From: a virus
Reading direction: 5' to 3' (one strand)
Length of the DNA stretch: 64,000 bases
Virus genome (UHGV): UHGV-0180032
Notes under the pieces: generated by a model
Database searches by the model: none
What the model saw: only the letters and a program-made list of their open reading frames with translations
Told to the model about the DNA's origin: nothing
In this document: piece by piece, positions 1-64,000 of the stretch
Numbering within the stretch: position 1 is the first letter of the stretch
Layout: each line of letters starts with the position of its first letter
Translations under genes and position numbers: made by a program

Positions 1-277
1 AGGACGAAGAACAGCTACCCACGCACGACGCTGAACAGTTTCCTGAACAGCTCGAGCAACCGTGAGTACATCCGTTAGAACATGTCCACGAACACGCTCC
101 CCCGCAGTCTAAACGCGAAGGCGTCCAACCGGAAAACGAATCTGCTGCGTTATGCGCTTTCGATGCGACCTGCGCATTGACACGAGGGCCGGTAGCGACT
201 GTATTTTCTACCGTTGTTAACCGATCGCGCATTTGTTTAACACTAATCGCCATTACGCTTCCTTAAAATTAAAATAG

Positions 278-310
278 AGGAGGAACCAGCCATAAGCATA
301 GTTCCTCCTG
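278..310 (-). terminator. hairpin terminator after the 401-aa fibre gene
   Basis: Stem GGAGGAAC/GTTCCTCC (279-286/301-308) followed on the minus strand by a T-rich tract. Confidence 0.5.
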
Positions 311-318
311 TAATTAAA

Positions 319-1524
319 TTATTTCGTACCCGCTTCCGCCTGTACGTCATCACGAGACGTCAGGTTAGCGTTAACGTGTACAGCGGCCTGAACCACACCA
401 CCGTATCTCTTGTGGAGATAACCGCTGTGCGGGTTATCTGCCGCGATGTGGTTTTGTAGGTTCTGGTTCGCTTGACTGATTGCGTTCGTGTTATTGTTAA
501 CCTGCTGTTTAAGCGCATCCAGGTTCTGTTGTACCTGATCGATTTTCTGATCGGTTTCTTGACCCTGTTGCTCTAACGCGGCAACACGCTGAATAACCTG
601 ATTCAGTTTTGTGTTTAAATCGTTGATGCTCTTTTGCAGTTGTAACACTAACGAGTTCAGGTTCGCTAACGCTAAAGCCATTTTCTGGTAGTTTTGAGCA
701 ACCACGTTAAGTTGGTCGTTCCACGCTTCCAGAGAGTTGACAACAGCGTCAATACGTTTACCTAAAGCTTCGTCTGCTTTCTTCAGTGCATTGATTTCCG
801 TAATCGTTGCATCGATAGCAGACTGGACGTCACGAATAAGCGCACGGATTTCCGTTTCTGTTAACCCGTTAACCTGATGGATATCAAGATGGTGAACGTT
901 ACCGGTTGCGTTGATGTGCGCATTTAAAGCGTCTAAGAAGTCATTTTTCAGGCTTTCTAAAATCGCTTTAATGTTCTCTAACTGTACCGCGTCACCGGAA
1001 CTGATCGCGTCTTTAATCCCCGCCAATACGGTGATGATATATTCAAAACCGTAGATGTCACCCACGTCTTTATACGTCGGTGCAGACGGGAATGTATCCG
1101 GTACGTTACGCAAGTCTTTAAACGCAATCGTACGGTTATCGAGGTTTAACTCAGCAATCGCCTGTTCGATAGCCACAATGTTCGCAGACTGTGGACCACC
1201 AACGACCTGCGCAGATACCGTAATATCTGTTGGAATCGCTGTGTTAGTGACCACCACCGCCATAACAATCTCGCGGTTTTTAGTCAGCTTTTCATAAGTC
1301 GGGTGTGCAAAAATCAACTCATAATCGGTACCACGTTCGTAGGTTGCATCCGGTCGGTTAGCAACGCGTAAACGGAACGTGTCCGCAAAGAACGGACCAT
1401 CAGGAAAAGCAAAAGCACGGTTTACTTTACCTGTACCTAACGTAATCTGACGCTCCACAGCGTTAGACGTTAGCGTGCCCGTTAAATCTAAAGGATATTG
1501 ATAAACAATGGAGGCCATGGCCAC
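319..1524 (-). CDS. putative tail fibre protein (shared N-terminal anchor domain plus long coiled-coil)
   Basis: 401-aa ORF; AGGAGA RBS just upstream of the ATG at 1524; N-terminal PFF...G-DYEL motif shared with the three upstream giant ORFs; long Q/N/L-rich heptad region; function inferred from architecture only. Confidence 0.5.
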   Translation of the reverse strand: MAMASIVYQYPLDLTGTLTSNAVERQITLGTGKVNRAFAFPDGPFFADTFRLRVANRPDATYERGTDYELIFAHPTYEKLTKNREIVMAVVVTNTAIPTDITVSAQVVGGPQSANIVAIEQAIAELNLDNRTIAFKDLRNVPDTFPSAPTYKDVGDIYGFEYIITVLAGIKDAISSGDAVQLENIKAILESLKNDFLDALNAHINATGNVHHLDIHQVNGLTETEIRALIRDVQSAIDATITEINALKKADEALGKRIDAVVNSLEAWNDQLNVVAQNYQKMALALANLNSLVLQLQKSINDLNTKLNQVIQRVAALEQQGQETDQKIDQVQQNLDALKQQVNNNTNAISQANQNLQNHIAADNPHSGYLHKRYGGVVQAAVHVNANLTSRDDVQAEAGTK

Positions 1525-1558
1525 TCTCCTTTATTCGAGACGTCCTTGTCCCGAGTCA

Positions 1559-4500
1559 TTAAGATGTAAACATAAGATTGAACTGGAGTTTGTCGATATC
1601 GCGAGTTTCTGCCGGATTCACGGCATCGTACGCGGTCGCTACGTAAACGGTTAGCGTACCGTTCGCGTAAGACGATTTCACCGGTGGGTTAGTTCCGGAC
1701 TGACCATCTCGCACAATGAGTGTAGGTTCACTTGGGAGATTGTCAAACTGACCCTTAACCGCTTTATATACCAAACCCGATTGCGCAGCCAGTTCAGTGT
1801 CCGTAAAGACAAAGAACGGTGTGTCGATATCAGCCTGTTTGATTGTAGTACCAGACTCGACGTCAATCAACTGTACCGCCCCAAACTTCGTACGATAACT
1901 TCCATACTCGTTCTTCGGAATAACGAACGTGACATGAACACGAACCTCCTCGGCGGGTTTAAACCCACTGTGCTCTTTTTCCAGGTACTGGTTGGCGGTT
2001 AACGTTACCGTTTGTTCAGTCATCGTACCACCGGCCTGGTTTATTGCATACCGAGCTTCAACAATACCGGTTGGTGCAGCAAGTCGCAGTTTCAGAGCAC
2101 GATTCGCCGTTCCTGGATTACCTGGCACCTGAACGCGCAAACTCAATGTTAGGTAAGCATTCGTTCCGGTAGTCGGTTTCGTATACGCACCAATCCATTT
2201 CATGTTCGCAGACGCTGCCTGCGTGTTCTCAGAAGCAGTGGCTGTCGCAATGTTAGCAGCTACCGCTTTCTGCCAGAATTGGTCAGCGCAGTTCTCATAC
2301 GCTACCCTGGCCACGCTCTTATAACCCGAATACGTTTCCTGAATTGGTAACTTAGGACGCGTCGTAATGCCAGACAGTGAACCCCATTTCTGACCGTCAA
2401 CATACCCTTCACCTTTTGACGCAGACGCCGTAGGTGCTTTAACAGGCTTGTTAACCAGCGTTAATAGAGGACCCGTCTTTCTGTCAAACGCTGCTGCAAC
2501 ATCATGTTGGTCGATAATCGCTGCGTGGTCTTCCAGTTCTTTCACACGGCCCAAGCGTTTTACTTTGTCGATACGGATATCCGTAATACGGTTGGAATCA
2601 GTGGTTACTGTCCCGACGAACAGTCTCGTTGAAGTATCAGCTAACTGCTCCAAACCGATACGGTATTGCGCAGTAGAACCCGACACCTCAGCGTGCACGT
2701 AGAACGTCTGGTTAGCGTGGTTAGACGGGAATTCGCTGCTTAAGTCCACAGACCACGTTGGGAGCGTGTAACTGCTGCTACCGAAGTCTAATTTGACTTC
2801 TTCCGTCAAATATAGAATCCAGCCTTCTGCTGTCTCCACACCGGCAATAATAACAGCCTGACCTTCGGTTGAGAACGTCGTGTCGTTAACAAACTCTGCG
2901 GCTGTATACGCGTTACCTGAACAGAAAACACGGTCAGCTTTAGAGTAAATCAACGCCATCTTGTCCCAATCACCGGCACCCATAAAGCAGCCTGATTCTG
3001 GTCTATGTGCAGGGGCCATCTGTCGTAACTGTGATTTACCTGCAACGCGTGTCCAACCTGAACCAGGGTCGAAGGTATATTTCGCAGCGTAGCCCAGGGC
3101 GTTTAAGTCCCCGATATTTCGGGTAGTTAACGTATAAGGTAGCCAGATACCGAAGTTAGTTCCATCCACAGATGCAAAAATAGGCTGTCCCACGCGCCGC
3201 GTTTTACCACCCCCTTCTTCCCTCAAAGACTGATAACTTAAACCATAATCGAGGTCTAAGAACCAGTCCACCAACTTAAAGGTAGCGGAGTTGAAACGTA
3301 AGTAGCCGTTCTCTTTAGATGGGCTCACCATGAAGTAATAGATGTCCAGAATTCGACGTCCGTTACTTGAGGTTTTCATGCACGAAACTTGCAACAAGTC
3401 AAATTCGCACACGGTGTTGATACCCAACATCCAAAGAGCAAACAATGCATTACCGGTTTGATGGGCAGCACTAATACGTTCGTTCGCGTATCCGTTCGCT
3501 TCACCGGAAGGCGCACCGTCGACGATCATCCGAATCATTTTCTGCCGATCGGCTTCTTCTAACGTTAAACGTTCGGAGGACAACGCGAAATTACCGTAGA
3601 TGTTGCGATACGGGAACGTTTCTGCTTTGGTCAAATACCAACCGTTTAACTGTCCATGACGCTCCTCAGGGATCATACACGCAGCCATACAGCTAAGCTG
3701 CTCGTAAAGCGTCGCATCAACTTCACGACGGTTGTTGTTCGGACCGTACCCACTATACCCAGAAACATCGTAAGGTTTGTTCGGATCAACTTCCACTTCG
3801 ATCGTGTAACGGTTACGAGGGTTCGATAACCAGACCTTATTCGAACCACCAATCCCTACTGGATAAGACAAACCGATGGTGTAAATGGAGCCACGGCCTT
3901 TATCCCAGGTAAACGTTCCTTCGCCCGAGGTGTTGTTTGGGTTATCGTAACGCAGATAATCGAAAAGCTCTCTGCCTTGTGTACTCTTAATAGAAACATT
4001 AGGCATTTGGTCCGCATCGGCAATTTGCCAACAGGAAAGCATCATTCCTGTACCGTTGGGTTTAGCATACGTCGCGAAACAACGGTTGTTTGCCTGGCCA
4101 CCACCCCACTTACGATTGGTTCCTACAGTTGAACCATCTGCGAACGAGAGTGTAGTAGTAGCATCAGCCTTGATGGGGAAGCGTTCGCGGCCTTCTAACG
4201 TAACCTTGCCCGTCAACGTATCGATTGTAAAACTTGTTGCCCATTGAAGGAAATTAATCGTCGTACCGTCGGCCGCTGCAAACCACACGGTAGGCATATG
4301 GTTCACACGAATCACGCTATCGCGCACAGCACACGCGTGGTTACATTCTGGACCGTGAACAAAGTTACGCCCGATCGTCCATTTAGCACGACCCTCCGGT
4401 GTGAGATATGTAAAGAATTGACCCGTTTGCGACTCTTCGGTTTTCTGACCAATACGCAAGCAGAGGTTATCTCCGAATTGTCCCATCTCGCCGGTTAGAG

Positions 4501-6745
4501 TTACACGTTCAAATTCTAACGTAGTGTTAGTAGACAAATCGGCCTTACGTAGACGCCAAGCTGCTACGGCGTAAGCGGAGTTATTTACCGTTGAACGGAG
4601 AAGATAAACGTAGTCCTCAACCAACACGACATCGTCAGCTTCCGGCCACGGGTTCCAGGTTTGTTCCACAGTACCACTGGGGTTGCCGTTACGGTACACG
4701 GGCATCGTAACGCGACATACCACCGTGTGCTTAGTGTGGTCCATCGAGCCATTAAACAGCACCAAATAACGGTTATTGTCAGAACCCAGGCAAATAATCG
4801 CTTCCTGGCCACCGATCAAAATAGCTTTTAGGGTCACTCCAGGATATTTACTCATCCCGGCAGGGTGATATTTCACTGAGGTCTGCTGCGGATTTACAAA
4901 CGCGTTTGACGTGTCAATGTCAGCATAGCCGTAATAAATAGCTTCCGTACCCGGCACGCCGTTAGAACCGTTACGGAGCGAATAAACCTTACCCTGCTGA
5001 TACCCAACAACCCCTTTCTGGTAAGACTGGTTTTTGGTGTAGCCTGCGTAGTTGCCTAACGCTGGGATAGGTAAGAAGTTTTTATTACCGAATTTCGCAC
5101 CGCCTACTGTCCATGCCGGTAAGATGGTATTCAGTTTATCAGAGACCTTCTTAATCTCTTTTGCGAACAACCACCCTTGACGTGACGTGACAGCTTTATC
5201 GTTAGTGGTGTCAATTGCATCCCACAGCTGTAAGATACCATCAACCGTTGCACTACCAATCGGGACGTTATCCAAGTCAGCAGTGGTGTGGGTGTGCGTC
5301 TTCAAACTCTTGTTTTTCAACACGTTCGTTAACGCTTTTGTCACAGGCTTAGCACTCGGTATGGTGTTATCCATCTTATCGATACCGAAATCGGTTTTCG
5401 TTAAGGTTAACACCATGTTGTCGCCCGTCTTAACAAACCCTTTACCGTTAACGGTATAGTCATCGTCAACGTACAAGTCCAACCGGTCTTTTAATTCAGT
5501 TACGGCTTTCTGGGAGATAGCAGTACCTAACGCCGCAGACGTAGAGATATTCGTAATCGAGAACAACCCATAAACTGATTCGGACGCTGTGGGAATATTC
5601 GCGTTTAACGTGACCGGGTTAGTCTGTTTTGCGGTACCGTACGGTTTTACTGTGTCTGACGCTTTGAAATACGCGTTTGCTTCAAGCAACGTTACTGACG
5701 TCAGATACATGTTCACCATTTCTGGTGTAACCAGGTACACAGAGTTATAAACCGGTGCTAATACGTCCTGCTCTGACCCTGAGTGAACCCAAAGTGTATT
5801 CAGACCCGCACTGAATTCAACCGCTAAACCCGATTCGTTGTTGTCCTGGTCTGCTTTAATCACTAACGGTTGTGGCGAGGTAATTAACCACTTATCACCA
5901 CGAATACTGATGATGTGACCACCTGACGTTTTAAACGTTAATTCATTACCGTTCGTGGTGCCCCATCGACCGTAAACGGTGCCGAGGGCTTCACCCATTA
6001 ACTTGTCAACGTCGGATTGCTCAATACCCGCTGACCCCATCAGCGTAGCCAATTCGTCAATCGTTAACCCAAACGCTTTTGTGGCGTCAACCGCACGTCC
6101 TAATACGGGGAGAGCAGCAACGTCATCAGTGGTATAGTGATGCGCGTTAGGATTACGGTGATGCTGGTATAATTCTTCGTCGAAAACCTTTTTCCCGTTC
6201 TCGTAAATCAGGTTAGTGACTTCACTGAACGCAGCATCTAATTCCGTAGAACGTTTGATGATTTTCTTGCGAATGTCTTCTAAAGCCTTAACGACCTCGT
6301 CCCTCAGAATCGCTTCTTCTAAGTTAGCAGGCGGGTCGATAGGCTGAATAACCGGCGCATACGCCATTAGTTCAGACCAGTCCACGTTACGTGGGTCTTT
6401 CAGGTCAGTACGAACTAAGAACTTCCCGATTTCAGATTGCGGTACACGGTATTGACGTGCTACCCCTAAAATCTCGTATTCGATTTCTGTTGCGGTAAGC
6501 AACATAAACCCGCCGTAAATCTGATCCTGCTCAGCTTCGGCGAGTTCTTTAAAGTAATAGCCTAAATAGTAGTCCAACCCCTCAATCAGAGTACGACGTC
6601 CGTTAGGCGCGGTATCGTCGGCTACTGTGAGTTTTAATCCGATACGATAAAAAGGTCCTTCGGGTGGAATGACCACGTTAAATCGGTTAGGGTACGTCGC
6701 TGTGCTTAGCGTACCGTTAAACTGCGCCGCGTCTTCTCTCGGCAT
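1559..6745 (-). CDS. giant virion fibre/tailspike-like protein (1728 aa)
   Basis: Uninterrupted 5.2-kb ORF; AGGAGT RBS before the ATG at 6745; N-terminal motif (EGPFY...GLDYYL) paralogous to neighbours; size and Gly/Thr/Asn-rich composition typical of receptor-binding fibres. Confidence 0.55.
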   Translation of the reverse strand: MPREDAAQFNGTLSTATYPNRFNVVIPPEGPFYRIGLKLTVADDTAPNGRRTLIEGLDYYLGYYFKELAEAEQDQIYGGFMLLTATEIEYEILGVARQYRVPQSEIGKFLVRTDLKDPRNVDWSELMAYAPVIQPIDPPANLEEAILRDEVVKALEDIRKKIIKRSTELDAAFSEVTNLIYENGKKVFDEELYQHHRNPNAHHYTTDDVAALPVLGRAVDATKAFGLTIDELATLMGSAGIEQSDVDKLMGEALGTVYGRWGTTNGNELTFKTSGGHIISIRGDKWLITSPQPLVIKADQDNNESGLAVEFSAGLNTLWVHSGSEQDVLAPVYNSVYLVTPEMVNMYLTSVTLLEANAYFKASDTVKPYGTAKQTNPVTLNANIPTASESVYGLFSITNISTSAALGTAISQKAVTELKDRLDLYVDDDYTVNGKGFVKTGDNMVLTLTKTDFGIDKMDNTIPSAKPVTKALTNVLKNKSLKTHTHTTADLDNVPIGSATVDGILQLWDAIDTTNDKAVTSRQGWLFAKEIKKVSDKLNTILPAWTVGGAKFGNKNFLPIPALGNYAGYTKNQSYQKGVVGYQQGKVYSLRNGSNGVPGTEAIYYGYADIDTSNAFVNPQQTSVKYHPAGMSKYPGVTLKAILIGGQEAIICLGSDNNRYLVLFNGSMDHTKHTVVCRVTMPVYRNGNPSGTVEQTWNPWPEADDVVLVEDYVYLLRSTVNNSAYAVAAWRLRKADLSTNTTLEFERVTLTGEMGQFGDNLCLRIGQKTEESQTGQFFTYLTPEGRAKWTIGRNFVHGPECNHACAVRDSVIRVNHMPTVWFAAADGTTINFLQWATSFTIDTLTGKVTLEGRERFPIKADATTTLSFADGSTVGTNRKWGGGQANNRCFATYAKPNGTGMMLSCWQIADADQMPNVSIKSTQGRELFDYLRYDNPNNTSGEGTFTWDKGRGSIYTIGLSYPVGIGGSNKVWLSNPRNRYTIEVEVDPNKPYDVSGYSGYGPNNNRREVDATLYEQLSCMAACMIPEERHGQLNGWYLTKAETFPYRNIYGNFALSSERLTLEEADRQKMIRMIVDGAPSGEANGYANERISAAHQTGNALFALWMLGINTVCEFDLLQVSCMKTSSNGRRILDIYYFMVSPSKENGYLRFNSATFKLVDWFLDLDYGLSYQSLREEGGGKTRRVGQPIFASVDGTNFGIWLPYTLTTRNIGDLNALGYAAKYTFDPGSGWTRVAGKSQLRQMAPAHRPESGCFMGAGDWDKMALIYSKADRVFCSGNAYTAAEFVNDTTFSTEGQAVIIAGVETAEGWILYLTEEVKLDFGSSSYTLPTWSVDLSSEFPSNHANQTFYVHAEVSGSTAQYRIGLEQLADTSTRLFVGTVTTDSNRITDIRIDKVKRLGRVKELEDHAAIIDQHDVAAAFDRKTGPLLTLVNKPVKAPTASASKGEGYVDGQKWGSLSGITTRPKLPIQETYSGYKSVARVAYENCADQFWQKAVAANIATATASENTQAASANMKWIGAYTKPTTGTNAYLTLSLRVQVPGNPGTANRALKLRLAAPTGIVEARYAINQAGGTMTEQTVTLTANQYLEKEHSGFKPAEEVRVHVTFVIPKNEYGSYRTKFGAVQLIDVESGTTIKQADIDTPFFVFTDTELAAQSGLVYKAVKGQFDNLPSEPTLIVRDGQSGTNPPVKSSYANGTLTVYVATAYDAVNPAETRDIDKLQFNLMFTS

Positions 6746-6759
6746 CGTAAAGACTCCTA

Positions 6760-6801
6760 CTTTTAAATAAAATGGATACCCCTCCCCATTACAGGGAGGG
6801 G
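6760..6801 (-). terminator. hairpin (partial terminator) between two fibre genes
   Basis: Stem CCCTCCCC/GGGAGGGG at 6780-6801 followed on the minus strand by CCATTTTATTT; lies between the stop at 6840 and the start at 6745. Confidence 0.4.
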
Positions 6802-6839
6802 TTACCTACGGACACACAACTGCCCGCAGGCAGCCTGTC

Positions 6840-9800
6840 CTAAGTACGATCCCCTAACTGCTTCCCGTTAAGTTCTCGTTTCAGTACAGAAAGTATCCAT
6901 TTCCACGCTTTACTCGTGATGTGGTACGGATTGCGTTTCTCCATTAAGAACTGCTTTTCACCGCTACGCAGTTCGAAGCTCTGCGCATTAAGCTGATCCT
7001 GACGAGTGCTTTGCTCATCGGTCACATCTAACGAACAGGTAAAGTTAAGCTCGTAACCTTCAGGATTATTACCCGGCGGGTCTAAGACAATATAGATGTC
7101 CTGACCTACACGTAAGTCGGTGGCCGTGATACTAATCGCTTTACCTACGTCAGCGCTGGTCGACAGAGCAAACTCCGCACTGTCCGTAGACGCTAAGAAT
7201 GGGTCTTTCCCTGCGTCACCGATAATCACCTTACCTGGCCAGTTACTTTTTATCGTTCCCGTCACTTTTGCAATTCGGTACTGTTGTTTATCGGCACCTT
7301 GTGCAAAACGGAGAATGAGTTTGTGACGATAACGACTTGCAGCAGCCTTAGTCGTACTCCACTCGTTGTTCCAGGAAGTGTGCAGTTCGTTGTTCTTCGC
7401 CATCAACGCACCGCGAGACAGCTTACGATCAAAGAACTGCGCAGGTAACTGCCCATCATGAGAAACCGCAACGCTTCCCTGACCAGTTGGCAAGGCAATG
7501 CTCTCCGTAACGCGATATTTCTGACTAATCTCATAAGTCGCAGGGTCAATCACAGACTGACTATAATCAGCGTCTTTGTTATCAGCCAAATACCCAACGG
7601 ATGAATCCAGATACGACTCAAACAGCGAACGTAAGTAATGATACTTATCAATGTTGATGTTGTTCGTAACCGGATCAATCAGCGCATGGCTAATCGTTAC
7701 TCGGCATTTCGCACTCAGTTCTTTAAACGACAACCCTATTCCGTCACCGGTGAAATAATCCACTAAGTCGAACGGGAATTGAATTTCCAACTGACGTTGT
7801 TTAACTGTCGTCGTCCCAAACTGCGAGAACGACAACGCTAAACGCAGCACACGCGTACTTACGTTATAACGGTAACGAATCATCCCACGAGGTGCATGGT
7901 TTGCAGAGATTTTATCTCGAGCGGCACCCCAGCCAATCAAATCGAGAATCGCGGGGTTGGTTTCTTCACCGTTGAACAACACGTCCTTAAACGTTGCATT
8001 CACCGCTGTTTCCCCAGACTCTTCCATTACCAACGGAATGTCAGTAACGTCTGAAACTGAACGGGAACCAATCCCCAACTTGCACGCTTTGGCCGTCAGA
8101 TCGATACGTACGTAACGGCGTTTAACACTCGCCCCTTGCGTTGACGTACACAGCACCAAATCCGGTGCAGCAGTAAGTGCTTGTGTTCCACCGACGTCGT
8201 CAACGTCAAACACAAACGAACCTTCGAATGTCGGTGCGTTGTTTTCTTTCGGGTTAAACGGTGTAAACCAGCAATACGGTGTAGCGCCTTCAGGTATCAC
8301 AACGTACTGAAGACTGGACTTCACGTTTTGGTTGTGTGCGTAAGTATAAAGACCACGACTGACAAGATGGAAAACATCACCTGTACCGGCTGCTAACGCT
8401 TTCCTAAAGATACACGCTCTCGGTTCGGCAATGGCACGGTTTAATAACGGCAACCGTGGGTTATCCGTTAACGCCCAGTCCACAGAACTGAGTCCGTGTG
8501 CTTTACGCGTGGCGATGTGTCCACTAACCTCGGCACTTTTCCCGAAATCAAACGTGGTTTCGAACCCTACCGTTTTATTCGCGTAATTCTCACCAGCAAC
8601 AATATCAACGTAACCGATATAACCGCGTTCAGGATCAACCGCGACGCTCTGAATCGGTTCAGCACGCGAATACAGAGAGCCTGTGAGCATGTTAACGTAC
8701 AGATAGTGACGAATCCCTACGTGCGTGGTAACAAACTCCTGGAGAAGCTCTACGCGCGTTTCAGGGCCACTGAAGTAAACGGGGTAATCCCCATCGTAAA
8801 CTTCAAACTGTACCGCTGCGGACTTAGCCGTATCGCTACATTCGGCTTTAACCGCTATTGTGTAGTTTTCAACGTCTGATGACGTTTCGTACACTGCAAC
8901 GAGCGGAGACTCGCCTGACGCTGCCAGGTTACCGTTAATGTAAACCGTAACCGGACCGCCGCCCGCAGCATAAACCCAGAGCTTTGATTGGTACGCCCTT
9001 ACACGCGTTTTTGCCAGTACCGTAACCACTGACTGGTCACCCATCTGAGTAGCGGTTTTACCTACCGCAACAGACTGGAATCCCATCAACGGCGGTTCTT
9101 CAATACCTGTCCAGTTGATTCCCGTACCGTTACTCACCTTACCCGTAGGCCAAGTCAGTTCAAGCTGGTTGTTAGGTGAGAACCAGTTAAACATCGGGGT
9201 GGTTTGCAGGTCAATCGCACCAGTAACGGTACTGTCGCCTTTCGTCCCGTCCAGCAAATAGAAATATTTCAAATCCTGAACAGAGATTGACGTACCCTGG
9301 CTATTAAAACGCCAGTCCGCACCTTTCACAGCAGCAAAATCGGTTACCGTACCTTCTTTCGCGTTTGCAATTGCCGCAGCGACCACATCTAAACGTGCTG
9401 AAAGCTCTTTTAGGATGTTCGGTACCACCGCTCGGTTTTCAACTAAGCCGTTCTGGTTAGTTGCGTAACGACCAATACCGTAAATCGTCTGCGAGGCTTT
9501 ATAAATGCCTAACTCTGACCAGTCGTGATGGTGACCGACATCTGCTAAACCACTAACCGAAGCATTCAGTGCGGTAGACAACGGTTTGTCAAGGTCTGCG
9601 GTGTTATCCGCTTGCCCTAATCCCAGGTCAGCTTTCGTGATTGTCCTGGAACCGTCGTTCATCGGCTTACCGTTAATCATGGTCGTTTTAGTCACGTACC
9701 CTGATAAGTCGGTTGAATACGGCGTTAATGACGCAGGAGTTGCTGCAACCCCAACCGTTTCTGTGCCTTTACCGGTTTTAAGCTTAACAACACCTTTTTC

Positions 9801-11024
9801 AGCGGTGGTCGCTTTCGTCGGGTCGATAGTCCCCACGATGGGATCGGCACGAGAACCTTTACCGGTAAAACTAATCCCGTTACGGCCTTCGATATACACT
9901 TTGGAGTCATCAGGATCGCTACCGCCACTCCCGCCAGCATCAGGGTCTTGCTGATACTCCATCAGCGCTGTGGTGGTCAACAACGGGTTACCGTTCAGGG
10001 TGAGTTTGTTCATCCCTAAAGCGTCACCGGTTGACTCGATGCGTAAGGTGTTTTTACCCGCACGCCAGTTAATGTAACGCCCCGCACCTGTGCCTTCCAG
10101 ATGCCCTACCGCTAATACCACAGAACCGTTGGATTTTAACGTAAAGCCATCATTCGCAAAAATGATTTCGGATTCACCGTTTTTCGAACGGAATTGTGCG
10201 CGGTTTCCAGACACCGTACAGTTAAACACGCCCCGTACTTCCGAAGAAATCCAGTGGGAGATATACGTGTCAATAACTGACTGTGGTAAACGAAACGCTT
10301 TCAGTTCATCCGTTAACGCTTTCAATTTTAACCCGTACGCCATAAAGGTGTCAGGTGTTTTCAGGTTAACGGGATGGGCATTAATTTGTGCGCTCGTGGT
10401 TTCGTGCGGGTTCGTCGCGGCGATATGTGCTGGGTAGTTAAACGCTTCAATTTCTTTCCCCAACGCAGTCACTAGCACTTTAACTTCGGCTATTTTATCC
10501 TTAATTAGCTGGTTAGCGTCATCGGTTTTCAACTCAATATCGTGAATCGCTGACGCTAAGTATTTTTTGTTCAGCAAATCCGCCCAGGACGTTGCCGCAG
10601 GCGTAGCTGGGTATAACGACGGTCTACCGTCTAACAACAGCCAGTCTGCACTGACTGGGTTATTCAGATATTTCACCAACTCGTCGAGCATGTCAACGAA
10701 CGGGTCGTAGAACGTACCGCCGAGCATTTGTCCTTCAAAGGTTACGATCCCTTTGATGGATGGGTTGATAAGGTGTACCCCACAATACACGTTGGCTGCT
10801 ACCGAGTCATCCAGTTCCGTCAGCTGATATTGCAGTTCGTAGTCCACCCCACGGCTCAGTGGGGTGGTTGAACCTGGTTGTCTGACGACTAAGTCTTCAA
10901 AGAACGGGCGATGGTCTAAAATCACCACCCGGTCATTGTTGTTTTCTGACCCGATGATACGCTCCTCTAAGAAGTGATTCTCGGTTTTCGTCCCCCGAGG
11001 ATCGTAAGGATACGCTTTCATCAA
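6840..11024 (-). CDS. giant virion fibre/tailspike-like protein (1394 aa)
   Basis: Uninterrupted 4.2-kb ORF; starts 10 nt downstream of the preceding gene; N-terminal motif (HRPFFEDL...GVDYEL) shared with neighbours. Confidence 0.55.
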   Translation of the reverse strand: MMKAYPYDPRGTKTENHFLEERIIGSENNNDRVVILDHRPFFEDLVVRQPGSTTPLSRGVDYELQYQLTELDDSVAANVYCGVHLINPSIKGIVTFEGQMLGGTFYDPFVDMLDELVKYLNNPVSADWLLLDGRPSLYPATPAATSWADLLNKKYLASAIHDIELKTDDANQLIKDKIAEVKVLVTALGKEIEAFNYPAHIAATNPHETTSAQINAHPVNLKTPDTFMAYGLKLKALTDELKAFRLPQSVIDTYISHWISSEVRGVFNCTVSGNRAQFRSKNGESEIIFANDGFTLKSNGSVVLAVGHLEGTGAGRYINWRAGKNTLRIESTGDALGMNKLTLNGNPLLTTTALMEYQQDPDAGGSGGSDPDDSKVYIEGRNGISFTGKGSRADPIVGTIDPTKATTAEKGVVKLKTGKGTETVGVAATPASLTPYSTDLSGYVTKTTMINGKPMNDGSRTITKADLGLGQADNTADLDKPLSTALNASVSGLADVGHHHDWSELGIYKASQTIYGIGRYATNQNGLVENRAVVPNILKELSARLDVVAAAIANAKEGTVTDFAAVKGADWRFNSQGTSISVQDLKYFYLLDGTKGDSTVTGAIDLQTTPMFNWFSPNNQLELTWPTGKVSNGTGINWTGIEEPPLMGFQSVAVGKTATQMGDQSVVTVLAKTRVRAYQSKLWVYAAGGGPVTVYINGNLAASGESPLVAVYETSSDVENYTIAVKAECSDTAKSAAVQFEVYDGDYPVYFSGPETRVELLQEFVTTHVGIRHYLYVNMLTGSLYSRAEPIQSVAVDPERGYIGYVDIVAGENYANKTVGFETTFDFGKSAEVSGHIATRKAHGLSSVDWALTDNPRLPLLNRAIAEPRACIFRKALAAGTGDVFHLVSRGLYTYAHNQNVKSSLQYVVIPEGATPYCWFTPFNPKENNAPTFEGSFVFDVDDVGGTQALTAAPDLVLCTSTQGASVKRRYVRIDLTAKACKLGIGSRSVSDVTDIPLVMEESGETAVNATFKDVLFNGEETNPAILDLIGWGAARDKISANHAPRGMIRYRYNVSTRVLRLALSFSQFGTTTVKQRQLEIQFPFDLVDYFTGDGIGLSFKELSAKCRVTISHALIDPVTNNINIDKYHYLRSLFESYLDSSVGYLADNKDADYSQSVIDPATYEISQKYRVTESIALPTGQGSVAVSHDGQLPAQFFDRKLSRGALMAKNNELHTSWNNEWSTTKAAASRYRHKLILRFAQGADKQQYRIAKVTGTIKSNWPGKVIIGDAGKDPFLASTDSAEFALSTSADVGKAISITATDLRVGQDIYIVLDPPGNNPEGYELNFTCSLDVTDEQSTRQDQLNAQSFELRSGEKQFLMEKRNPYHITSKAWKWILSVLKRELNGKQLGDRT

Positions 11025-11034
11025 AAAATTCTCC

Positions 11035-14000
11035 TTAATCGCGAATGATTACCGCCTGCACTTTATTGTTGGTGTCGATAAACGACATTACGCGCTCCTT
11101 GTTAAGATAAGGAGGTATCGGCAACGCAGCATAATCCGCCAGGTTGTTATTAAACTCGGTTGCCACTAACGCATTAAGCGTTTCAGGGTCTGAGCTTGTC
11201 CCGGCCAATTCCACGACGCGTACACGATTTAACGAGGAGTAGTTGCTGATATAATCCAACAGCGTACCGTAGAGTTTATTCCCGGTTATGCTGTCCGCCG
11301 TAGAGCGGATATTGGCACGCACTTCGTCCTCATAAAGTCCCCCTAATCCGTAGTAAATAGGGGTGTACGGATCGTTAACGATAGGCGCGAGGTTGAACCC
11401 GGTTAAACGGTCGGTCAGCGAGATTTTCTGCGTAGTACCACCTGCCGCCGTACAGCTTACGTATTTATCTGCCGCAGACAAATACACCACAATAGTGTAA
11501 ACAGTACCTGCTAAGGTCAGCGTTGCGTTAAACGTTAATTCGTTATTCGCACCACGCGTGTGGGTAAATGTCACATCAGGTTGTAACGTACTCCACGGTG
11601 CTGGGGTAACACGTTTGGTCGGCGTGAAGCCTAACACCACAGATCTCCCGTTACCGAAGTTTAAACCAAACCCGGCGTAACAATACTCACCGTTGCTGTC
11701 AGTTAAACGATAACCACGGGTGATAAGTAACGACAACCGCATAAACTCGTCATCGGTATTTTTCCAGCAACCCAGGATGGTTTCTAGCACCGTACCGGTT
11801 TTTGCGTTGCTTTCGGTTTCCCAACTGACTCGCATCCCCGTATTGTTAAATACTGGGAACAGGTTGTGGATAAACCCGTGAACGTTATCACTTACCCCTT
11901 TCGCATCAAACACCCACTTCGACGCAAGCTGGTCGTATTTCACACCGTCGAGTGCTTTATATCCGCCGCCAACCACATAACGCCAGTCTGCTTCACCACG
12001 CACAACCGCTTGAAGTCCAGAAGCCCAGCAGGGCGCACCTACTGTTAAATTGCTTAACCCCAGCACTGCACGTGAAGCAGAACGCTGAATGTGTGCGTTG
12101 TCATTAGCGACATGGTCTTTCAGCTCACGGAAATCCCCTAACCGTGTCACGTTACGTAGTTCAGTAACGAACACTTCAGAAAGGTCGTTAATACCGATCA
12201 ACCCCACGCGCGTCATGATATCCGTTTCAGCCTGACTGTAGCTGTCGTGAATAATGTACTTCGCTTTGTTATCGACAATGTCAACAAAAATCCCTGCGTA
12301 AACTTCCTTATTCAGATTCGGGAAACGTTCGGTAACGTTAACCGACATCAACGGTACGTTGTACGTTTCACCACCAATGAAATACGTGGAAGCAGGAAGT
12401 GTCACCAGGATTTTGTCTTTAACCGTAACGTCAATTAAGTCGTTACCGGACTTACCAAAGCGAATAATGTCAACTCGCGCACCCGAGTCAACCCCGCCGA
12501 CGGTATTCTCCAGTTTTTCAATCTGGGAAGTCTGCGCCATCACCACACTACTATCGAGTGCTAAAGTGACATCATCCACATCCAGACCGAACTTAATCAG
12601 ACCCCGTTTCGTGGTGTCTGCGTTTTCAACACCGAACACAGAAGACGGGTGTTGGTGAACCTTCGGTGAGTATTTGTCTAACTCAGTCTGCTGTGCAACA
12701 GAAATCGGCAAGTCGAGGTCCGGGGTATTCGCAACATTACCTAAACCAAAGGTAATTTTGTCGATAGTCACCGAACTGGTAAGCTGCATGTCGTTGATAT
12801 ACGACTTGGCAGCAACTAACTTACCGGTAAACTCTGCGTCTAGTTTTTCAATTAACGCGGGTGTAGCTGCAAGGTTTTCAGCCGTACCGAATTCGTCCGT
12901 TAACTGCCAGCAGGCTAACGTTGTGACGTCGTTGGCAACCGGAAGGATAAACGTTGCGACAAACGGTGATGCTTTAATCCCGCTGCCAGTAAGTTCCACG
13001 GTAGACGTCGACGCACCGTAGAACAGACCTGTACCGCCTGCGGTATTACCCGGCAAATACGGACCGACCGTAGTGGGGTCTAAGAGTTTCTTACCACGCC
13101 ACAACAGTCCACGGTCATCGGGGTATAGCACAAGCTGGTTATCGCCTGCCTGTAACGTAACAGGGTTGTTACCCGCATTAACATCGGTGGAGCCTTGACC
13201 GATAAACTTAATGGACTTCGGATCAACGACGAACTGGGCACCTAAACGTTTTTCGTCAACTACACCAGGTGCTTTCTTAATGGTAACCGTGTTACCTTTG
13301 TTTTGCGAACTAATAGAGACGCCGTCAGCAACATTATTGATCAGCGATTTAAAGTGATACCGATTCTCTAATGCTTCTAACGCAGAGTCCATGTTATCGA
13401 AGTTAATCCGGGCGCTATACGTTTTACCGTTTACGGTAATAACGGCGTCAAACACGTTCCCTGTACGCTTCAGTTGAAAACGCAGCGTAAAATCCCCATC
13501 CGGTATTGCTGGATCAGGAGCTTGAGAAATATACCGAACTGACGGTACCGGACTCCCGTAACCGTGCAACGACAGTTCGATAGTAAGAGTACCACCCCAG
13601 ACTTCACCGAAAATCTCTACGTACTTACCGGAGTTACTACCGGGATTTTCGTAGAAACGTAAACCGGCCCTACCGACTGCCTCATTACCAGACGCTGTTT
13701 TACGTCCAGTAACAATAAAGTCAATATCTTGCAGGTTAGCGGGTACCGCATTAAAAGAAGCACTAAATCCATTCTTCGTTCCTGTGTAACGAAGCGCGCC
13801 GTGATACGTGCGGCCTTGACTAACATAGCTTTCGCTAAAATAAGGACTCACGTATTTAGACATCGAAACCGGATCAACTTCTGTCGTGAACGAAGTAAAA
13901 CCGGGCAGCGTTCCAATGGTTCCGTCGGCCGTTTTCGTAGTTGACGTGCGCAGTAGTTTCTTTTGCGCAGCCAATGTTGCTTGCGTTGGATACTTAGCAT

Positions 14001-15357
14001 TAACATAATCTGTTAACTGCGGCTTCGTTTTTCCGTAAGCTAACGCTGTATCCGTCGCAATACCATTCAACTCTAACGCACGGATCGGGCCCCACGTATC
14101 GTTGTGCGGGTTGTCCTTACGTGTAACGTGTTCGTGCGCAGGTGCGTTGCGATAGAGCTGTTCTACTAACTGATGGTACTTAACGATTAGCTGATAAACG
14201 TCATTACTTACGTCTGCTTCTGGCGCACCAGGTAACGCAAGGAATTGAGCGTAATCGTTTTCAGCCGCCCACCAGTTTAAGTTAACGTTGGTTTTGTATT
14301 TCAGCCACTTCGCAACATCCGTTTTGGTGTAACCTGCTGAAAATTCGTCTGGCGGTGTGTCAACGTTAAAGGTGTAGTCCATGGACTGTTTGTTAGTCGT
14401 CACCTCGATAACGTATACACCGTTACCCGGTTGACGAACAACGCTAAACGTTAACTCGCCTTTTAATTCGTCGTCGGTCAAACCGTTGATTAACGTATAA
14501 TCATAATCGGTCGAACCGCTGCCTAACGCAACCGTCAGTCGTAGACCGATTTTACGTTGTTTTAATTGGAGACGAAGGATACTTGCACCACCGTTCGCGT
14601 AGCACAGCATCCAATCGATTTGTTCGTTCGGGTTAATACTCCCCATGTTCGGAAAAATAGCCGGGATACGGTATTTCATCGACAGGGAATATTCATTTAA
14701 CGTGGTGGTTTTGTACGTAACGGAGAAACGACGTTTAGCGGTGTTGTAAGTATACCCACCTTTGTTGTCGTACGTTGCGTACTGTTCAGATGTGATAACC
14801 GTACCATTAGCACGGTGTTCGATATCTAACGTGTTACGTGCAATCGGGTCTACCCGATTCACCACGTTACCTAACGAATCACCTAAGCCTGCAATGGCCT
14901 GCATTAATTCCAGTTCACCTTTCCAGTTTTCCCAGTCGAACTGAATGTCAACCGGTGGAAAGTAAACGTCGCCGATAACGGTATCCCATTGACACGCAGA
15001 CGGGTATTTATCTTTATTGAGTTCGCGTTCTGCGGTAATCTGTTCTTGGGTCGCTTCACCACAACCTACGGCGTGGTAATCTACCGTGAAATTCGATTTG
15101 TATTTGTCGTTAACAATCCAAATCATCCCGTGCACGAGATAGGCTGTGCGCAACATACCGGTCTCGTACGGGTGTGTAATAACGTAATCGTCGCCTAAGG
15201 TCAGTATTTTGCCGCCGCTCTTGACCACCAGGGATGTGGTGAAAAAAGGGGCGTGGGCAGGTACCAACATTCGGTACTTCGTACCAATGACGGCGACCGC
15301 TTCACCGGTTATTTTATTCCCCGGTTCTTTGAAGTGTGGGTCTAGGACGACAGCCAT
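11035..15357 (-). CDS. giant virion fibre/tailspike-like protein (1440 aa)
   Basis: Uninterrupted 4.3-kb ORF, first gene of the minus-strand operon; AGGAG RBS; N-terminal motif (HAPFFTT...GDDYVI) shared with neighbours. Confidence 0.55.
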   Translation of the reverse strand: MAVVLDPHFKEPGNKITGEAVAVIGTKYRMLVPAHAPFFTTSLVVKSGGKILTLGDDYVITHPYETGMLRTAYLVHGMIWIVNDKYKSNFTVDYHAVGCGEATQEQITAERELNKDKYPSACQWDTVIGDVYFPPVDIQFDWENWKGELELMQAIAGLGDSLGNVVNRVDPIARNTLDIEHRANGTVITSEQYATYDNKGGYTYNTAKRRFSVTYKTTTLNEYSLSMKYRIPAIFPNMGSINPNEQIDWMLCYANGGASILRLQLKQRKIGLRLTVALGSGSTDYDYTLINGLTDDELKGELTFSVVRQPGNGVYVIEVTTNKQSMDYTFNVDTPPDEFSAGYTKTDVAKWLKYKTNVNLNWWAAENDYAQFLALPGAPEADVSNDVYQLIVKYHQLVEQLYRNAPAHEHVTRKDNPHNDTWGPIRALELNGIATDTALAYGKTKPQLTDYVNAKYPTQATLAAQKKLLRTSTTKTADGTIGTLPGFTSFTTEVDPVSMSKYVSPYFSESYVSQGRTYHGALRYTGTKNGFSASFNAVPANLQDIDFIVTGRKTASGNEAVGRAGLRFYENPGSNSGKYVEIFGEVWGGTLTIELSLHGYGSPVPSVRYISQAPDPAIPDGDFTLRFQLKRTGNVFDAVITVNGKTYSARINFDNMDSALEALENRYHFKSLINNVADGVSISSQNKGNTVTIKKAPGVVDEKRLGAQFVVDPKSIKFIGQGSTDVNAGNNPVTLQAGDNQLVLYPDDRGLLWRGKKLLDPTTVGPYLPGNTAGGTGLFYGASTSTVELTGSGIKASPFVATFILPVANDVTTLACWQLTDEFGTAENLAATPALIEKLDAEFTGKLVAAKSYINDMQLTSSVTIDKITFGLGNVANTPDLDLPISVAQQTELDKYSPKVHQHPSSVFGVENADTTKRGLIKFGLDVDDVTLALDSSVVMAQTSQIEKLENTVGGVDSGARVDIIRFGKSGNDLIDVTVKDKILVTLPASTYFIGGETYNVPLMSVNVTERFPNLNKEVYAGIFVDIVDNKAKYIIHDSYSQAETDIMTRVGLIGINDLSEVFVTELRNVTRLGDFRELKDHVANDNAHIQRSASRAVLGLSNLTVGAPCWASGLQAVVRGEADWRYVVGGGYKALDGVKYDQLASKWVFDAKGVSDNVHGFIHNLFPVFNNTGMRVSWETESNAKTGTVLETILGCWKNTDDEFMRLSLLITRGYRLTDSNGEYCYAGFGLNFGNGRSVVLGFTPTKRVTPAPWSTLQPDVTFTHTRGANNELTFNATLTLAGTVYTIVVYLSAADKYVSCTAAGGTTQKISLTDRLTGFNLAPIVNDPYTPIYYGLGGLYEDEVRANIRSTADSITGNKLYGTLLDYISNYSSLNRVRVVELAGTSSDPETLNALVATEFNNNLADYAALPIPPYLNKERVMSFIDTNNKVQAVIIRD

Positions 15358-15424
15358 TATCTACTCCTATAGTCCGTGGGCGTCGAGTTCATACTATGAC
15401 TTGAATCTATTGAGGAAAAGAGCT

Positions 15425-16687
15425 GTGACTACTGCTTATCAAGTGCGGCCTGACAGCGCTTTTGGCTTCTCTCGTGAGACCCGTACCTGGGGAGCCATCG
15501 ACGTCACGCAACCCTTAGAAACCTTGTGTTCTGATTACCATATTTTCGAAGTCGGTCTGAGTGCGCTTGGTAGAGACTATACGTTAATTAGCCAATATCA
15601 CCTCGCTGACTTACAAAACCGTACCGATACGTTACAAGACTGGCTGAATGAAAAAGCCGGTGTGGTTATCTCTGCGTTGAAAGACGGTTTACCGACGTTA
15701 GAGTTTGATTGGGCACACTACCAATCGATTAATGCCGATGTTCCAGTAGAAACCTACCTGTGCCCTCCTGGTTATCACTACAGTCAAGAATTCAGTATAG
15801 ACGATGCTGACGACGTTGTGGTGGTGTGTGAAGATAAATGGAAAGACAAGTACCGTAACGGGGTGTTGTACAACATCAACGGACAGTGGGTGCCGCATCA
15901 ATCCGATACTGTTGGTGTACGTTTACCGGGTGCAGGTAAAATAGTACGTCGCGCAGGGACACCGGATATCGGGTGTATGGTCTTTAGTAAATTGGGGAAT
16001 GTTAAAACGTACCCCATTGCTAATTTGACCTTAAACAAACTCGACACCACTCGCGACTATTACTCCACGTTAATGATTTCTTTACCGGAATCTATTACAG
16101 GTAAAACCGTGGGGTTTGTTATCGGGGGATTGATACACTGGTTACCGGTTACTGGGTACTTCTCCGACAAAGCCATTATGGTATCGCTACCGAACTTTGA
16201 CGTTGCGCGTACGGTGTTAGAAACCCGACGTTATTACGACTGGGACAGCATTGGCGTGGGTGATTTGTCATCACCGACCAACGTACAGCGTATCCGTAAC
16301 CCAGAAACGTTAAAGGCGCTTTTAACCCACGAGTCGTCGTTTATCTTTACGGTGGATAATCCGTATCTGGAAGAAGAAGTTGTGGGGGTTTCTCACAACG
16401 CTATCTGGGGGCGTTTATACCTTAAAGATCCTACTGACCCTGATGGGGAAAAACAACTGGGGTATCTGTTAAACCGCTTCGGTAAAACCGTTGCCTATTG
16501 GCCGACGTGGGAAGAAGGAGAATGGGTATTTAACACCACGGAGTTCGACAGTCAAAACTACGTGTTCCGTGAAGCCCGCTGGTATAACCAGAATAAAATT
16601 AACGATGCACAGGCAATCGTAGGGCCTTTCGGTCCCTGGGAAAAAGTCTATTTAGAAATGCATCGTTTCCGTGCAAGAAAAAAATAA
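15425..16687 (+). CDS. hypothetical protein (420 aa)
   Basis: Long ORF; GTG at 15425 preceded by GAGGAAAA is preferred because the ORF-track start at 15209 would overlap the divergent gene ending at 15357; followed by a strong terminator. Confidence 0.5.
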   Translation: MTTAYQVRPDSAFGFSRETRTWGAIDVTQPLETLCSDYHIFEVGLSALGRDYTLISQYHLADLQNRTDTLQDWLNEKAGVVISALKDGLPTLEFDWAHYQSINADVPVETYLCPPGYHYSQEFSIDDADDVVVVCEDKWKDKYRNGVLYNINGQWVPHQSDTVGVRLPGAGKIVRRAGTPDIGCMVFSKLGNVKTYPIANLTLNKLDTTRDYYSTLMISLPESITGKTVGFVIGGLIHWLPVTGYFSDKAIMVSLPNFDVARTVLETRRYYDWDSIGVGDLSSPTNVQRIRNPETLKALLTHESSFIFTVDNPYLEEEVVGVSHNAIWGRLYLKDPTDPDGEKQLGYLLNRFGKTVAYWPTWEEGEWVFNTTEFDSQNYVFREARWYNQNKINDAQAIVGPFGPWEKVYLEMHRFRARKK

Positions 16688-16692
16688 GTAAC

Positions 16693-16734
16693 CTCCTACC
16701 CTCTTAGAGGGTAGGAGTAGCACGTTTTTTTTTT
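16693..16734. terminator. bidirectional intrinsic terminator
   Basis: Stem CTCCTACCCTC/AGGGTAGGAG with TTAG loop followed by T10; sits between convergent gene ends 16687 and 16738. Confidence 0.75.
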
Positions 16735-16737
16735 CAC

Positions 16738-16947
16738 TTAGTCTTTTTTGTAGACGATCGCGTTACCGTGCAGTTTGTTGTTACCGGAAATACCGATAAC
16801 TTTAAACGCTTCACCGCCGATCTTTTCAGCTTCGACAGCCAGCTTAGCAGTAACGTCGTCTACGGTGTCACCGAAAGCGCTTACGTTACCAATTTTCTTG
16901 AACTCTTCAGGAATGTGTTCGGCAGAAGAGAATTCTTTAATAGCCAT
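16738..16947 (-). CDS. BhsA/YdgH-like (DUF1471) small protein lacking a signal peptide
   Basis: 69-aa ORF with GGAGAG RBS; C-terminal ...KVIGISGNNKLHGNAIVYKK resembles the BhsA/YcfR ...SFRITSVTGPNTLHGTAVIYK motif as recalled from memory; no N-terminal hydrophobic leader. Confidence 0.5.
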   Translation of the reverse strand: MAIKEFSSAEHIPEEFKKIGNVSAFGDTVDDVTAKLAVEAEKIGGEAFKVIGISGNNKLHGNAIVYKKD

Positions 16948-17147
16948 AGCTACTCTCCAGTTAAAGAAAGGAAGGACTGTATCGTGTTACAACCAAAGCA
17001 TAAGATAGCTCCTCCCGGAAGGGAGGAGTAGAGTGCGCGAAAAAAGTGGCCTGCTTAACTAAACGACGAGGTTTAAGAAAAGTGTTGATAAGAAGCTTAC
17101 CAACGTCAGGTCACAATATATAATACCAACGTAAGAAAAAGGGGAAA

Positions 17148-18113
17148 TTAGCGCGGGCCTGAAGTTGGACCATGTACACCGTCGTGGATGTGTACGCTGA
17201 AGGTAATACCGGAAATCACCGCATCCTTAACCGTAAAGACACCCACACCTTCACCCGTACCACCGTATTTGAAGTTCTTAGCAACTTCCAAATTACCGGT
17301 GAACATTGCTTCATTACCCTCTTGCTTAAAGTTCGGCGTTTTATACGTTGTGGAACCGGAGGCTTCGGTTAGCCACGTTTCTGTTTTAAAGGTAACCGAT
17401 TTCGACGCTTCGGTATTCCGAACTTCGCATTTCTCATTAATCGTTTTCGTTTCCAGGTTAATCGAACGTTTTGCGTAAATGAACGCATCCTCTTTGTTGA
17501 TGTTCACTTTCGAGAGCATCGCGTTCTCAAAACCTAAATCGTCTTCCACCGAGTTAATGTAATACTTATTCCCTTTATGGTCAACGCACTGCCACGATCC
17601 GTTAGCGTTATCGAATTGGAATAACCACGCCGCTTTCTCCCCGTTCACCATGCTTGTTCTTAGGGTAACGTGTTTGTCAATCGTTGAGACGTTTAACACA
17701 TACGCGTTCGACAAGTCATCCGCCATCTGGTTTTCAGGGTCAGCAGACCACGCGTAAACCGCATCCTCTAATCGCTTAACGTTAGCGAAATTCAAATCAA
17801 TCCAAAAATAAATATCAGTTTGCCCTAGACGTAGCAGAATAACGTAATCTTCACGCTTAACGTCTGGGGAATTAATTCGGTTGGAATTAAACTTCCACCA
17901 CTTTGCAGTAATCGTGTTACCGGTTTTAATCGTTAGGTTGTCGGTAGCACCCCCGGCTTCGTGTACCTTTTCAGCGGTTGAAGAAACGGATTGTACAACG
18001 GTAGGGTTCGCAAAGTTGGTTTCAATGGGAATAACACTCACCCGATCCGTACCACGAGGTTTATCTTCCGCGACGATACCAATCGAGAAAAAGTCAACGC
18101 TGGATTTCTCCAT
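17148..18113 (-). CDS. hypothetical protein (321 aa), possibly virion-associated
   Basis: ORF on the structural-gene strand; C-terminal H-x-H-x-G-x-H-GP motif; no assignable domain. Confidence 0.45.
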   Translation of the reverse strand: MEKSSVDFFSIGIVAEDKPRGTDRVSVIPIETNFANPTVVQSVSSTAEKVHEAGGATDNLTIKTGNTITAKWWKFNSNRINSPDVKREDYVILLRLGQTDIYFWIDLNFANVKRLEDAVYAWSADPENQMADDLSNAYVLNVSTIDKHVTLRTSMVNGEKAAWLFQFDNANGSWQCVDHKGNKYYINSVEDDLGFENAMLSKVNINKEDAFIYAKRSINLETKTINEKCEVRNTEASKSVTFKTETWLTEASGSTTYKTPNFKQEGNEAMFTGNLEVAKNFKYGGTGEGVGVFTVKDAVISGITFSVHIHDGVHGPTSGPR

Positions 18114-18132
18114 TAGGTCGTTCCTTAGATCG

Positions 18133-18155
18133 GAAATGTAATCAGATATATTTTA
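18133..18155 (+). promoter_or_regulatory. conserved promoter-like motif, copy 1
   Basis: CAGATATATTTTACTTAGGTGAG; immediately followed by a 10-bp-stem hairpin (18157-18183). Confidence 0.4.
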
Positions 18156-18501
18156 CTTAGGTGAGTAGGGGCTGAACTCGCACTTCAGCCCCTATGGGCA
18201 CGTTTCTTTCGAAACGGAGTTACCACGTGATTAGGAGACAGACCAATGTCTACTGAGAAGAAAAGCGGATTGGACGAAGTCATCGAACTGTTCAAACGCT
18301 ACAACCCGGCTATTCCTCGGTAATCATAGTATTACTTAAAATTTACAGATTGACCCTTTATTCTGCTACTCGGGATACCGGTAGGGGGTAGGGGGCAATA
18401 TGTATACGGATATAAATAGCGGAGGTATACGTAGTATACCGACATACTCTTCCCAGAGGAACGTAGTGACTTCCTTATTCCTTTTTAGGAGAATAAACCC
18501 C

Positions 18502-19239
18502 ATGAGAGACTTAATTGACGATATCTTTACCAATACCAGTTTAGAGCTTTCTTCTACGGTGGTTAACGATCTAATAGGGCAACCGTATCCTGCTAAGTTA
18601 ATGTCAGTCGGTACCATTAAACCCGAAGATTATCCAGACAATGACATTATCGACTGTATAATTGACGAATACACGATAGCCAGTTACGCCAGCCGGGTCT
18701 TCTTTGTTCTTAATAGCGAAACCAGTGTCATTTTAATCTATAAGTTGATTAGTGGTGCTGAACTTGAAGTTGTAGCCGACCACATTCGTCTTATTGCGAG
18801 TACGATTGATGATTTCGCTGTTGCGCTTTTTGGAGACAGTTGGCCTTTGCAACCCCTGTTCGCTTACTTCCCACTGTTTAAGCATGGAATAGGGTTAATC
18901 CGACATACAGAAACCCTTCCCGATAACGTAGAGCTATCGCTGCTTGGACCCGGCATCGATCTTTATCCATTAAAAGACGAGGGCACGCTATATGGTTTGC
19001 GCATTTATGTTTCTCTGTTAGAGGGATACCGCGTTATTGAATTGATTGCATCAGATTTAGCAAAACAGATCCCTGAAGTAGAAACGATTTCTAAAGCCAC
19101 CCACCAGGTTGAGATTAACCTAGGCGATCCCTTATTGAAATATCACAAAGAAATTGACCTTCGTAAAATCGCCACAACAAGAGGGTGGGGGTGTGCTGAG
19201 GTTACGAATGGCTATCTGTTATTAATTAAAACCGCGTAA
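18502..19239 (+). CDS. hypothetical protein; member of a tandem paralog family with C-terminal GW...LL motif
   Basis: ATG at 18502 with AGGAGA upstream; alternative ATG at 18400 possible; C-terminus RGWGCAEVTNGYLLLIKTA resembles the ends of the next three genes. Confidence 0.45.
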   Translation: MRDLIDDIFTNTSLELSSTVVNDLIGQPYPAKLMSVGTIKPEDYPDNDIIDCIIDEYTIASYASRVFFVLNSETSVILIYKLISGAELEVVADHIRLIASTIDDFAVALFGDSWPLQPLFAYFPLFKHGIGLIRHTETLPDNVELSLLGPGIDLYPLKDEGTLYGLRIYVSLLEGYRVIELIASDLAKQIPEVETISKATHQVEINLGDPLLKYHKEIDLRKIATTRGWGCAEVTNGYLLLIKTA

Positions 19240-19264
19240 GTAAAAACCTAAAGGAGAAAATATC

Positions 19265-19804
19265 ATGATTAGTATCGAAATGAAACAACAAGTTATTGAA
19301 TTTATTAACCGGGGCGTGGGTAAACATCGTTTTGAAAACCCGTACAATATATTGTCTAACGTTATCCAACCGGGTACATTGATCACTGGTATTGAAGTAG
19401 AAAAAATCAGCGAAGATGCTGTGCTTTATTATCGCGGTTACGGGGATAGCTTTACCGAATTATTCCGTAAACTGTTTTCCGGTACCGGATGGAAAGTGAC
19501 GAGCGCGTCCTACGACGGTGGCGCGGATGTTGTTACGCTTCTAGACACGGGGAAAGCACTCTATATCGTGAACTTTACTTTCGCAAGACGCTACGCGTAT
19601 TTCCCGAACCCTCTTACGTGTACGTTAAGTAACCCAGGATTACTGTTGACAGATAAAGAAGCGGAAACACTACTTACAGAACTGAAGAAGGACGGTTGCG
19701 ACGCTGGCGATTGGGAAACATTGGTAGGGACAGCAAAAGCACACGGTTGGTATACCGTGCGTAATCTCGGTCAGCAGTTGTTGTTCTTAGCTTATAATGT
19801 TTAA
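19265..19804 (+). CDS. hypothetical protein; paralog family (C-terminal HGWYTVRNLGQQLLFLA)
   Basis: 179-aa ORF, AAAGGAGA RBS; shared C-terminal motif. Confidence 0.55.
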   Translation: MISIEMKQQVIEFINRGVGKHRFENPYNILSNVIQPGTLITGIEVEKISEDAVLYYRGYGDSFTELFRKLFSGTGWKVTSASYDGGADVVTLLDTGKALYIVNFTFARRYAYFPNPLTCTLSNPGLLLTDKEAETLLTELKKDGCDAGDWETLVGTAKAHGWYTVRNLGQQLLFLAYNV

Positions 19805-19815
19805 AGGATAATATC

Positions 19816-20943
19816 ATGCATATTTGCCATAACGCACCGTCGCACAGACTTTATCTTGAAATGCTTTTCGAGGACTACAAGAAAGGGGTGCCGAAAATAT
19901 TACTTAGCATCTCAGGTGCCACGCAAACTGAATTGTTCGGTCGTGTTTTTGGTTGTACCGTTAACGCTTTGCCAGAACCAATCTGTGCACCTGTGGATGT
20001 TTGTGTTTTCGACGAGCGAATTGAGGATTTTCAATTCACCTTTTACGTAAATGATTCTTTACCGTACGACAAACTTTACGTTCGTGAGTTGAAATCAAAT
20101 CAGCGGTTAATGTACCGCGTCTATCCACCCCACAAATGGTCGGTGCTAGAGTATAAAATCAGGCGGCTACCTTACGAGGGTGTGCAATTACTCGACCAGC
20201 AGGATATGGCTTTTCTGGAAGAACTTTGCGGATTTGAAATTGAGAAGATTCACGTAACCCAGGAAATATCCCGAAACGTACCTAGTCGTCATACCCCTAA
20301 CGGTGGATTTCCGTACGAGTTCACCGACACAGGACTAAGGCTCGTAACCGAATTTAACGACGTAATGTATTACGCAGTGTGTATTGAACGTAAAGTAGTG
20401 GAGAAAGAAATGGCAAGTACATTGAAAGAAGAATTAGCCCAATTCATTCGTGATGTTGAAGAGAAAAGCAAGAGCGATCACATATTCTCACAACGCTATC
20501 CTGAACTTATTGACGAAACCACCGATAGTGTCGTCGACGGTATACGCATTTTCCCAAGTGGTCTTGCAATCTACCGACTACCTAGCGTTAACCAGCTTAA
20601 AGTCATGGAAATGCTAAAAGACGTTTTAGCAGAAGCGGGTTGGGAATATCGCTTCGATTGCAATTTCGAAGGGATGGCGTTATTCGTTACAAAGAAAAAC
20701 TATACCTTGTCAATCGATCTACCTAAAAGTCAATATTACAGTTTCTTCCCGAAAGCGGATGACCGCACTGAAAAAGAACCTGCGATGTTACTTGATGCGG
20801 CAGAATCCAATACGTTAATGGTGCGTCTGCGGTCAATTGACAAAAAGTTAAACACCAGTCATTTAACGACGATCGGTAAAGATTACGGTTGGAAATCTGT
20901 CGAACCGTACGGCAGTCAGCTGCTGTTTGTTGCTGACCTTTAA
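19816..20943 (+). CDS. hypothetical protein; paralog family (C-terminal YGWKSVEPYGSQLLFVA)
   Basis: 375-aa ORF; shared C-terminal motif; followed by a terminator hairpin. Confidence 0.55.
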   Translation: MHICHNAPSHRLYLEMLFEDYKKGVPKILLSISGATQTELFGRVFGCTVNALPEPICAPVDVCVFDERIEDFQFTFYVNDSLPYDKLYVRELKSNQRLMYRVYPPHKWSVLEYKIRRLPYEGVQLLDQQDMAFLEELCGFEIEKIHVTQEISRNVPSRHTPNGGFPYEFTDTGLRLVTEFNDVMYYAVCIERKVVEKEMASTLKEELAQFIRDVEEKSKSDHIFSQRYPELIDETTDSVVDGIRIFPSGLAIYRLPSVNQLKVMEMLKDVLAEAGWEYRFDCNFEGMALFVTKKNYTLSIDLPKSQYYSFFPKADDRTEKEPAMLLDAAESNTLMVRLRSIDKKLNTSHLTTIGKDYGWKSVEPYGSQLLFVADL

Positions 20944-20969
20944 TAAGTGAAAATACACTTTCTCTAACT

Positions 20970-20994
20970 GCCGCGCTTTAGTCGCGGCTTTTGT
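20970..20994 (+). terminator. intrinsic terminator
   Basis: GCCGCG/CGCGGC stem followed by TTTTG. Confidence 0.5.
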
Positions 20995-21010
20995 TAAGAA
21001 GGAAATAGAA

Positions 21011-21784
21011 ATGAAAGTCCATTTAGACGACCTCTTTAAAACTGAACCGTATATGGTTAAAGGTTCATTGGCTTCACTGTTGTTAGATGATAGATTTCAT
21101 CGAACGCTCCAATTACAATCGGTCGAATCCGCACCAACAGAAGACGTGGGTCTTTATCAACGTATCACTTATACACGCGGAGAATATCGGCGATATAAAC
21201 CTGATACGCTAACCGTTAAGCTCTGGCAAGTGGCCACAGGCAAAGTATTAACTTATCGCACTGTTGGTCTGTACTACGTTGAACGTGCCTACGCGTGGTT
21301 AGAAGAAGTTAAAGAAATGGATTACGACCGCTTAAGCAAAAGACTGCGCGATAACAACGCCAGTTTACCGATACGCAATTATTTCTCCACAATTGAAAAT
21401 AGTCGTTGTTTCGTTTCACGCGAATCCATGATATTGCCTGGGGCTGATGTTCAGACGACACTAAAAGATGTGGTTGTGAGGAAAATCTTTCATGAATCTG
21501 AACACGTTGGATTTCGTATCTATTTAACTCACAAGAGGCCATTTACCGTGATTCATCTTGTTACCGTACCCGAAGGCTCAGCGGTCGTACGTGAACTTCC
21601 TGACGCACGTGACCGTAGTCCTAATGAGCCGCTTTACTTAATGTCAGGAACAAAATCAGAATCTTTGATGTCCCGTTACAGCATGGTTGATGTTGTTGAT
21701 ACTGCTATGAAGTTAGGTTGGAAAGAAGTACAGCAGCACGGCAAACAATTGCTGTTTATCGCAGATGTAAATCTCAATAACTAA
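21011..21784 (+). CDS. hypothetical protein; paralog family (C-terminal LGWKEVQQHGKQLLFIA)
   Basis: 257-aa ORF with GAAGGAAA RBS; shared C-terminal motif. Confidence 0.55.
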   Translation: MKVHLDDLFKTEPYMVKGSLASLLLDDRFHRTLQLQSVESAPTEDVGLYQRITYTRGEYRRYKPDTLTVKLWQVATGKVLTYRTVGLYYVERAYAWLEEVKEMDYDRLSKRLRDNNASLPIRNYFSTIENSRCFVSRESMILPGADVQTTLKDVVVRKIFHESEHVGFRIYLTHKRPFTVIHLVTVPEGSAVVRELPDARDRSPNEPLYLMSGTKSESLMSRYSMVDVVDTAMKLGWKEVQQHGKQLLFIADVNLNN

Positions 21785-21796
21785 AGAGGTGGTACC

Positions 21797-22375
21797 GTGT
21801 ACCGATTAATAGAAATGAGAAAAGACGTTTGGTTGGAAAACCTCGTCGATGGGGAGCTCGAGGGAATAGAGCTTTCCTTACCAGAGAGAGCGGACACGGT
21901 ATTGGCCTTTCTGGTAAAACAGGCAGACCGTGAACCGGTAGGAATCTTCACTGTGGACTATAAAGATCCACGAGGAATCCATTTACGGAACATTTGCAGT
22001 GGTTTGGAAAACTTACCGGCTAATCCGTTCTTAAACTACGCAAAACGTAAACTCCAACCGGGACAACACCTCTGGGTAACGTTATCGCCTGACGTTAGGA
22101 TCATACGTGACGATTACTCGGCGTTTGTACAGGCAACGAAAGTCAGTCTGTATAACCCGAACGCAGAGCGTACCGATATGCCGTTTATAATTACCTTAGA
22201 AGACGATGGAACGCAAGAAGGTATCGAGGCAATTACGGAATTAGTAAACTCTTATCCGGTTGCCACTATGGAGTTAGAAAACCCAAGCCGACTACCGTTG
22301 GGTGACCTGCTCGAATGGATTGAACTGAATACAGAATTCTTAATCAATTCTCGTCAGTATCGATTCGATGTTTAA
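21797..22375 (+). CDS. hypothetical protein (192 aa)
   Basis: GTG start with AGAGGTGG RBS; followed by terminator at 22380-22410. Confidence 0.5.
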   Translation: MYRLIEMRKDVWLENLVDGELEGIELSLPERADTVLAFLVKQADREPVGIFTVDYKDPRGIHLRNICSGLENLPANPFLNYAKRKLQPGQHLWVTLSPDVRIIRDDYSAFVQATKVSLYNPNAERTDMPFIITLEDDGTQEGIEAITELVNSYPVATMELENPSRLPLGDLLEWIELNTEFLINSRQYRFDV

Positions 22376-22379
22376 CAAC

Positions 22380-22410
22380 GGTGGGGTGTAAGCCCCACCT
22401 TTTATTTTTT
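22380..22410 (+). terminator. intrinsic terminator
   Basis: GGTGGGG/CCCCACC stem followed by TTTTATTTTTT. Confidence 0.7.
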
Positions 22411-22434
22411 GTTCGCTGACATTAAAAATAATCT

Positions 22435-22457
22435 CAGATATATATTACTCAGGTGAG
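22435..22457 (+). promoter_or_regulatory. conserved promoter-like motif, copy 2
   Basis: CAGATATATATTACTCAGGTGAG; followed by hairpin 22456-22474; upstream of the secreted-protein gene cluster. Confidence 0.4.
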
Positions 22458-22504
22458 AGTTAAGATTAACTCTTTTACTTGGTAACCCCACGAGGAGCAA
22501 AACA

Positions 22505-22966
22505 ATGAAAATCTTCACTTCCTTTTTAATCGCCCTTTTCGCAATCGGATTCAATACTGCACACGCCGCAATCAATAGCTGGGAACAACTACCGAACCCA
22601 GGTCAGGCTGTTTACGAAATTGAAGATACCGCCGGAAACGGACTGTCTATCAACTGTGACACTGAAACTGCGAATCGCAAATTTTACGGTCGCATGGTTT
22701 GGTATTACGGGGAACCTGTAGGTGCAACTAACGCTGAAGACAACACGTTGGATATTGTCGTAAATGGCAAAACCTACAACATCCCTACCGTGGATGGTAG
22801 TGACAAAGCAGAACTCGCTTGGGTGGCTTTCGTTAACGCTATCGGTAACGCCAAAACGTTCAGTGTGAATATCAATGGTAACGAAGCTGCTAACTTTACC
22901 GTAGAAGGCGAACGTCTGTCGGAAACTTTCTTCCAGAACTGTGGACACACCCGTCCTAACAAATAA
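22505..22966 (+). CDS. secreted/periplasmic hypothetical protein
   Basis: N-terminal signal-peptide-like segment MKIFTSFLIALFAIGFNTAHA; GAGGAG RBS. Confidence 0.55.
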   Translation: MKIFTSFLIALFAIGFNTAHAAINSWEQLPNPGQAVYEIEDTAGNGLSINCDTETANRKFYGRMVWYYGEPVGATNAEDNTLDIVVNGKTYNIPTVDGSDKAELAWVAFVNAIGNAKTFSVNINGNEAANFTVEGERLSETFFQNCGHTRPNK

Positions 22967-22988
22967 GTATTAATCTTTTTTAGAGTGC

Positions 22989-23381
22989 GTGAAAATGAAT
23001 ATCAGAACTATACTTTATACAATCATTATTTTCTGTGCAATCGGCATTACTGGCACTTATGCTTTCGGTGGCTCGGATGTCAGCCATTACGAACCGGCTC
23101 CTGACTCACCGATTATCAACCCGGATGAGTCCCCTACGTTAATGCGCAGTTTCGGTAAACTGCAAGTTTATCGCTTAGTACGTGGTGAAACGTGTACCGG
23201 ATTACTCATTGCTGACACCCGTGCACAAGTCTACCAACGTCTGACGGATATCGCCTGCGAACAACCAAAAGTCATGTCGGTCAGTATTCATCCGTTAGAG
23301 GTCGGTAATTATACTGCTGTGGACTTCTTCCATAATGCAGAACTGATTGGCCGTATTACTTTAAATCGTAGCGCTGAATAA
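22989..23381 (+). CDS. secreted/periplasmic hypothetical protein
   Basis: N-terminal hydrophobic leader ...ILYTIIIFCAIGITGTYA; start could be GTG 22989 or ATG 22995. Confidence 0.5.
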   Translation: MKMNIRTILYTIIIFCAIGITGTYAFGGSDVSHYEPAPDSPIINPDESPTLMRSFGKLQVYRLVRGETCTGLLIADTRAQVYQRLTDIACEQPKVMSVSIHPLEVGNYTAVDFFHNAELIGRITLNRSAE

Positions 23382-23399
23382 TTTAATGGAGAATTTACA

Positions 23400-23888
23400 A
23401 TGAAACGTTTACACACCCTGATGTTCTTCGTGGCTATTCTTTTCACAGGCTTTACCTTTAACGCAGAAGCGGCTACCGTAAAACAAGCTCTTAGCTGTAA
23501 CCCGGAAGCCTGGGCTGAACAACCTGGTGCGTGTCCATCAACGTACGAGTTGTACGAAGGTGACGCTACCTACAAAGCCGCTATCGACAAAGCATTAAAA
23601 CCGGTCGGACTGAGCGGCATGTTCGGTAAAGGCGGCTATATGGATGGCCCTGGTGGAGGTATCACGCCAGTAAACATTAACGGTACAGTCTGGCTCCAGG
23701 GCGACGGTTGCAAAGCCAATACCTGCGGCTGGGACTTTATCGTAACACTCTATAACCCAAAAACCCATGAAGTTGTTGGCTACCGTTACTTTGGTTTAGA
23801 TGACCCGGCCTACCTGGTTTGGTTCGGTGAAATTGGCGTGCATGAATTCGCGTATCTGGTGAAAAACTACGTAGCTGCGGTTAACTAA
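23400..23888 (+). CDS. secreted Ivy-like (lysozyme/lytic-transglycosylase inhibitor) candidate
   Basis: Signal peptide MKRLHTLMFFVAILFTGFTFNAEA; KGG-Y ... GCKANTCG loop resembling the Ivy C-K-x-x-x-C motif, compared against a sequence recalled from memory. Confidence 0.4.
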   Translation: MKRLHTLMFFVAILFTGFTFNAEAATVKQALSCNPEAWAEQPGACPSTYELYEGDATYKAAIDKALKPVGLSGMFGKGGYMDGPGGGITPVNINGTVWLQGDGCKANTCGWDFIVTLYNPKTHEVVGYRYFGLDDPAYLVWFGEIGVHEFAYLVKNYVAAVN

Positions 23889-23903
23889 TTTAAGGAGTCT
23901 ATC

Positions 23904-24314
23904 ATGAAAACGTTTATCAAAACTTTACTCGTTGCTGTAACTGTTCTGTTCTCTCTTAACGTGGCAGCAAAAACAGTAAAACTACCGGCGGGTATCAAAT
24001 ACGTCAACAGTACCGATGAATTCTACTGCACAGAAATTGACGGTCTGTATTGCCAGACAAAGAATTTGTTTGAATACAAAGGTAACAGATATGTTTTCGT
24101 TGTTGAGCAAGGCGGTGCCTGGTGCTACGACAGCCCTATGTCGGTACTCAACCTGGAAACTTGGAAAGCACAGAAAATTGAATACAAAGACAACCAACTG
24201 TGTTCAGGCGAAAACAAACCGTTCTTCAAAATCAAAAATGGTGTCCCGACTGTAGGTATTATCGACACCTCTGGAACACCAATCGTTGTAGCTCAGGACA
24301 AACTTAAAATCTAA
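23904..24314 (+). CDS. secreted/periplasmic Cys-containing hypothetical protein
   Basis: Signal peptide MKTFIKTLLVAVTVLFSLNVAA; AAGGAG RBS; several Cys residues. Confidence 0.55.
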   Translation: MKTFIKTLLVAVTVLFSLNVAAKTVKLPAGIKYVNSTDEFYCTEIDGLYCQTKNLFEYKGNRYVFVVEQGGAWCYDSPMSVLNLETWKAQKIEYKDNQLCSGENKPFFKIKNGVPTVGIIDTSGTPIVVAQDKLKI

Positions 24315-24324
24315 GGAGTAAACC

Positions 24325-24714
24325 ATGCGTCTTATCTGCGCTTTGTTGGCGTTTTTCTCAATCGGAGTTATGGCTTCTACACACATCGACGATTTATTAC
24401 TTACCCCGGCAACGAACACAGACTATCACTACAACCCACCGGGTTTTGAAGTCTGCGAAGGCGATGCAGGCGAATGCCAAGAAGTTGGCGCAGATGGACG
24501 CTATATACTCGTAAAAGCAGACGGCGGGACAACCTGTCCTGCGGGTTATTATTTCGTACTTGACTCTGTAGCAAAAGAGGTGCTTCCTGTAACGACCAAA
24601 ACGTGTGACCCCACAGTTGTACTAACGCTTGCGAAAAGCAAATCACGTGACCGTCATCTTATCGTCATCGAAGAACGCGGTGAGATGCTAGGCGCTATCG
24701 AATTAGATTACTGA
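24325..24714 (+). CDS. secreted/periplasmic Cys-containing hypothetical protein
   Basis: Signal peptide MRLICALLAFFSIGVMAS; AAGGAG RBS; terminator follows. Confidence 0.55.
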   Translation: MRLICALLAFFSIGVMASTHIDDLLLTPATNTDYHYNPPGFEVCEGDAGECQEVGADGRYILVKADGGTTCPAGYYFVLDSVAKEVLPVTTKTCDPTVVLTLAKSKSRDRHLIVIEERGEMLGAIELDY

Positions 24715-24725
24715 TGTGTAGTCTT

Positions 24726-24763
24726 GACCCCGGTTCGTGCCGATTCGTCCGGGGTCCTTTTTA
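24726..24763 (+). terminator. intrinsic terminator
   Basis: GACCCCGG/CCGGGGTC stem followed by CTTTTT. Confidence 0.65.
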
Positions 24764-24792
24764 CGACTTGTTTTACCTAAAGGAGAATTAAA

Positions 24793-25269
24793 ATGCGTTT
24801 ATCTAATGTTTATCAAGCAGCCCAATTCCATCACGAACTGACGGCTAAGCCTGAGTATATTCGCCACAACTTAACGGTGGCATGGAAACTGTTAGTGATT
24901 GCTGATGCAGCACGGCACAACGACCAGGAAACCATTATCAAAACTGTGCGTACTTTACGCCCTATTGACCTGGAAACAATTTGGTCGTTTGACTTAACTC
25001 GAATTTATCATCGTCGTTTTAATGCGGCGGTGGATGCGATACGTCCTTATTTCCACTATTTGCAAGCAACATCGGACTGTGGTCCATCCTTAGAGTGGGT
25101 CTTGGTACAAAGCGTATGGAGCGATTACATTTATCTCCTATCTTTAGAGACGGGTGAATGCATTATCGCTAACGAGGTATTCTCAACCAACGCCGAAATG
25201 TATCGTTCCCACGCTACTATCCAGGGTGTCTCACAGCCTATCTTATCACTCACGCACTTAGGGCTGTGA
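24793..25269 (+). CDS. hypothetical protein (158 aa)
   Basis: AAAGGAGA RBS; flanked by terminators. Confidence 0.5.
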   Translation: MRLSNVYQAAQFHHELTAKPEYIRHNLTVAWKLLVIADAARHNDQETIIKTVRTLRPIDLETIWSFDLTRIYHRRFNAAVDAIRPYFHYLQATSDCGPSLEWVLVQSVWSDYIYLLSLETGECIIANEVFSTNAEMYRSHATIQGVSQPILSLTHLGL

Positions 25270-25271
25270 TT

Positions 25272-25306
25272 AGCCCGGCCCCGCTGTGTACGGGGCTTCT
25301 TTTTTG
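25272..25306 (+). terminator. intrinsic terminator
   Basis: GCCCCG/CGGGGC stem followed by TTCTTTTTT. Confidence 0.65.
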
Positions 25307-25323
25307 CCCAAGGAAACTGAAAC

Positions 25324-25932
25324 ATGAACGAAATTACTTTGGTTCGTTTTATCGAAGCGATGCATCGAAACGAAGCTAATCCGCACTCTCCGTTATTCAT
25401 CGATTTAATGGAGGAAGAAGTCGAAGGGTTCTTAGCGTACCCGCGTTTGAAAGCGTATTTCGAACGTAAAACACCAACCGCTTACGAGAAGTTGATGTAC
25501 GCGTTAGACAACCGTACTACGCTGAACACCACACCGTTTAAAGCGCTGGAAGCAATTGACCCTACCGGGGGCGCAGGTATCCCACAACGTGTTGTGTTCT
25601 ACTACATCGACAACGGCCGTATTAAAGCCGACGTTGTAAACTGGATCTCCGAAGGGGAAATCCCAGAAACGCGTACTTTTAACCTCTGTCCGGTGGAAGA
25701 AGGTTGGGTCGCAGGAACGCATTATTCCTATCCGTATCAAAGCATCAAATCGCCTTATCTGTATCCGGTGTATTTAGATGACGTTACGCCAGGCAAATGT
25801 ATTCCCGTTACCAATCTGATTTGCTTACTGACGATGGAAGTTGTTGCGTCAGATGCAGGCCAGGCTTGGGTTGAGCAATCGAAGAATATCCAAAACTGGC
25901 AGGAGATGGGTTACAAACTCTACCAGCCGTAA
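25324..25932 (+). CDS. hypothetical protein (202 aa)
   Basis: ORF between two terminators; no recognisable motif. Confidence 0.5.
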   Translation: MNEITLVRFIEAMHRNEANPHSPLFIDLMEEEVEGFLAYPRLKAYFERKTPTAYEKLMYALDNRTTLNTTPFKALEAIDPTGGAGIPQRVVFYYIDNGRIKADVVNWISEGEIPETRTFNLCPVEEGWVAGTHYSYPYQSIKSPYLYPVYLDDVTPGKCIPVTNLICLLTMEVVASDAGQAWVEQSKNIQNWQEMGYKLYQP

Positions 25933-25937
25933 TACCA

Positions 25938-25986
25938 CGAGAGAACCTTCGGGTTCTCTCCCTTCTCTTTTATTTTTTTTTCTTTT
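25938..25986 (+). terminator. intrinsic terminator
   Basis: GAGAGAACC/GGTTCTCTC stem with TTCG loop followed by a long T-run. Confidence 0.75.
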
Positions 25987-26017
25987 TACACCACGCTCCG
26001 TGAATATGGAGGTGGAC

Positions 26018-28522
26018 ATGTTAAAAGTTGAACGTATTGTACTTAAAGGATTTACCGGAATGGGGTTACACGAAATCGAAACCTTCGATTTTACTATCCA
26101 TTCCCCGACCACCATTATCCTCGGTGGTAACGGCTGCGGTAAGACCAGCTTACTGTCCGTGTTTCTACCTATCGCACCTTCGAAATCCGAATTCCGTGAC
26201 GGGGGTTCTTACACCAATATCTGTTTGGTTAACGACCATCGTTACAAGTTTAAAGTTGCACGTAAAGGCAACTCACTGGTTTGCGATATCGAGAACCTGA
26301 CGACGGGTACCAAAATCGTCGAGCAAGGTAATGCGAAAGTGTACAACTCTCGCGTGGAAGAAATCACGGGTATTACAAAAGAGATTAAAGAGTTACTGAA
26401 CGGGGAAGTGCTTTTAACCGATGCAGGAACGGAACTGCGTCGTAAGTGGTTCTACCGTTTAAGTACATCAGACTTAACGTACGCGTTAGGTTTTTATCAA
26501 CGTTTACGAAAAAACCTGACGATGCTAAACGGCGGTATTGAAATCACCAGCCGTAAAATTGCAGAGTTGCGTACCCGCGTAATTGATAACGAGGAAGAAC
26601 GACAGCAGTTAGCAACACGGTTAAAAGCATTAGAAGCAGATTTACGTGAACTCAACAAACAGATCGAACAACTGCCTGGTCTGAATCGTGACGTTACGGT
26701 GGCAACGATTCAATCGCTATTGCTTAAAATCGAAGCACCGATTAATGCTATCTTGGAACACCGTGGTGGATTACCTACGGAAGAACAGGTAGAGGAAGCA
26801 CGACGCGTTGAAGCCACTGCCCGTGAAGCGGTGGTCTCTGCTGAAACAGAACTGTCTATGCTAAACAAAGATTTGTCTTTGTTGATGGACGAGTCTACCC
26901 GCCAAGATTACCTGATGCGAAATCACGAAGGGTTAAAGAACACGGTTGCGAAACTGCGCGAGTTATTAAAGCAGTGGGACACTGAGCACCTTTTCCCTGA
27001 ACTGTTTGCGGAGACCGTTAACATCGACCAGCTTAAAGCAGCGACGGATGCGCGTGTCTGGGGACAACGTTTAGGAACAACGCTGGACGCCATTAAATCA
27101 ACGGAACGGTTGAACGTACTGGAAGAGAAACTGTTGACCTTAGACCAAAACTCGTCTGGGTTGCGTGACCGACTGCAACGTGTTGAAAACGTATTGCAGA
27201 ACCTCAACCACGAACGGAATCACTATTTGGAAACCGCCGAGGTTGATTGTCCGCAGTGTCAGTTTAAATTCCGTCCGGGTGTCCGTCGTTCTTTGCCTGA
27301 ATTGGAAGAAGCCATTCGTGGGCAGATGGAGCAACGTAATACGTTACAGACTCAACTTGATTCCGTGTTGCGAGACCGTACGGAATTAGAATCGGACGTT
27401 AATTACATGCGTCAAGTACGAGAAATCGTTTTAACATACTCGAAAGACCCGGTATTGAGTTTGTTCTTTAAACGTCTCCAGGAGCGGAATGTCTTTACGG
27501 ATAACCGCAGTCAGTTCGGCAGTTTGTGCGCAGAGTTCGATCGTGAACTTTATTCCGCAATTGAGTACCACGAAACGAAACACCGTTTCGCTAAAGCGGA
27601 AAAAGAGTGGGCAAACGCAGTTGCAGCGGTAGGTAACGTTGACGGTGCACTACAGCAGAAAATTGCCTTCCAACAGGAACGTTTGGGTAAGGCAACAGAA
27701 ACGCTCTCAGAGCGCCGTAGAGAGCACGCAGTTGCTAATGATACCTTTTGTTATCTAAACGAACTTAAAGCCACTGTAGACAATTTTAATGCGGTTTTTG
27801 AGCGTTTAGAGAACGATGTTAAGGTAACATTAACCAACACGGTGGTCGAAACGTTATTAAACGCCCGAGAAAACAAGTTGGATGCGTTCACCACAGCACG
27901 AGAACGGTATCGTCAAATGGAAAACGAACTCAACCAACTTACTGCGTTAGAAAAGGAGTTATCAGATTTACAAGCGCAGCAATTCAATAACAAGCTGATG
28001 ATTCAAGCGTTCTCGCCCGAGAAAGGGGTACTACGCAAATACTTCTACAACGCTATCGTGAGAATCACGGAATTGATGACGCGGTATATCGAACAAGTCT
28101 GGACCTACCCTATGCGGGTCATGCCGTGTGACTTAACCGACGGTGACTTAGACTACACCTTCCCAGTGCAGTTGAAAACCCATCCTGAACCGGTACCTGA
28201 CGTACGGAAAGGGTCGAAAGCACAGCGAGCCATCTTTAATTTGATGTTTCGTTTAACCGCTTACAAGGCCCTGAAACTCCATCAGTATCCGCTACTGTTG
28301 GATGAACCGTCAGAAGGGATGGATGAAGAACACCGAAATAACCTCGTTGGGTTTATTAAAACCTTGGCGAATTCCGGTGAGTTCTCTCAGTTACTGGTGG
28401 TGTCTCACGAAGCAGAAATTCATTCAAAACTTAACGAAGCCGCATACTGTGTTATTGAACCTGAAGGCGTAACACTGCCTGCGGTTTACAATGAAGGAGT
28501 AAAAATTGTCTACGCAAACTGA
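26018..28522 (+). CDS. Rad50/SbcC-like recombination ATPase (T4 gp46-like) with zinc hook
   Basis: Walker A GGNGCGKTS near the N-terminus; long heptad-rich middle with CPQC hook; C-terminal KGSKAQRAIFNLMF (signature-like), LLLDEPSEGMD (Walker B/D-loop) and VVSHE (H-loop); start 26018 (or 26006) chosen over the ORF-track 25841, which would run through the upstream terminator. Confidence 0.75.
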   Translation: MLKVERIVLKGFTGMGLHEIETFDFTIHSPTTIILGGNGCGKTSLLSVFLPIAPSKSEFRDGGSYTNICLVNDHRYKFKVARKGNSLVCDIENLTTGTKIVEQGNAKVYNSRVEEITGITKEIKELLNGEVLLTDAGTELRRKWFYRLSTSDLTYALGFYQRLRKNLTMLNGGIEITSRKIAELRTRVIDNEEERQQLATRLKALEADLRELNKQIEQLPGLNRDVTVATIQSLLLKIEAPINAILEHRGGLPTEEQVEEARRVEATAREAVVSAETELSMLNKDLSLLMDESTRQDYLMRNHEGLKNTVAKLRELLKQWDTEHLFPELFAETVNIDQLKAATDARVWGQRLGTTLDAIKSTERLNVLEEKLLTLDQNSSGLRDRLQRVENVLQNLNHERNHYLETAEVDCPQCQFKFRPGVRRSLPELEEAIRGQMEQRNTLQTQLDSVLRDRTELESDVNYMRQVREIVLTYSKDPVLSLFFKRLQERNVFTDNRSQFGSLCAEFDRELYSAIEYHETKHRFAKAEKEWANAVAAVGNVDGALQQKIAFQQERLGKATETLSERRREHAVANDTFCYLNELKATVDNFNAVFERLENDVKVTLTNTVVETLLNARENKLDAFTTARERYRQMENELNQLTALEKELSDLQAQQFNNKLMIQAFSPEKGVLRKYFYNAIVRITELMTRYIEQVWTYPMRVMPCDLTDGDLDYTFPVQLKTHPEPVPDVRKGSKAQRAIFNLMFRLTAYKALKLHQYPLLLDEPSEGMDEEHRNNLVGFIKTLANSGEFSQLLVVSHEAEIHSKLNEAAYCVIEPEGVTLPAVYNEGVKIVYAN

Positions 28523-28706
28523 TTGGTGGCGTCAGTTACTAAGCGTTTTAGGGTTTAGCGTCATGGTACTGGTTGCCATTCTGTACGTGCTATTTTGTAT
28601 AACGGCGATTTTATGGGTGGTCTTAGCGTACGCGATTAGACTCGCCTGGGGTTCAATTTGGCACCAACGCGAATGTGAGTGGCGGTGTGTTGGAGGGAAG
28701 TCATGA
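28506..28706 (+). CDS. small membrane protein
   Basis: TTG start preceded by AAGGAGT; single strong hydrophobic helix; overlaps the end of the Rad50-like gene. Confidence 0.35.
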   Translation: MSTQTDWWRQLLSVLGFSVMVLVAILYVLFCITAILWVVLAYAIRLAWGSIWHQRECEWRCVGGKS

Positions 28707-28813
28707 TTGAGGGTATTCTGTTAACACTTGGGTCGTTGTGGATTATTGGGAAATCCCTCAACTGGCTGATTAATAAGTACGGATGGGCTTTCAAAGGCTC
28801 TACGCACAGTTAA
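28703..28813 (+). CDS. small hydrophobic protein (36 aa)
   Basis: ATGA overlap with the previous ORF; GGAGGGAAG RBS; hydrophobic ...GILLTLGSLWIIG... Confidence 0.3.
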   Translation: MIEGILLTLGSLWIIGKSLNWLINKYGWAFKGSTHS

Positions 28814-28820
28814 GTTAGAA

Positions 28821-28851
28821 CCCCCTCCTGGGTAACTGGGAGGGCGTTTTA
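28821..28851 (+). terminator. intrinsic terminator (weak)
   Basis: CCCTCC/GGAGGG stem followed by CGTTTT. Confidence 0.4.
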
Positions 28852-28863
28852 CGAGGGGAAACC

Positions 28864-28992
28864 ATGACTGTTGTCAATACTACCAATGCTGCAATTGGCG
28901 CTTTATACAACGCGGAACTAACATGGGGTGCGGGATTTATTACCGTACTGCTTCTCGCCGCAGCCGCTTTTATCATTGGACGTTGGTTTTAA
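28864..28992 (+). CDS. small membrane protein (42 aa)
   Basis: GAGGGGAAACC before ATG; C-terminal helix GFITVLLLAAAAFIIGRWF. Confidence 0.3.
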   Translation: MTVVNTTNAAIGALYNAELTWGAGFITVLLLAAAAFIIGRWF

Positions 28993-29024
28993 TTTCATCT
29001 TTTTGCGTCTGTAAGGTCTGATAA

Positions 29025-29468
29025 ATGGAAATTTATTTGTTGAACGCACTTTCTAAAATCGGTGAAGAACAAGCGAAAGATTTACTCGCGCTTCATTACC
29101 GTTACTTAGATCATCAAGCAACGATGCTGAAAATCAAAACCGCTGTACCGAAATTAAACGTGCGTCAACTGATCGAAGGCAACTGTGTTGTTCTGATTTA
29201 TATCGACGATGTTGCGGTGGGTTATTGCAGTTATCGTAATCGCAACGGGGTACTCAAAATTCGTTCGTTATACGTGCTGCCTGATTACCGTCAGCGTGGG
29301 GTAATGAAAGAAATCTTCAAAGCGATAGCCGCTGATGAAGCATTCGGTGAAATTGCCATTGGGATGTACACGAAGTGCAAAGAAGCGAAAGAGTATTTCA
29401 TTCGTCGTGGCTACAAAGCAACCTATTCTCACGATAAAGAATGGGTGGATTTCAGCAAAACTTTCTAA
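29025..29468 (+). CDS. GNAT-family acetyltransferase-like protein
   Basis: 147 aa; motif ...YVLPDYRQRGVMKEIFKAI resembles GNAT motif A (R-x-x-G-x-G/A). Confidence 0.45.
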   Translation: MEIYLLNALSKIGEEQAKDLLALHYRYLDHQATMLKIKTAVPKLNVRQLIEGNCVVLIYIDDVAVGYCSYRNRNGVLKIRSLYVLPDYRQRGVMKEIFKAIAADEAFGEIAIGMYTKCKEAKEYFIRRGYKATYSHDKEWVDFSKTF

Positions 29469-29535
29469 AACAATAAAAGGCTCTCTTGACGTTCCTCACT
29501 ATGAGTGTGAGAATTTTACGTCAGGAGAGCTACTT

Positions 29536-29772
29536 ATGTTAAACAGTTTCGGTGTAGGTGGAATGGATACAAGCATTTGCTGGAAAGAATACGAACGCGC
29601 AAAAGCATTTCTCCAGCATCCCAACGTGGGCAAGATCGGTCAGGTGTGTTTTGGTAAACCTGCACTGACGGCCTGTATTCAAGGTGCGTTAGGAACGCTG
29701 CCACCTGAATCACCTTTCGAGCCTAAGGAGAATCCAGATGTTACCAGGAACCCAAACCCCGTATCTATTTAG
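29536..29772 (+). CDS. hypothetical protein (78 aa)
   Basis: ATG with AGGAGAG RBS; the ORF-track start at 29335 would overlap the GNAT gene. Confidence 0.4.
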   Translation: MLNSFGVGGMDTSICWKEYERAKAFLQHPNVGKIGQVCFGKPALTACIQGALGTLPPESPFEPKENPDVTRNPNPVSI

Positions 29773-30112
29773 TGAACCACTGGATAACAGCGACATCTTA
29801 CAAATCTGTTATCAGTGTCACGAAGTCGGTGGTAGTGAACTTACGCGGGTTAATAAACTACTGTGGCTGATTCCAGAAATCGAATTACCGTTCGTTAAAC
29901 CGAGTTTGTGGCGTCGTGGTGCGTGTCGTGAAGCGTATATGCTGTCAAGATTTAACATTAATCTGGAGAAGGTCTGGGAGAAAATGAATGATGCCCAAAC
30001 CCGAGAACAGATTACGCACACGCTGGAATTGCATCTTGCCATGAAACGCCTCGGTCTTGAGCATGAAGGGCTAGAGTCCGTTATCAGTCAATGGGTGAAA
30101 AGGAATCGTTAA
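29738..30112 (+). CDS. hypothetical protein (124 aa) with CxxC
   Basis: AAGGAGA RBS; CYQCHE motif; overlaps the previous ORF by 35 nt. Confidence 0.45.
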   Translation: MLPGTQTPYLFSEPLDNSDILQICYQCHEVGGSELTRVNKLLWLIPEIELPFVKPSLWRRGACREAYMLSRFNINLEKVWEKMNDAQTREQITHTLELHLAMKRLGLEHEGLESVISQWVKRNR

Positions 30113-30212
30113 TGTCTAAAACGTATATAGCGATTTTGGTTGAGTTAGCAATTGGCGGTACGCGGTTTATTCCTGTGCATCAACTGCGCATAGCCCAGTC
30201 GGTAAGACCGTT

Positions 30213-30710
30213 ATGCTAACGATACTTCCAGAATCGGATATTAACAACGACCTGTTTAACGCGCCTGAACGCTTCAAGGTCGTTACGATAAATTGCGTAG
30301 GGGCAATGGGTCGGGGTATCGCTTTAGCGTGCAGAGAACGCTATCCTGGGCTTTATCAGGACTACCGAGAGCGTTGCTTCGCTAACGAAATACGAATAGG
30401 GAATGTGTACGTTTACCCCGAGGAAAACTGCATTCTCTTACCAACAAAAACACATTGGAAACTGAAATCCCAGGTTTCTTATGTTATCGCGGGTATCACC
30501 GCGTTGGCAGATGCCGCAGAAAACTTAGAGGGTGGGGTGGCTTTACCGCCGTTGGGGATGGCTAACGGTTGGTTGACAAAAGCTGAACGTCAACAAATCT
30601 TTTTGTTTATCGAAAAGAAACTCGTACCGAGGAGACAACATTACCGTTTCTATTTACCTGATACGCTTTACCAAGAAGCAAAACCTTTAATTCCAAACCT
30701 TTTTAAATAG
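30213..30710 (+). CDS. macro-domain (ADP-ribose-processing, TARG1/DarG-like) protein candidate
   Basis: N-terminal VVTINCVGAMGRGIALACRERYPG resembles the macro-domain MG-x-GIA ligand-binding strand; later LPPLGMANG; assignment by motif memory only. Confidence 0.4.
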   Translation: MLTILPESDINNDLFNAPERFKVVTINCVGAMGRGIALACRERYPGLYQDYRERCFANEIRIGNVYVYPEENCILLPTKTHWKLKSQVSYVIAGITALADAAENLEGGVALPPLGMANGWLTKAERQQIFLFIEKKLVPRRQHYRFYLPDTLYQEAKPLIPNLFK

Positions 30711-30728
30711 ATATTATCATTAGGGCAC
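30705..30728 (+). promoter_or_regulatory. promoter-like motif, degenerate copy
   Basis: AAATAGATATTATCATTAGGGCAC; overlaps the stop of the macro-domain gene. Confidence 0.25.
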
Positions 30729-30810
30729 ACAACAAAGGAGTACCAGCTGTCCGCGCCGTGATTTCGTTCTACGGAACACGGAAATGTATAAATCCAACTG
30801 GAGAACTAGT

Positions 30811-31497
30811 ATGTTTCGTATTTTCTTTCTTTTACTGGTAACACTTTTCGCGTTTAACGCATACGCATCCAAATCCGCGCCCAGTGCCAAACACCATCGT
30901 GAATTCGAAATGATTCAAGACCGTTTCGAACGTGTAAAACCGTTGATTGTGGAAATCTCCCGAAAGCAGGGCGTCGATCCTAAATTGATGACCACGCTAA
31001 TCTATCGAGAGTCACGGTTTAATCCGAAGGCGTATAATCGAACGTCTAAAGCGCACAGTCTGGTTCAGATGCTACCGAGCACAAAGCGTAATTTGCTAAA
31101 ACTCTACGGCAACGAAATCGGGCTTAGTCGTAACGCGGATTTGTACAATCCTCGCAATGCGGTGCTATTGGCTTCCGTCTACGTTAAACATTTAGAAAAG
31201 GGGTTGACTAAACGACTCAAACGCAAGCCCACTATTGCAGAAATTGCATTGGCTTATCACTGGGGTGAAAGCGGTGCACACGCCAGGATTAAAAGCAAGT
31301 CTCGGGCAGCACAACGAGAAATGGCGAGCTTTATGAAAGATGCAACGTTCTACAGTGCGAAAATCGACAAGCCTGTAGCGTCTCGTCAGCTTGCGTTTGC
31401 GAAGAAACCAGAACGCCAGATTCAGTTAGCGGAAGTTAACCGAATTTGGGATACGATAAACACCAGTTTTCCATTTAAACAAGGAGTCACCCTTTGA
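30811..31497 (+). CDS. secreted lytic transglycosylase (SLT-domain)
   Basis: Signal peptide MFRIFFLLLVTLFAFNAYA; catalytic-region motif RESRFNPKA...SKAHSLVQMLPST matches the SLT E-S ... GLMQ pattern; GGAGAA RBS before ATG 30811 (ORF-track start 30784 possible). Confidence 0.6.
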   Translation: MFRIFFLLLVTLFAFNAYASKSAPSAKHHREFEMIQDRFERVKPLIVEISRKQGVDPKLMTTLIYRESRFNPKAYNRTSKAHSLVQMLPSTKRNLLKLYGNEIGLSRNADLYNPRNAVLLASVYVKHLEKGLTKRLKRKPTIAEIALAYHWGESGAHARIKSKSRAAQREMASFMKDATFYSAKIDKPVASRQLAFAKKPERQIQLAEVNRIWDTINTSFPFKQGVTL

Positions 31498-32003
31498 GCA
31501 TCGTTGTAACCGATTGGTATAAAGGTATCACTAAGGCTACCCAACTTACTGCCCAGGACGTATACAGCATCGTTCGTAGCAGTAGCGAAGACCAGATAAA
31601 GTCCGACGAAGACTTTGCAACGCGTCATGAGTTTTACGATGCCCTTAAAACGGCTTTCGGTGATGACGAAGAAGAAGGTTTAGAGTTTGACTGGAATGTC
31701 AACCTTGCCTTGTTGTGGATTTGCGGATTACGTCCGAGTGTGAAAGACACGGAGCAAGGGAAAGTTCTGTTGTGGCACTACACCGGTAAATACAATCCGA
31801 ACCAGGTCTTTAAAGAAGCGTATATGGAAGCCACTGTAGAGTTACAGAATCTGCTGTTGGGTGAGAACACCTACTGCCAGCGTAGCTTCCTGACGATTCT
31901 GGAGAAACTGGCGACTACGCACAAAATCTGGCGACAGGCAGATGCCCCTGAACACATCTTCGTTCTGGAATTTGCTGTGATTCCAAACCAACCGTTCTTC
32001 TAA
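31494..32003 (+). CDS. hypothetical protein (169 aa)
   Basis: TTG start with AAGGAGT RBS, TTGA overlap with the upstream stop; terminator follows. Confidence 0.45.
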   Translation: MSIVVTDWYKGITKATQLTAQDVYSIVRSSSEDQIKSDEDFATRHEFYDALKTAFGDDEEEGLEFDWNVNLALLWICGLRPSVKDTEQGKVLLWHYTGKYNPNQVFKEAYMEATVELQNLLLGENTYCQRSFLTILEKLATTHKIWRQADAPEHIFVLEFAVIPNQPFF

Positions 32004-32009
32004 TACTTG

Positions 32010-32047
32010 CCCCTAATCCGATTGGATTAGGGGTACTTTTATTTATT
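32010..32047 (+). terminator. intrinsic terminator
   Basis: CCCCTAATCC/GGATTAGGGG stem with GATT loop followed by a T-rich tract. Confidence 0.7.
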
Positions 32048-32066
32048 CCCCTAAAGGAGCAAAGCT

Positions 32067-32546
32067 ATGTTGAAGTTTATCTGGCGTTACCCAACCCGCT
32101 TTTGGTTCGTGGTATTAGAGGTAATCACCGTTCTACTGTTAGTGACGTTCGTAAACGTCCCTACGAAACAAATGGTGATTTTCTGTGTATTCGTGTCTAT
32201 ACCGCTGTGGGTGTTTGCAAAGATTATTAAGTTTTGCATGATAAGCTGGGCGAACTATACCTGCCCATTTAAACCCAGAGAAATCATGAACTGGCTGATG
32301 TATATCGAAGACCGTTTACCCGCTCAGTCTAAAACACTGGGCTGGGAATCGATGTTGGATATTGCGCTAGAAACGAATGCAAAATTTCCTGGGTCAAAGA
32401 ATCCTTATTTGCTGCTGGCTGTTATTGTTGCTCAGCAGAAACGTGCGGGCGAACGCTGGTTACCGAAAGAAGCGAAAGACTATATTCGTAAACACCCGAA
32501 GGCTTTCTATTCTGTAGGCCAATGGCGTAACCTCCCACTTTTCTAA
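32067..32546 (+). CDS. membrane protein (two predicted TM helices)
   Basis: AAAGGAG RBS; hydrophobic segments FWFVVLEVITVLLLVTFV and VIFCVFVSIPLWVFAKII. Confidence 0.5.
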   Translation: MLKFIWRYPTRFWFVVLEVITVLLLVTFVNVPTKQMVIFCVFVSIPLWVFAKIIKFCMISWANYTCPFKPREIMNWLMYIEDRLPAQSKTLGWESMLDIALETNAKFPGSKNPYLLLAVIVAQQKRAGERWLPKEAKDYIRKHPKAFYSVGQWRNLPLF

Positions 32547-32598
32547 CTTTTTACAAAACCCTTAGTTGATTTGAACAAACCTAAAGAGGACTATTAAA

Positions 32599-33543
32599 AT
32601 GACTTTTCCATCTGAAGTAATCTACACACTGGCTAATATTTTTCGCCGTGGTCATAATTTCCCACAGTTCCGGAAATCGGCAGATGTTACAGCCGACTTT
32701 CTGTTTAATTATCTAATTGGTACCGATCCTGCAAGCGTTACGCAGGAAACAATTATGGATATTGAACGTGTCTCGGAAATTATCCCGATCGACTACGCCT
32801 CAGGGTATCAAGACGGAGTTAAGTTCAACTTCTCAATGGGTATGCGTCGGACTTCCATTGACATTAAGCCACGCACGAGTAACGAAACCCTTCCAGCAGC
32901 AAACTACAATCACGAAGCTCACGGTAACTGGTTAGTTGTTGTAGAGCAGGGTAAGAATCAGTATGAAGTCGTCGCGGCTAAAGAAGAAAACTATTTCGAC
33001 CTGGGTCAGATTTCTCGCACTGAAGAAATCTTTTTTAATGCACGTCAGGGCAATATCGGTGTAACTGGAAGTACGGTTTGTTTCATTCTAAGCAGCTGGC
33101 CGCATATTGGTTACGTCTTAACCAACGCCTCTAAAACATTCCACACTTTAAAAATAGAGCACAGTCATAAAGTGCTGGGTGATTTGTTTGCTGCCGACGT
33201 TGAACTACCAGTCTCTGGTACAGAAGTCGCTGTCTGTGAAAACTACGATGATCTGAAATCTGTGCTCGTTAAACGTGATGTTTTCGAATCGTTAAACCTG
33301 GATTTCCCTGGTGACGAAAAAGAAATATCCGTAGCTGACCTGGTAGAAGCATTGTGTCAGAAAGACCAAGCTAATGAGATCAGTGACGAAGAAGCGGAAC
33401 TCTTCCAAGTTCAACAACTCGTCAGCAAGGTTATCGGGGGGCAGGAAATCGTTGACACCCTTATGGCTTTACCAGCGAAGAAACGTACTCAAAAGTACAT
33501 TCGTGAACTGGTTCTTAAAAACCTGGGTCAAGCCAAAAAGTAA
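32599..33543 (+). CDS. hypothetical protein; paralog of 33604-34152
   Basis: N-terminus ...LANIFRRGHNFPQF...ADFLFNYL resembles ...LAYGIRRGSVFRTR...ANFLFDRL of the next gene; terminator follows. Confidence 0.55.
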   Translation: MTFPSEVIYTLANIFRRGHNFPQFRKSADVTADFLFNYLIGTDPASVTQETIMDIERVSEIIPIDYASGYQDGVKFNFSMGMRRTSIDIKPRTSNETLPAANYNHEAHGNWLVVVEQGKNQYEVVAAKEENYFDLGQISRTEEIFFNARQGNIGVTGSTVCFILSSWPHIGYVLTNASKTFHTLKIEHSHKVLGDLFAADVELPVSGTEVAVCENYDDLKSVLVKRDVFESLNLDFPGDEKEISVADLVEALCQKDQANEISDEEAELFQVQQLVSKVIGGQEIVDTLMALPAKKRTQKYIRELVLKNLGQAKK

Positions 33544-33551
33544 TTTAAGTC

Positions 33552-33585
33552 CCCTACTCCTCCGGGAGTAGGGTTATTCTTTTTT
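33552..33585 (+). terminator. intrinsic terminator (CCCTACTCC family)
   Basis: CCCTACTCC/GGAGTAGGG stem followed by TTATTCTTTTTT. Confidence 0.75.
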
Positions 33586-33603
33586 CCATCTTAGGAGTAT
33601 TAA

Positions 33604-34152
33604 ATGTTTCCATCGTCTGAATATTTAACCCACCTGGCTTACGGTATTCGTCGTGGTTCTGTTTTCCGTACACGTTTAAAGGATATAAATTTCCTGGCTA
33701 ATTTCTTATTTGACCGTTTGGGAGATGGTAATAGCGTTTACAAAAAGATCACCACAACACAACTTTATTCCCTTATAGCAGCATCTGAAATTGTACCTAC
33801 AGATATTTGGCGATTCAAACGGTATTGCGAGGAAATTACGATCAGTTTTCTTGATCATTCTCCGATTACCGTTGAAATCGTCGATCGTGTGGACATTAAT
33901 AGTGAGGTATCAGGTTGGAAGATTCTGTTCGATTGTGGCAATCGTTATGCGGTACTTGGTTCTTCGGATGAGCGTGACTTCCCATTCGACAAGCCCTACT
34001 ACTACCTCAACGAAGATGAATTCCCGGATAAAGAATCCAATATCTTTTTAAACGGGAATACCGTTTACTTCATTTTTCGTACCTGGAACGATGTTGCTGC
34101 TATGATTGCTCAAGGCGTCATCGATTACCGTAAACTAGAAGTCGACATTTAA
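33604..34152 (+). CDS. hypothetical protein; paralog of 32599-33543
   Basis: AGGAG RBS; shared N-terminal motif; terminator follows. Confidence 0.55.
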   Translation: MFPSSEYLTHLAYGIRRGSVFRTRLKDINFLANFLFDRLGDGNSVYKKITTTQLYSLIAASEIVPTDIWRFKRYCEEITISFLDHSPITVEIVDRVDINSEVSGWKILFDCGNRYAVLGSSDERDFPFDKPYYYLNEDEFPDKESNIFLNGNTVYFIFRTWNDVAAMIAQGVIDYRKLEVDI

Positions 34153-34161
34153 AATAAAAGC

Positions 34162-34198
34162 TACCCTACTCCCGAAAAGGAGTAGGGTAATTTCTTTT
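34162..34198. terminator. intrinsic terminator (CCCTACTCC family), between convergent genes
   Basis: TACCCTACTCC/GGAGTAGGGTA stem followed by ATTTCTTTT; adjoins the stop of the minus-strand gene at 34197. Confidence 0.7.
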
Positions 34199-34820
34199 AG
34201 TTAACTAACCCGTTAGCTTTAAGAATCTCTAACATCTGGTTGTTTAACTCTTTTAATTTTTTGTTTTCGTTTGTCAACGAAGTAACTTGTTCCGACAACG
34301 GAATAGCCTCTCGAATTTTCCTTTTCCGTGCTGCTTCCATTTGCAAGTGTTGCTCCTCCGTCACTTTCCCTTCATACTCCATGGTCGTGATTTCGACTTT
34401 CGGGTCAATACCCAAGGTACGGGTAAGAATATCCGAAACGTCTTTAGTCATCACCGACACATCTACATAATCCGGTACAAACGATAAGTCCACCACCATC
34501 ACATTACGCTGATACGCAATTCCTGATAAACCAGGACACGATTCTACGTAAGTGTCAGGGATATAAACGACTTGGCCATCGCGTGATTTAAACGTAAGTA
34601 TTGACGCGTTAACGGTAGCATCAGCAAGATATTCTTCTCGCTCCAACCCGACGGGCTTGTAATACTCGTTGTAAACATCAATATTCTGACGTACTAAATC
34701 TGGGAAGGTACGTGATGCCTCCACCGTGAAGATAACCGTTTCGGCTAACGTAAACGGTGTTTTTACCTTAAATAAACCCGTTGTGTTAACGGGAACCAAA
34801 AGAGGTAAACGCGTAGCCAT
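34197..34820 (-). CDS. hypothetical protein (207 aa)
   Basis: Minus-strand ORF starting 4 nt after the upstream gene stop; C-terminal coiled-coil-like segment. Confidence 0.5.
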   Translation of the reverse strand: MATRLPLLVPVNTTGLFKVKTPFTLAETVIFTVEASRTFPDLVRQNIDVYNEYYKPVGLEREEYLADATVNASILTFKSRDGQVVYIPDTYVESCPGLSGIAYQRNVMVVDLSFVPDYVDVSVMTKDVSDILTRTLGIDPKVEITTMEYEGKVTEEQHLQMEAARKRKIREAIPLSEQVTSLTNENKKLKELNNQMLEILKANGLVN

Positions 34821-34823
34821 TCA

Positions 34824-36197
34824 TTACTCCTCGTCGATTTCAGTGTACCATTTCGCTTTACGAGACAGTATACGGTATTCGACGTTATCGTATTCGAACA
34901 CCCAGAAGTAGTTATCTGGATCGGCTTCATCAACGAGTTTCACGACATCCAGACTGGTCTGGTACGGATGGTATTCTTCCGCTGCAATTAACGCCTGGAA
35001 GAACAACGCTAACCACTCGGTGGTGGATTTCGACATTCGTGCAATGTCTGGGTTTGTTGTTGCGATCAGTGCGTAGTCTGGTAACGTTTCGTGTAAGGTA
35101 TTCTTACGAGTGTCGTTCTCAGGACCACTGATAACCACCATGTTCAGTGATTTGTACACGGTCGGTAAATCGGTAACATCCGTCGTCGGTTTGCTTACCG
35201 TTTTACTATTTCTTTCTGCAACAGACTGATCAGACCATTCCCCAAACTTTGTAATGGCTTTGACCCAGAAATCATATGGAAGGATGGGGGAATAGAGAGC
35301 CGCCACGTCTTCCTCATTCGGGATACCACGGATTTTCCACCCCGGAACCATTGTGAATTTCGTGGTGGTAAAGATCTCAGGGAATACCTTCACCCCAATC
35401 GGAACCGTAAAGCTGGAGTTTGCAAGAATGTGTTCACGCAACGCTTGCTTTATTTTCGTTGGGTTTTTTCCTGCACGTCCGTAAATGATAACCGACATTG
35501 GAACAACCAGTGTTGACTCGTAGTTTTCTTGGTCATGCCAGGTGTAGTAGTTAGTCTGGATGGCAGTATACGGGAACCCTGCCATTAACTCGTTGATTTT
35601 CTTATGGTGTTCGGTAAGGTTAAACCCTTCCATCGCTTTTTCAACGACTGACTTCGTGGCCAAGAACGTGTCGATTGGCTCAATCGGCATCTGTACTTCG
35701 ATTTCAAAACCCGTGTAGTCCTGGTCGAAGTCTTCATCCGAGAACCAAACTATGATTTGGTTATCTACATCAGTGTCATCTTGTACTTGATCTGCTGTTG
35801 CTTCATATTTCCAGCTCACCCAACGTGGGAACCAGTTACTGTTCGTCTGGATCATTGCACCGGACTGAACACCGGAAATGGTTGATTGGAATTGGCCTAA
35901 TAATAGGCGCTGGAATTCAAGTTCGTCATTTCTCAGATTCCCCAAGATGGCTTGCTGGTAAATCCATTGAGAAACGGTTAGAATATGATCAGAAAACTCG
36001 GCTGGAACAACAACCGTCCGTTTTTCTCGTTTAGACGTAAATGTCACCAACTGCACTTGCAGATTGGATTTAGTAAACGTCTGTTTACTCTTCGCGTACG
36101 AGAGGGTCAGATCAGACAGCTCACCTACCGGAGCGGTGACGCCGTCCTGATTGTCAAACAGAGCCGGTATCTGAATAAAACCTTGTAAGTCTAACAT
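34824..36197 (-). CDS. hypothetical protein (about 458 aa)
   Basis: Minus-strand ORF; internal ATG at 36197 preferred because the track start at 36257 would overlap the divergent plus gene. Confidence 0.45.
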   Translation of the reverse strand: MLDLQGFIQIPALFDNQDGVTAPVGELSDLTLSYAKSKQTFTKSNLQVQLVTFTSKREKRTVVVPAEFSDHILTVSQWIYQQAILGNLRNDELEFQRLLLGQFQSTISGVQSGAMIQTNSNWFPRWVSWKYEATADQVQDDTDVDNQIIVWFSDEDFDQDYTGFEIEVQMPIEPIDTFLATKSVVEKAMEGFNLTEHHKKINELMAGFPYTAIQTNYYTWHDQENYESTLVVPMSVIIYGRAGKNPTKIKQALREHILANSSFTVPIGVKVFPEIFTTTKFTMVPGWKIRGIPNEEDVAALYSPILPYDFWVKAITKFGEWSDQSVAERNSKTVSKPTTDVTDLPTVYKSLNMVVISGPENDTRKNTLHETLPDYALIATTNPDIARMSKSTTEWLALFFQALIAAEEYHPYQTSLDVVKLVDEADPDNYFWVFEYDNVEYRILSRKAKWYTEIDEE

Positions 36198-36222
36198 AAT
36201 TAAAAATACTCCGAGGTGAGCA

Positions 36223-36726
36223 ATGGGTTCATTTCTTAAAGTGCTTCCGTTCTTCATTCAGATGTTGATGGAAGCATTTAAACCAGGAGAAGGAGAAAAC
36301 GTATCAAGAGCAAACAAGATAATGACTTTAATCATCACGGTCTTGTTATCCTATTCGGCTTTCGTCTCCTATGCGTACGTAGTGCAGTTTCACAAGCTCG
36401 TTACAGTACAATCTCATGATCAATACATGTCGCAATCTTACCAAGAGATGAAGCAAGATCGTGACAAACTGAAAGATGATAATGGTAGACTATACGACAA
36501 GCTCTTTATTTGCCTCGGCCAGAAACCGCCATATGAAAGCGGGTACAGCTCGGTAAAAGAAGACAACTCTACCAAAGATTTAACACCTAAGAAACCAGAA
36601 ACTCCTGTTAGCCCAGCTTCAACACCAGAACAACGCAGAGAAGCTTCGGCGCGACCTGTTGGTAGTCAAAACGCTAACAGTTTCCGTCAGGAGATCATAA
36701 AGACGTTATCCTCACCTAAGGAGTAA
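36223..36726 (+). CDS. membrane protein with N-terminal TM helix and Pro-rich C-terminus
   Basis: GAGGTGA RBS; hydrophobic ...IMTLIITVLLSYSAFVSYAYVV; C-terminal PKKPETPVSPASTPEQ. Confidence 0.5.
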   Translation: MGSFLKVLPFFIQMLMEAFKPGEGENVSRANKIMTLIITVLLSYSAFVSYAYVVQFHKLVTVQSHDQYMSQSYQEMKQDRDKLKDDNGRLYDKLFICLGQKPPYESGYSSVKEDNSTKDLTPKKPETPVSPASTPEQRREASARPVGSQNANSFRQEIIKTLSSPKE

Positions 36727-36729
36727 CTG

Positions 36730-37185
36730 ATGAAATTGCTGTTATTCATCATGATTTTGTGCGTGGGTTTGGTGAGTAATAGCTATGGAGAACCCGGTAA
36801 ACGGCCATCCTATACTGCGTTACAACCTCCGCCAGCGCCGCCTATCATGCTAAATTGGAAGATTGATAAAGACGCGATGCGGGAATATGTTGCGGATGTG
36901 AATACATACGCTTATTACGTTTATCTCTACACACGAAACTTAAATCAACAAGCAGTCAAACGTGGGTGGAATCCACCGATGTTAGCACCTATCTGCGAAC
37001 GGTTTGAAATTCCTAAATTACATTCCGTTCCAGAAAAGATGTTATTAGACGACAAAGCGTTAACGCCACAAGAAATCAGTCTGGATTTGTCACGTAAACT
37101 GAATTCGTTGTTGTGGAATGATCGCTCTGACCGACAAGCTTTATTAGACGCCTACGATCAGTATCTGACAACGTGTTTGAACTGA
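36730..37185 (+). CDS. secreted hypothetical protein
   Basis: Signal-peptide-like MKLLLFIMILCVGLVSNSYG; starts 4 nt after the previous stop; terminator follows. Confidence 0.5.
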   Translation: MKLLLFIMILCVGLVSNSYGEPGKRPSYTALQPPPAPPIMLNWKIDKDAMREYVADVNTYAYYVYLYTRNLNQQAVKRGWNPPMLAPICERFEIPKLHSVPEKMLLDDKALTPQEISLDLSRKLNSLLWNDRSDRQALLDAYDQYLTTCLN

Positions 37186-37189
37186 CAAC

Positions 37190-37230
37190 GCCTCCTGTAT
37201 CCTTCGGGATACAGGAGGTATTTTCTTTTT
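37190..37230 (+). terminator. intrinsic terminator
   Basis: 12-bp stem CCTCCTGTATCC/GGATACAGGAGG with TTCG loop followed by TATTTTCTTTTT. Confidence 0.8.
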
Positions 37231-37272
37231 AACGTTTAACCCCCTTCTAATGTATAGAGAAAGGAGCTTAAC

Positions 37273-38007
37273 ATGACATACCCGAAAACGATTCAACCCA
37301 CCTTACCGACGCTGGTAATTGGTGCTGACGCAGAAACCAAATCACTGCGTCCTGATGCGTATCTGTTAACCACAGGCTTAGTTGCCTTTGACGTACCGAC
37401 TTTAAAAATGGTAGGGTCGTCGTATATGCGTATTGATCCTAACGACCCTAAAGCAAAAGCTGTGTTCCACGAAGATCCACAGACCGTAGGATGGTGGGAA
37501 GGTAAAGGGGAACCTGAATACGCGCCGTCTCGCGAAGCCTACACGGAAGCATGGAGCGGTACAACACCTATGCCGGAAGCGCTGTGGGCGATGCGTAAGT
37601 GGTTAGACGAAATCACCGGTAAACACAATTTCGTGATTACCATGCGTGGGCCGGATTTCGATTCTCCGATTTTCATGAACGCGTTTGCGCAATGTGACGT
37701 TCCTCCAGGTAAATTCCGTAAGTTCAGCGCGTTAGACAGTGACCGCACCGCAGAACGTTTAGCGCTGGCGTTTGGTTTTGAGCCTGATTTGACCGTTGAG
37801 CAAGTTTACTGGACGCGGGGCAAACCGGCATTTGAACACCATGCTTTGTGGGATGCCGCGAAAGAAGCTTATACCACCGCACGTATTTATCACCTTGCAC
37901 TGATTACCCGCGAGTACGGGTACGAACGTGCTAAAGCCTGTCACGAAGAACTGAAAACCGGTGAGTATATTCCACCACAGATTCGTGATCAGTTAACCAG
38001 GGATTAA
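37273..38007 (+). CDS. dexA: DEDDh-type 3'-5' exonuclease (DexA-like)
   Basis: Exo I-like VIGADAETKS, Exo II-like RGPDFDSPIF and Exo III-like EHHALWDAAKEAY motifs; AAAGGAG RBS. Confidence 0.55.
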   Translation: MTYPKTIQPTLPTLVIGADAETKSLRPDAYLLTTGLVAFDVPTLKMVGSSYMRIDPNDPKAKAVFHEDPQTVGWWEGKGEPEYAPSREAYTEAWSGTTPMPEALWAMRKWLDEITGKHNFVITMRGPDFDSPIFMNAFAQCDVPPGKFRKFSALDSDRTAERLALAFGFEPDLTVEQVYWTRGKPAFEHHALWDAAKEAYTTARIYHLALITREYGYERAKACHEELKTGEYIPPQIRDQLTRD

Positions 38008-38009
38008 GA

Positions 38010-39521
38010 ATGAAGAACGTTGATGTTGCTGTACTTTATACCGACGGTAGCCATTTAACCTCACCGATGGGAACAGGCGGTGGGATTCACGGCTACCTGT
38101 TTAACAAGGAAGAGATTGTTGACGGTGGCGTTTATCGCCACCCTACTATTCCCGAAGGGATTACGACCTCAGGCTATCGCCAGATTAACAAAGAGGAAAA
38201 ACTTCCTACGTTACCAGACTCTGTTGAGTTCGTGGACTGCGTTATTCCGGTACCGAAACACCACCACTCCGATGTTGCAGAGATTGTTGCTTTTTTAACC
38301 GTTTTTGAAAAAGCACCATTCGTTGCAAAAAACTACGTTATCTATATCGATGCGTCCTACGTTGTGAATACGTTTAACGATTGGATTGACGGTTGGGCTA
38401 AGCGGGACTGGCGACGGGCTGATGGCACCCCTATCGCGAACCTTGAGCTGGTTCAACGGATGTGGGAAATTAAGAAACGTCTGAAGCGTGAAGGGAAAGG
38501 GATTCGTGTTCTTAAAATCAAAGGACACTCTGGTCACTACGGTAACGAACGGGCTGACGAGCTGGCACGAAAAGGATCGTCCATCTCTGCACACGGAGAA
38601 GGCTTAGATTATCAAGCGTACTGGTCGGCAGACGAAATTCCGGAAGAACAGCAGGAAGAAATTGTCAGCGAAGGCGTTAACGTTGCCGCGTTTCCTGATA
38701 TTTGCGTAACCAAGTTCTGTTACCCGATGGTAAATGAGCAGCACCCTACGGTTAAAGTAAACGGTGAAAATCTCTATTACATGTTCGGGGGTAACCACGC
38801 AAAACAGAAGGACGATATTGTCTTCGTTGGGAAATACATTCCTGATGCGCAGTTCTGTGTGATGTTTACACGTGAGCCGTGGACGAACGTTTACGATTTG
38901 GTTAACGCCCACGCTGCTAAAGCCTGGGAGGGTGTACCACGTTTGCGTCAGTTTGACCCTATCGCTGTTGTGTTCAACTTGTTCGTAAAACGTAAGAAGT
39001 TTGCGGAAGCGGCGGCTAATGGCATTCCGGTTGACAAAATGCACTTTAGCGAAGACAAGAACCTGTGGATGTACGAAGACTTGTCTATCAGTCGTATTCT
39101 GCGTCCCGCGTTATTGTCATACCGCTGCATTTCCATTCGTGATGAACTGGCAGAATGGTTACGTGACTGTTTGGAAGGCAAATCGAACGTTGTCTTAAAC
39201 GACATTACCGATTTGCTTTATGACGAAAAAGGTAAACCCACCAAAGACTTTTACCGAAACGTGGATAAAGGGTTTGACGTTTCCATTAAAATCCCTAACG
39301 GGAAGGTTGCCGTTAAAACTATTTTGACACGTGCTATCGACTTACCGACGCGTACGGAAATCAACCGTATCAAAGAACCGAATGGACGATTCTACGTCGC
39401 TGTACGTCGTCCAGAACGTCAGTACGTTGAATACGCGTTAGTGTATATCGGTGAGAAGTATCACGGTCTGTGGTGTGGTTATTATTCAAACAAACGAATA
39501 TTGACCGATAAGGAACTTTGA
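38010..39521 (+). CDS. rnhA: RNase HI domain protein with a roughly 300-aa C-terminal extension
   Basis: N-terminal 190 aa contain the RNase HI hallmarks: ...LYTDGS..., E in AEIVAF, D in YIDASYVV, W..W..DG.PI.N, and KGHSGHYGNERADELAR. Confidence 0.8.
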   Translation: MKNVDVAVLYTDGSHLTSPMGTGGGIHGYLFNKEEIVDGGVYRHPTIPEGITTSGYRQINKEEKLPTLPDSVEFVDCVIPVPKHHHSDVAEIVAFLTVFEKAPFVAKNYVIYIDASYVVNTFNDWIDGWAKRDWRRADGTPIANLELVQRMWEIKKRLKREGKGIRVLKIKGHSGHYGNERADELARKGSSISAHGEGLDYQAYWSADEIPEEQQEEIVSEGVNVAAFPDICVTKFCYPMVNEQHPTVKVNGENLYYMFGGNHAKQKDDIVFVGKYIPDAQFCVMFTREPWTNVYDLVNAHAAKAWEGVPRLRQFDPIAVVFNLFVKRKKFAEAAANGIPVDKMHFSEDKNLWMYEDLSISRILRPALLSYRCISIRDELAEWLRDCLEGKSNVVLNDITDLLYDEKGKPTKDFYRNVDKGFDVSIKIPNGKVAVKTILTRAIDLPTRTEINRIKEPNGRFYVAVRRPERQYVEYALVYIGEKYHGLWCGYYSNKRILTDKEL

Positions 39522-40189
39522 TGCTGATTGTTTTTAGTCAAGCGTTATCGATGGCACCGAGTTATATCCAGATACGCTTTTCAGCAATTGCGCGTCAGCA
39601 GTGGGGCTTTAAAGCCCCCTATTCTGACGACCACTATACACTCGGAGAAGTAGCACTTGAACTCGCCTTACGCTCATTGTGGGAAATTATCGCATTGTAT
39701 AATGCAGGTTGTGATATACCGAAAGATTGTTTCCCACAACGGGTGATTGCGCAAGGTACTACGAACACTTACGGTAATCCGGCATTGGTAGAAGAGTGCT
39801 TAGGCTACGCTAACCAGTCTGGGGAATTGCAACACAACTTTAATCTGGTGATTAACAAAGTCTGGAGTGAGCTGGAAAGCTACCCTGAAAAGATTATCTG
39901 GTTTGATCGTAACCAATTCGTTAAGGAGGTGGCCAGTAAACGACCTGTACGTTTAGTTACCTTAAAACCCACCGACCTTGATTTGAAACAAACGTATCCC
40001 TTCCCGGAAGAAATTCAACTTTCTCCAGAAACTGTAGGTCACACTATTTTCAAACAAGGTGACGCCTGGATATTGCCTCACGATCTAGACCGTTACTTGC
40101 TCAACTCCGATCAGATTCACTCCGGCTATGATTCTCTCGTGAAAGCGTTTCACATCGATCCCTATTTCGCTAAAAATTTTCTTAGATAG
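39518..40189 (+). CDS. hypothetical protein (223 aa)
   Basis: ORF overlapping the upstream stop (ATGA). Confidence 0.45.
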   Translation: MMLIVFSQALSMAPSYIQIRFSAIARQQWGFKAPYSDDHYTLGEVALELALRSLWEIIALYNAGCDIPKDCFPQRVIAQGTTNTYGNPALVEECLGYANQSGELQHNFNLVINKVWSELESYPEKIIWFDRNQFVKEVASKRPVRLVTLKPTDLDLKQTYPFPEEIQLSPETVGHTIFKQGDAWILPHDLDRYLLNSDQIHSGYDSLVKAFHIDPYFAKNFLR

Positions 40190-40207
40190 ATATTATTCAG
40201 GTGTAGA
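40184..40207 (+). promoter_or_regulatory. conserved promoter-like motif, copy 3
   Basis: TAGATAGATATTATTCAGGTGTAG; upstream of gene 40227. Confidence 0.35.
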
Positions 40208-40226
40208 ACCTTCGGAGTTAATCACC

Positions 40227-40964
40227 ATGTTGAAAGTTTATGTCCCTCAATTACAACGTATTAATCCCTCGTTGTTCGAGGGATTCTTTTATAAAAACTG
40301 GCCACGGTTCTTCGAAGAATCCCTCAAAGATCCTAAGTGGACGACGATACAAGGGGAATTTTTCTGGACTGCACAATCGGCCTGTACCAATATCTTTGCT
40401 AACTTTATTGGCGAAGTTATCAACAGTATCAACTCAAATATTCCTTTTGACTTAGAAAACGTAACCGTAGACCTTACCGCGATTTACGACGGGTACGATT
40501 GTTCCGATGTTAACTTCGAACACTTCTCTTCGGAAGAGGTTTGGGAGAAAGTGTATAACTGGCTGGAACATTACGTTAATATGCTACTCTCACCGTCGAT
40601 GTTATCGGGGTTCAATAAAGCGATTCTTCCTATCTACCACGACTTACTGAACGTTAAAGTAACGACGGGTTTATTAGGTTACTGGTATTCCACCTACGAC
40701 ATGGAAAGCACGTTGTGGGAGAAACAAATCAACGCGTACGGTATCGAGTACGGTGACTTTGAAGAAGTCTATCGCGGTTACTGGCCACACAGTTTCTACA
40801 GAAACAGAGAAGTGGGCGAACCATATCTGTGGTCGTTTTATCGCTGCAACACCACAGGCGTTATTTATCTCGAAGACACCGGTGTACAAATCCCTAACGG
40901 TGCTGATGTGACGTATTGTCAAATACGCAAAGACCGGGGACACGTCATTTATAAGGATTATTAA
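40227..40964 (+). CDS. hypothetical protein (245 aa)
   Basis: ORF with upstream promoter-like motif. Confidence 0.5.
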   Translation: MLKVYVPQLQRINPSLFEGFFYKNWPRFFEESLKDPKWTTIQGEFFWTAQSACTNIFANFIGEVINSINSNIPFDLENVTVDLTAIYDGYDCSDVNFEHFSSEEVWEKVYNWLEHYVNMLLSPSMLSGFNKAILPIYHDLLNVKVTTGLLGYWYSTYDMESTLWEKQINAYGIEYGDFEEVYRGYWPHSFYRNREVGEPYLWSFYRCNTTGVIYLEDTGVQIPNGADVTYCQIRKDRGHVIYKDY

Positions 40965-40965
40965 C

Positions 40966-41508
40966 ATGAAATTACTTATTGATTTCTCTCTGAGCTCGTC
41001 ACGCGACAGGCTAAACAAAATACTTACTGAAATGCGAAGTAAGGTGAGGTTAGAACTGCACGACGCAATAGCAGTGTACGAGAGAAAACTGACGAAAGAG
41101 AACAACGGGGAAACCGTGGTGATCTTAGACGCTAAGGCGATGGTGGATTTTCTGGTAGACATGTTAGAAAGGCGGATTCACGCGGTGATAGAGCGACCTT
41201 ACTTAGTTCGTGTAACTGACCCAGACACTACGGTAGAATCAATACTGGAAAAGGCGTTCGTCGACGCAGCACACTATTTACAAAGGCATTCCCCAGACGA
41301 TTTCGAAACGATTTACGTTGGCGTTATACAGCAACAGAATGCTGAAACCAACATCGTGGATACCGTCTGCTGGAGCGATATCCTTACTAATGAAACCATA
41401 TCTCGTGTCCGAGACATCTTTATTGAAAATTTGGCATTAGTGAAAAGGGTGTGCAGTTCCGAGATTATTTACTTGTCATCAAAATACGAAAAAACTAAAG
41501 GAGTATAA
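40966..41508 (+). CDS. hypothetical protein (180 aa)
   Basis: Tightly packed ORF. Confidence 0.5.
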   Translation: MKLLIDFSLSSSRDRLNKILTEMRSKVRLELHDAIAVYERKLTKENNGETVVILDAKAMVDFLVDMLERRIHAVIERPYLVRVTDPDTTVESILEKAFVDAAHYLQRHSPDDFETIYVGVIQQQNAETNIVDTVCWSDILTNETISRVRDIFIENLALVKRVCSSEIIYLSSKYEKTKGV

Positions 41509-41510
41509 CC

Positions 41511-42035
41511 GTGGATATTTTAATTCAATTTCGTAAGAAAACAACCATTACCACGCCGATTGAGTTAGAGGAGAAAATCTCTAGCGCGGTTGCACGCAAG
41601 CTCTGTGGTGCTCACGGCTTTAGCAGTCATCAAGAACGGGTCGTTACTGCCGCCACATTACACAACTTACGACACACAGTACATTACTGTTTAGTTGACA
41701 ACGTCACCATCACTCTTGATGATACCGCAAAAGTCGACCAACTGCGTCGTGAAATTGACCACAAGATCGGCGTTTATAAAAGACGTTTTGATCGTGCCTG
41801 TGCACGTTTAACCGACAACGAGGCATTATGGAAACGTTTGAAACTTGAAATTGAGTATGCTGCGCAGCGTTACGGGATTGGCGGTACCGAACCGTTGCTG
41901 ACCGAACAAGAAATCATGTTAGCAATCGAAGTTTACATCACCGTTTGTCTCGCCATCCTAAAAGAAACCAACTACGAAATTACAAAAGCGTTGTTAAACA
42001 CCGCTGACAGTCTCCACTCAATCTTAGGACAGTAA
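41511..42035 (+). CDS. hypothetical protein (174 aa)
   Basis: GTG start with AAAGGAGTA RBS. Confidence 0.45.
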   Translation: MDILIQFRKKTTITTPIELEEKISSAVARKLCGAHGFSSHQERVVTAATLHNLRHTVHYCLVDNVTITLDDTAKVDQLRREIDHKIGVYKRRFDRACARLTDNEALWKRLKLEIEYAAQRYGIGGTEPLLTEQEIMLAIEVYITVCLAILKETNYEITKALLNTADSLHSILGQ

Positions 42036-42036
42036 A

Positions 42037-42525
42037 ATGAACTTAAATGATATTATCAATCTTAGTAAAAGTGATATTGTGCATGAATTTCTCAATCACG
42101 GTGCGCGTGTAAGAAAAGAAATTGAAGAAAAGTTGGCCCCAACGGTTGCTTCCACTCCTTGGATGGCAGATTACGCTGCGGACTACTTCAGTTGCCAGAG
42201 CGTAATAGCATACATAGCTAACCTGTTTGATTTCTTCAATCCATCAAACGACCACATAACAGAAACAGACGTTCGACAACGCCTTCGCGATTGCCGGTAT
42301 CAGTTCTTAAGAAAAGTTACTGATGCGTACAATTTAGAGAAATTTCCTACACCGATTGTTCCCTATACAGAACCGGAATGGGAAAATTTTTATAGACGAA
42401 TTTGGATTGGTGGGTCTTACGTGGCAGATATCATGGAAATCATCGAACGTAGTGAAAACCTACTTTCCTTACAGCTATGGGAGTGGCTAAAAGCTAACTA
42501 TCCTGACTACGTCAAATTCGACTAA
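42037..42525 (+). CDS. hypothetical protein (162 aa)
   Basis: ORF followed by terminator. Confidence 0.5.
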   Translation: MNLNDIINLSKSDIVHEFLNHGARVRKEIEEKLAPTVASTPWMADYAADYFSCQSVIAYIANLFDFFNPSNDHITETDVRQRLRDCRYQFLRKVTDAYNLEKFPTPIVPYTEPEWENFYRRIWIGGSYVADIMEIIERSENLLSLQLWEWLKANYPDYVKFD

Positions 42526-42530
42526 TAGAC

Positions 42531-42561
42531 ACCCTAGCTTCGGCTAGGGTAACTTTATTTT
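42531..42561 (+). terminator. intrinsic terminator
   Basis: ACCCTAGC/GCTAGGGT stem with TTCG loop followed by a T-rich tract. Confidence 0.65.
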
Positions 42562-42583
42562 AACCATTTTAGGAGCATATACC

Positions 42584-43516
42584 ATGTATTTGTACAAAAG
42601 TAAAAAAGTAAAAGGTATTAGAGACTGCCTTAGACAAATGGGGAGTCAGCATCTAGAAAATGTCATGGAAGAAAATCAAACAAAAGAAAATCCTGTCTCG
42701 AAATGGATAAAAAAGAATCGTAAGCATTTAACTAATGCCTTTATACCCTACGACGCTGAGTTAGGTCTCAAAGATCCCCGTTCCCTTCACGCACAAACAT
42801 TGGCAATTGGATGGCTATACGGTGGTGCTTCCTTAATATCCAATCGAGCACTTAGAGAACTTGTTTTCGAGACTGAGATGCCCAGTAAATTCCCCGAAGA
42901 ATGGTTGGACTTTATACCCACATGGACTGTGGCAATCGATGTAGGTAAAGAGGATGAGACTTTCTTTCTCGGTTATCGAAAAAACGGGGAGAGAAGGTTT
43001 ATTATAATTGCTACAAATACTGATTACGGGTTAACAGAAGGCGTTACCACGATCGCCACCTGCTCGTTAGAGATATGTAGCGTTGGAAACGGGCTTGTTG
43101 AAATCGATTATACAACTGGCGTACAGACCGAACAAGAGAAGACGTTATGGCTATCACTGGCCAAAACCGCCATATCGTTGATATTTCTCTGTACGCTAAT
43201 CCCGCCTAATCTCAGAGGGTCTTTCAATGACATTAAGTTCAAAGAAATCAAAAAGAATGGTAGCATAAGTCACGAAATCAAACCTCGTGAACGTGACGTT
43301 AAAATAGACATCACGCCAGGACAAGTGAAATATCTAAAGGGATTTAACACCGACTTGAAAACCATGGAAGGTATCAAACACGCCAAGGCTGCACATATTC
43401 GTCGTGCGCACTGGCGTAGATACTGGGTTGGCCCAAGAAACGGTGAAAGGAAGAGAAAACTTTACTGGATTCCACCGACATTTGTCCGAGGTTACGTACC
43501 CCACACGCAAGACTAG
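42584..43516 (+). CDS. hypothetical protein; paralog pair with C-terminal AHIRRAHW-R-W-GP motif
   Basis: AGGAGCA RBS; C-terminus KAAHIRRAHWRRYWVGPRNG...WIPPTF. Confidence 0.55.
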   Translation: MYLYKSKKVKGIRDCLRQMGSQHLENVMEENQTKENPVSKWIKKNRKHLTNAFIPYDAELGLKDPRSLHAQTLAIGWLYGGASLISNRALRELVFETEMPSKFPEEWLDFIPTWTVAIDVGKEDETFFLGYRKNGERRFIIIATNTDYGLTEGVTTIATCSLEICSVGNGLVEIDYTTGVQTEQEKTLWLSLAKTAISLIFLCTLIPPNLRGSFNDIKFKEIKKNGSISHEIKPRERDVKIDITPGQVKYLKGFNTDLKTMEGIKHAKAAHIRRAHWRRYWVGPRNGERKRKLYWIPPTFVRGYVPHTQD

Positions 43517-43526
43517 GAGAATTATA

Positions 43527-44411
43527 ATGTTAAGACGCAGAATTTATGGAGACACGCTTCGACGTATTAGTGAAGCTATAGAGACTGCACACAAAGACTT
43601 GTTTGGTCTGAAAGAAGATCGTTTTCTAACGTTTGTCAGGGAACACAAGAGACAACTTCCCGTAACCTTTCTGCCCGTTAACGACCCAACGTACCGTGAG
43701 TTCGGCACCACCAAACAGGTGCCGTATTCTATCCGTCAATCATTAGGTTTGGGTTGGCAATACGCAGGTATTGAAATTATCTCTGATAACGAGTTGATGG
43801 CGTTACTTGCAGACACAGAACGTTTAACGGATATTCCGTACGCGTGGATTGAAGCCATCCCTTCATTCACCTTTTCCGTGACTGTCAAGATTAACGAACT
43901 TCCTGCTACGCTCTTTATCGGTCGTCGTAAATTCGAAGGTGAAGAAGTATTGTTCGTTTTACGGTGGGTGGAGATAAATCAGCGGCACTGTTGGACAACC
44001 AAGATTTATCGGTTCAACAGAAAGGCAGATGACTTTGTTAGTTTAGAGCCTTACTTTGCTAACGAGTCAAAGGACGAGGAACTTCTGGATGAGGTACATA
44101 TCGGTTTATATCTTTCCTCGCGGGTGAAGAAATCGGATCGCGAGAGACGGGAATACCGTGGTAGAACGACACGTTACGTACCTGATACAGAAATCCTTCC
44201 ACGCAGAGAACCTGTCGTTGTTGACGTCAGTCCAGTACAACGCGAAGACTTAGAGAAGCAACGCAGGGAAGGCAGGAGAATCTGTTTAACGCCGCATCGT
44301 GCTGCACACATACGCAGGGCACACTGGAAACGGGTCTGGTGTGGGCCAATGACAGGACCACGCTGGCAGGAGTGGCGATGGATTGCACCCACCTTTATAT
44401 CTGGTTTTTAG
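43527..44411 (+). CDS. hypothetical protein; paralog of 42584-43516
   Basis: AGGAGA RBS before ATG 43527 (track start 43404 overlaps the upstream gene); C-terminus RAAHIRRAHWKRVWCGPMTG...WIAPTF; also shares mid-region GW-Y-G motif. Confidence 0.55.
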   Translation: MLRRRIYGDTLRRISEAIETAHKDLFGLKEDRFLTFVREHKRQLPVTFLPVNDPTYREFGTTKQVPYSIRQSLGLGWQYAGIEIISDNELMALLADTERLTDIPYAWIEAIPSFTFSVTVKINELPATLFIGRRKFEGEEVLFVLRWVEINQRHCWTTKIYRFNRKADDFVSLEPYFANESKDEELLDEVHIGLYLSSRVKKSDRERREYRGRTTRYVPDTEILPRREPVVVDVSPVQREDLEKQRREGRRICLTPHRAAHIRRAHWKRVWCGPMTGPRWQEWRWIAPTFISGF

Positions 44412-44426
44412 CGTGAAAATAAAGAT

Positions 44427-44473
44427 TACCCCTAGACCTTGTGGTCTAGGGGTAGCTTTTACTTTTTATTTTT
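44427..44473. terminator. bidirectional intrinsic terminator
   Basis: 12-bp stem TACCCCTAGACC/GGTCTAGGGGTA followed by a T-rich tract; between convergent gene ends 44411 and 44466. Confidence 0.7.
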
Positions 44474-45221
44474 TGTTTGCCTTCAGCGCTTTCAGGCGTT
44501 CAGCCGTCACGTTCAGACATTCAATCAATTCGTTCACTTGTTTCATGAACAAGCCAAACAGTTCAACCCAATCGGATGCAAAGTCTAACATCGCTGTCAG
44601 TTCTTTTGCTACGTTAGGATGGATGTTTTGTTCAGACAGAATCGTTGCAGAAGCTTTAATGGACTCGATGGATTTGTCGATGTTCGTACGAAGTTTCTTC
44701 GTAATTTCAACGTTCAGTGCTTTTGCACGGTTAAACGCAATATCGATTTCCGTAGCACTGTGATACGTTTTCTCAATCGGACGCTGGTCAATAACGTTGT
44801 TGGTGTAAGACTTAGCCAACTGGTTAACCAGGTCTTTCGGATTCACGTTACGTAACGGAATGTTAACGTTTTTATAACGGAAACCGATAGGTAATGACAG
44901 TACGCCCACATCATGTGTAAGGGCGGAAAGTTGCAACTCAACAGGTAAAAGGACACCGTCGTAGATCTTCTGTAAGGAACTCCACACCGATTCTAAGCGG
45001 TTAATGTGATCCATTACGTAGGTATTGAAGCCTGGCGGTACAATAACCAACATGCCTGCAAAGTGTAAGAATTTTTCCTGTTGCATCCACTTGGAAACGT
45101 CTGACATGTCGTCGTAAGTGGTTAATGCAATCTCTTGTTGAGGGCCACTGAACCCTTTGGGTAAGATTGCAGACGCTTTAGCGGCAAAGCTAGTTAACGC
45201 TGCAAGTGGATTTACGTTCAT
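44466..45221 (-). CDS. hypothetical protein (251 aa)
   Basis: Isolated minus-strand ORF with GAGG RBS; terminator at its 3' end. Confidence 0.5.
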   Translation of the reverse strand: MNVNPLAALTSFAAKASAILPKGFSGPQQEIALTTYDDMSDVSKWMQQEKFLHFAGMLVIVPPGFNTYVMDHINRLESVWSSLQKIYDGVLLPVELQLSALTHDVGVLSLPIGFRYKNVNIPLRNVNPKDLVNQLAKSYTNNVIDQRPIEKTYHSATEIDIAFNRAKALNVEITKKLRTNIDKSIESIKASATILSEQNIHPNVAKELTAMLDFASDWVELFGLFMKQVNELIECLNVTAERLKALKANKK

Positions 45222-45318
45222 TTAAAACCTCGGATTATAAGTCAGGGTTACATAGTAAAGTCTTTTTACAGTTCATCCTGAACTTATGACCGAGATTATC
45301 TCATAAAGGTAAAGCTCG

Positions 45319-45618
45319 ATGAAAATCAAATTACTGACTCGAAACACCACGCCTCGTCTGGAACCGGAAATCTATCTTACCCCGGTGAAAAAAGACAAAG
45401 AAGGTAAGCCTATTCAAGTAGGTAAGATTCTTAGCGTGACCTCTTTACCTAACGGTAAGCGCGTGATGGAATTAGAAATCGACGAGCGCAACAAACGTCG
45501 TTTCGAGTCTATTGAGAACCCCTATCCTGAAAAATCGGAAGAAGTCACCGAGTGGGCAGAGACCTACTTTGAATTCTGGCACAAACGTCGCCTTCTTCTT
45601 CCGACCAAGAATCGTTAA
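45319..45618 (+). CDS. hypothetical basic protein (99 aa)
   Basis: ORF immediately upstream of the recombinase gene. Confidence 0.45.
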   Translation: MKIKLLTRNTTPRLEPEIYLTPVKKDKEGKPIQVGKILSVTSLPNGKRVMELEIDERNKRRFESIENPYPEKSEEVTEWAETYFEFWHKRRLLLPTKNR

Positions 45619-45633
45619 TTATTGGAGCGCTAA

Positions 45634-47130
45634 ATGGCAGGCCCAACTAAGCAAGTTATCGGTGAAGTAATTCGTCCTCGTTTTAACGTTTATACCATCA
45701 TGGACCACGCCTTAGGCAACTACGAAAGAGGCGAAGATGGTTTGTACTACCTTAACGGTGGTTTTGCCCACATCATGGGTTTCGCGGGTCGTGGTAACAC
45801 CTTCAAATCTACACTGTTGGATTTCTGTATCTTCCAAATCCTACAACGCTATAAAGCAGAGTGGGGTTCGAAATACGATACCGAAGTGTCTGCTGCCCTC
45901 GATCGCTTAGAGACCGGTTATATTTCTGCCATGCACGCCAACGGTATTGACGATGGAACTTCGGTACTGGAACTTATTCACGAAGGTCGTTATAACCTCG
46001 TTGGTTCTGACGTGATGCCTGGGGAACAGTATTACAGTGACTATATTCGTGACGAAGTGGAAAAACGCTTCAAGCAGTATATGTCTGGTAAAACCCGCGT
46101 AACACCGTTCCTTGACCCGGTTCGTCGTAAGCAAAAAGAAATCCTTGACCCGTGGCTGTATTCTATCGACTCCCTGTCTGAGTGGCACTCGTCTTCTCTG
46201 GAAGACAAGCACGCTAAAACGGATATCGGTGATTCCGATCAGAACATCCTCAACGCCCACGATGCCTTACAGAAATCGAACATGATGAGCCGTTGGCCGT
46301 CTGCGTTTGCCCGTGGCGGTTTCTACATGGGCTTTGTTGCACAGATGGCGGACGACTCCGGTAAGGCGATGGCGGGTGGTCGTCAAGGACAGAAAGCAAA
46401 CGCGAAACTGCTGGACGATGCGAACGACGATCTCAAATTCGCAGGAATTCCTCGTCGTCAGTTAAGCTTCCTGACCAACTCGTTTATTGTTGCGACAAAA
46501 TCAGGCGAGCTGAAAAAAGACCAGAGTTATAACGCCCAGACCGGTGTTAACGAAGAACTTTACCCAACCGCACGTTCAAAAGCCATGAACGCATCGGTTA
46601 ACGACCTGAAAGTTATCACCTTTACACAATACCGTGCTAAAGGCGGTCACACAGGCGTGAAGTTCCAGATGATCTTCTCGCAAGAGATGGGTCTACTGTA
46701 CCACCTGAGCCTGTGGCATTACCTGAGTGACACCCTGAAAAAATCCGAATTTGGCTTTACGTCCAGCGGTAGTGGTGGTTCCATTAAAGAACTCCAGATT
46801 CTGCCTGGTGTTAAATTCCAGCGTACGACGATTCGTGACATGATCGACGATAACCCGAAACTGCGTCGGGCATTAGAAATCACGGCTGCGATTGCGTACA
46901 TGCAAAACAACTACCATCGTTTAGAGGTTAAATACCACCTCACGATGGAAGAAATCTACAAACTCATTGATGAAAAATGGGATTGGAATGAGATTCTGGA
47001 AAACACCGTAGAATACTGGATGTTTAAAGACCAGGAAACGAAAGGTGGTAAACGTACGTTAACTGCCCGTACGATTCTGGGTATGGCCGTGGACGGCCTG
47101 GAACCGAAGTTCCTGACCAAAAAGAAATAA
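45634..47130 (+). CDS. uvsX: UvsX/RecA-family recombinase
   Basis: N-terminal ...YLNGGFAHIMGFAGRGNTFKSTLLDFCIFQILQRY parallels T4 UvsX ...GGMQSGLLILAGPSKSFKSNFGL...YMRQY as recalled from memory; size of 498 aa is appropriate. Confidence 0.6.
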   Translation: MAGPTKQVIGEVIRPRFNVYTIMDHALGNYERGEDGLYYLNGGFAHIMGFAGRGNTFKSTLLDFCIFQILQRYKAEWGSKYDTEVSAALDRLETGYISAMHANGIDDGTSVLELIHEGRYNLVGSDVMPGEQYYSDYIRDEVEKRFKQYMSGKTRVTPFLDPVRRKQKEILDPWLYSIDSLSEWHSSSLEDKHAKTDIGDSDQNILNAHDALQKSNMMSRWPSAFARGGFYMGFVAQMADDSGKAMAGGRQGQKANAKLLDDANDDLKFAGIPRRQLSFLTNSFIVATKSGELKKDQSYNAQTGVNEELYPTARSKAMNASVNDLKVITFTQYRAKGGHTGVKFQMIFSQEMGLLYHLSLWHYLSDTLKKSEFGFTSSGSGGSIKELQILPGVKFQRTTIRDMIDDNPKLRRALEITAAIAYMQNNYHRLEVKYHLTMEEIYKLIDEKWDWNEILENTVEYWMFKDQETKGGKRTLTARTILGMAVDGLEPKFLTKKK

Positions 47131-47137
47131 AAGCGTT

Positions 47138-47160
47138 AGGGTAGGGTAATCCCCTACCCT
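47138..47160 (+). other. intergenic RNA hairpin without U-tract (possible processing or attenuation site)
   Basis: AGGGTAGGG/CCCTACCCT stem immediately followed by the AAGGAG RBS of the next gene. Confidence 0.4.
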
Positions 47161-47175
47161 AGCTAAGGAGTCGTT

Positions 47176-47475
47176 ATGCGTTATCAAACGGAGATTGTGG
47201 AACGCTTAAGCGAAGGTTTAGCCAGCGTCAGTCTGGAAACAGCAGCGGCATTTCGTGAGACTTTCGCTACTTTCTTTCCCGATCGTGAATCTTTTTGTTT
47301 AAAGGTCGGTGAATATTATTCCAAGTTACTCGAACACTACGGTTATCCGCCTGTGAAATTCGACGTACCTGAAAACACCGACGACATCAGTTATTGGATT
47401 GAAACCCTCGAAGCAGGGACACTTTCCAACTTGCGTAAGGCGGTAGAAAATGAAACTCGATCCAGCGCGGCGTAA
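47176..47475 (+). CDS. hypothetical protein (99 aa)
   Basis: AAGGAG RBS. Confidence 0.5.
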   Translation: MRYQTEIVERLSEGLASVSLETAAAFRETFATFFPDRESFCLKVGEYYSKLLEHYGYPPVKFDVPENTDDISYWIETLEAGTLSNLRKAVENETRSSAA

Positions 47476-48118
47476 AAAAGCAGAAGCTTACGCCTTACAA
47501 ATCTTAAGCCTGGTTGACCCCTCTGGGATTAACGCGGAAGCAGCAAAGAAAGCCTTTGCACGAATGACGGACGAACAGTTTAATCGTCTTCGTGAAGGGC
47601 TACCGATTTACAACCCGGTCGGCAGTAAAGTTAAAATCGACCACATGCGAAACATCGAACTATGTCGTGTTTTAGGTTTGAACCTGGAACAACGGTTGTG
47701 GTTAACTGAACCGAAAACGGGTGTTTTCCATCGTACCCGCTACCCGCATCTGGTGCTACGTTTACCTGCACGTCGTCAAACGCAGATGCAAGAGAAGAAA
47801 ATGGCGGTAGCGAAGAACGACAAAGTTCGTGATAAACTCTCCGGCCAGGTTGTTGGTCCTTCTAAAGCATCTGGTGTGTCTTTCCCAGAAGCGTACATCA
47901 TGTACTCCGATGGTCACGACTGGACACTGAAGGAGTTTCTGTGGGCGCGTGGGGGTAACGAAGCGTTACAACGTGCGTTCTATCAATCGTTACGCCAAAC
48001 CGGTAAGGGACGTATTGACCTACCGGGGGCAGAACGTACCAGTTCAAAAGCAACGCGTACCTGGTCTGCGTATCTGAAAGCGATGCACATTGGTAACAAC
48101 ATAGGCCATCCGTCATGA
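47450..48118 (+). CDS. hypothetical protein (222 aa)
   Basis: ORF overlapping the upstream gene end. Confidence 0.5.
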   Translation: MKLDPARRKKAEAYALQILSLVDPSGINAEAAKKAFARMTDEQFNRLREGLPIYNPVGSKVKIDHMRNIELCRVLGLNLEQRLWLTEPKTGVFHRTRYPHLVLRLPARRQTQMQEKKMAVAKNDKVRDKLSGQVVGPSKASGVSFPEAYIMYSDGHDWTLKEFLWARGGNEALQRAFYQSLRQTGKGRIDLPGAERTSSKATRTWSAYLKAMHIGNNIGHPS

Positions 48119-48837
48119 GATTTTCTCGACGTTTTTTGATTGATATCGATGCGTTGTTTGACACCCGAATCGGTTGGGTCAAAGCCATCAAACCTGAAAG
48201 ATTGGAAATTATGGATTACGACGTTTATCGTCGTCGTTTTACGGAGGAATGGGCGACTGTCTTGGGGTTTGAGAATTGGAAAGAGGAGTATCAGAAACGC
48301 GATAAACGTGCGTTGATGAATGCGGAACCCACCGAACTGTTGTTGACGATGAAGAACGAGTTCGAATGCATGTTACTCGAAATCGAGATGCATTCGCCTA
48401 TCGAAAAACCGACGTTGACGATTAACACCTGGCCGTATACTGACCTTACTGACCAAGAAATGCAAACGTTCTTGCAGATGTTCCGTATCTATTACGATAT
48501 GGTGCAGGTTGAGCTAGTGTCGTGGCCGCATTCGGAGCTTACGCCAGGTCGTTTAGCGACAGCTTGGGATTGCTGGATAATGTACGATTGGTTCGCTTGG
48601 ATTGAACTCAATGCGAAACATCTGAAAAAGCCTATCCCTAGCTTTACCATTACACACCCTGCCCTGCTAACACCGGAGCTTACAAAAGAGACGGTAGAGC
48701 AGCTTAAACGCGATGGTGTAAATCCGTTCAAGGAACACATCCGGTTTATGGCAGAGTGGGTCGGTGTCGACCCACGTGATTCTGCGCTATTTAGTCTGGC
48801 TCGTCCGAAGAAGGACGCGCAAACGCCGCAGTCATAA
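48115..48837 (+). CDS. hypothetical protein (240 aa)
   Basis: ATGA-coupled ORF; 3' end overlaps the convergent gene. Confidence 0.5.
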   Translation: MRFSRRFLIDIDALFDTRIGWVKAIKPERLEIMDYDVYRRRFTEEWATVLGFENWKEEYQKRDKRALMNAEPTELLLTMKNEFECMLLEIEMHSPIEKPTLTINTWPYTDLTDQEMQTFLQMFRIYYDMVQVELVSWPHSELTPGRLATAWDCWIMYDWFAWIELNAKHLKKPIPSFTITHPALLTPELTKETVEQLKRDGVNPFKEHIRFMAEWVGVDPRDSALFSLARPKKDAQTPQS

Positions 48838-49255
48838 TGGACTTCACGTCAATTTGTTCGCCAACCGGAGCCAACTCCCCTTCCGAGATTTCTACGTTAG
48901 GAATGTCTGGAAGGGTGGGTTGGTAACTATTATTTTCATCAGGTTCTTCGTCGTGACGTTTTATTTTCACGTTGCCACGCTGCATCAGAATCGTATTCAG
49001 TGCGTTAGCCAAGTCTTGGTTCGCTTCACTGTTTTTCTGGGCAGCGGCAACACGACGTTTAGAAATGATTTGCTTATCTAGGTCGTTTAATAACGTCCCG
49101 ATACGATCCACGGTCTTTAAGTCTTTGTGAGCATTAGGATCGTCTAAGATTAGATTGACAATTCTGACACGAGCTTGTTGCGTTTGGCGGAGAAGCGATT
49201 CTTCGTCGTCTACTTCACCATCTAACGCCTGGTATTTCACTTCTTCTTCAGCCAT
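48791..49255 (-). CDS. hypothetical acidic protein (154 aa)
   Basis: Minus-strand ORF with GAGGTGG RBS; convergently overlaps 48115-48837 by 47 nt. Confidence 0.45.
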   Translation of the reverse strand: MAEEEVKYQALDGEVDDEESLLRQTQQARVRIVNLILDDPNAHKDLKTVDRIGTLLNDLDKQIISKRRVAAAQKNSEANQDLANALNTILMQRGNVKIKRHDEEPDENNSYQPTLPDIPNVEISEGELAPVGEQIDVKSIMTAAFARPSSDEPD

Positions 49256-49284
49256 TTAAAACCACCTCATTTTCAAAAAGAAGT

Positions 49285-49310
49285 CAGACAGATATTATTT
49301 ACGTGAGACA
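49285..49310 (+). promoter_or_regulatory. conserved promoter-like motif, copy 4
   Basis: CAGACAGATATTATTTACGTGAGACA; upstream of gene 49328. Confidence 0.35.
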
Positions 49311-49327
49311 TTCTTTCGGAGTGAATT

Positions 49328-49876
49328 ATGTTTACAGGATTAATAACGCGTTTTAAGAAACGTCTACAGCAAAAGCGTTTACAGGCTCTCAGAGAGTCTC
49401 TAAGGCAGGAGTTTCATAAGAACATCCATAACCCCTACGTGAGAACGTTTAGCGGCTTACGGTTGCTTACGTTGCCTATAAACGTAGATACCGAACCCTA
49501 CCACCCCAGCTTACGTGGTAATCTCGAGTTACGCGTCGCTAATCTCGATATTCTTTACCAACGTCTTGCTTTTTATATCAACGAATACCAACGCACGATT
49601 AACGGAACGTCTATCGAGTGGTTATCGCTGCCAGAGTCGTTAAGTAAACAAAAAGACTCATCGGAAAACCGCTGGTTAGACACTTATTTTGGGACGTCCA
49701 ATCCGGCGGTTGCCTATTATAAGCTAACGCAGTTACTCGAGCTTATCGAACCTTACGAAGACATTTTCTTAAAGCCCAAGACCGATGAAGATCGGGCATT
49801 GGTAAATCACTGTGCACATTTGTTTCGTGAAATGGAGGTACTCATCGAACACTACCTTTTAAACCGACCTGTTTAA
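49328..49876 (+). CDS. hypothetical protein (182 aa)
   Basis: ORF downstream of a promoter-like motif, GGAG RBS. Confidence 0.5.
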   Translation: MFTGLITRFKKRLQQKRLQALRESLRQEFHKNIHNPYVRTFSGLRLLTLPINVDTEPYHPSLRGNLELRVANLDILYQRLAFYINEYQRTINGTSIEWLSLPESLSKQKDSSENRWLDTYFGTSNPAVAYYKLTQLLELIEPYEDIFLKPKTDEDRALVNHCAHLFREMEVLIEHYLLNRPV

Positions 49877-49909
49877 TAACCAGTTAACCCCTTGTAACAA
49901 GGTGAAGTG

Positions 49910-50722
49910 ATGGATAACGAAGCAAAAGCAAAACTGCAACGAGACGAAGACGAACGTGCGGGTAAACCGTTGCAAAAACTTTACTGGGAATATAAAACTC
50001 AGATTGGGTGGGAACCTAAAGATTATAAGCTTGCAGTTGCAAGACACATCCTATCCCCTGATTTCCGCACACGTTCGAAGGCCGTTCTCGAAGATCGAGT
50101 ACAACGCATCTCAACGAAACTTACCTCGGGTAACAACCGTGACTTACCGGTTGACCTTACGTGGCGTGGGTTCACGGAAGGGTTAGTGATTACCGGAGTG
50201 GAATCGTTGAGAATCTGTATAACGACTTACCGTGGACGTTTCCAGACAAAAACCATTTCTGAAGTCACCACACGAGTGCGTGACGATCTTATCCGCTACG
50301 ATTTTGAAGACTGTAACGAGAAACCGACGGCCAGTGCCAGTACGGAACTGAATCGTTTCTTCCGAGATTGTGCGGGAACCGCAAAGACGATGGAGCACCC
50401 CCTTTCGAGACTCTTGTGGACAATCTTTGCGAATATCAAAATGACTTCGGATTGGTGGCATCGACTTTCAACGAACTATGTTAATAATCCAGAGAACTGT
50501 CTTCCTATCTCTTCTAAACGCAATGACATGCGGCACAATATGCAGCACAACATGCGACTGAAAAAGAAGCTGTCTTGGAAATGGTTTATGAGGATACTCA
50601 AGGCGATTGATGTGAAGAAATTCGACATTCTGTTGACGTTAAAACGCAAAAACGACAACAAGATTTACGAAGTCGTTCACACGGTTGACCTCGAGGCTTA
50701 TCAATTTCGGAGTACAGAATGA
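49910..50722 (+). CDS. hypothetical protein (270 aa)
   Basis: ATG 49910 with AGGTGA RBS. Confidence 0.5.
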   Translation: MDNEAKAKLQRDEDERAGKPLQKLYWEYKTQIGWEPKDYKLAVARHILSPDFRTRSKAVLEDRVQRISTKLTSGNNRDLPVDLTWRGFTEGLVITGVESLRICITTYRGRFQTKTISEVTTRVRDDLIRYDFEDCNEKPTASASTELNRFFRDCAGTAKTMEHPLSRLLWTIFANIKMTSDWWHRLSTNYVNNPENCLPISSKRNDMRHNMQHNMRLKKKLSWKWFMRILKAIDVKKFDILLTLKRKNDNKIYEVVHTVDLEAYQFRSTE

Positions 50723-51993
50723 AACTCGATCAGATAACCGGCCAGATTAACAAAGGTCAATCGGCTATCGACAACTCGGTTAATACCGCGAAGAACGCGG
50801 TTAACCGAGTACAATCTACGGTAGAGAACGCCGAACGTGGCATTCAGAATACCGTCGATAAAGTCAGTCAGCTTTCCGATCGTGCTGGTGAAACCTTTAA
50901 CAAACTCATCAGCGGTGGGAGCGAACTGACCTCAAAAATCGGTAACCTCTTCGGCGGTAGTGACATTGCCAGCGTAGGGGGTACCAAAACAGCAGGTAGC
51001 TCCACCTCCGGTGTTTCTCCAGGACAAAAAGTTCCTGGGTTTGCTTCTAACACTAAAGAGACACTGCCTGTTCTCGACCCGCAGAAGCGTGATGTGTCAG
51101 AACCTTTCAAAAAGGTTAATGAGGAAGGGCTTAAAGCACTAGGATATCTGTCACCGGGTGACTCAGGAAGTTTACTGGGTAAAGGTTGGAACAGTCTTTC
51201 GTCGCTTAGTGATTCTCTTCTGTCAGGAATCGGTACTGACTTTTCCTCCGTGAAGAAACGTCTCGAAGGGACGCTGAATATCGCAGGCCAACTGGCTAAG
51301 CTTCCTTCAGAAATCAGTCATGAAGTCAACAACTTTATGTCTGAAGTCAACAGTATGCGTTACCAGATAACCTCGGTTATTGATGACGTACAACACACGT
51401 TTGACAGCTACAAAGACCTTGACGATTTCTTAGCCATCGACAACTTGATTAACAGTTTCAAAGGCAGCGACAGTTTTTCAGCGTTAGACATTAACACATC
51501 GTCTGCGCTGATCTACGGTTTGTCTACGAAACTTAACAGTTACGGACTGCCTGCAAAAATCGACCCGATGATTCAGGCTATTAGTGACGATCAAGCAAAA
51601 GAGGCGCTTTACGGGGAGTTGATGATTCAAGCTGCGGCTACCGGTAACTTGGACTCAACGGAATATTACCTGGACAAACTTCAGGAAGGTCAGGGCAAAC
51701 AGATTGCGGAAACCGTGATTCAAAACATCATGGCTAACTTGCGTGTAGAACCCGGTACGAGTTTTAGTACGTACGGGACACGAATGTTGGCGTTGTTTAA
51801 AGCGCTGGATGCCAAATGGGATAAAGCGAAAAACGTTACTCCCGAAACTACCGAATTGAAACTCTATACTTACGCAGGCGCTAACGCGATACAAGCGCTG
51901 TTGACCACCGAAAAACGTAACTACGTTTTAGCGGCAGGTAGTGTAAGTTATCAGTCTACCGATGAAATCGTGGAAGACTACTTTGCAATCTAA
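50719..51993 (+). CDS. hypothetical protein (424 aa), Ser/Gly-rich
   Basis: ATGA-coupled ORF. Confidence 0.5.
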   Translation: MKLDQITGQINKGQSAIDNSVNTAKNAVNRVQSTVENAERGIQNTVDKVSQLSDRAGETFNKLISGGSELTSKIGNLFGGSDIASVGGTKTAGSSTSGVSPGQKVPGFASNTKETLPVLDPQKRDVSEPFKKVNEEGLKALGYLSPGDSGSLLGKGWNSLSSLSDSLLSGIGTDFSSVKKRLEGTLNIAGQLAKLPSEISHEVNNFMSEVNSMRYQITSVIDDVQHTFDSYKDLDDFLAIDNLINSFKGSDSFSALDINTSSALIYGLSTKLNSYGLPAKIDPMIQAISDDQAKEALYGELMIQAAATGNLDSTEYYLDKLQEGQGKQIAETVIQNIMANLRVEPGTSFSTYGTRMLALFKALDAKWDKAKNVTPETTELKLYTYAGANAIQALLTTEKRNYVLAAGSVSYQSTDEIVEDYFAI

Positions 51994-52003
51994 GAGGCCG
52001 GAT

Positions 52004-52825
52004 ATGTCCGAACCACAATTACTGCGTTCCGTATTGAAGAAAATCAAAAGTCAACGTGAAGATATTCAATCACTGGCTATAACGCTCGGTTATGCGCCGG
52101 GTGACTTACGTTCTAAATCCTACGTGAACGCGTCAAGCATTGTACTCACACCTGATGAGCGCCTTGCTTATGTCCTATACCTGAGACGGTTAGGCTATGT
52201 TTGTGCGTTACCTGAACAACTCCCGTTTACCGATGGGGTGAACCACATCAACTTTTACTCCAACGGTCGTACTACCGTGGGTAAGATGATCAGCAACTTC
52301 TACGCGAAACCTGACGGGTCAAAATTCGACACGATTCACGGTCAGTTCCTGACGTTGGAAGGTTACTATCACTACTTGCGTATCGTTGACTACATGTTAC
52401 ACGTGGGTTATTCGATTAAAGCGATGGGGCGTCTGGAAACCGAGTTTCCTGATATTCTTCGTTTACGTACGTTAACGGGTACCGAGTGTATTCAGTTAGG
52501 CCGTCGATTAAAAGCGGCAATTTACGGGAAAACGGATTACCGTCCGGGTGAGTTTAGTAGCTACGCGACTGGCGCATTTAAGAATGCAGTGCTGCGTAAG
52601 TTACACCTGTTACAATACGACGGGTCTTGTTTAGGTAATACCCTGTCTTACTGCCATTCGATGAATCTTCCGTTCTTGCATTATTACGTTATGAACGGTC
52701 GGGTGATTACACCACCACATTCTGAATGGCTTCCTAATCTGGTGATTTCTATTGTAGAAAACATCGACTATAACGACTCGACGTTCGATATTACGGACGT
52801 CAGTGAACGTATGGGATTAATCTAA
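52004..52825 (+). CDS. hypothetical protein (273 aa)
   Basis: ATG 52004 with GAGG RBS; the ORF-track start at 51962 overlaps the upstream gene. Confidence 0.45.
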   Translation: MSEPQLLRSVLKKIKSQREDIQSLAITLGYAPGDLRSKSYVNASSIVLTPDERLAYVLYLRRLGYVCALPEQLPFTDGVNHINFYSNGRTTVGKMISNFYAKPDGSKFDTIHGQFLTLEGYYHYLRIVDYMLHVGYSIKAMGRLETEFPDILRLRTLTGTECIQLGRRLKAAIYGKTDYRPGEFSSYATGAFKNAVLRKLHLLQYDGSCLGNTLSYCHSMNLPFLHYYVMNGRVITPPHSEWLPNLVISIVENIDYNDSTFDITDVSERMGLI

Positions 52826-53484
52826 TGGGATTGTTCGATACCCTAGCGCGGCTGGATAAAGCGCAGGAAGAAGAAATCATTCGTGTTGCTGGTGAGTCCA
52901 TTAAACACGAAGTCGAAAAGGAATACTGCGTTTGGGTAAAACCGACGCAGGCGGGATGGGATTGGCTCCACGCACAAGAAGCCAAGATGTTCATGGACAT
53001 CCTCATGCCGATAGAAGGCGGGCGTCGTCGTATCCGTATCAAAGAAGACGGTACAGCACAGCTAACGCTTAAGCGTAAATTCCTTGACGGAAAGGTTGAA
53101 GAGAATTCGGATATCGGGATTAGTTCCGCACTCTCTTTTTACAAAGATGGCTATTTGTCACACCTGGTGAAGCGTATTCACTTAGAGCCAGGTGAATTAG
53201 CCGACAAAGGCGCTAAGCATTGGGATATTGATATTTTCAGTATCACCACCGGACACCCTGCCATTGAAGTTTCAGGTGACTTTAACGATCTTATCACTGA
53301 GATGCGTAGTAGCACCAGCGTCGGTGACTGGGTGAAAGTTGAACTGGAAGTCGAACGTTACGAGATTGCGGATGTGTTGTCTGTAATTCCGTTTGAGTTT
53401 GACGGTCATATTCCGGCTACACCGAAAGATCCTGAAGACCAAGAATATCTTCGCGATTACTGGGATTCAGTTACCCGTATGTAA
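52825..53484 (+). CDS. hypothetical protein (219 aa)
   Basis: Start overlaps the upstream stop; terminator follows. Confidence 0.5.
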   Translation: MGLFDTLARLDKAQEEEIIRVAGESIKHEVEKEYCVWVKPTQAGWDWLHAQEAKMFMDILMPIEGGRRRIRIKEDGTAQLTLKRKFLDGKVEENSDIGISSALSFYKDGYLSHLVKRIHLEPGELADKGAKHWDIDIFSITTGHPAIEVSGDFNDLITEMRSSTSVGDWVKVELEVERYEIADVLSVIPFEFDGHIPATPKDPEDQEYLRDYWDSVTRM

Positions 53485-53488
53485 TACC

Positions 53489-53528
53489 TACCCTACTCCT
53501 AGACAGGAGTAGGGTATTTTCATTTTTT
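53489..53528 (+). terminator. intrinsic terminator (CCCTACTCC family)
   Basis: TACCCTACTCC/GGAGTAGGGTA stem followed by TTTTCATTTTTT. Confidence 0.75.
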
Positions 53529-53548
53529 ACCCTAAAGGAGAATTTACC

Positions 53549-53902
53549 ATGCAAGCTCAGTTTTTTAATACACCCAACGGATTCGGTTTTAGATTCCCTG
53601 AATCTGTTATTGAAGTACCCCTCACACGCGGGGTGCTATTAAAACTACGCACCGTTCTTGCCAACTTCTCAGGAAAGACTGTGGATATTCGCGTATGGTC
53701 AGGCTCGGGAAGTCCTGGTGGTGTTTTGTTTGTCGATTACAATTGGATTAAAAGAACAGGTTTTCCGCTTGTACGAAAAGTTGAAGCTGTACACGGATTA
53801 TCCTTCCACACTCTACTAGGGGATTTATCGTTTCCTGAAACCGGCGATTATTCTTCTCCTGCGGATGACGAATACCAAATTCATCTTGTCTTGTTGAAAT
53901 GA
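53549..53902 (+). CDS. hypothetical protein (117 aa)
   Basis: AAAGGAGA RBS. Confidence 0.5.
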   Translation: MQAQFFNTPNGFGFRFPESVIEVPLTRGVLLKLRTVLANFSGKTVDIRVWSGSGSPGGVLFVDYNWIKRTGFPLVRKVEAVHGLSFHTLLGDLSFPETGDYSSPADDEYQIHLVLLK

Positions 53903-53963
53903 TTTTTACAGTTGGGAACAGACTTATGTCTCCCCGAACTACATTCAAGCGGAGAAAACGATT

Positions 53964-54512
53964 ATGCGTACATATATTCTCGAACTTGCAATTTCCGTAG
54001 AGGAACTTGTGGAAAAACTCGGTGGTACTGGACGCGGACTTCATGAGAAGACCAAAAGTATAGCCTATCTTCTCGAACCAAAATACGAACGGAAACTCCA
54101 CATGATTGCTTCCGTTCGCAACAAAGCCTCTCACAGGAGAATTCTTCCCGATCGCATAGACGTCTATGAACAAGCTGTGGAAGAAACGAGGCTCTATTTA
54201 GAAGAGCTGATTAAGAAAATTGAAGAACGGAAACGTCAACGGGCTGCGGAAATGAATGCCCGAGCTGCGGAGATAAACGCCAGATATCTAAATCGTGAAG
54301 CGTTGTGGAAACAGGTAGAAGACGAAATCGAACGTAATGAAGTTGAGACAGAACGCATGAGAGCACAAGCCTTCTCAGCGAATACTGGCTCGTCTACTAC
54401 GGAAGAGAAGAAATGGTCTGATTTGACTGTAGTAGAAAAGATAGGTTGGGGTGCCGGTATTGCAATCATGGGAGCTGCGGTTGCGTACCTTAAAATAAAG
54501 TCTCGCGACTAA
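53964..54512 (+). CDS. HEPN-like (R-x4-H) protein with coiled-coil and C-terminal TM anchor (speculative)
   Basis: GGAGAAAA RBS; N-terminal ...LHMIASVRNKASHRRI contains an R-N-x-x-x-H motif; charged coiled-coil with repeated AAEMNARAAEINAR; C-terminal hydrophobic IGWGAGIAIMGAAVAYL. Confidence 0.3.
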   Translation: MRTYILELAISVEELVEKLGGTGRGLHEKTKSIAYLLEPKYERKLHMIASVRNKASHRRILPDRIDVYEQAVEETRLYLEELIKKIEERKRQRAAEMNARAAEINARYLNREALWKQVEDEIERNEVETERMRAQAFSANTGSSTTEEKKWSDLTVVEKIGWGAGIAIMGAAVAYLKIKSRD

Positions 54513-54526
54513 ATCGGGTATCGGAA

Positions 54527-55072
54527 ATGAAACAAATACAGTTAACTGATCACGTTAATGCGTTTAAACACTTTCTGGATAACGCGGGTATAAAACCTGG
54601 CGAGCAGACAGACGCATGGACTGCACGTGTTTACGGAAGTATTGGCAAAGTCTGTGAGTCCACGACAACACAGGACGGGTTGTTTGTTGCTAAAGCAGTA
54701 GGTATTGCCTTGTGGGATATTGCTGCTCTAGTTTACGTGATGAATAACGGGGATTTACGTCCCCTTGAAAAATCATTACACCGACTACTAGCCATTAAGA
54801 AATGGAAAAATGAACATCCTGAGTCAATCGCGCTTACGTTGATGCCAGAAGCGGTACTTGCTATCAAAGCGGTACGCAGTTGTACCGCCCGTGCACAAAT
54901 GGAGCGTCGGCTACATCTCACGACGCTCTTTTATCAATTGGCCAGAATTGTAAAGATGAACGGCCTAATCTTCGACCGGGTTCTACAGAACGGACGTATA
55001 AGTTGGACAGAAGAACTAAGTAGCTCTCCGTTCTATACAAAACTAAAACTTAAAGACATTTTGAAGGATTAA
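54527..55072 (+). CDS. hypothetical protein (181 aa)
   Basis: ORF. Confidence 0.5.
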   Translation: MKQIQLTDHVNAFKHFLDNAGIKPGEQTDAWTARVYGSIGKVCESTTTQDGLFVAKAVGIALWDIAALVYVMNNGDLRPLEKSLHRLLAIKKWKNEHPESIALTLMPEAVLAIKAVRSCTARAQMERRLHLTTLFYQLARIVKMNGLIFDRVLQNGRISWTEELSSSPFYTKLKLKDILKD

Positions 55073-55073
55073 C

Positions 55074-55382
55074 ATGGAAAACTATTCGGGTTGGGCAATT
55101 TCGCAGTGCATTGGCTATTCTTTACGTTCTTTAGTGCGTACACTTTATAACAAAAACTCAGGCGAAGCTATTACACCACAGTTACTGGACAAATTGGAAG
55201 TCGAAGTTAACCACAAATTAAAGCAGTTACTCGACAACCACGTAAGAACAATGCGTTGGGAGTTCTTGTTACGTGGTAAGAAGCCTTCAATTACCGTTGT
55301 AGCAGAAGGCAGTGAAATTGTTCTCCAATCCAACGCAGACCTGTTTGAAATTTTAACTGAACTAGAAAAGGACAAAATCTGA
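55074..55382 (+). CDS. hypothetical protein (102 aa)
   Basis: Stop overlaps the start of the downstream thymidylate-synthase gene (TGATG). Confidence 0.5.
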
Positions 55383-56416
55383 TGAAACAGTATTTAGCGT
55401 TAATGCAAGACATTCTGGATAACGGTGTTGTCAAGAAAGACCGCACAGGCGTAGGGACACTTTCTGTATTTGGCCGTCAATTACGTTTTGACTTGAAAGA
55501 AGGTTTCCCATTAGTTACTACGAAAAAGGTTCACCTGAAAAGTATCATCCATGAGCTGTTGTGGTTCTTAAACGGTGACACTAACGTGAAGTACCTGCAA
55601 GAGAACGGGGTAAAAATTTGGAACGAATGGGCGAATGAAGAAGGGAACTTAGGGCCAGTATATGGTAAACAGTGGCGTGAATGGCGAGACTGTAAGGTTG
55701 TGGAAAGCCATGACGTAGGACGTACACAACAACTAATGCAGCGGGGTTACAAGTATATCGGGAATATGAAGGAAGATGGCACAACGTATTTGGTTTATGA
55801 AAAACCACATGACCAGATCAGTAAAGTTATCCAACAGCTTCGTGAAGACCCAGATTCTCGTCGTATTATCGTTAGTGCCTGGAACGTAGCCGACCTGGAC
55901 GATATGGCACTTAACCCATGTCACAACTATTTCCAATTCTACACTACGGAAATGTCACTGCTTGAGCGACTGGATTGGTACGAAGTAAACGAGCCGGAAA
56001 AATTTGCGAACGCACCGCTTATTAATCACGAAGATATTGATGATGAAGAACGACTTCATGAAACTTTAGATCGTGAGGGCATCCCACGCCGTAAGCTTTC
56101 ATGTTTTTACATGATGCGCAGCAACGATTACCTACTTGGCGCGCCATTTAACATCGCTTCTTACGCACTGTTAACCTATATGGTTGCTCAACAACTGAAC
56201 ATGGTTCCAGACGAGTTGGTTTATAGTGGTGTGGACGTTCATCTGTATTCCAACCATCTGGAGCAAGCAAAACTTCAGCTTACACGCGAACCCTACACGT
56301 TACCTAAACTGGTTATCAAACGTAAACCTGATTCTATCTTCGATTACAAATACGAAGACTTCGAATTAGTCGGCTATCAAGCTCATCCACATATTGCTGC
56401 CCCCGTCGCAGTATAA
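55382..56416 (+). CDS. thyA: thymidylate synthase family enzyme (ThyA-like; dUMP-dependent) with two insertions
   Basis: Collinear with E. coli ThyA as recalled: [55 protein letters not shown], catalytic PCH-FQFY, RS-D...[10 protein letters not shown] (Asn retained, so dUMP not dCMP), PKL.IKRKP.SIFDY..EDFE; about 38-aa and about 50-aa insertions. Confidence 0.85.
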
Positions 56417-56446
56417 ACTACCACCTAATTAAAAAGGTACGATAAA

Positions 56447-56893
56447 ATGTCTAAAACTCATGTTAATTATAACATCGTAGTAGAAGAATTATCAAAAGGT
56501 TTAACCGATCTGGATTCTAAAGATAATCCGTTTACCGAACGTTATGGTCCCAATGCTTTATCTGAATTTCGTACTATCCGCTACGGTACAGGCAGACAGA
56601 TGGGGCTTACAGACTTTGCTGTTGAATTAGCTAAAAACCATAAAGGGAAAGTGTTGTTCGTTAACCCAAAAGGGTTCTTAGAGGACGACGTGCTATTCCG
56701 TTTGGGTCTCGATGAATTACCGGAGAATATCACGCAAATCAGCGGTTACCAAATGGGTACAGAAAAAGAAAAATACAGCCTTGTTATTGTAGACGACGCT
56801 GGGGTTTTCTTTAGCATGTTCCGTTACATGAAGTTCTTCCGCTTACTTGCAAACACAGTGACTAAAGACGTTGTAATCCATTTAATGGGTTAA
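56447..56893 (+). CDS. hypothetical protein (148 aa)
   Basis: ORF. Confidence 0.5.
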   Translation: MSKTHVNYNIVVEELSKGLTDLDSKDNPFTERYGPNALSEFRTIRYGTGRQMGLTDFAVELAKNHKGKVLFVNPKGFLEDDVLFRLGLDELPENITQISGYQMGTEKEKYSLVIVDDAGVFFSMFRYMKFFRLLANTVTKDVVIHLMG

Positions 56894-56924
56894 TTAGAAC
56901 CTATCACATTCGAGTGGAAATCTA

Positions 56925-57149
56925 ATGAAGAAGCCACGCTTTCACAGCCTGAGATACTTTACAGGTACTCTATATTTTATTGGCTACAACCGTGTGCGTA
57001 AGGGTCCTGGTAAATCGAAGATGCGCATCGTGCGATATAAAGAGACGCCACCAGGTCTAGCACCGATGGCGAAACTTCTGTCGCCGTTCGCTAACCTTAA
57101 AATCAAAACTGTTAACCCCTTTGTAAGAAATTTGGAAACTAAAAAATGA
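56925..57149 (+). CDS. small basic protein (74 aa)
   Basis: ORF, Lys/Arg-rich. Confidence 0.4.
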   Translation: MKKPRFHSLRYFTGTLYFIGYNRVRKGPGKSKMRIVRYKETPPGLAPMAKLLSPFANLKIKTVNPFVRNLETKK

Positions 57150-57289
57150 CTGAAGAAGTTAAAGTAGAAACCGTTAAAGAAACTGACGAATTTGCAATCC
57201 CTGGCTTAGACCCGGAAGCTACCGTAGAGAAGGGTGCTGACCCAACTACAGAAGACGATAACTGCTCAGGCGGGGCTTGCAAAATTTAA
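57146..57289 (+). CDS. small acidic peptide (47 aa) ending CSGGACKI
   Basis: ATGA-coupled to the upstream ORF; MTEEVKVETVKETDEFAIPGLDPEATVEKGADPTTEDDNCSGGACKI; strong terminator immediately downstream. Confidence 0.35.
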   Translation: MTEEVKVETVKETDEFAIPGLDPEATVEKGADPTTEDDNCSGGACKI

Positions 57290-57297
57290 CAGTTCAC

Positions 57298-57338
57298 GGG
57301 GTGCTTATGTAGCACCCCTAATCTTTATTCTTTTTTTT
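57298..57338 (+). terminator. intrinsic terminator
   Basis: GGGGTGCT/AGCACCCC stem followed by a T8 tract. Confidence 0.75.
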
Positions 57339-57360
57339 GTTAATCTAATGGAGTTTTAGA

Positions 57361-58191
57361 ATGGGCGAACGTTTTAACATCAACGCTATCTACAACATCG
57401 TAGTTAATCCTGGTCAACACCTGGAAGAAGTTAACGCACAACTGCGTGCTCTGAATGAGAAGGCAATACAGTTCGACGCCATTTACACAATCGGTGTAAA
57501 CCCTGGTACCAATCGTATTCGCGTGGAAGGTAAACGACACACCGGCACTCAAGAACTGGACATCGAAACGATTGAAGCACCGATTAAACTTACCGACGCC
57601 GTTTATAACGGTACTGTGATGCACACCGTGTCGGTTCCGGTCTATTCTATTGCGAACTGTGCAGAGCATGTTAAAGGTTGGTCCAAAGAACGTGGCATCC
57701 TCGATAACGGTAAACTGGAAACTCAAATCACGAAATTCTTTGAAGAGTTTGGTGAAATCGCAACAGGTATCAGTAAAAACAAACCTGAACTGATCATGGA
57801 TGGCATCGGCGATGCGTTAGTGGTTTTAGTGAACATCCTGGAACTGGGTAAAGACAAACTGTCTGGTGAAATGACAACCGCTGAAATCATCGAGCACGGT
57901 TTACAATTGCAGGTAGATGATGTCGCTGACGTTGAAGAACATTTTGATGACAACGGGTATCCACATCATTTGTATCTCCACGCTACCGAAATCTTCGCTA
58001 CCGCATTTATTCGCTCCGATGCTGGTTTCGATCAGCTTAACTGGGCTTTGTACCGCCTTGCAAAACTAGCTCTCTACTATCGTCTTGACATTCGTCATTG
58101 TTTCTCTTTAGCCTGGCACGAAATCAAAGACCGTAAAGGTTACCTGAACGCCGACGGCATCTTTGTAAAAGAAGCAGACCTGGCGAAATAA
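57361..58191 (+). CDS. mazG: MazG-like nucleotide pyrophosphohydrolase domain protein (C-terminal) with N-terminal extension
   Basis: C-terminal half has KFFEEFGEIATG...DALVVLVNILELG and ...AWHEIKDRKGY, resembling the all-alpha MazG/HisE E-x-x-E ... D-x-L motifs; GGAG RBS. Confidence 0.45.
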   Translation: MGERFNINAIYNIVVNPGQHLEEVNAQLRALNEKAIQFDAIYTIGVNPGTNRIRVEGKRHTGTQELDIETIEAPIKLTDAVYNGTVMHTVSVPVYSIANCAEHVKGWSKERGILDNGKLETQITKFFEEFGEIATGISKNKPELIMDGIGDALVVLVNILELGKDKLSGEMTTAEIIEHGLQLQVDDVADVEEHFDDNGYPHHLYLHATEIFATAFIRSDAGFDQLNWALYRLAKLALYYRLDIRHCFSLAWHEIKDRKGYLNADGIFVKEADLAK

Positions 58192-58198
58192 ATAAAAG

Positions 58199-58250
58199 TA
58201 CCTACCTCCGAAAGGAGGTAGGTTAACTTTCTTATTTTTTTTTCTTTTTT
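58199..58250. terminator. bidirectional intrinsic terminator
   Basis: TACCTACCTCC/GGAGGTAGG stem with GAAA loop followed by long T-runs; between convergent gene ends 58191 and 58249. Confidence 0.75.
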
Positions 58251-58812
58251 AGGCGTCTGGAACAATTCCAGAAGTGATATACGTCAAACCGTCAAGTTCG
58301 GTAACTTTAATCAGCTTCGAAATATCCTTACCGTCAGACGGCAGTTCAGTTAAGTACACTTCCAACTGACCTGTCCACGCCAAAGATCTCCCGTTCATGA
58401 TAATGATGGTTTTATCTCTGCTGTCTGGTGCAGCTGTTGGGTTCTCAACTTCGTCGTCCGTAATCTGTAAGTTATATTTCGTACGGAACAGTTCCAATAC
58501 TTCAGAAACAGTAGTAGCGTTCACACCTGCGACAGAGACAACGAAATCACCTAACAGATGTTCCAAATCCAACCGACGATAAATCACGTCGATATTACCA
58601 AACGTTTTCTGTTCAATAATTCCCTGGACGCTGAGTTGAGTATTTAATCGTGTAAATTGAGTTTCTGGTGTTTCTACTGCGGGGATATGTGCCGGTGTGC
58701 CGAAATTCAATTTATCGATTGTAATACCTTTCTCTACCAAACCTGGATTCTTTTTTACTAATAACTCATAAACCAGTTGTTTTCCTGATTTACCTAATAG
58801 CGTATTAGCCAT
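58249..58812 (-). CDS. hypothetical protein (187 aa), possibly virion-associated
   Basis: Minus-strand ORF at the head of the right-hand minus-strand block. Confidence 0.5.
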   Translation of the reverse strand: MANTLLGKSGKQLVYELLVKKNPGLVEKGITIDKLNFGTPAHIPAVETPETQFTRLNTQLSVQGIIEQKTFGNIDVIYRRLDLEHLLGDFVVSVAGVNATTVSEVLELFRTKYNLQITDDEVENPTAAPDSRDKTIIIMNGRSLAWTGQLEVYLTELPSDGKDISKLIKVTELDGLTYITSGIVPDA

Positions 58813-58828
58813 TATTTCCTCTCAAACA

Positions 58829-61030
58829 TTAACGTGCTTGCGGCAAGAAGATGTTCGCGATCTGGCGTGCTGGGATAACATCCAGTGCCGAGTTAATAAA
58901 ACTACCCTGTGACCACGCAGATGCCCAGTTTTGTGCCCAGATGCTCGCGTTAATCTTGGCACGCGCAATACCGTTAGTACGTTCGTACAACGTAGCACCA
59001 CCTAAACACGCCATAAATTCACTGAATTTGTTATCATCATCCCACACACCTGTGTCAGTAACAATGGGCATGTACATAACGCGAGTCAAATCACGAATAG
59101 TAACAGAGATGTCGCAAGACAATGGGACGGAGTCGCCTGGCCGCCAACCTAAACCACCCACACCGAACTGTAACGACATCGACGTTACCATTGCATTACG
59201 GAACGAGAAACGCCCTTGAGAGTAACACTCTAAGTAGAACGGGTGGGTAAAGGATTGTTTACCGGTTGCGAGCGGACACACTGCTGCAATCCAAAACGAA
59301 AGCGGAACTAACAAATCCTGGAAAATGTCCAGGTCGTTACCCGACCAACAACGTAAAGGAATGGTTAAAGTAATGTCGTCTCCTGATGCGTCAGAACTAT
59401 CCCAGACTTCTGGGAAGTCTATCACCGAGGAGTTGTACAACGACATTATCCCTGTCAAATGTAGGGTGTCTGCAACGCCTCGCATCGCTGACTTAATACC
59501 GGAAACTAAAGCATCGACCGCACTAAAACCGGTTTGTCCACCCGACAGGTTAACCTCCAACGAACGCGCTTTTGCTGTTGCGGAGTTTACCATCCCGGAA
59601 ATCTCAGGTTCTTTCGTGGAGTTGGAGAACGAACGTGAAACGGTGTCTTTACCGTCAATACGCCAAGTAACCCATTGTGAACCGTTCTTAATCTCCGACA
59701 AGACGTTATCACCAACATCAGCAACCATGTCGGTAAACTCTTTAAAGAACGTTCCTATTTTGGATTCATCTTTACCTTTGTTCATCCAATCTTGGACTTG
59801 AACGATATCACCCTCAGTAAGATCTTCTGGGTTCTTTTCATCTAACGTAGAGTTCAACTGCTTAGCTGCTGCCGCACGTTTCTCCATAGCCTGACGGGTT
59901 TTTTCCTGCTCTGACTGGATTTGTGCAGCTTGCTCTTGCAGTTCATTAGCGGTGCCACCCACCACCAGGCTATTACTCATCTGTCCGATGAGTTCGTCTT
60001 CCTGGCTGTCAATATCCTGTATCGGAGAAGCGTAACCCCCCTTTTCACTTCTGGCAACTTTTTCCAAGTTGTATAGTGAGACTTCGAACTGTTCTGCTTT
60101 TAGACGTACGTTATCGCTGTAAGTAGCATTATAGTAAAACGCACGTAAGCGACTGGCAAACAATTCTTCATCGTCGCCGGATTCTACACGAATCGCGTCG
60201 ATAGTTTTAGCCTGGTAGTTCGCCAAGGTCTGGTAACGGTTAATCATTCGGTAAATGTCAAACTCACCGTTCGCTTTCCAGACTTCGGGCAAAGATTCAT
60301 ACCACTCTTTACGATCTTTATGGTAACTATTTTCTTTACTTTCGGTATCGTAGCCCAACGCAAAAGTCCCTAACACCCCTGTAGGTACCAAACGACGGTA
60401 AATTAACTGGGTATTCAGGATGTTTTGCACTGCACGTAAGTACAGATGCATTGTGGGTTTAACGTAATAGTATCTTGACGTTTCTTTATTCAGCGCTGCC
60501 GAAAGAATCCTCGGTGTAATCAGAATCACCGCAAACGCTACAGTACCCACCGTCGCCCAAATAGCAGCCGCACCGACGTACGATGCCGCCGTTCGAATAA
60601 TTCCTGGATAGTCGCCAGTACGTGCAAGATACGCCAGGTTAGAGTCGTACATGTTCGCAAAGAACGAAGCCATACCCAGATACTTCGGTTTACCGAAACG
60701 GCAGTGGACGTAAAATGAGTTCTGGCTGATACTTTCGTAATAATACGTCCCTAAGCGATAAGACCCTGCGGCTGAGGAGTTATAAAGGGACTCGGTACCG
60801 CTCTTAGTCGCGTCGGGTTGTGCAAACGCGCCTGTTGAGGAAGGGTCTGCAAAAAGTGTAAACTGGGGCGGCGTGTTAATCGCTTTACTACCACCAACTG
60901 TGGTGTCCTCAAACGACAACATGCCACCGGAATAGCGGCGCAAGGCCAGGAAACGTTCATCTCGGCCATCGACTGCGCCATTAAATAGGTTTTTGACCCA
61001 GCTTGAGTCGTTAACTGTTCTAGCGTCCAC
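58829..61030 (-). CDS. hypothetical large protein (733 aa) with hydrophobic segment and coiled-coil
   Basis: Long minus-strand ORF; internal hydrophobic stretch GAAAIWATVGTVAFAVILITP; no enzymatic motif recognised. Confidence 0.5.
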   Translation of the reverse strand: MDARTVNDSSWVKNLFNGAVDGRDERFLALRRYSGGMLSFEDTTVGGSKAINTPPQFTLFADPSSTGAFAQPDATKSGTESLYNSSAAGSYRLGTYYYESISQNSFYVHCRFGKPKYLGMASFFANMYDSNLAYLARTGDYPGIIRTAASYVGAAAIWATVGTVAFAVILITPRILSAALNKETSRYYYVKPTMHLYLRAVQNILNTQLIYRRLVPTGVLGTFALGYDTESKENSYHKDRKEWYESLPEVWKANGEFDIYRMINRYQTLANYQAKTIDAIRVESGDDEELFASRLRAFYYNATYSDNVRLKAEQFEVSLYNLEKVARSEKGGYASPIQDIDSQEDELIGQMSNSLVVGGTANELQEQAAQIQSEQEKTRQAMEKRAAAAKQLNSTLDEKNPEDLTEGDIVQVQDWMNKGKDESKIGTFFKEFTDMVADVGDNVLSEIKNGSQWVTWRIDGKDTVSRSFSNSTKEPEISGMVNSATAKARSLEVNLSGGQTGFSAVDALVSGIKSAMRGVADTLHLTGIMSLYNSSVIDFPEVWDSSDASGDDITLTIPLRCWSGNDLDIFQDLLVPLSFWIAAVCPLATGKQSFTHPFYLECYSQGRFSFRNAMVTSMSLQFGVGGLGWRPGDSVPLSCDISVTIRDLTRVMYMPIVTDTGVWDDDNKFSEFMACLGGATLYERTNGIARAKINASIWAQNWASAWSQGSFINSALDVIPARQIANIFLPQAR

Positions 61031-61075
61031 TTTCTACCTCTTTAAAATGGGGGTGGTTTCCCACCCCCGTATGTA

Positions 61076-64000
61076 TTAACCTGCACGTCTAACGTTAAGC
61101 TGTCGTGCTGGCTGTTCAACGGACATTTGTCGTGATGCTGAACCTGCTGGTGCCGTAGGTTTAGACGATACAGTGTTTTGTACCGGCTGCGGTCGTTGTT
61201 TAAGGATCGTGACAATCTCTTTGAGATAGCCCGCCGATTCTTTTGCAACAGCCAACTGTTGAACACTAATCGGATCACCACTGCTGAGAGTAGGCCCGCT
61301 TTGTGCATCAGAAGTAACCGCAGGTGCCGGTTTGCTCGTCGCTGCTGCACGCTGCACAGCACCTTCTTTCACTTTCTCGACATCTTCTTCAGGCAACCCT
61401 TCATTTCTGGCTCCAGCTGCAACGGTCTCCCCAATCACAGAGGCATCACCGCCTGCACTACTACCGCCAGGTGACGGTACTGCTGGGCCACCACTGGTTG
61501 CGGCTTTGACGTTGTCTGCACCCATTGCACCTTTCTCTGCTAACGCATCATCACGACGCGCAGCATTCGATGCAGGTAGGTTATCAGCCGGATCAGAAAT
61601 TGATGGATCGTTAGCTGCTCCTGCTGCTACCGCCGGAGAGGAGGCAACCGCAGGCGTTAGCCCTTTCACCATGTCTTTCGTTGAAGCCGGATTAGCCGCA
61701 ATTTCGTTTGTCGCCACAGCACCCATGCGACGGTTCAGTTCATTAATAACTTCACCAACAGTACGAATACGAACAATCTGCTTGCCACGCATTTCGTAGA
61801 AGACTCCTTTATTACCTCTAAGGATTTGAGGAGTAATGCCTTCTGCTTTGTCGGCTGGCATGTTCGGATTCTGCCGCCATGCATTAAGGAACTTCTTACC
61901 ACCGCCTGGGCCCAAGAAGTGATACAGATACGCAACAGCCGGAGGCGGTTCTACACCACCCAGGTCTTTCTGCGCCTGCATGATATTATCGCGAATAAAC
62001 TGCACACCGAGAATGGTATTTGCCCACGGGTCGTACTGGTTTACTTGCGGTATACCGTACCGACGAGAATATCCTTTCATCATTCCAGACCACGTTTTGT
62101 CAATGAACTGGAACAACCCTGCTGCCGACGCACCTGGGTTCTTGACACCGTATTTGAAATCAGATTCGGCTTTCGCCATCGCGATCGCAACCGCAGGCGG
62201 AACACCTAAGGTATTTGCGACATCCGCAATCATCGCCTTAACGCCTTCTACGTTAGGTGACTCACCACTACCCAGTTTACTGATTGGGTACTTCTCAGCC
62301 AAGGTTTTGTAGTCACCCTCTTTGACGTCTCCGAGTTTAATCCCGGATTGGCCCGTAGAGAACTTCGCGTAATTGCTGATGCCCATCTCGCCCACAACTT
62401 GAGACAAGTCGCCCGGTGTACCGTAAGACGCACCACCGTTTGGCAAGTACCCATCGTTAGACGCTGTACCCCAATCAACGACACCTTTGAAACGATCTTT
62501 GGTGTCTTCGTCGGTTTGGTACATTCTCGTCGCACGATCGGCTTTCTGCCATTTCGCACGTTTACCTGCTGCTGGCGTAGACCGCAGGGTATTACGAACA
62601 GCCAGGTCAGGTTCTTTGGACAGTTCTTTCAGGTTGGCAAGTTCGGTAGCAACAGAACCTGCGTCGGTGTTTGCTTCTTCACCCAGTGGGTTGAACGGAA
62701 TCTCCCACACGGATTGACGAATACCGCCCTTCATGTTGTAAGCGCCACGAATCATCAACGCCAATTCGTACATGAACCCACCGGACACTTTCAGTTCGGT
62801 AGGGTCTGCTTGCGGAATGTAACGTTTCAGACCAACGACGTAGGTCATATACGCCGGTAAGAAACGGTTGTAGAACCAGTTCTTACAACGCTCCTCTTTA
62901 GGGCCACCTATCAGGTCAGGTGAGATAACCGCAATGGCTTCTTTCCAGTTGCCTTTATAGGTACAGTTCTTCACATCAATGTCTTTCAACACGTTCTTCT
63001 CTAACAGCGTGAAAAGATTACGCGTTGTTTGGTTGATAGTCACCGCACCGTAAGTTTTCCACCTGACCGATTCCAGGTCTTCCAAATCGCTTTTCTTCGG
63101 TAACGAATGCCAGTCAACTTGGATTTGAACCTGCTCGGTTCCGTCTTCCCATCCTTCAACTTTTGCAACTTTTTCGTTACGTTCAGCATCTGCATTCGCC
63201 AGTACCTGACTGGTTTCAGCAACAGACGCAACCTTGTGACCTTCGACGGCGTCACGCATACCCGAACGTTGTTTCCGTTTGTCGTCAGTACGCATGTTGA
63301 TTGACCGCCACACGCGTTCCTGTGCTTCGACAACCTCTTCCCCTGACAAGAACTCTGCCGGAGTAAAGGTAACGAAATCCCACGCTTTAGAGAACCAACC
63401 CTGGTTAACTTTACGCGGGTCAGTCAACGAACGGAACTCCGCAGAATCTTTACCCATCTTCATTTTGTTGTAGAGGGTAATCATATCCGCTTTCGACACT
63501 TTCTTCGGATCACCAACATCCGCTAGAGCGATATCGTTATCCATCGACTTCAGTGCTGAAATCCAGCGGAGATAAATCGGTGCGAAACGTTGTAGCATAA
63601 ACGCAGTAAATGCTAACATCTCACCACGTTCTTCTAAGTTTACACCGAACCCTTCTGCGAGTTTCTTCACGTCTTCAGAAGACAAGCCACGTAATTGTGC
63701 TTCACCCCCTTCGGTATACGAGACGTAAGGTTTCAAAGCGTCTTCTAAATAACGGGCTTTCATACCGTCTTCAGAAGACCACTGGTCGTAGTCACGGAAA
63801 CCGTACTGTGCCAGACGCATATAGTCGAGGTATTGTGCTTTCACACGGGTAGCGCATTTATACGCCCAATAACCCAGACCAGCGGCAGTCGCGCCGATCA
63901 CAATTGCAGGCCAACCCACCGCAGCCACTACCGTAGATGCAGCCGAGGCTACCGCAGTCACTGCCGGAACCGCTAAACGTTGTACGGCAAACTTACCAAC
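61076..64000 (-). CDS. virion-associated lytic transglycosylase-domain protein (5'-partial; ORF open to the window edge)
   Basis: SLT-like catalytic region ...AMAKAESDFKYGVKNPGASAAGLFQFIDKTW...; N-terminal hydrophobic segment; C-terminal Ala/Gly/Pro/Ser-rich low-complexity tail; frame has no stop between 63961 and 64000, so the true start probably lies beyond the window. Confidence 0.55.
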   Translation of the reverse strand, partial: VGKFAVQRLAVPAVTAVASAASTVVAAVGWPAIVIGATAAGLGYWAYKCATRVKAQYLDYMRLAQYGFRDYDQWSSEDGMKARYLEDALKPYVSYTEGGEAQLRGLSSEDVKKLAEGFGVNLEERGEMLAFTAFMLQRFAPIYLRWISALKSMDNDIALADVGDPKKVSKADMITLYNKMKMGKDSAEFRSLTDPRKVNQGWFSKAWDFVTFTPAEFLSGEEVVEAQERVWRSINMRTDDKRKQRSGMRDAVEGHKVASVAETSQVLANADAERNEKVAKVEGWEDGTEQVQIQVDWHSLPKKSDLEDLESVRWKTYGAVTINQTTRNLFTLLEKNVLKDIDVKNCTYKGNWKEAIAVISPDLIGGPKEERCKNWFYNRFLPAYMTYVVGLKRYIPQADPTELKVSGGFMYELALMIRGAYNMKGGIRQSVWEIPFNPLGEEANTDAGSVATELANLKELSKEPDLAVRNTLRSTPAAGKRAKWQKADRATRMYQTDEDTKDRFKGVVDWGTASNDGYLPNGGASYGTPGDLSQVVGEMGISNYAKFSTGQSGIKLGDVKEGDYKTLAEKYPISKLGSGESPNVEGVKAMIADVANTLGVPPAVAIAMAKAESDFKYGVKNPGASAAGLFQFIDKTWSGMMKGYSRRYGIPQVNQYDPWANTILGVQFIRDNIMQAQKDLGGVEPPPAVAYLYHFLGPGGGKKFLNAWRQNPNMPADKAEGITPQILRGNKGVFYEMRGKQIVRIRTVGEVINELNRRMGAVATNEIAANPASTKDMVKGLTPAVASSPAVAAGAANDPSISDPADNLPASNAARRDDALAEKGAMGADNVKAATSGGPAVPSPGGSSAGGDASVIGETVAAGARNEGLPEEDVEKVKEGAVQRAAATSKPAPAVTSDAQSGPTLSSGDPISVQQLAVAKESAGYLKEIVTILKQRPQPVQNTVSSKPTAPAGSASRQMSVEQPARQLNVRRAG

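Follow-up and report, generated by a model that had tools for sequence, protein, structure and literature searches.

Positions 22505-24714 of the window (i.e., the whole stretch of 64,000 nucleotides that was analysed) harbor an operon of five genes, here designated w1 to w5, whose products are predicted to be small, disulfide-bonded proteins with cleavable leaders, located in the periplasm of the infected cell. The 64-kb window comes from a jumbo phage of E. coli with Asesino and SPN3US among its relatives. Based on profile comparisons and a structure model, the third gene encodes a divergent protein of the Ivy superfamily with a loop in register with the inhibitory loop of Ivy, and together with w4 it forms a cassette that has been exchanged between the phage and CP4-type islands of E. 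coli. By analogy, we propose that w3 may block wall-cutting enzymes of competing phages and act in superinfection exclusion or inter-phage competition, a reading to which we assign a probability of roughly 0.45.

All five genes were found adjacent on the plus strand at the coordinates listed in a first-pass annotation of the window, with sizes of 129-162 aa. Gene w1 (22505-22966) encodes a putative exported YfjT-family protein of 153 aa with two cysteines and a cleavage site at about AHA/A (the slash marking the cut), followed by w2 (22995-23381; 128 aa, two cysteines in the mature part), a putative exported protein of family phrog_9424 with orthologs in Asesino (gp201) and SPN3US (gp180). While the ATG at 22995 is the start used in these orthologs and in the annotation of the sister phage, a GTG at 22989 (130 aa) is an alternative. 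The Ivy-like protein w3 (23400-23888; 162 aa) displays a predicted leader comprising residues 1-24 (AEA/A) and two cysteine pairs, Cys33-Cys45 and Cys104-Cys109. Both w4 (23904-24314; 136 aa) and w5 (24325-24714; 129 aa) encode putative exported all-beta proteins with four cysteines, the former with orthologs gp203 of Asesino and gp182 of SPN3US (phrog_8968), the latter with gp204 and gp183, respectively (phrog_5248). As had been claimed, all products contain cysteines, namely two, two, four, four, and four in the mature forms of w1 to w5. Comparison with sister phages revealed purifying selection on all five (dN/dS 0.03-0.22), which marks them as real genes.

The Sec-type leaders noted earlier on all five proteins were borne out by a heuristic rule for n-, h-, and c-regions and cleavage sites, which we applied to the 59 gene-like ORFs of the window. 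Each n-region of w1 to w5 carries one or two Lys/Arg residues and no acidic residue ahead of the core, the hydrophobic cores reach KD values of 2.5-2.9, and the -3/-1 cleavage sites read AHA/A, TYA/F, AEA/A, VAA/K, and VMA/S from w1 to w5. Seven of the 59 ORFs passed the rule, five of them being the consecutive run w1-w5, compared with only two of the other 54; a combinatorial estimate puts the chance of such a run at about 2e-4. The four proteins flanking the operon, checked for the same features, revealed no such leaders. Reading the leaders of w1-w5 by eye, we detected no lipobox; a second hydrophobic segment is absent as well, and assignment to the spanin or lysis-cassette lipoprotein class was rejected on these grounds.

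Direct queries with w1-w5 against Pfam, NCBIfam, PADLOC, and, via phmmer, the PDB resulted in nothing above threshold, and none of the PADLOC defence models matched. For w3 alone, there was no match in Pfam at E<=1, no Ivy match by phmmer against the PDB, and only a hit below threshold to NCBIfam model NF007443 (E 0.098, 12.5 bits at a cut-off of 180); a Foldseek search of its model against the viral structures of BFVD revealed nothing significant. A profile built from w3 relatives, from which canonical Ivy had been excluded (a version including Ivy was discarded as circular), matched all four Ivy sequences of the PDB, namely 1GPQ, 1XS0, 1UUZ, and 4PS6, with E values of 4e-12 to 5e-10, and nothing else in that database. 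In addition, 27 of the 33 w3 relatives from the profile search matched the Pfam family Ivy (PF08816).

The motif FGKGGY...GCKANTCGW, including the loop that the first-pass annotation had compared with Ivy, is present in the third gene, with the codons of CKANTC (residues 104-109) at 23709-23726 on the plus strand. Using hhalign and MAFFT, CKANTC was placed on the inhibitory CKPHDC loop of Ivy. In an alignment including Ivy, C104 and C109 are invariant and correspond to Ivy's Cys pair, and within the w3 subfamily K105 is invariant or nearly so and the Gly behind the second loop Cys nearly invariant. The structure model of w3 displays a beta-rich Ivy fold at moderate confidence (pLDDT 67.7, falling below 50 at residues 107-109), in which the loop sits between predicted antiparallel strands 96-104 and 113-119. 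The fold comparison with Ivy by hhalign and structure model thus points to an Ivy fold with a Cys-bracketed hairpin loop. The suggested resemblance to Ivy held with respect to profile homology, fold, and loop register, whereas the curated models fail to recognise w3 and the Pro-His-Asp of the canonical loop is missing from it. In canonical Ivy, the His of CKPHDC contacts the catalytic residues of lysozyme, so that inhibition of an enzyme by w3 cannot be assumed. Among the alleles detected, loop residues 3-5 differ (CKANTC in w3, furthermore CKANAC, CKSNAC, CKSDAC, and CKAHAC). The N-terminal pair Cys33-Cys45 is an extra feature of w3 that is absent from E. coli Ivy. A search for gene-wide positive selection in w3 gave no signal in nine w3 pairs (dN/dS 0.10-0.21), and pairs of the window or locus L004 versus phage ranged between 0.11 and 0.16.

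The missing Pro-His-Asp and the extra cysteine pair would fit a reading in which the Ivy fold serves without enzyme inhibition; w3 might, for instance, bind a periplasmic or outer-membrane host component, affect receptor availability, or dampen envelope-stress signalling, the five proteins together being a set for remodelling the periplasm. Four of the five have no recognisable function, and a role at the cell surface was considered for an E. coli homolog by the authors of a preprint (bioRxiv 10.1101/2024.04.20.590424), both of which are in line with this reading. On the other hand, what is conserved in Ivy is precisely the disulfide-clamped loop with its invariant Lys and the Gly behind the second Cys, and all characterised members of the family inhibit peptidoglycan glycosidases, so that we consider this possibility doubtful.

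The remaining genes do not form one family with w3 or with each other, w1 being YfjT-like, w4 and w5 paralogs, and w2 unplaced. BLASTP analysis of w1 revealed 27% identity to YfjT of E. coli K-12 over 135 aa (E 5e-15), its orthologs in sister phages are precomputed as PF27224:YfjT, and a second YfjT-like paralog in the sister phage shares 38% identity with YfjT (E 3e-32); judged from these similarities, w1 is a clear YfjT homolog. The Pfam search of w1 gave no match to PF27224, the Pfam copy used apparently being one without that model. According to hhalign, w4 and w5 are paralogs (probability 95%, E 4.5e-8), while w2 was rejected as a paralog of w5 (E 0.29) despite a weak PHROG cross-match. 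YfjS aligned full length to the w5 family with both cysteines in register, though weakly (P 0.002), and to the w2 family with P 0.045, which is only suggestive of membership in either; its 29 genome matches were all at least 87% identical and too close to deepen the profile. Assignment of w4 and w5 to the MliC/PliC-type inhibitors was not supported, as neither PF09864 nor PDB profiles matched and no convincing fold match was obtained.

Upstream, the operon is separated from the preceding one by an intrinsic terminator at 22380-22399 (plus strand; hairpin of 8 bp with 6 GC and a U-run; dG -16.7, z -3.8, 0 of 200 shuffles as good). It is followed by the 23-nt AT-rich motif CAGATATATATTACTCAGGTGAG at 22435-22457 on the plus strand, a candidate phage promoter of the operon. 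A second copy is located in an intergenic position upstream of the preceding plus-strand operon (18143-18165, plus strand), i.e., two copies in the window versus 0 expected. The motif is kept at the corresponding position of Asesino, SPN3US, and five loci of sister phages, but was not found in either E. coli island locus (L003 and L011), and all contigs with the exact 23-mer are of the jumbo type (107-246 kb, one to three copies each). A sigma-70 promoter scan upstream of w1 revealed nothing; accordingly, of the promoter-like motif that had been claimed, a conserved element upstream of the module stands, though it is specific to jumbo phages and not sigma-70-like. The 8-mer TATATTAC, which we take to be phiKZ-early-like, was rejected as an early-promoter signal since its single copy in the window amounts to no enrichment; a 13-mer with three mismatches allowed was not enriched either, and only the extended 23-nt motif was significant. 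With the temporal class of such motifs (virion RNA polymerase, early) taken from a review (PMC7598289), 22435-22457 is a candidate early promoter for the virion RNA polymerase, the early timing being judged from the motif. A literature search for SPN3US gp180-183 and for the temporal class of the operon genes resulted in no hits. Downstream of w5, the terminator claimed after the module was recovered as a terminator-like hairpin (GACCCCGG...CCGGGGUC) followed by CUUUUU at 24726-24762 on the plus strand (dG -20.6, z -2.3), which a strict terminator scan had missed because of its long loop.

At the nucleotide level, w3-w4 share 97-98% identity with a cassette on E. coli CP4-type islands, which we found in 2333 of 5426 complete E. 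coli genomes (about 43%). The segment common to phage and islands (23393-24347) comprises the RBS of w3, w3, w4, and the RBS and first codons of w5. On the islands, the cassette neighbors genes for a dynamin-like protein and a patatin, followed by DUF932 and antirestriction genes. Compared to the sister phage, w3 revealed a dS of 0.98 versus 0.07-0.24 for other genes, and from this divergence it is regarded as a recent recombinant. Alleles are shuffled among phages and islands, and both genes occupy the same place in all sister phages examined (seven loci) with protein identities of 60-77% between alleles. Since Asesino and SPN3US have no Ivy-like gene but keep the remaining module, its core function is independent of Ivy. 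Comparison of w3 and w1 with 50,697 phage records via tblastn and of the region with phages via megablast resulted in no match. The near-identity of 23393-24347 to E. coli chromosomes might also be taken for an assembly chimera or contamination, but this is hardly conceivable, as diverged alleles reside at the same site in seven sister-phage loci, the junctions of the cassette are in frame with a phage-type 5' end of w3, and the local GC content is only slightly raised.

Two transglycosylase-type proteins had also been reported for the window, and we located an SLT domain in each. The first is an enzyme in the endolysin slot (30784-31497, plus strand; E 4e-14) with a cleavable Sec-type leader (NAYA/S) that is conserved in Asesino gp218 and SPN3US gp198. 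The second is a 961-aa protein (61076-63961, minus strand) whose SLT domain spans residues 581-666 (E 2e-8), presumably virion-associated, which exemplifies a target that an Ivy-type inhibitor could block. With regard to the first, w3 and perhaps the 4-Cys proteins might instead keep the phage's own exported endolysin inactive in the periplasm up to the time of lysis, or counteract lysis from without: a muralytic enzyme that is exported has to be held in check, lytic transglycosylases are inhibited in vitro by Ivy proteins, and the module of exported proteins occurs together with the exported endolysin in all three phage groups. Such a role in lysis control is nevertheless unlikely in our view, as 43% of E. 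coli genomes retain the island copy, which works with no phage endolysin around, and as Asesino and SPN3US encode the exported endolysin yet lack an Ivy-like protein. The operon also lies 6 kb from the endolysin gene and is preceded by a promoter-like motif of its own, of a type assigned to early operons. Moreover, the signal-peptide and SAR endolysins described so far respond to energisation of the membrane and are not known to be governed by protein inhibitors.

Concerning the preferred reading, superinfection exclusion, the operon, bounded by the terminator and phage-specific promoter-like motif upstream and the terminator-like hairpin downstream, would deliver all five leader-bearing products to the periplasm of the infected cell. 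There, the disulfide-clamped hairpin loop of w3, which corresponds to the loop with which Ivy enters the active-site cleft of lysozyme-like enzymes, would inhibit virion-borne lytic transglycosylases or lysozymes brought into the periplasm by other phages, so that the infected or island-carrying cell might become harder to penetrate; w1, w2, w4, and w5 probably serve in the same compartment at further steps that concern entry or the wall. C-type lysozymes are known targets of Ivy proteins, as are lytic transglycosylases in vitro, although E. coli Ivy is only a weak inhibitor of MltA and MltB (PMC10139938), and inhibitors of the Ivy, MliC, and Pli types block the cleft of lysozymes by a loop between antiparallel strands (PMC7677548). 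CRISPRi knock-down of an Ivy-like protein with an identical CKANTC loop in E. coli O121 led to higher fitness and plating efficiency of phage T7 (bioRxiv 10.1101/2024.04.20.590424). CRISPRi, however, also has polar effects on the w4-like gene and those behind it, and the authors of this preprint proposed a different target for the O121 protein, namely T7 lysozyme. Indirectly, the T7 phenotype of this homolog may support an exclusion role of w3. Further points in favor of this role are the residence of the w3-w4 cassette on mobile islands and the variation of loop residues 3-5 among the shuffled alleles; the missing Pro-His-Asp, the failure of w3 with curated Ivy models and of all five proteins with PADLOC models, the moderate confidence of the structure model, the weak effect of E. 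coli Ivy on MltA and MltB, and the Ivy-less modules of Asesino and SPN3US speak against it. In a bolder version, which we regard as rather improbable, the operon would be a multi-component periplasmic 'entry shield', in which each of several unrelated exported families (YfjT-like, Ivy-like, the 4-Cys family of w4 and w5, and w2) neutralises a different wall-piercing enzyme or DNA-entry step of rival phages. Its parts, i.e., YfjS/YfjT and the cassette of w4 and the Ivy-like gene, would move to and fro among jumbo phages and islands of the CP4 type, forming an unrecognised class of anti-phage systems that act in the periplasm.

A benefit to the host, in which w3 would be a 'moron' shielding a cell with the phage in a carrier or episomal state from animal lysozyme like chromosomal Ivy, was also considered. 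A sister phage was deposited as a circular 'plasmid' of 221,873 bp from a urinary E. coli isolate, and Ivy adds to lysozyme tolerance (PMC2267010). Yet the loop of w3 lacks His and Asp, E. coli already possesses ivy and mliC, the relatives are lytic jumbo phages, and the sole phenotype reported for a homolog concerns phage T7, which makes this explanation very improbable.

Gene flow in both directions between a jumbo phage and host islands finds in the w3-w4 cassette a dated and directional case. If the exclusion reading holds true, the Ivy-fold inhibitor of this jumbo phage would represent another solution, independent of T4 Spackle, which is essentially the sole known phage-encoded periplasmic inhibitor of wall-cutting enzymes; a natural function would emerge for a gene that about 43% of the complete E. 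coli genomes carry and on which CRISPRi has so far given a hint; and the debated role of Ivy (control of lysozyme versus lytic transglycosylases) would be tied to phage-phage and phage-host conflict. In the 'entry shield' reading, the recent allele swap would in addition indicate that a phiKZ-like jumbo phage still recombines with the host chromosome despite the supposed shielding of its DNA. Reagents for direct tests are at hand in the five small exported products, the natural variants of the loop, and the two SLT enzymes encoded in one genome.

Compared with the Ivy reference set (PF08816; Ivy/YkfE of E. coli, 1GPQ and 1XS0; Ivyp1 of P. aeruginosa, 1UUZ and 4PS6), w3 is likewise leader-bearing and predicted to be periplasmic, with a size in the Ivy range (130-160 aa). 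It differs in falling below the Pfam and NCBIfam thresholds, in its loop (K-A-N-T versus K-P-H-D in Ivy), in the additional pair Cys33-Cys45 and the extended N-terminus of its mature form, and in its location on a jumbo phage and mobile islands, while Ivy is a chromosomal gene of the Rcs regulon. The closest counterpart is 'Hypo_04657' of E. coli O121 from the PHAGEPACK preprint, which combines an Ivy-like fold with the same CKANTC loop and is almost certainly an island allele 97-98% identical to w3; unlike the phage protein, it is encoded on the chromosome or an island, and its annotation includes 65 additional aa at the N-terminus. That preprint describes neither a copy in a phage nor the partner gene w4, the operon of five genes, or the exchange between phage and islands. 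For w4 and w5, membership among the MliC/PliC, PliG, and PliI inhibitors or with the T6SS immunity protein Tsi1 was not supported. A parallel exists to YfjT and YfjS of the K-12 cryptic prophage CP4-57, which are exported proteins of CP4-type elements as well, YfjT being the homolog of w1. Spackle of T4 (gp61.3), with which the module had been compared at first, is periplasmic, inhibits the tail-associated lysozyme, and causes superinfection exclusion (PMC7677548). Like Spackle, w3 is small, phage-encoded, leader-bearing, and disulfide-containing. Spackle, however, folds into a purely alpha-helical bundle and works allosterically from a site next to the cleft (PMC7677548), while w3 is predicted to have no Spackle-type fold but the beta-rich fold of Ivy, with a loop presumably inserting.

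Based on sequence comparison, the window originates from a phiKZ-like jumbo phage, since the SMC-like protein encoded at 25994-28522, just downstream of a module of five adjacent genes for small exported proteins, shares 69% identity with Erwinia phage Asesino gp207 and 58% with Salmonella phage SPN3US gp186, and the gene order around it is conserved among all three. No DNA-level match to the region was found in the phage record collection. Positions 21000-26000 revealed 93-98% identity to a circular 221,873-bp "plasmid" (NZ_CP173450.1, locus L004) of an Egyptian urinary isolate of E. coli, and the same locus recurred on several contigs, 107-227 kb long, from metagenomes and IMG/VR, so that the host is E. 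coli or a close relative. The deposition of this sister jumbo phage as a plasmid suggests a carrier or pseudolysogenic state, or a co-isolated phage. Pfam returned nothing for three consecutive giant ORFs (1728, 1394, and 1440 aa; 1559-15357, minus strand). Upstream of the module, the plus-strand genes at 19816-20943 and 21011-21784 are tandem paralogs with a common C-terminal domain (35% identity over 65 aa, E 2e-9).

All five ORFs proposed by the first-pass annotation were present on the plus strand, namely w1 (22505-22966), w2 (22989-23381), w3 (23400-23888), w4 (23904-24314), and w5 (24325-24714), with ATG 22995 probably being the true start of w2, matching its orthologs. Their proposed Sec-type leaders were recovered as well: each protein starts with one or two basic residues followed by an unbroken hydrophobic core and a -3/-1 site, features absent from four proteins neighbouring the module. 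A single heuristic rule applied to 59 gene-like ORFs of the window was passed by seven, five of which form the uninterrupted run w1-w5; the remaining two were an enzyme with a transglycosylase (SLT) domain (30784-31497) and, outside the module, a 151-aa protein (36730-37185, plus strand) with the N-terminus MKLLLFIMILCVGLVSNSYG followed by E. Neither a lipobox, by reading of the leaders, nor a second hydrophobic segment was found in w1-w5. Across four phage genomes, dN/dS of the five genes ranged from 0.03 to 0.22.

The preceding operon ends with a strong hairpin and U-run at 22380-22399. A promoter-like motif had been proposed ahead of the module, and a sigma-70 scan found none of that type after this hairpin. 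We identified a 23-nt motif, CAGATATATNTTACNNAGGTGAG, at 18143-18165 and 22435-22457 (plus strand), both intergenic and upstream of plus-strand operons (two copies in the window, zero expected). It is the sole DNA-level similarity of the region to the distant phages Asesino and SPN3US, is conserved in these, phiEaH2, and the sister phages, occurs at the orthologous site of seven other phage loci, and is absent from the E. coli island loci; in IMG/VR, the exact 23-mer was restricted to jumbo contigs of this phage group with one to three copies each. Since the sole bioinformatically findable promoter class of RNAP-encoding jumbo phages is described as conserved AT-rich motifs, about 10 nt long, that precede early operons (PMC7598289), the motif is probably a virion-RNAP early promoter, and a candidate for the group's early promoter consensus. 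The terminator suggested after w5 is plausible, with an 8-bp GC-rich hairpin followed by CUUUUU at 24726-24762. The operon head varies among sister phages: one (L005, 3191-3562) harbors an additional leaderless gene of 123 aa between motif and YfjT-like gene, and others carry a second YfjT paralog instead.

The suggested likeness of w3 to Ivy, a lysozyme and transglycosylase inhibitor, was borne out by profile links and loop alignment. Direct searches with w3 failed, with zero matches in Pfam, E 0.098 against the NCBIfam Ivy model, and zero phmmer matches in the PDB. Starting from w3 and close homologs, an exhaustive HMMER profile search collected 58 proteins, and PF08816 recognised 27 of 33 aligned full-length family members (best E 7.6e-12). 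A profile of these 33 sequences, built without any canonical Ivy, matched all four PDB Ivy sequences (E 4e-12 to 5e-10) and nothing else, and hhalign, comparing the close family with E. coli Ivy, whose sequence was confirmed against 1GPQ and 1XS0, aligned 81 columns with CKANTCG on CKPHDCG (P 4e-4). Despite the failed direct searches, these independent lines agree in placing w3 in the Ivy superfamily. In the model, predicted strands 96-104 and 113-119 flank the loop, the same hairpin-loop geometry with which Ivy, MliC, and Pli inhibitors insert into the clefts of lysozymes (PMC7677548). Compared to canonical Ivy, Cys-Lys...Cys-Gly is kept, while Ala-Asn-Thr replaces Pro-His-Asp, and another pair of conserved cysteines (33 and 45), absent from E. 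coli Ivy, is present in w3. Natural loop alleles are CKANTC, CKANAC, CKSNAC, CKSDAC, and CKAHAC. That the fold serves a non-inhibitor role here is unlikely.

The segment 23393-24347, which runs from the w3 RBS through w3 and w4 to the RBS and opening codons of w5, is shared with E. coli chromosomes (nucleotide identity up to 97.5%); of 5426 complete genomes, 2333 contain its w3 portion. The w3-w4 pair of strains HUE1 and 50EVA lies inside a CP4-type integrative island. Upstream (L011 1297-6677, L003 3216-8670) are genes for a GTPase and dynamin-like, RdcB-like, and patatin-like phospholipase proteins, which may form a defence system because of weak PADLOC matches to Eleos LeoA/LeoBC and a phospholipase effector. 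Downstream follow DUF932, an antirestriction protein, YeeS, YeeT, and CbeA/CbtA, then an integrase in 50EVA. Compared with the closest sister phage, w1, w2, w4, w5, and w6 were 95-98% identical (dS 0.07-0.19) and w3 77% (dS 0.98); compared with E. coli alleles, w3 was 97.3-97.5% identical (dS 0.07-0.09). Because w3 is chimeric, with a leader-coding part of sister-phage type and a mature part of E. coli type, the window's phage is a recent recombinant that acquired an island allele. The original capture ran from phage to island, since the islands keep the phage RBS and ATG-CGT start of w5 after w4, where a 1-nt deletion has reduced w5 to a dead 7-codon stub; even in Asesino and SPN3US, w5 orthologs start with ATG-CGT. 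Both w3 allele classes were found in both phage and island pools. An assembly artefact was excluded because every sister phage examined holds both genes in the same place with diverged alleles. In RefSeq, the E. coli w3 homolog (L003 8806-9489, L011 6813-7496) is 227 aa long and includes 65 additional N-terminal residues that would bury the signal peptide; this start is probably mis-called, as homology to the phages begins only about 15 nt before the internal ATG. The sister-phage w3 (L004 7083-7583) carries a pseudogene flag ("incomplete; missing N-terminus"), probably owing to that reference start.

Regarding the other genes, w1 belongs to the YfjT family: it shows 27% identity over 135 aa (E 5e-15) to YfjT of the K-12 cryptic prophage CP4-57, and its sister-phage orthologs carry a precomputed PF27224 assignment. 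Two YfjT-like copies occur in some sister phages, one of them 38% identical to YfjT. The genes w2, w4, and w5 have orthologs in Asesino (gp201, gp203, and gp204) and SPN3US (gp180, gp182, and gp183) at 35-52% identity and fall into PHROGs lacking assigned function. By hhalign, w4 and w5 are paralogs of each other (probability 95%, E 4.5e-8); kinship of w2 to them was not demonstrable. The w3 slot of Asesino and SPN3US is filled by gp202 and gp181, respectively, probably representing a third paralog (against the w4 family, 82%, E 1e-5). From these assignments, the Ivy-fold gene displaced one 4-Cys paralog in the E. coli phage clade, and a YfjT-like gene was added in front. The predicted w5 model was all-beta but weak, with uninformative fold matches. 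The lipoprotein YfjS (L012 14682-15125), adjoining YfjT in CP4-57, aligned weakly over its full length to the w5 family with both Cys in register (hhalign P 0.002; w2, P 0.045), a lead rather than a result, which hints that all five phage genes may have CP4-island counterparts.

Ivy proteins are nanomolar-affinity inhibitors of C-type lysozymes; P. aeruginosa Ivyp1 and Ivyp2 inhibit MltB in vitro, and E. coli Ivy weakly inhibits MltA and MltB (PMC2267010, PMC10139938). Protection of the host from animal lysozyme is a very improbable role for w3. A 2024 preprint described an E. coli O121 hypothetical protein with an Ivy-like fold and the exact CKANTC loop, whose CRISPRi knock-down reportedly increased T7 fitness and plating efficiency, and suggested T7 lysozyme as its target (bioRxiv 10.1101/2024.04.20.590424). 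This protein is almost certainly the island allele carried by w3. T7 ejects gp16, the N-terminus of which is a lytic transglycosylase aiding wall crossing. As a target in the periplasm, it would be more natural than T7 lysozyme, which is cytoplasmic. Both transglycosylase-type proteins already noticed in the window were confirmed, one of them being part of a 961-aa protein that is presumably of a type present in phiKZ-like virions. The best-supported reading, at a probability of roughly 0.45, is thus that exported w3 would inhibit the wall-cutting enzymes of incoming phages, resulting in superinfection exclusion in the infected cell and in defence when encoded by the island. The main rival is restraint of the phage's own endolysin. 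The SLT enzyme in the endolysin slot (30784-31497, plus strand) carries a cleavable Sec-type leader, MYKSNWRTSMFRIFFLLLVTLFAFNAYA followed by SKSA, and comparable leaders in Asesino gp218 and SPN3US gp198 make endolysin export in this group seem likely; yet the island copy works in the absence of this endolysin, and Asesino and SPN3US lack an Ivy gene, which leaves this rival rather improbable.

Phages rarely encode Ivy-fold proteins. Among 50,697 phage records, tblastn with w3 gave no match and canonical E. coli Ivy only one, in Escherichia phage PHB10 (MK524177.1 14591-14950, minus strand; 38% identity, E 8e-23), annotated as hypothetical; the BFVD viral-structure library held no significant match to the w3 model. 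The Ivy family itself is established, and there is one previous report of the E. coli CKANTC protein. New with respect to the literature searched are the jumbo-phage copy, the conserved operon of five exported proteins holding it, its coupling to w4, and the two-way phage-island traffic. Compared with Spackle, the periplasmic lysozyme inhibitor of T4, superinfection exclusion by w3 would follow an analogous logic with an unrelated fold (PMC7677548).

Follow-up and report, generated by a model that had tools for sequence, protein, structure and literature searches.

The ATPase gene and the small ORFs behind it

The locus described here lies in a 64,000-nucleotide stretch of DNA (the window) from an uncultivated jumbo phage of the Chimalliviridae, the phiKZ-like, nucleus-forming phages. 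It holds the gene for an ABC ATPase, three small ORFs that follow it on the same strand, and two RNA hairpins (Table 1). The ATPase ORF begins with an ATG at 26018, with GGAGGTGG upstream, and ends with a TGA at 28520-28522. Megablast of the region against a phage collection returned no match, and relatives were found by protein-level search. The closest cultured ones are Erwinia phage Asesino, phiEaH2, and Salmonella phage SPN3US, whose genera belong to the Chimalliviridae. Positions 16018-38522 of the window are 100% identical to ENA contig ERZ1744496 NODE_10 (223,842 bp).

Table 1. Features of the ATPase locus and the distal nuclease gene
Feature	Position	Strand	Detail or basis
Terminator-like hairpin upstream of ATPase gene	25939..25960	+	terminator scan and RNA fold
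Rad50/SbcC-type ABC ATPase	26018..28522	+	834 aa; PHROG 77, Pfam SMC_N, AF2/Foldseek
Walker A / P-loop, G36-G-N-G-C-G-K-T43	26123..26146	+	ATPase homolog alignment
Predicted zinc-hook motif C411-P-Q-C414, coiled-coil apex	27248..27259	+	alignment and AF2 model
Signature-like motif S733-K-A-Q736, counterpart of ABC 'SGGQ'	28214..28225	+	alignment
Walker B (LLLDE, D762-E763) and D-loop (D769)	28289..28324	+	alignment
H-loop S796-H797	28403..28408	+	both residues invariant in 20 ATPase homologs
Shine-Dalgarno-like AAGGAGT in ATPase 3' end	28494..28500	+	5 nt before orfA TTG
orfA, 66 aa, TTG start	28506..28706	+	PHROG 16515, 3e-06; 17-nt overlap with ATPase stop
orfB, 36 aa	28703..28813	+	PHROG 13448, 1.8e-12; 4-nt (ATGA) overlap with orfA
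GC-rich hairpin between orfB and orfC	28823..28844	+	RNA fold
orfC, 42 aa	28864..28992	+	conserved in relatives; no PHROG match
SbcD-like nuclease, 382 aa	L015 6037-7185	same as ATPase	PHROG 100, AF2/Foldseek

The original prediction of a Rad50-like ATPase is borne out. PHROG 77 ('SbcC-like subunit') matches the protein at 1e-91, and Rad50 heads are the best matches among solved structures in a phmmer search of PDB (1.3e-4). A Foldseek search with the AF2 model (pLDDT 82.8) placed entry 7zr1, C. thermophilum Rad50, first at 1.9e-18. The model has two head lobes (residues 1-127 and 672-832) and an antiparallel coiled coil, with outward helices at about 138-405 and returning helices at about 426-664, joined mid-protein by a short beta-hairpin (residues 409-419) that carries a CPxC motif. 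This motif is a predicted zinc hook. Its residues C411, P412, and C414 are invariant among 20 ATPase homologs, phiKZ gp165 has a counterpart in the CPSC at its residue 412, and neither the model nor the alignment places an SMC-type globular hinge dimerisation domain at the coiled-coil apex. The ABC head is bipartite, with the Walker A motif N-terminal and the signature, Walker B, D-loop, and H-loop C-terminal. Among the same homologs, which extend down to 22% identity, residues G36, N38, G39, G41, and K42 of Walker A are invariant, as are S733, L761, D762, E763, and D769, while G732, A735, and Q736 are at least 90% conserved. The stretch around S733 aligns with the Rad50 signature region of PDB 3qkt and 5da9.

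The protein is nonetheless very divergent from model Rad50/SbcC proteins. We judge it so because the Pfam SMC_N match (1.2e-8, 35.1 bits) falls slightly under the 40-bit cut-off, because similarity to T4 gp46 is weak (hhalign probability of 49% over 67 C-terminal columns only; E of 0.064 with the ATPase family HMM), and because the fold search gives other proteins of the SMC family (Smc5/6, condensin, MukB, Lamassu, and JetC) scores only a little lower than Rad50.

What are the small ORFs downstream? They had been described as three overlapping ORFs encoding hydrophobic peptides, a description that fits in part. Three ORFs exist and orfA overlaps orfB, but orfC stands 50 nt apart. The TTG start of orfA behind AAGGAGT can be read directly from the sequence, as claimed. 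By the Kyte-Doolittle maximum in a 19-residue window, orfA has a strongly hydrophobic core (2.93) and orfC has a hydrophobic segment at its C-terminus, which ends in RWF (2.15), but the amphipathic orfB is only borderline hydrophobic (1.50). orfA, with its LYxxFC and CEWR motifs, recurs at this position in relatives, Asesino (gp208) and SPN3US among them. Asesino-like and SPN3US-like phages have orfB at 53-68% identity, and it is still recognisable where the ATPase is about 52% identical. orfC is 64-67% identical in the clade with an 87%-identical ATPase, has a gene call in most of the metagenome contigs, and shows weak similarity (45%, E 0.005) in SPN3US-like phages. The small ORFs are real rather than chance ORFs: orfA and orfB match PHROGs, and enterobacterial relatives preserve both the place and the sequence of all three. 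Their number differs among relatives, with three here and four in Asesino and SPN3US; the window is without a 71-86-aa ORF found in relatives (82-86 aa in Asesino and SPN3US). Holin annotations in SPN3US yielded nothing bearing on the small ORFs.

In the hairpin upstream of the ATPase gene, a 9-bp stem closes a UUCG loop, and a T-rich run comes next. It folds at -15.2 kcal/mol (z = -4.83), which none of 200 shuffles equalled, and may act as a terminator. The second hairpin, within the orfB-orfC gap, has a 9-bp stem and a GUAA loop followed by CGUUUUA. It folds at -21.2 kcal/mol (z = -3.25; 1 of 200 shuffles folds as well) and may likewise be functional, although the terminator scan omitted it because its T-run is too short. 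A sigma-70 promoter scan was uninformative, with 4 sites against 5.1 expected; phages of this kind use their own RNA polymerases.

A distal SbcD-like nuclease

The claim that no Mre11/SbcD gene lies near the ATPase holds over the whole 64-kb window. No GNH[DE]-type motif occurs in any of its stop-to-stop ORFs of at least 80 aa, tblastn with phiKZ gp65 returned nothing (best E 0.43), and nothing in its six-frame translation matched an SbcD-like HMM (best E 0.41) that was built from 42 Chimalliviridae proteins and recovered the controls phiKZ gp65 (2.5e-111) and T4 gp47 (7.6e-6). We rejected as the missing nuclease the 244-aa product of 37273-38007, about 9 kb downstream and annotated 'exonuclease/endodeoxyribonuclease'; it is a DEDDh Rv2179c-like 3'-5' exonuclease and no metallophosphoesterase.

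Extending the search for an Mre11/SbcD homolog beyond the window, as had been suggested, revealed a gene for an SbcD-like protein of 382 aa, on the same strand as the ATPase gene and about 86 kb away from it. It was located on a sibling IMG/VR/JGI contig, IMGVR_UViG_3300045988_078609 (224,831 bp), and not on the 100%-matching contig ERZ1744496 NODE_10; the sibling encodes an identical ATPase protein, and its DNA is 96% identical to the window. The cluster representative, P0001, is recorded on one 31-kb Logan contig only. Two alternatives had been offered, a nuclease partner elsewhere or a different partner for the ATPase, and it is the first that stood. The original prediction had itself named a nuclease elsewhere in the genome as the finding that would overturn it. 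The oddity of a lone ATPase came from applying a T4-type gene order to a different phage family.

The distal protein is a canonical Mre11/SbcD-fold metallophosphoesterase and an ortholog of phiKZ gp65. PHROG 100 (SbcD-like) matches it at 2e-63, and its AF2 model (pLDDT 92.7) has the phosphoesterase core, capping domain, and C-terminal helices of the Mre11 fold; these helices may bind the Rad50-like ATPase. Each of the best 20 PDB matches in a Foldseek search is an Mre11/SbcD protein; E. coli SbcD (7yzo_A, 3.6e-13) ranks first, and its alignment covers the full length of the nuclease. Calcineurin-like phosphoesterase motifs I-V are present with their metal ligands conserved: D22/H24, G57-D58, G97-T98-S100-H101, H180-G181, and H212/H214 are invariant among 42 homologs, and D61 is at least 90% conserved. 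The nuclease is predicted to be catalytically competent. Motif III reads G97-T-P-S100-H101-D102 (GTPSHD) and not GNHD, with the canonical Asn absent, so a hunt for GNHD would probably miss this protein. Phmmer of the nuclease against PDB sequences found nothing, leaving its kinship with Mre11 visible by fold search only, and the Pfam Metallophos match to phiKZ gp65 is marginal (1.3e-3, 19.6 bits against a 21.5-bit cut-off); hhalign of the nuclease family profile with T4 gp47 gave a probability of 91%.

The ATPase, for its part, is an ortholog of phiKZ gp165, with which it aligns end-to-end (24.7% identity, E 5e-65), and shares 69% amino acid identity with Asesino gp207 and 58% with the SPN3US 'SMC domain protein'. 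Its gene, part of the family core, is present in one copy and keeps its position across the Chimalliviridae. Some public records name the ATPase itself 'SbcCD subunit D'. PhiPA3 gp165, despite its number, is a tail sheath protein and irrelevant here.

The two genes are kept apart throughout the family. In phiKZ, the map positions are 55 kb for gp65 (annotated SbcD-like) and 169 kb for gp165; in Asesino, the nuclease gp44 lies at 21.7 kb and the ATPase gp207 at 170.9 kb; and the layout is also split in SPN3US. The nuclease is present on each of the 10 near-full-length IMG/VR contigs that have the ATPase, always on the ATPase strand and 86-99 kb away (the shorter arc, with the map taken as circular). 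Across the relatives checked, phiKZ included, the spacing is 86-114 kb. Homologs of phiKZ gp65, gp66, gp68, and gp70 surround the nuclease gene in conserved order, and among the phiKZ counterparts gp66-gp70 of this core block are genes for non-virion RNA polymerase and nuclear import.

The two genes also occur together. We found ATPase matches in 290 phage records and nuclease matches in 313, with near-identical genus profiles (ATPase/nuclease: Pseudomonas 81/81, Erwinia 62/62, Salmonella 25/24, Vibrio 22/23, Serratia 21/21, Aeromonas 19/19, Klebsiella 16/16, and Ralstonia 13/13). Nearly all jumbo phages are described as carrying SbcC and SbcD homologs (PMC7824862). In phiKZ, 065 ('nuclease') and 165 ('SbcC-like nuclease') belong to the Chimalliviridae core genome and both have knock-down phenotypes (PMC12571901), and orf165 tolerated zero transposon insertions (bioRxiv 10.1101/2025.11.23.690004). 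The main text of the Chimalliviridae core-genome paper makes no mention of SbcC, SbcD, gp65, or gp165.

Proposed function and alternatives

We consider it very likely that the ATPase is the Rad50/SbcC-type subunit of a phage Mre11-Rad50 (SbcCD-like) complex, whose SbcD-like partner is encoded about 86-114 kb away in this phage family. The two proteins would form a physical complex. If the ATPase behaves as Rad50/SbcC does, two chains would pair at the CPxC zinc hook and, in an ATP-dependent manner, at their heads, and the dimer would clamp DNA ends and license the nuclease subunit. In recombination-dependent replication and repair of the phage DNA, the complex would resect the ends or open them, working alongside the UvsX-like recombinase (45634-47130), with the exonuclease gene mentioned above and an RNase H-domain gene (38010-39521) as possible contributors.

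Could the ATPase instead act without a nuclease, as an SMC/condensin-like organiser of DNA in the phage nucleus, the SbcD-like gene having an unrelated role? We regard this as improbable. SMC_N is the best Pfam match, Smc5/6, condensin, and MukB lie near Rad50 in the fold search, and none of the Chimalliviridae relatives checked has the two genes linked. However, an invariant CPxC hook sits at the apex where an SMC protein would have its hinge domain, Rad50 ranks first by sequence as well as by fold, the genus profiles of the ATPase and the Mre11-like nuclease agree closely over about 300 phage genomes, and no kleisin-like partner was seen adjoining the ATPase gene.

It is more doubtful still that a single module, such as a membrane-tethered DNA-handling or exclusion system, unites the ATPase with the small membrane proteins. 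Such a module would suit the gene arrangement, in which orfA starts within the last ATPase codons behind a strong Shine-Dalgarno sequence, the stop of orfA overlaps the start of orfB, and hairpins flank ATPase-orfA-orfB. It would also suit a pattern that recurs in Erskinevirus, Seoulvirus, and enterobacterial relatives farther off, where 2-4 short hydrophobic ORFs come after the ATPase gene. Against it, nothing in phiKZ clearly corresponds: the next annotated gene past gp165 is encoded on the other strand, and a single hydrophobic ORF lies there on the plus strand. The number of small ORFs is variable, with the 71-86-aa ORF missing from the window, and overlapping small ORFs are commonplace in phages, T4 having 46.1, 46.2, and 47.1 around genes 46 and 47. 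No Rad50 system is known to need membrane partners. Co-location is the only tie between the ATPase and the small ORFs, which are conserved small membrane proteins that share its transcription and translation context but are probably functionally unrelated to it. We give just as little credence to the idea that the gene separation is itself functional (through different timing, or through separate nuclear import with the nuclease licensed only there), or that the small proteins tie the ATPase to a membrane such as that of the early-infection vesicle.

Least plausible of all is an accessory defence or anti-defence ABC ATPase (Lamassu LmuB-like, Wadjet JetC-like, or OLD/AbiEii-like): Pfam AAA_15 and AAA_21 match weakly and Lamassu and JetC chains appear among the fold matches, but defence-family matches are far weaker than that to PHROG 77, and this is a core gene, conserved in position and fitness-relevant or essential in phiKZ. 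The Pfam and PHROG searches gave no significant match to a defence-system model, and the distribution of the gene is not patchy.

Comparison with known Mre11-Rad50 systems

The Rad50/SbcC-type reading places the window's phage, a different and uncultivated species, beside phiKZ (gp165/gp65), Asesino (gp207/gp44), and SPN3US, whose proteins are orthologous and collinear over their full length and which share both the hook position and the unlinked genes. With T4 gp46/gp47 it has in common the two-subunit logic of an ABC ATPase with a coiled coil and a calcineurin-like nuclease, and small ORFs flank these genes in both phages. The T4 genes, in contrast, sit in one cluster in the order 47, 46.2, 46.1, 46, whereas here they are about 86 kb apart; T4 gp46 has 560 aa against 834 for the ATPase, and the T4-type nuclease motif is GNHD where the Chimalliviridae nuclease has GTPSHD.

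Bacterial sbcC and sbcD form one operon. E. coli SbcCD and archaeal and eukaryotic Mre11-Rad50 share with the phage pair both subunit folds, the zinc hook, the bipartite ABC head, and the nuclease metal-binding motifs I, II, IV, and V, and the nuclease model best fits E. coli SbcD (7yzo_A) and T. maritima Mre11 (3thn). Sequence identity to these systems is only 10-16%, and, unlike in Mre11-Rad50 systems, no Nbs1-like or other accessory subunit was identified here.

The ATPase is thus an ordinary, already annotated core gene of phiKZ-like phages, and its partner lies where the family keeps it. T4 gene order is an unsafe expectation for other phage families, and with GTPSHD in place of GNHD, motif searches overlook the Mre11-like nuclease of the Chimalliviridae. 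The Mre11-Rad50 pair of nucleus-forming phages is known from its genes and from phiKZ fitness, and both genes are core.

Identity and spread of the ATPase

The 834-aa ATPase encoded in the window is an SbcC-like protein of a phiKZ-like phage. It matches PHROG 77, "SbcC-like subunit of palindrome specific endonuclease" (1e-91), and Pfam SMC_N at 1.2e-8 (35.1 bits, slightly under the 40-bit gathering score); among solved structures, its top sequence matches are Rad50 head domains. In an alignment of 20 homologs with identity down to 22%, the invariant residues include Walker A (G36, N38, G39, G41, K42), the signature-like S733 with Q736, Walker B (L761-D762-E763) with D-loop D769, the H-loop (S796-H797), and a mid-protein C411-P412-x-C414. 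In the AlphaFold model (pLDDT 82.8), an antiparallel coiled coil joins two head lobes and the CPQC motif lies in an apical beta-hairpin. Among PDB structures, the model is closest in fold to Chaetomium thermophilum Rad50 (7zr1, 1.9e-18), with other SMC-family proteins close behind. Because it has a zinc hook instead of a hinge, the ATPase groups with Rad50/SbcC rather than with SMC proper.

A nucleotide-level search of the phage collection with the region returned no match. At the protein level, the best matches of the ATPase are from Erwinia phages Asesino and phiEaH2 (68-69%), followed by Salmonella phage SPN3US and its relatives (58%). phiKZ gp165 aligns end to end at 24.7% identity (E 5e-65) and has CPSC at residue 412. 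The 290 matching phage records come mostly from phiKZ-like phages that infect Pseudomonas, Erwinia, Salmonella, Vibrio, Serratia, Aeromonas, Klebsiella and Ralstonia; Chimalliviridae includes the genera Erskinevirus and Seoulvirus.

Window positions 16018-38522 are 100% identical to ENA ERZ1744496 NODE_10_length_223842, and contigs of 224-239 kb from many public metagenome assemblies encode the exact ATPase. Since this protein is indexed in 116 public-assembly blocks from several unrelated samples, the phage appears to be widespread. Metagenome gene calls also place a YdgH/BhsA-like and a YfjT-family protein in the window. Both families are normally found in annotations of enterobacterial hosts, which hints at such a host for this phage.

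Features of the window and, in the last row, the nuclease gene at locus L015 of the sibling contig
Feature	Position	Strand	Length	Remarks
Virion structural protein genes, four consecutive	319-15357	-	401, 1728, 1394, 1440 aa	PHROG 2163, 7449, 8078, 7557
YdgH/BhsA-like protein	about 16738-16947	-	69 aa	PF07338
YfjT-family protein	22505-22966	+	153 aa	PF27224
Hairpin upstream of ATPase gene	25939-25960			9-bp stem, UUCG, then T-run
ATPase ORF	26018-28522	+	834 aa	ATG 26018 likely start, preceded by GGAGGTGG
orfA	28506-28706		66 aa	TTG start 5 nt past AAGGAGT; 17-nt overlap with ATPase stop
orfB	28703-28813		36 aa	ATGA overlap with orfA
orfB-orfC spacer	28814-28863		50 nt	Stable hairpin, -21.2 kcal/mol
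orfC	28864-28992		42 aa	50 nt past orfB
Region including GNAT acetyltransferase	29025-31497	+		PHROG 3810, 2.2e-26
Macro-domain protein (weak)	30213-30710	+		Pfam 1.2e-3
SLT transglycosylase-type endolysin	30784-31497	+		PF01464
DEDDh Rv2179c-like 3'-5' exonuclease	37273-38007	+	244 aa	Pfam 2.6e-12
RNase H-domain protein	38010-39521	+	503 aa	Pfam 5.4e-21
UvsX/RecA-like recombinase	45634-47130	+	498 aa	PHROG 97, 1e-54
SbcD-like nuclease	L015 6037-7185		382 aa	PHROG 100 SbcD-like, 2e-63

A distal SbcD-like nuclease

The original prediction described a Rad50-type ATPase without a nearby Mre11/SbcD gene, and this description is correct: there is no Mre11/SbcD-type nuclease gene near the ATPase or in the window. 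A motif scan of window ORFs of at least 80 aa detected no GNH[DE]-like motif, and tblastn of phiKZ gp65, the SbcD-like subunit according to RefSeq annotation, found nothing in the window. An SbcD-like HMM made from 42 Chimalliviridae proteins likewise gave no hit when run on all six reading frames of the window (best E 0.41) and recovered its positive controls, phiKZ gp65 (2.5e-111), Asesino gp44 and T4 gp47 (7.6e-6). The 244-aa nuclease was rejected as an SbcD candidate, being a DEDDh exonuclease and not a phosphoesterase.

Where, then, is the nuclease? An Mre11/SbcD-type gene exists elsewhere, as shown on a sibling contig, IMG/VR 3300045988_078609 (224,831 bp; JGI Ga0495776_008976), whose ATPase protein is identical to that of the window and whose DNA is 96% identical. 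The gene lies about 86 kb from the ATPase gene on the same strand, in agreement with the first of the two alternatives in the original prediction, that the partner lay elsewhere. All 10 near-complete IMG/VR contigs having the ATPase also have the nuclease, always on the same strand and at 86-99 kb (shorter arc, map taken as circular). In phiKZ, gp65 (55.1-56.2 kb) and gp165 (169.1-171.6 kb) are about 113 kb apart; in Asesino, the SbcD-like gp44 is at 21.7 kb and the ATPase, gp207, at 170.9 kb. Gene order 3' of the nuclease is as in phiKZ, with homologs of gp66, gp68 and gp70. Homologs of gp65 occur in 313 phage records, with a genus profile that almost matches that of the ATPase.

The metal-ligand motifs of the SbcD-like protein are conserved across 42 homologs (D22-x-H24, G57-D58-x-x-D61, H180-G181, H212-x-H214), and motif III reads G-T-P-S-H-D. 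The 20 best PDB fold matches of its model (pLDDT 92.7) are all Mre11/SbcD, with SbcD from the E. coli SbcCD head complex (7yzo_A, 3.6e-13) at the top; T4 gp47 matches the family profile with 91% probability. With this gene found, the puzzle of a missing partner dissolves; an Mre11 gene elsewhere in the genome is what the original prediction itself had named as evidence against it. It arose because T4 gene order was expected in a different phage family.

Small ORFs and other window genes

Hydrophobic segments are clear in orfA and orfC, the first and last of three small ORFs 3' of the ATPase gene, and borderline in orfB. orfA and orfB belong to PHROG 16515 and PHROG 13448, neither with an assigned function. 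All three are kept at the same position in relatives, and 2-4 ORFs of this kind are the rule there in enterobacterial Chimalliviridae. The window lacks a 71-86-aa ORF that several relatives carry (82-86 aa in Asesino and SPN3US); in Asesino-/SPN3US-like relatives this extra hydrophobic ORF sits between the orfB and orfC equivalents (L030 5738-5998, L037 5735-5983). Asesino (KX397364.2) has a clear, unannotated orfB homolog (L001 14704-14796; 58% identity over 31 aa), distinct from the annotated gp209 and gp210. phiKZ has no clear equivalent of the small ORFs. In T4, too, small ORFs (46.1, 46.2, 47.1) surround genes 46 and 47. Apart from shared expression signals, we found no link between these ORFs and the ATPase. 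The endolysin gene is about 2 kb away.

The recombination genes of this phage are scattered and do not form a cluster; the UvsX/RecA-like recombinase, a type of protein named Nlp1/gp152 in phiKZ, is encoded about 17 kb 3' of the ATPase gene. The exonuclease, variously labelled "endodeoxyribonuclease" or "exonuclease" in public records, directly precedes the RNase H-domain gene, whose product is apparently the counterpart of phiKZ155, a protein reported to be essential and to have a nuclease-independent role (PMC12571901). The four structural proteins cross-match each other's PHROG families and appear to be giant structural paralogs arranged in tandem.

Prior knowledge and significance

SbcC and SbcD are practically universal among jumbo phages (Iyer et al.; PMC7824862). 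A phiKZ ASO screen places 065 ("nuclease", ++) and 165 ("SbcC-like nuclease", +) in the Chimalliviridae core genome (PMC12571901), and a TnSeq preprint reports orf165 without insertions (bioRxiv 10.1101/2025.11.23.690004). The ATPase is therefore a known feature, and its split layout across the family is readable from annotated records. The family is already known, and the finding carries limited weight as a discovery. The name of the other subunit, "nuclease SbcCD subunit D", has been given to the ATPase ortholog in MT679221.1 (Proteus phage 7) and in OQ383623.1 (Salmonella phage MET_P1_082_240); such labels could confuse pan-genome summaries built on product names. We infer that the ATPase and the SbcD-like nuclease form a complex, which would act in the phage nucleus.

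What the first reader, a model, noticed from the sequence alone, without database searches (positions are those of the whole stretch)
29025..30710. GNAT-like to macro-domain island as candidate anti-defence or modification module
Five translationally coupled small genes sit between terminators. The first shows a GNAT motif A. The last begins VVTINCVGAMGRGIALACRERYPG, which resembles the MG-x-GIA strand of TARG1/DarG-type macro domains that remove ADP-ribose. A phage macro domain could reverse DNA or protein ADP-ribosylation by host defence such as DarT. Between them lie a CxxC protein and two micro-ORFs, including a 35-aa ORF at 30112-30219 that overlaps both neighbours.
Basis: partly seen in the sequence, partly recalled or inferred. 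Interest (0 to 1): 0.55.

Follow-up and report, generated by a model that had tools for sequence, protein, structure and literature searches.

The report
Phage AdfM anti-DarT macrodomain gene

Summary
The genes are real. The window comes from an undescribed nucleus-forming jumbo phage (Chimalliviridae) related to Salmonella phage SPN3US and Erwinia phage Asesino.

**Macro gene (30213-30710).** It encodes a stand-alone DarG-type macrodomain.
- Sequence matches: NCBIfam DarG 6e-31, PADLOC DarG 3e-31, PDB DarG macrodomains 2e-20 and 5e-18.
- The AlphaFold model (pLDDT 95) best matches the Thermus and Mycobacterium DarG macrodomains.
- The catalytic Asn and Lys are conserved as N27 and K79.
- It is the syntenic orthologue (62% identity) of Asesino gp217 and 34.5% identical to PhiKZ gp104.
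- Both were published in 2026 as AdfM, which removes DarT2 ADP-ribose from phage DNA inside the phage nucleus.

**The "module" idea is not supported.**
- The GNAT gene is a genuine acetyltransferase homologue. It is separated from the four coupled downstream genes by a conserved terminator-like hairpin that also pairs with the next gene's ribosome-binding site.
- GNAT-macro adjacency is absent from most phage lineages that carry this macrodomain.
- The CxxC motif is not conserved.
- No significant terminator follows the macro gene.

**Minor new points.** The 35-aa ORF is under purifying selection, and the hairpin shows covariation.

The parts
28816..28851 (+). GC-rich hairpin followed by GTTTTAC. 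It is terminator-like and lies upstream of the 42-aa ORF, at the probable upstream boundary of the transcription unit.
   Evidence: RNA fold dG -22.8, z -2.4. Missed by the consensus terminator scan because its T-run is short.
28864..28992 (+). 42-aa hydrophobic small ORF immediately upstream of GNAT.
   Evidence: Conserved in relatives: 100/98/71% identity in L006/L007/L008, weakly in SPN3US. No family hit.
29025..29468 (+). GNAT-family N-acetyltransferase homologue (147 aa), substrate unknown. Orthologue of SPN3US gp75 and Asesino gp212.
   Evidence: Pfam PF00583 2e-8, PF13508 and PF13673, all above gathering; phrog_3810 2e-26. 39% identical to Asesino gp212, E 2e-35. dN/dS 0.04 against L008. 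Only weak generic PDB hits.
29479..29531 (+). Conserved nested stem-loop between GNAT and the 78-aa gene. An inner hairpin (29495-29511) is followed by AATTTTACG (terminator-like). A 14-bp outer stem has a 3' arm (29518-29531) that contains the Shine-Dalgarno AGGAG of the 78-aa gene.
   Evidence: dG -30.8, z -6.4, 0 of 200 shuffles as stable. Present in 15 distinct sequence variants across SPN3US-, SPAsTU- and Asesino-like phages, with compensatory changes in both stems. Unique in the window. No Rfam family.
29536..29772 (+). 78-aa protein of unknown function (SPN3US gp74 / Asesino gp213 family).
   Evidence: phrog_28329 1.5e-14. 46-52% identity to SPN3US, SPAsTU and Asesino at the syntenic position. 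dN/dS 0.15.
29738..30112 (+). 124-aa protein of unknown function with a conserved helical C-terminal ~85 aa (SPN3US gp72 / Asesino gp214 family). Its CYQC motif is lineage-specific.
   Evidence: phrog_11720 2.5e-35. Alignment A6 shows CxxC absent from the SPN3US, Asesino and SPAsTU homologues. The AF2 model is unusable, pLDDT 48.
30112..30219 (+). 35-aa micro-gene overlapping both neighbours. Its conserved N-terminal 25 aa read MSKTYIAILVELAIGGTRFIPVHQL. It is restricted to the window's own clade.
   Evidence: Present in L006-L009 with mostly synonymous changes. dN/dS 0.05 in frame against above 3 out of frame. Absent from SPN3US and Asesino. No family hit.
30213..30710 (+). AdfM orthologue: a stand-alone DarG2-type macrodomain (165 aa), predicted ADP-ribosyl-DNA glycohydrolase that counters DarT2.
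   Evidence: NCBIfam antitoxin_DarG 5.8e-31 over profile positions 7-154 of 338. PADLOC DarG 3.3e-31. PDB 5m3i 2.2e-20 and 5m31 4.6e-18. AF2 pLDDT 95, pTM 0.90. Foldseek top hits 5m3e, 5m31 and 5m3i, TM 0.75-0.84. N27 and T78-K79 invariant. 62% identical to Asesino gp217 and 34.5% to PhiKZ gp104. Both are AdfM in PMC13309987.
30784..31497 (+). SLT-family lytic transglycosylase, the conserved downstream neighbour of the macro gene. The likely start is the ATG at 30811, which gives a signal-peptide-like N-terminus.
   Evidence: Pfam SLT 4e-14, phrog_4067 3e-47. The gene callers used for L006 and L007 give a 228-aa product. Syntenic in SPN3US, Asesino, CR5 and pVa-21.
32008..32035 (+). Strong intrinsic-terminator-like hairpin with a T-run. 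It is the first convincing terminator downstream of the macro gene, after the SLT gene and a 169-aa gene.
   Evidence: 12-bp stem found by the terminator scan. dG -20.6, z -5.2.

Best explanation
Gene 30213-30710 encodes AdfM (anti-DarT factor macro), an 'orphan antitoxin'. It is a stand-alone copy of the macrodomain of the bacterial antitoxin DarG2, carried by a nucleus-forming jumbo phage. When a host DarTG2 system releases DarT2, that toxin ADP-ribosylates thymidines in TNTC motifs of single-stranded phage DNA and blocks replication and packaging. AdfM binds the ADP-ribose in its macrodomain pocket and hydrolyses the thymidine-ADP-ribose bond, which restores the DNA. The pocket is formed by the G30-x-M-G-x-G-I-A and P112-P-L-G-x-x-N-G loops; N27 and K79 are the catalytic residues. 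By analogy with its Asesino orthologue it probably acts inside the phage nucleus.

Shown here: fold, family, active-site conservation, orthology and synteny. Inferred from published work on orthologues: substrate, nuclear localisation and protection against DarTG2.

The other genes are conserved neighbours in an SMC ... SLT gene block of SPN3US/Asesino-like phages, not demonstrated partners. These are the GNAT acetyltransferase, the 78-aa and 124-aa proteins and the 35-aa micro-protein. GNAT is separated from the rest by a conserved terminator-like, SD-sequestering hairpin. The four downstream genes overlap and are probably translated as a coupled chain.
For: - Sequence: NCBIfam DarG 5.8e-31 and PADLOC DarG 3.3e-31. 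PDB M. tuberculosis and T. aquaticus DarG macrodomains 2.2e-20 and 4.6e-18.
- Structure: AF2 pLDDT 95, pTM 0.90. Foldseek top four hits are all DarG/DarTG structures, followed by an uncharacterised T. thermophilus protein and then TARG1.
- Active site: N27 and T78-K79 are invariant across 27 relatives and across PhiKZ, Asesino, Kodama, FBKp24, RAY and two bacterial DarGs. They align with Taq DarG2 N22/K80 and PhiKZ N23/K78, named as active-site residues in PMC13309987.
- Orthology: 62% identity to Asesino gp217 at the same position, upstream of the SLT transglycosylase and downstream of SMC and GNAT. All these macrodomains, including PhiKZ gp104, fall in phrog_335.
- Published function: PhiKZ AdfM removes DarT2 ADP-ribose from DNA in vitro and rescues DarT2 toxicity. 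AdfM deletion sensitises PhiKZ to DarTG2. Asesino AdfM-GFP is nuclear. T4 Tk.4, another DarG-like macrodomain, is required on DarTG2 hosts.
- Orphan status: the protein is 165 aa against a 338-position DarG profile. None of the five island proteins matched a DarT model in PADLOC.
- Genome context: the nearest relatives are genera of Chimalliviridae, and the window carries a phage RNA polymerase beta subunit.
Against: - No activity, localisation or infection data exist for this protein. Identity to the only biochemically tested AdfM (PhiKZ gp104) is 34.5%.
- The generic Pfam Macro model scores below its gathering cut-off (19.2 against 22 bits).
- The second glycine-rich loop reads GMANGW rather than the GxGNGG of the two bacterial DarGs in the alignment. 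The clade also has a ~25-aa C-terminal extension absent from the PhiKZ-, Kodama-, FBKp24- and RAY-type phage macrodomains. Substrate range could therefore differ.
- TARG1-class macrodomains can also act on protein and nucleic-acid-phosphate ADP-ribosylation (own knowledge).
Confidence: 0.8

Rival explanations
1. The whole island from GNAT to macro is one functional anti-defence or modification module. In this reading the acetyltransferase and the macrodomain act on the same pathway, for example acetylated ADP-ribose derivatives or two steps on one target.
For: - GNAT ... macro order is conserved across SPN3US, SPAsTU, Asesino and the window's close relatives.
- A GNAT gene also sits directly upstream of the phrog_335 macrodomain in a different genomic context (RNAP beta, helicase, GNAT, macro) in Serratia phage Kodama and Klebsiella phage FBKp24.
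Against: - The Kodama GNAT shows no significant BLASTP similarity to the window's GNAT. Neither the Kodama nor the FBKp24 GNAT hits phrog_3810.
- No GNAT lies next to the macrodomain in PhiKZ, PA1C, RAY, pVa-21 or CR5.
- Only 2 of 105 neighbour ORFs across 22 lineages of stand-alone DarG-like macrodomains in IMG/VR are GNATs.
- A conserved terminator-like hairpin separates GNAT from the downstream genes.
- The genes between GNAT and macro differ among relatives.
- PhiKZ AdfM alone rescues DarT2 toxicity, and T4 AdfM alone is the single DarTG2 hit.
Confidence: 0.08
2. The macrodomain acts on a substrate other than DarT2-modified DNA. Candidates are ADP-ribose-1''-phosphate or O-acetyl-ADP-ribose (the old 'Appr-1-p processing / phosphatase' annotation), ADP-ribosylated proteins or RNA, or ADP-ribose-derived immune signals.
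For: - Relatives are annotated 'Appr-1-p processing protein' or 'phosphatase', and phrog_335 is labelled phosphatase.
- There are weak hits to yeast Poa1p (E 0.05-0.12).
- Comparative papers proposed that jumbo-phage macrodomains degrade soluble ADP-ribose derivatives (PMC7824862).
- The second loop differs from the DarG consensus.
Against: - Sequence and fold are far closer to DarG (E 1e-18 to 1e-31) than to Poa1p or MacroD-type domains.
- The TARG1/DarG-type catalytic Lys is conserved.
- Orthologues have been shown to act on DarT2-modified DNA and to be needed on DarTG2 hosts.
- The 'phosphatase' labels are inherited annotation, not experiments.
Confidence: 0.1
3. The gene is the antitoxin half of a phage-borne DarTG toxin-antitoxin system.
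For: The best family hits are DarG antitoxin models.
Against: - The match covers only profile positions 7-154 of 338 and scores 108 bits against a 250-bit cut-off, so the C-terminal DarT-binding part is missing.
- None of the five island proteins matches a DarT model in PADLOC.
- The flanking genes on either side are an SMC-like protein and an SLT transglycosylase.
Confidence: 0.01

Closest known systems
AdfM (anti-DarT factor macro) of chimalliviruses: PhiKZ gp104, PhiPA3 gp108, Asesino gp217, Goslar gp83 (Morgan et al., Cell Rep 2026, PMC13309987)
   Same: Both are stand-alone DarG2-like macrodomains of about 160 aa in a nucleus-forming jumbo phage, in the same PHROG (335), with the same catalytic Asn and Lys. 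The window protein is 62% identical and syntenic to Asesino gp217.
   Different: It is only 34.5% identical to the biochemically tested PhiKZ protein. The window's clade has a ~25-aa C-terminal extension and a GMANGW second loop. Its genomic neighbourhood (SMC ... GNAT ... macro, SLT) differs from that of PhiKZ gp104. Nothing has been tested experimentally for this protein.
DarG antitoxin macrodomain of DarTG2 (T. aquaticus 5M31/5M3E, M. tuberculosis 5M3I)
   Same: They are the best sequence and structure matches (37-39% identity over the domain, TM 0.75-0.84). The N22/K80-equivalent residues and both ADP-ribose-binding loops are shared.
   Different: The window protein lacks the C-terminal DarT-binding domain and has no adjacent DarT. 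It is encoded by a phage rather than a bacterial toxin-antitoxin locus.
T4 Tk.4 / AdfM (HIDEN-SEQ preprint, bioRxiv 10.1101/2025.11.20.689424)
   Same: It is a phage-encoded DarG-like macrodomain that is conditionally essential on DarTG2 hosts.
   Different: It comes from a phage that forms no nucleus. It did not appear among the rows listed, and no direct comparison was made.
Other phage anti-DarT factors: T4 AdfN (NADAR, anti-DarTG1; PMC11825919), the ICP1 antitoxin mimic (PMC11481870), RB69 AdfA
   Same: They follow the same counter-defence logic against DarT toxins. AdfN is likewise an orphan antitoxin-like enzyme.
   Different: They have unrelated folds or mechanisms. AdfN is a NADAR that acts on guanosine-ADP-ribose from DarT1. 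That AdfA is not a hydrolase comes from my own knowledge, not from a tool result.
Human TARG1 (OARD1)
   Same: It belongs to the same macrodomain class, with the catalytic Lys following a Thr (TARG1 K84). Foldseek gives TM about 0.7.
   Different: Identity is only 17%. TARG1 acts mainly on Glu/Asp-linked protein ADP-ribose, and the equivalent of TARG1 D125 is not conserved here.

Membership tests
Macrodomain fold | Three-layer alpha/beta/alpha macro fold | tested here: met
   The AF2 model has pLDDT 95 and pTM 0.90. 203 PDB chains match at E<=1e-3; the listed top 50 are macrodomains apart from designed hydrolases built on a macro scaffold.
Macrodomain fold | Pfam PF01661 above the gathering score | tested here: not met
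   19.2 bits against a cut-off of 22, E 1.2e-3. Relatives at 78% identity carry a precomputed PF01661 hit. More specific DarG models match strongly.
DarG/TARG1-class macrodomain | Catalytic Lys after Thr (Taq DarG2 K80, TARG1 K84) and active-site Asn (Taq N22) | tested here: met
   T78-K79 and N27 are invariant in alignments A1 and A4. The residue identities come from PMC13309987.
DarG/TARG1-class macrodomain | Closest sequence and structure neighbours are DarG macrodomains | tested here: met
   phmmer against PDB gives 5m3i 2.2e-20 and 5m31 4.6e-18. Foldseek ranks 1-4 are DarG or DarTG.
DarG antitoxin of a DarTG toxin-antitoxin system | Full-length architecture with a C-terminal DarT-binding domain (NCBIfam NF048014 cut-off) | tested here: not met
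   108 bits against a cut-off of 250. Only profile positions 7-154 of 338 are matched, and the protein is 165 aa.
DarG antitoxin of a DarTG toxin-antitoxin system | Adjacent DarT toxin gene | tested here: not met
   None of the five island proteins hits DarT in PADLOC at E<=1. The flanking genes on either side are SMC-like and SLT.
AdfM (phage anti-DarT factor macro) | Phage-encoded stand-alone DarG2-like macrodomain homologous to PhiKZ gp104 / Asesino gp217 | tested here: met
   tblastn gives 62.2% identity to Asesino gp217 (4e-63) and 34.5% to PHIKZ104 (1e-18). All are in phrog_335. The position is syntenic.
AdfM (phage anti-DarT factor macro) | Removes DarT2-added ADP-ribose from thymidine in ssDNA | not testable with these tools
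   Shown for PhiKZ AdfM only. Here it is inferred from active-site conservation.
AdfM (phage anti-DarT factor macro) | Protects the phage on DarTG2 hosts; nuclear localisation in chimalliviruses | not testable with these tools
   Shown for PhiKZ and PhiPA3 (protection) and for PhiKZ, PhiPA3 and Asesino (localisation).
GNAT acetyltransferase (gene 29025-29468) | Pfam GNAT models above gathering | tested here: met
   PF00583 35.0 bits (cut-off 20.7), PF13508 33.2 (27) and PF13673 29.3 (23.6).
GNAT acetyltransferase (gene 29025-29468) | Canonical motif A Q/R-x-x-G-x-G/A | tested here: inconclusive
   The sequence reads R89-Q-R-G-V-M94. The last position is Met, and it is also Met in Asesino gp212.
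   Adjacency occurs in two contexts only. It is absent in PhiKZ, PA1C, RAY, pVa-21 and CR5. Only 2 of 105 neighbour ORFs across 22 lineages are GNATs.
   A 67-nt gap with a conserved terminator-like hairpin follows GNAT. There is no significant hairpin after the macro gene.

The most novel reading that the evidence does not exclude
Expression of AdfM in this phage clade may be gated by an undescribed cis-regulatory arrangement. A conserved nested RNA hairpin combines a terminator-like stem with sequestration of the Shine-Dalgarno of the first gene in a four-gene overlapping chain. That chain ends in a conserved 35-aa leader-like micro-gene whose stop codon overlaps the AdfM start. In addition, or alternatively, the GNAT that has twice come to lie next to AdfM-type macrodomains may be a second enzyme that works with it in counter-defence.
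Probability: 0.12. Interest if true: 0.5.

Novelty: new member of a known kind. Interest (0 to 1): 0.2.

Why it matters
It shows that a sequence-only reading correctly picked out an anti-DarT macrodomain. It also extends the recently defined AdfM family to an undescribed SPN3US-like jumbo phage found in Salmonella and Shigella assemblies. That is useful for predicting which jumbo phages will resist DarTG2-carrying enterobacteria, for example in phage therapy. Scientifically it adds little, because the function, mechanism and distribution ('about half of chimalliviruses') were published in 2025-2026. The only possibly new items are small: a covarying, SD-sequestering terminator-like hairpin, and a conserved 35-aa micro-gene coupled to AdfM.

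Tried and rejected
- **Nucleotide search.** Megablast of the region and of 25 kb around it found no close phage record. Only distant blastn and tblastn worked.
- **Hidden tRNA.** I suspected a tRNA-like stretch inside the 35-aa ORF ('GCCCAGTCGGTAAGAC'). ARAGORN finds no tRNA in the window and Rfam finds nothing credible in 28400-32200.
- **Repeated motif.** I tested whether the hairpin loop motif CCTCACTATGAGTG is a repeated promoter or terminator motif. It is unique in the window and matches occur at chance level.
- **Hairpin alignment.** The MAFFT/RNAalifold alignment of the hairpin mis-aligned the 5' arm because of indels and recovered only part of the structure. I relied instead on per-sequence folds of 15 variants.
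- **CxxC zinc-binding protein.** Rejected, because the motif is not conserved in homologues.
- **Structure of the 124-aa protein.** Only 5 homologues were usable and the model has pLDDT 48, so no fold search was attempted.
- **GNAT substrate.** It could not be narrowed. There are only weak generic PDB and NCBIfam hits (ArsN2 5.7e-6, far below cut-off; B. subtilis 1q2y 7.5e-3).
- **Weak hits treated as chance.** These are PDB HalA (9nyi, E 0.004) for the macro protein, NCBIfam EF-Tu models for the 78-aa protein, and PADLOC Csm3 (GNAT) and TniQ (124-aa protein).
- **Shared GNAT ancestry.** I looked for common ancestry between the window GNAT and the Kodama and FBKp24 GNATs. BLASTP against the Kodama GNAT is not significant, and neither the Kodama nor the FBKp24 GNAT hits phrog_3810.
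Full report
**1. What is in the sequence**

Between 28.5 and 32.1 kb all genes lie on the + strand.

| Feature | Coordinates |
|---|---|
| SMC/SbcC-like protein, 893-aa ORF | 25841-28522 |
| Small hydrophobic ORF, 66 aa | 28506-28706 |
| Small hydrophobic ORF, 42 aa | 28864-28992 |
| GNAT gene | 29025-29468 |
| 78-aa gene | 29536-29772 |
| 124-aa gene | 29738-30112 |
| 35-aa ORF | 30112-30219 |
| Macro gene | 30213-30710 |
| SLT lytic transglycosylase | 30784 or 30811 to 31497 |
| 169-aa gene | 31494-32003 |
| Strong terminator | 32008-32035 |

All of these are conserved and under purifying selection against a 78%-identity relative. dN/dS is 0.04 for GNAT, 0.15 for the 78-aa gene, 0.12 for macro and 0.10 for SLT.

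Genes 2-5 do overlap: by 35 nt, then at TAATG, then at ATGCTAA. GNAT, however, is followed by a 67-nt gap.

The 'terminators' are only partly real:
- A modest hairpin at 28816-28851 (z -2.4) precedes the 42-aa ORF.
- Nothing significant follows the macro gene (z -0.5).
- The first strong terminator is at 32008, two genes further on.

**2. Where the window comes from**

No phage record matches at high nucleotide identity. At 64-69% nucleotide identity, and at the protein level, the region is collinear with Salmonella phage SPN3US (Seoulvirus), SPAsTU, and Erwinia phages Asesino and phiEaH2 (Erskinevirus). Both genera belong to the nucleus-forming family Chimalliviridae. The window also carries a phage RNA polymerase beta subunit and many phiKZ-type virion proteins.

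Near-identical contigs exist in IMG/VR (99%, 224.8 kb) and in Logan assemblies. 78%-identity relatives sit in Salmonella enterica assemblies. A Shigella flexneri assembly encodes a 97%-identical homologue of the 124-aa protein. The host is therefore probably an enterobacterium.

**3. The macro gene**

The generic Pfam Macro model is just below threshold (19.2 bits against 22). Specific models are decisive:
- NCBIfam antitoxin_DarG 5.8e-31, covering profile positions 7-154 of 338.
- PADLOC DarG 3.3e-31.
- PDB M. tuberculosis DarG macrodomain 2.2e-20 and T. aquaticus DarG macrodomain 4.6e-18.

An AlphaFold2 model built on 27 homologues has pLDDT 95 and pTM 0.90. Its best Foldseek matches in the PDB are the T. 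aquaticus DarG macrodomain with and without ADP-ribose (5m3e, 5m31), M. tuberculosis DarG (5m3i) and Thermosipho DarTG (7omu). An uncharacterised T. thermophilus protein (2dx6) and TARG1 come next, and viral or MacroD-type domains come later.

In alignments with phage and bacterial homologues, N27, G30, G33, G35, A37, T78-K79, G115 and G119 are invariant. N27 and K79 correspond to Taq DarG2 N22/K80 and PhiKZ gp104 N23/K78, the residues named as catalytic in the literature.

The protein lacks the C-terminal DarT-binding half of DarG. None of the five island proteins matches a DarT model in PADLOC. It is an orphan antitoxin-like enzyme.

**4. It is already known what this is**

Morgan et al. (Cell Rep 2026, PMC13309987) studied the chimallivirus macrodomain PhiKZ gp104 and named it AdfM. 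They reported the following:
- It is imported into the phage nucleus.
- It removes DarT2-added ADP-ribose from a TNTC oligonucleotide, and the N23A mutant is impaired.
- It rescues DarT2 toxicity.
- It is needed for replication on DarTG2-carrying P. aeruginosa.
- Homologues occur in about half of chimalliviruses.
- The Asesino homologue gp217 (YP_009290835.1) also localises to the nucleus.

The window protein is 62% identical to exactly that Asesino gene, at the same position just upstream of the SLT transglycosylase. It is 34.5% identical (1e-18) to PHIKZ104, and all fall in phrog_335. Independently, a transposon screen found T4 Tk.4, another DarG-like macrodomain, to be the single T4 gene required on DarTG2 hosts, and also named it AdfM.

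The most likely mechanism is therefore hydrolysis of thymidine-linked ADP-ribose on phage ssDNA, reversing DarT2. Substrate, localisation and phenotype are inferred from orthologues, not shown for this protein.

**5. Is the island a module?**

The GNAT is a bona fide GNAT homologue but has no informative close relative. Its motif A ends in Met rather than Gly or Ala.

Evidence for a link:
- GNAT ... macro order is conserved through the SPN3US/Asesino group.
- In a different context (RNAP beta, helicase, GNAT, macro) a GNAT lies directly upstream of the phrog_335 macrodomain in Serratia phage Kodama and Klebsiella phage FBKp24.

Evidence against a link:
- The Kodama GNAT shows no significant BLASTP similarity to the window's GNAT, and neither it nor the FBKp24 GNAT hits phrog_3810.
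- PhiKZ, PA1C, RAY, pVa-21 and CR5 have no GNAT beside the macrodomain.
- I surveyed 22 lineages of stand-alone DarG-like macrodomains from IMG/VR. Only 2 of 105 neighbouring ORFs of 120-330 aa were GNATs, and one of those is in the same syntenic group.
- The genes between GNAT and macro vary. SPN3US and Asesino carry extra genes there, and the 35-aa ORF exists only in the window's own clade.
- PhiKZ AdfM suffices on its own to neutralise DarT2.

I conclude that the neighbours are conserved company, not demonstrated partners.

**6. Smaller things inside the coordinates**

(a) The GNAT/78-aa intergenic region folds into a nested stem-loop (29479-29531; dG -30.8, z -6.4).
- An inner hairpin is followed by a T-run (AATTTTACG), which is terminator-like.
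- A 14-bp outer stem has a 3' arm containing the AGGAG of the 78-aa gene.
- The element is present in 15 distinct sequence variants across the clade, with compensatory changes in both stems. In the inner stem CTCAC/GTGAG changes to TTCAC/GTGAA, TTCAT/ATGAA and CCCAC/GTGGG. In the outer stem GCTCTCC/GGAGAGC changes to GCACTCC/GGAGTGC.
- It is unique in the window and matches no Rfam family.
- It probably ends or attenuates GNAT transcripts and/or gates translation of the downstream coupled chain.

(b) The 35-aa ORF is a real gene by evolutionary criteria. Against a 78%-identity relative there are about 13 synonymous and 6 non-synonymous differences in its first 25 codons, and the signal is absent in the other frames. 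Its C-terminus is free to vary, and its stop overlaps the AdfM start, whose own Shine-Dalgarno is weak. This is consistent with a leader or coupling role.

(c) The 'CxxC' of the 124-aa protein is lineage-specific, and its structure could not be predicted.

**7. Verdict**

The gene is a new member of a known, recently characterised kind (AdfM). Interest is low (0.2). The residual novelty lies in the regulatory hairpin, the micro-gene and the unexplained recurrent GNAT adjacency.

Noticed in passing
window 29479-29531: A conserved nested hairpin lies between GNAT and the 78-aa gene. It combines an inner terminator-like stem and T-run with an outer stem that pairs with the Shine-Dalgarno of the next gene. 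It has 15 variants with compensatory changes across SPN3US/Asesino-like phages and no Rfam family.
   Followed up: partly
window 30112-30219: The 35-aa micro-ORF has a conserved N-terminal 25 aa (dN/dS 0.05 in frame, above 3 out of frame) and a variable C-terminus. Its stop overlaps the AdfM start codon. It is restricted to the window's own clade.
   Followed up: partly
L005 3529-4438 (Serratia phage Kodama) and L014 1999-3387 (Klebsiella phage FBKp24): In both phages a GNAT from a different family sits directly upstream of an AdfM-type macrodomain, in an RNAP-beta, helicase, GNAT, macro context. This is a second GNAT-macro adjacency and is unexplained.
   Followed up: partly
IMG/VR loci L042, L044, L047, L049-L051, L062, L063, L068, L072, L074, L075, L077, L088, L091-L094: Many viral contigs carry 340-390-aa DarG-like ORFs rather than the stand-alone domain. 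These are presumably complete DarTG systems on prophages or phages. Their neighbours were not examined.
   Followed up: no
neighbours of stand-alone DarG-like macrodomains in IMG/VR (alignment A5): The neighbour ORFs include one each of SIR2, NADAR, NUDIX and a second Macro domain. This hints at occasional clustering of NAD/ADP-ribose genes around phage AdfM-like genes.
   Followed up: no
window 30784-31497: The SLT transglycosylase probably starts at the ATG at 30811, giving a signal-peptide-like N-terminus MFRIFFLLLVTLFAFNAYA. It is the conserved downstream neighbour of the macro gene in SPN3US, Asesino, CR5 and pVa-21.
   Followed up: no
window 28506-28706 and 28864-28992: Two small hydrophobic ORFs (66 aa, phrog_16515; 42 aa, no family) lie between the SMC-like gene and GNAT. 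Both are conserved in relatives, and the first overlaps the end of the SMC-like ORF.
   Followed up: no
window, whole: The window is 99% identical at the macro locus to IMG/VR contig UViG_3300045988_078609 (224.8 kb). Its 78%-identity relatives sit in Salmonella enterica assemblies, and a Shigella flexneri assembly encodes a 97%-identical homologue of the 124-aa protein. No INPHARED phage record matches at near identity, so this looks like an undescribed genus-level relative of Seoulvirus/Erskinevirus.
   Followed up: partly
L012 3423-4304 (Erwinia phage RAY gp153): The gene immediately downstream of the RAY macrodomain has a weak YAcAr/SLOG-family hit (E 1.3e-4, below gathering). That is another NAD/ADP-ribose-linked domain.
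   Followed up: no
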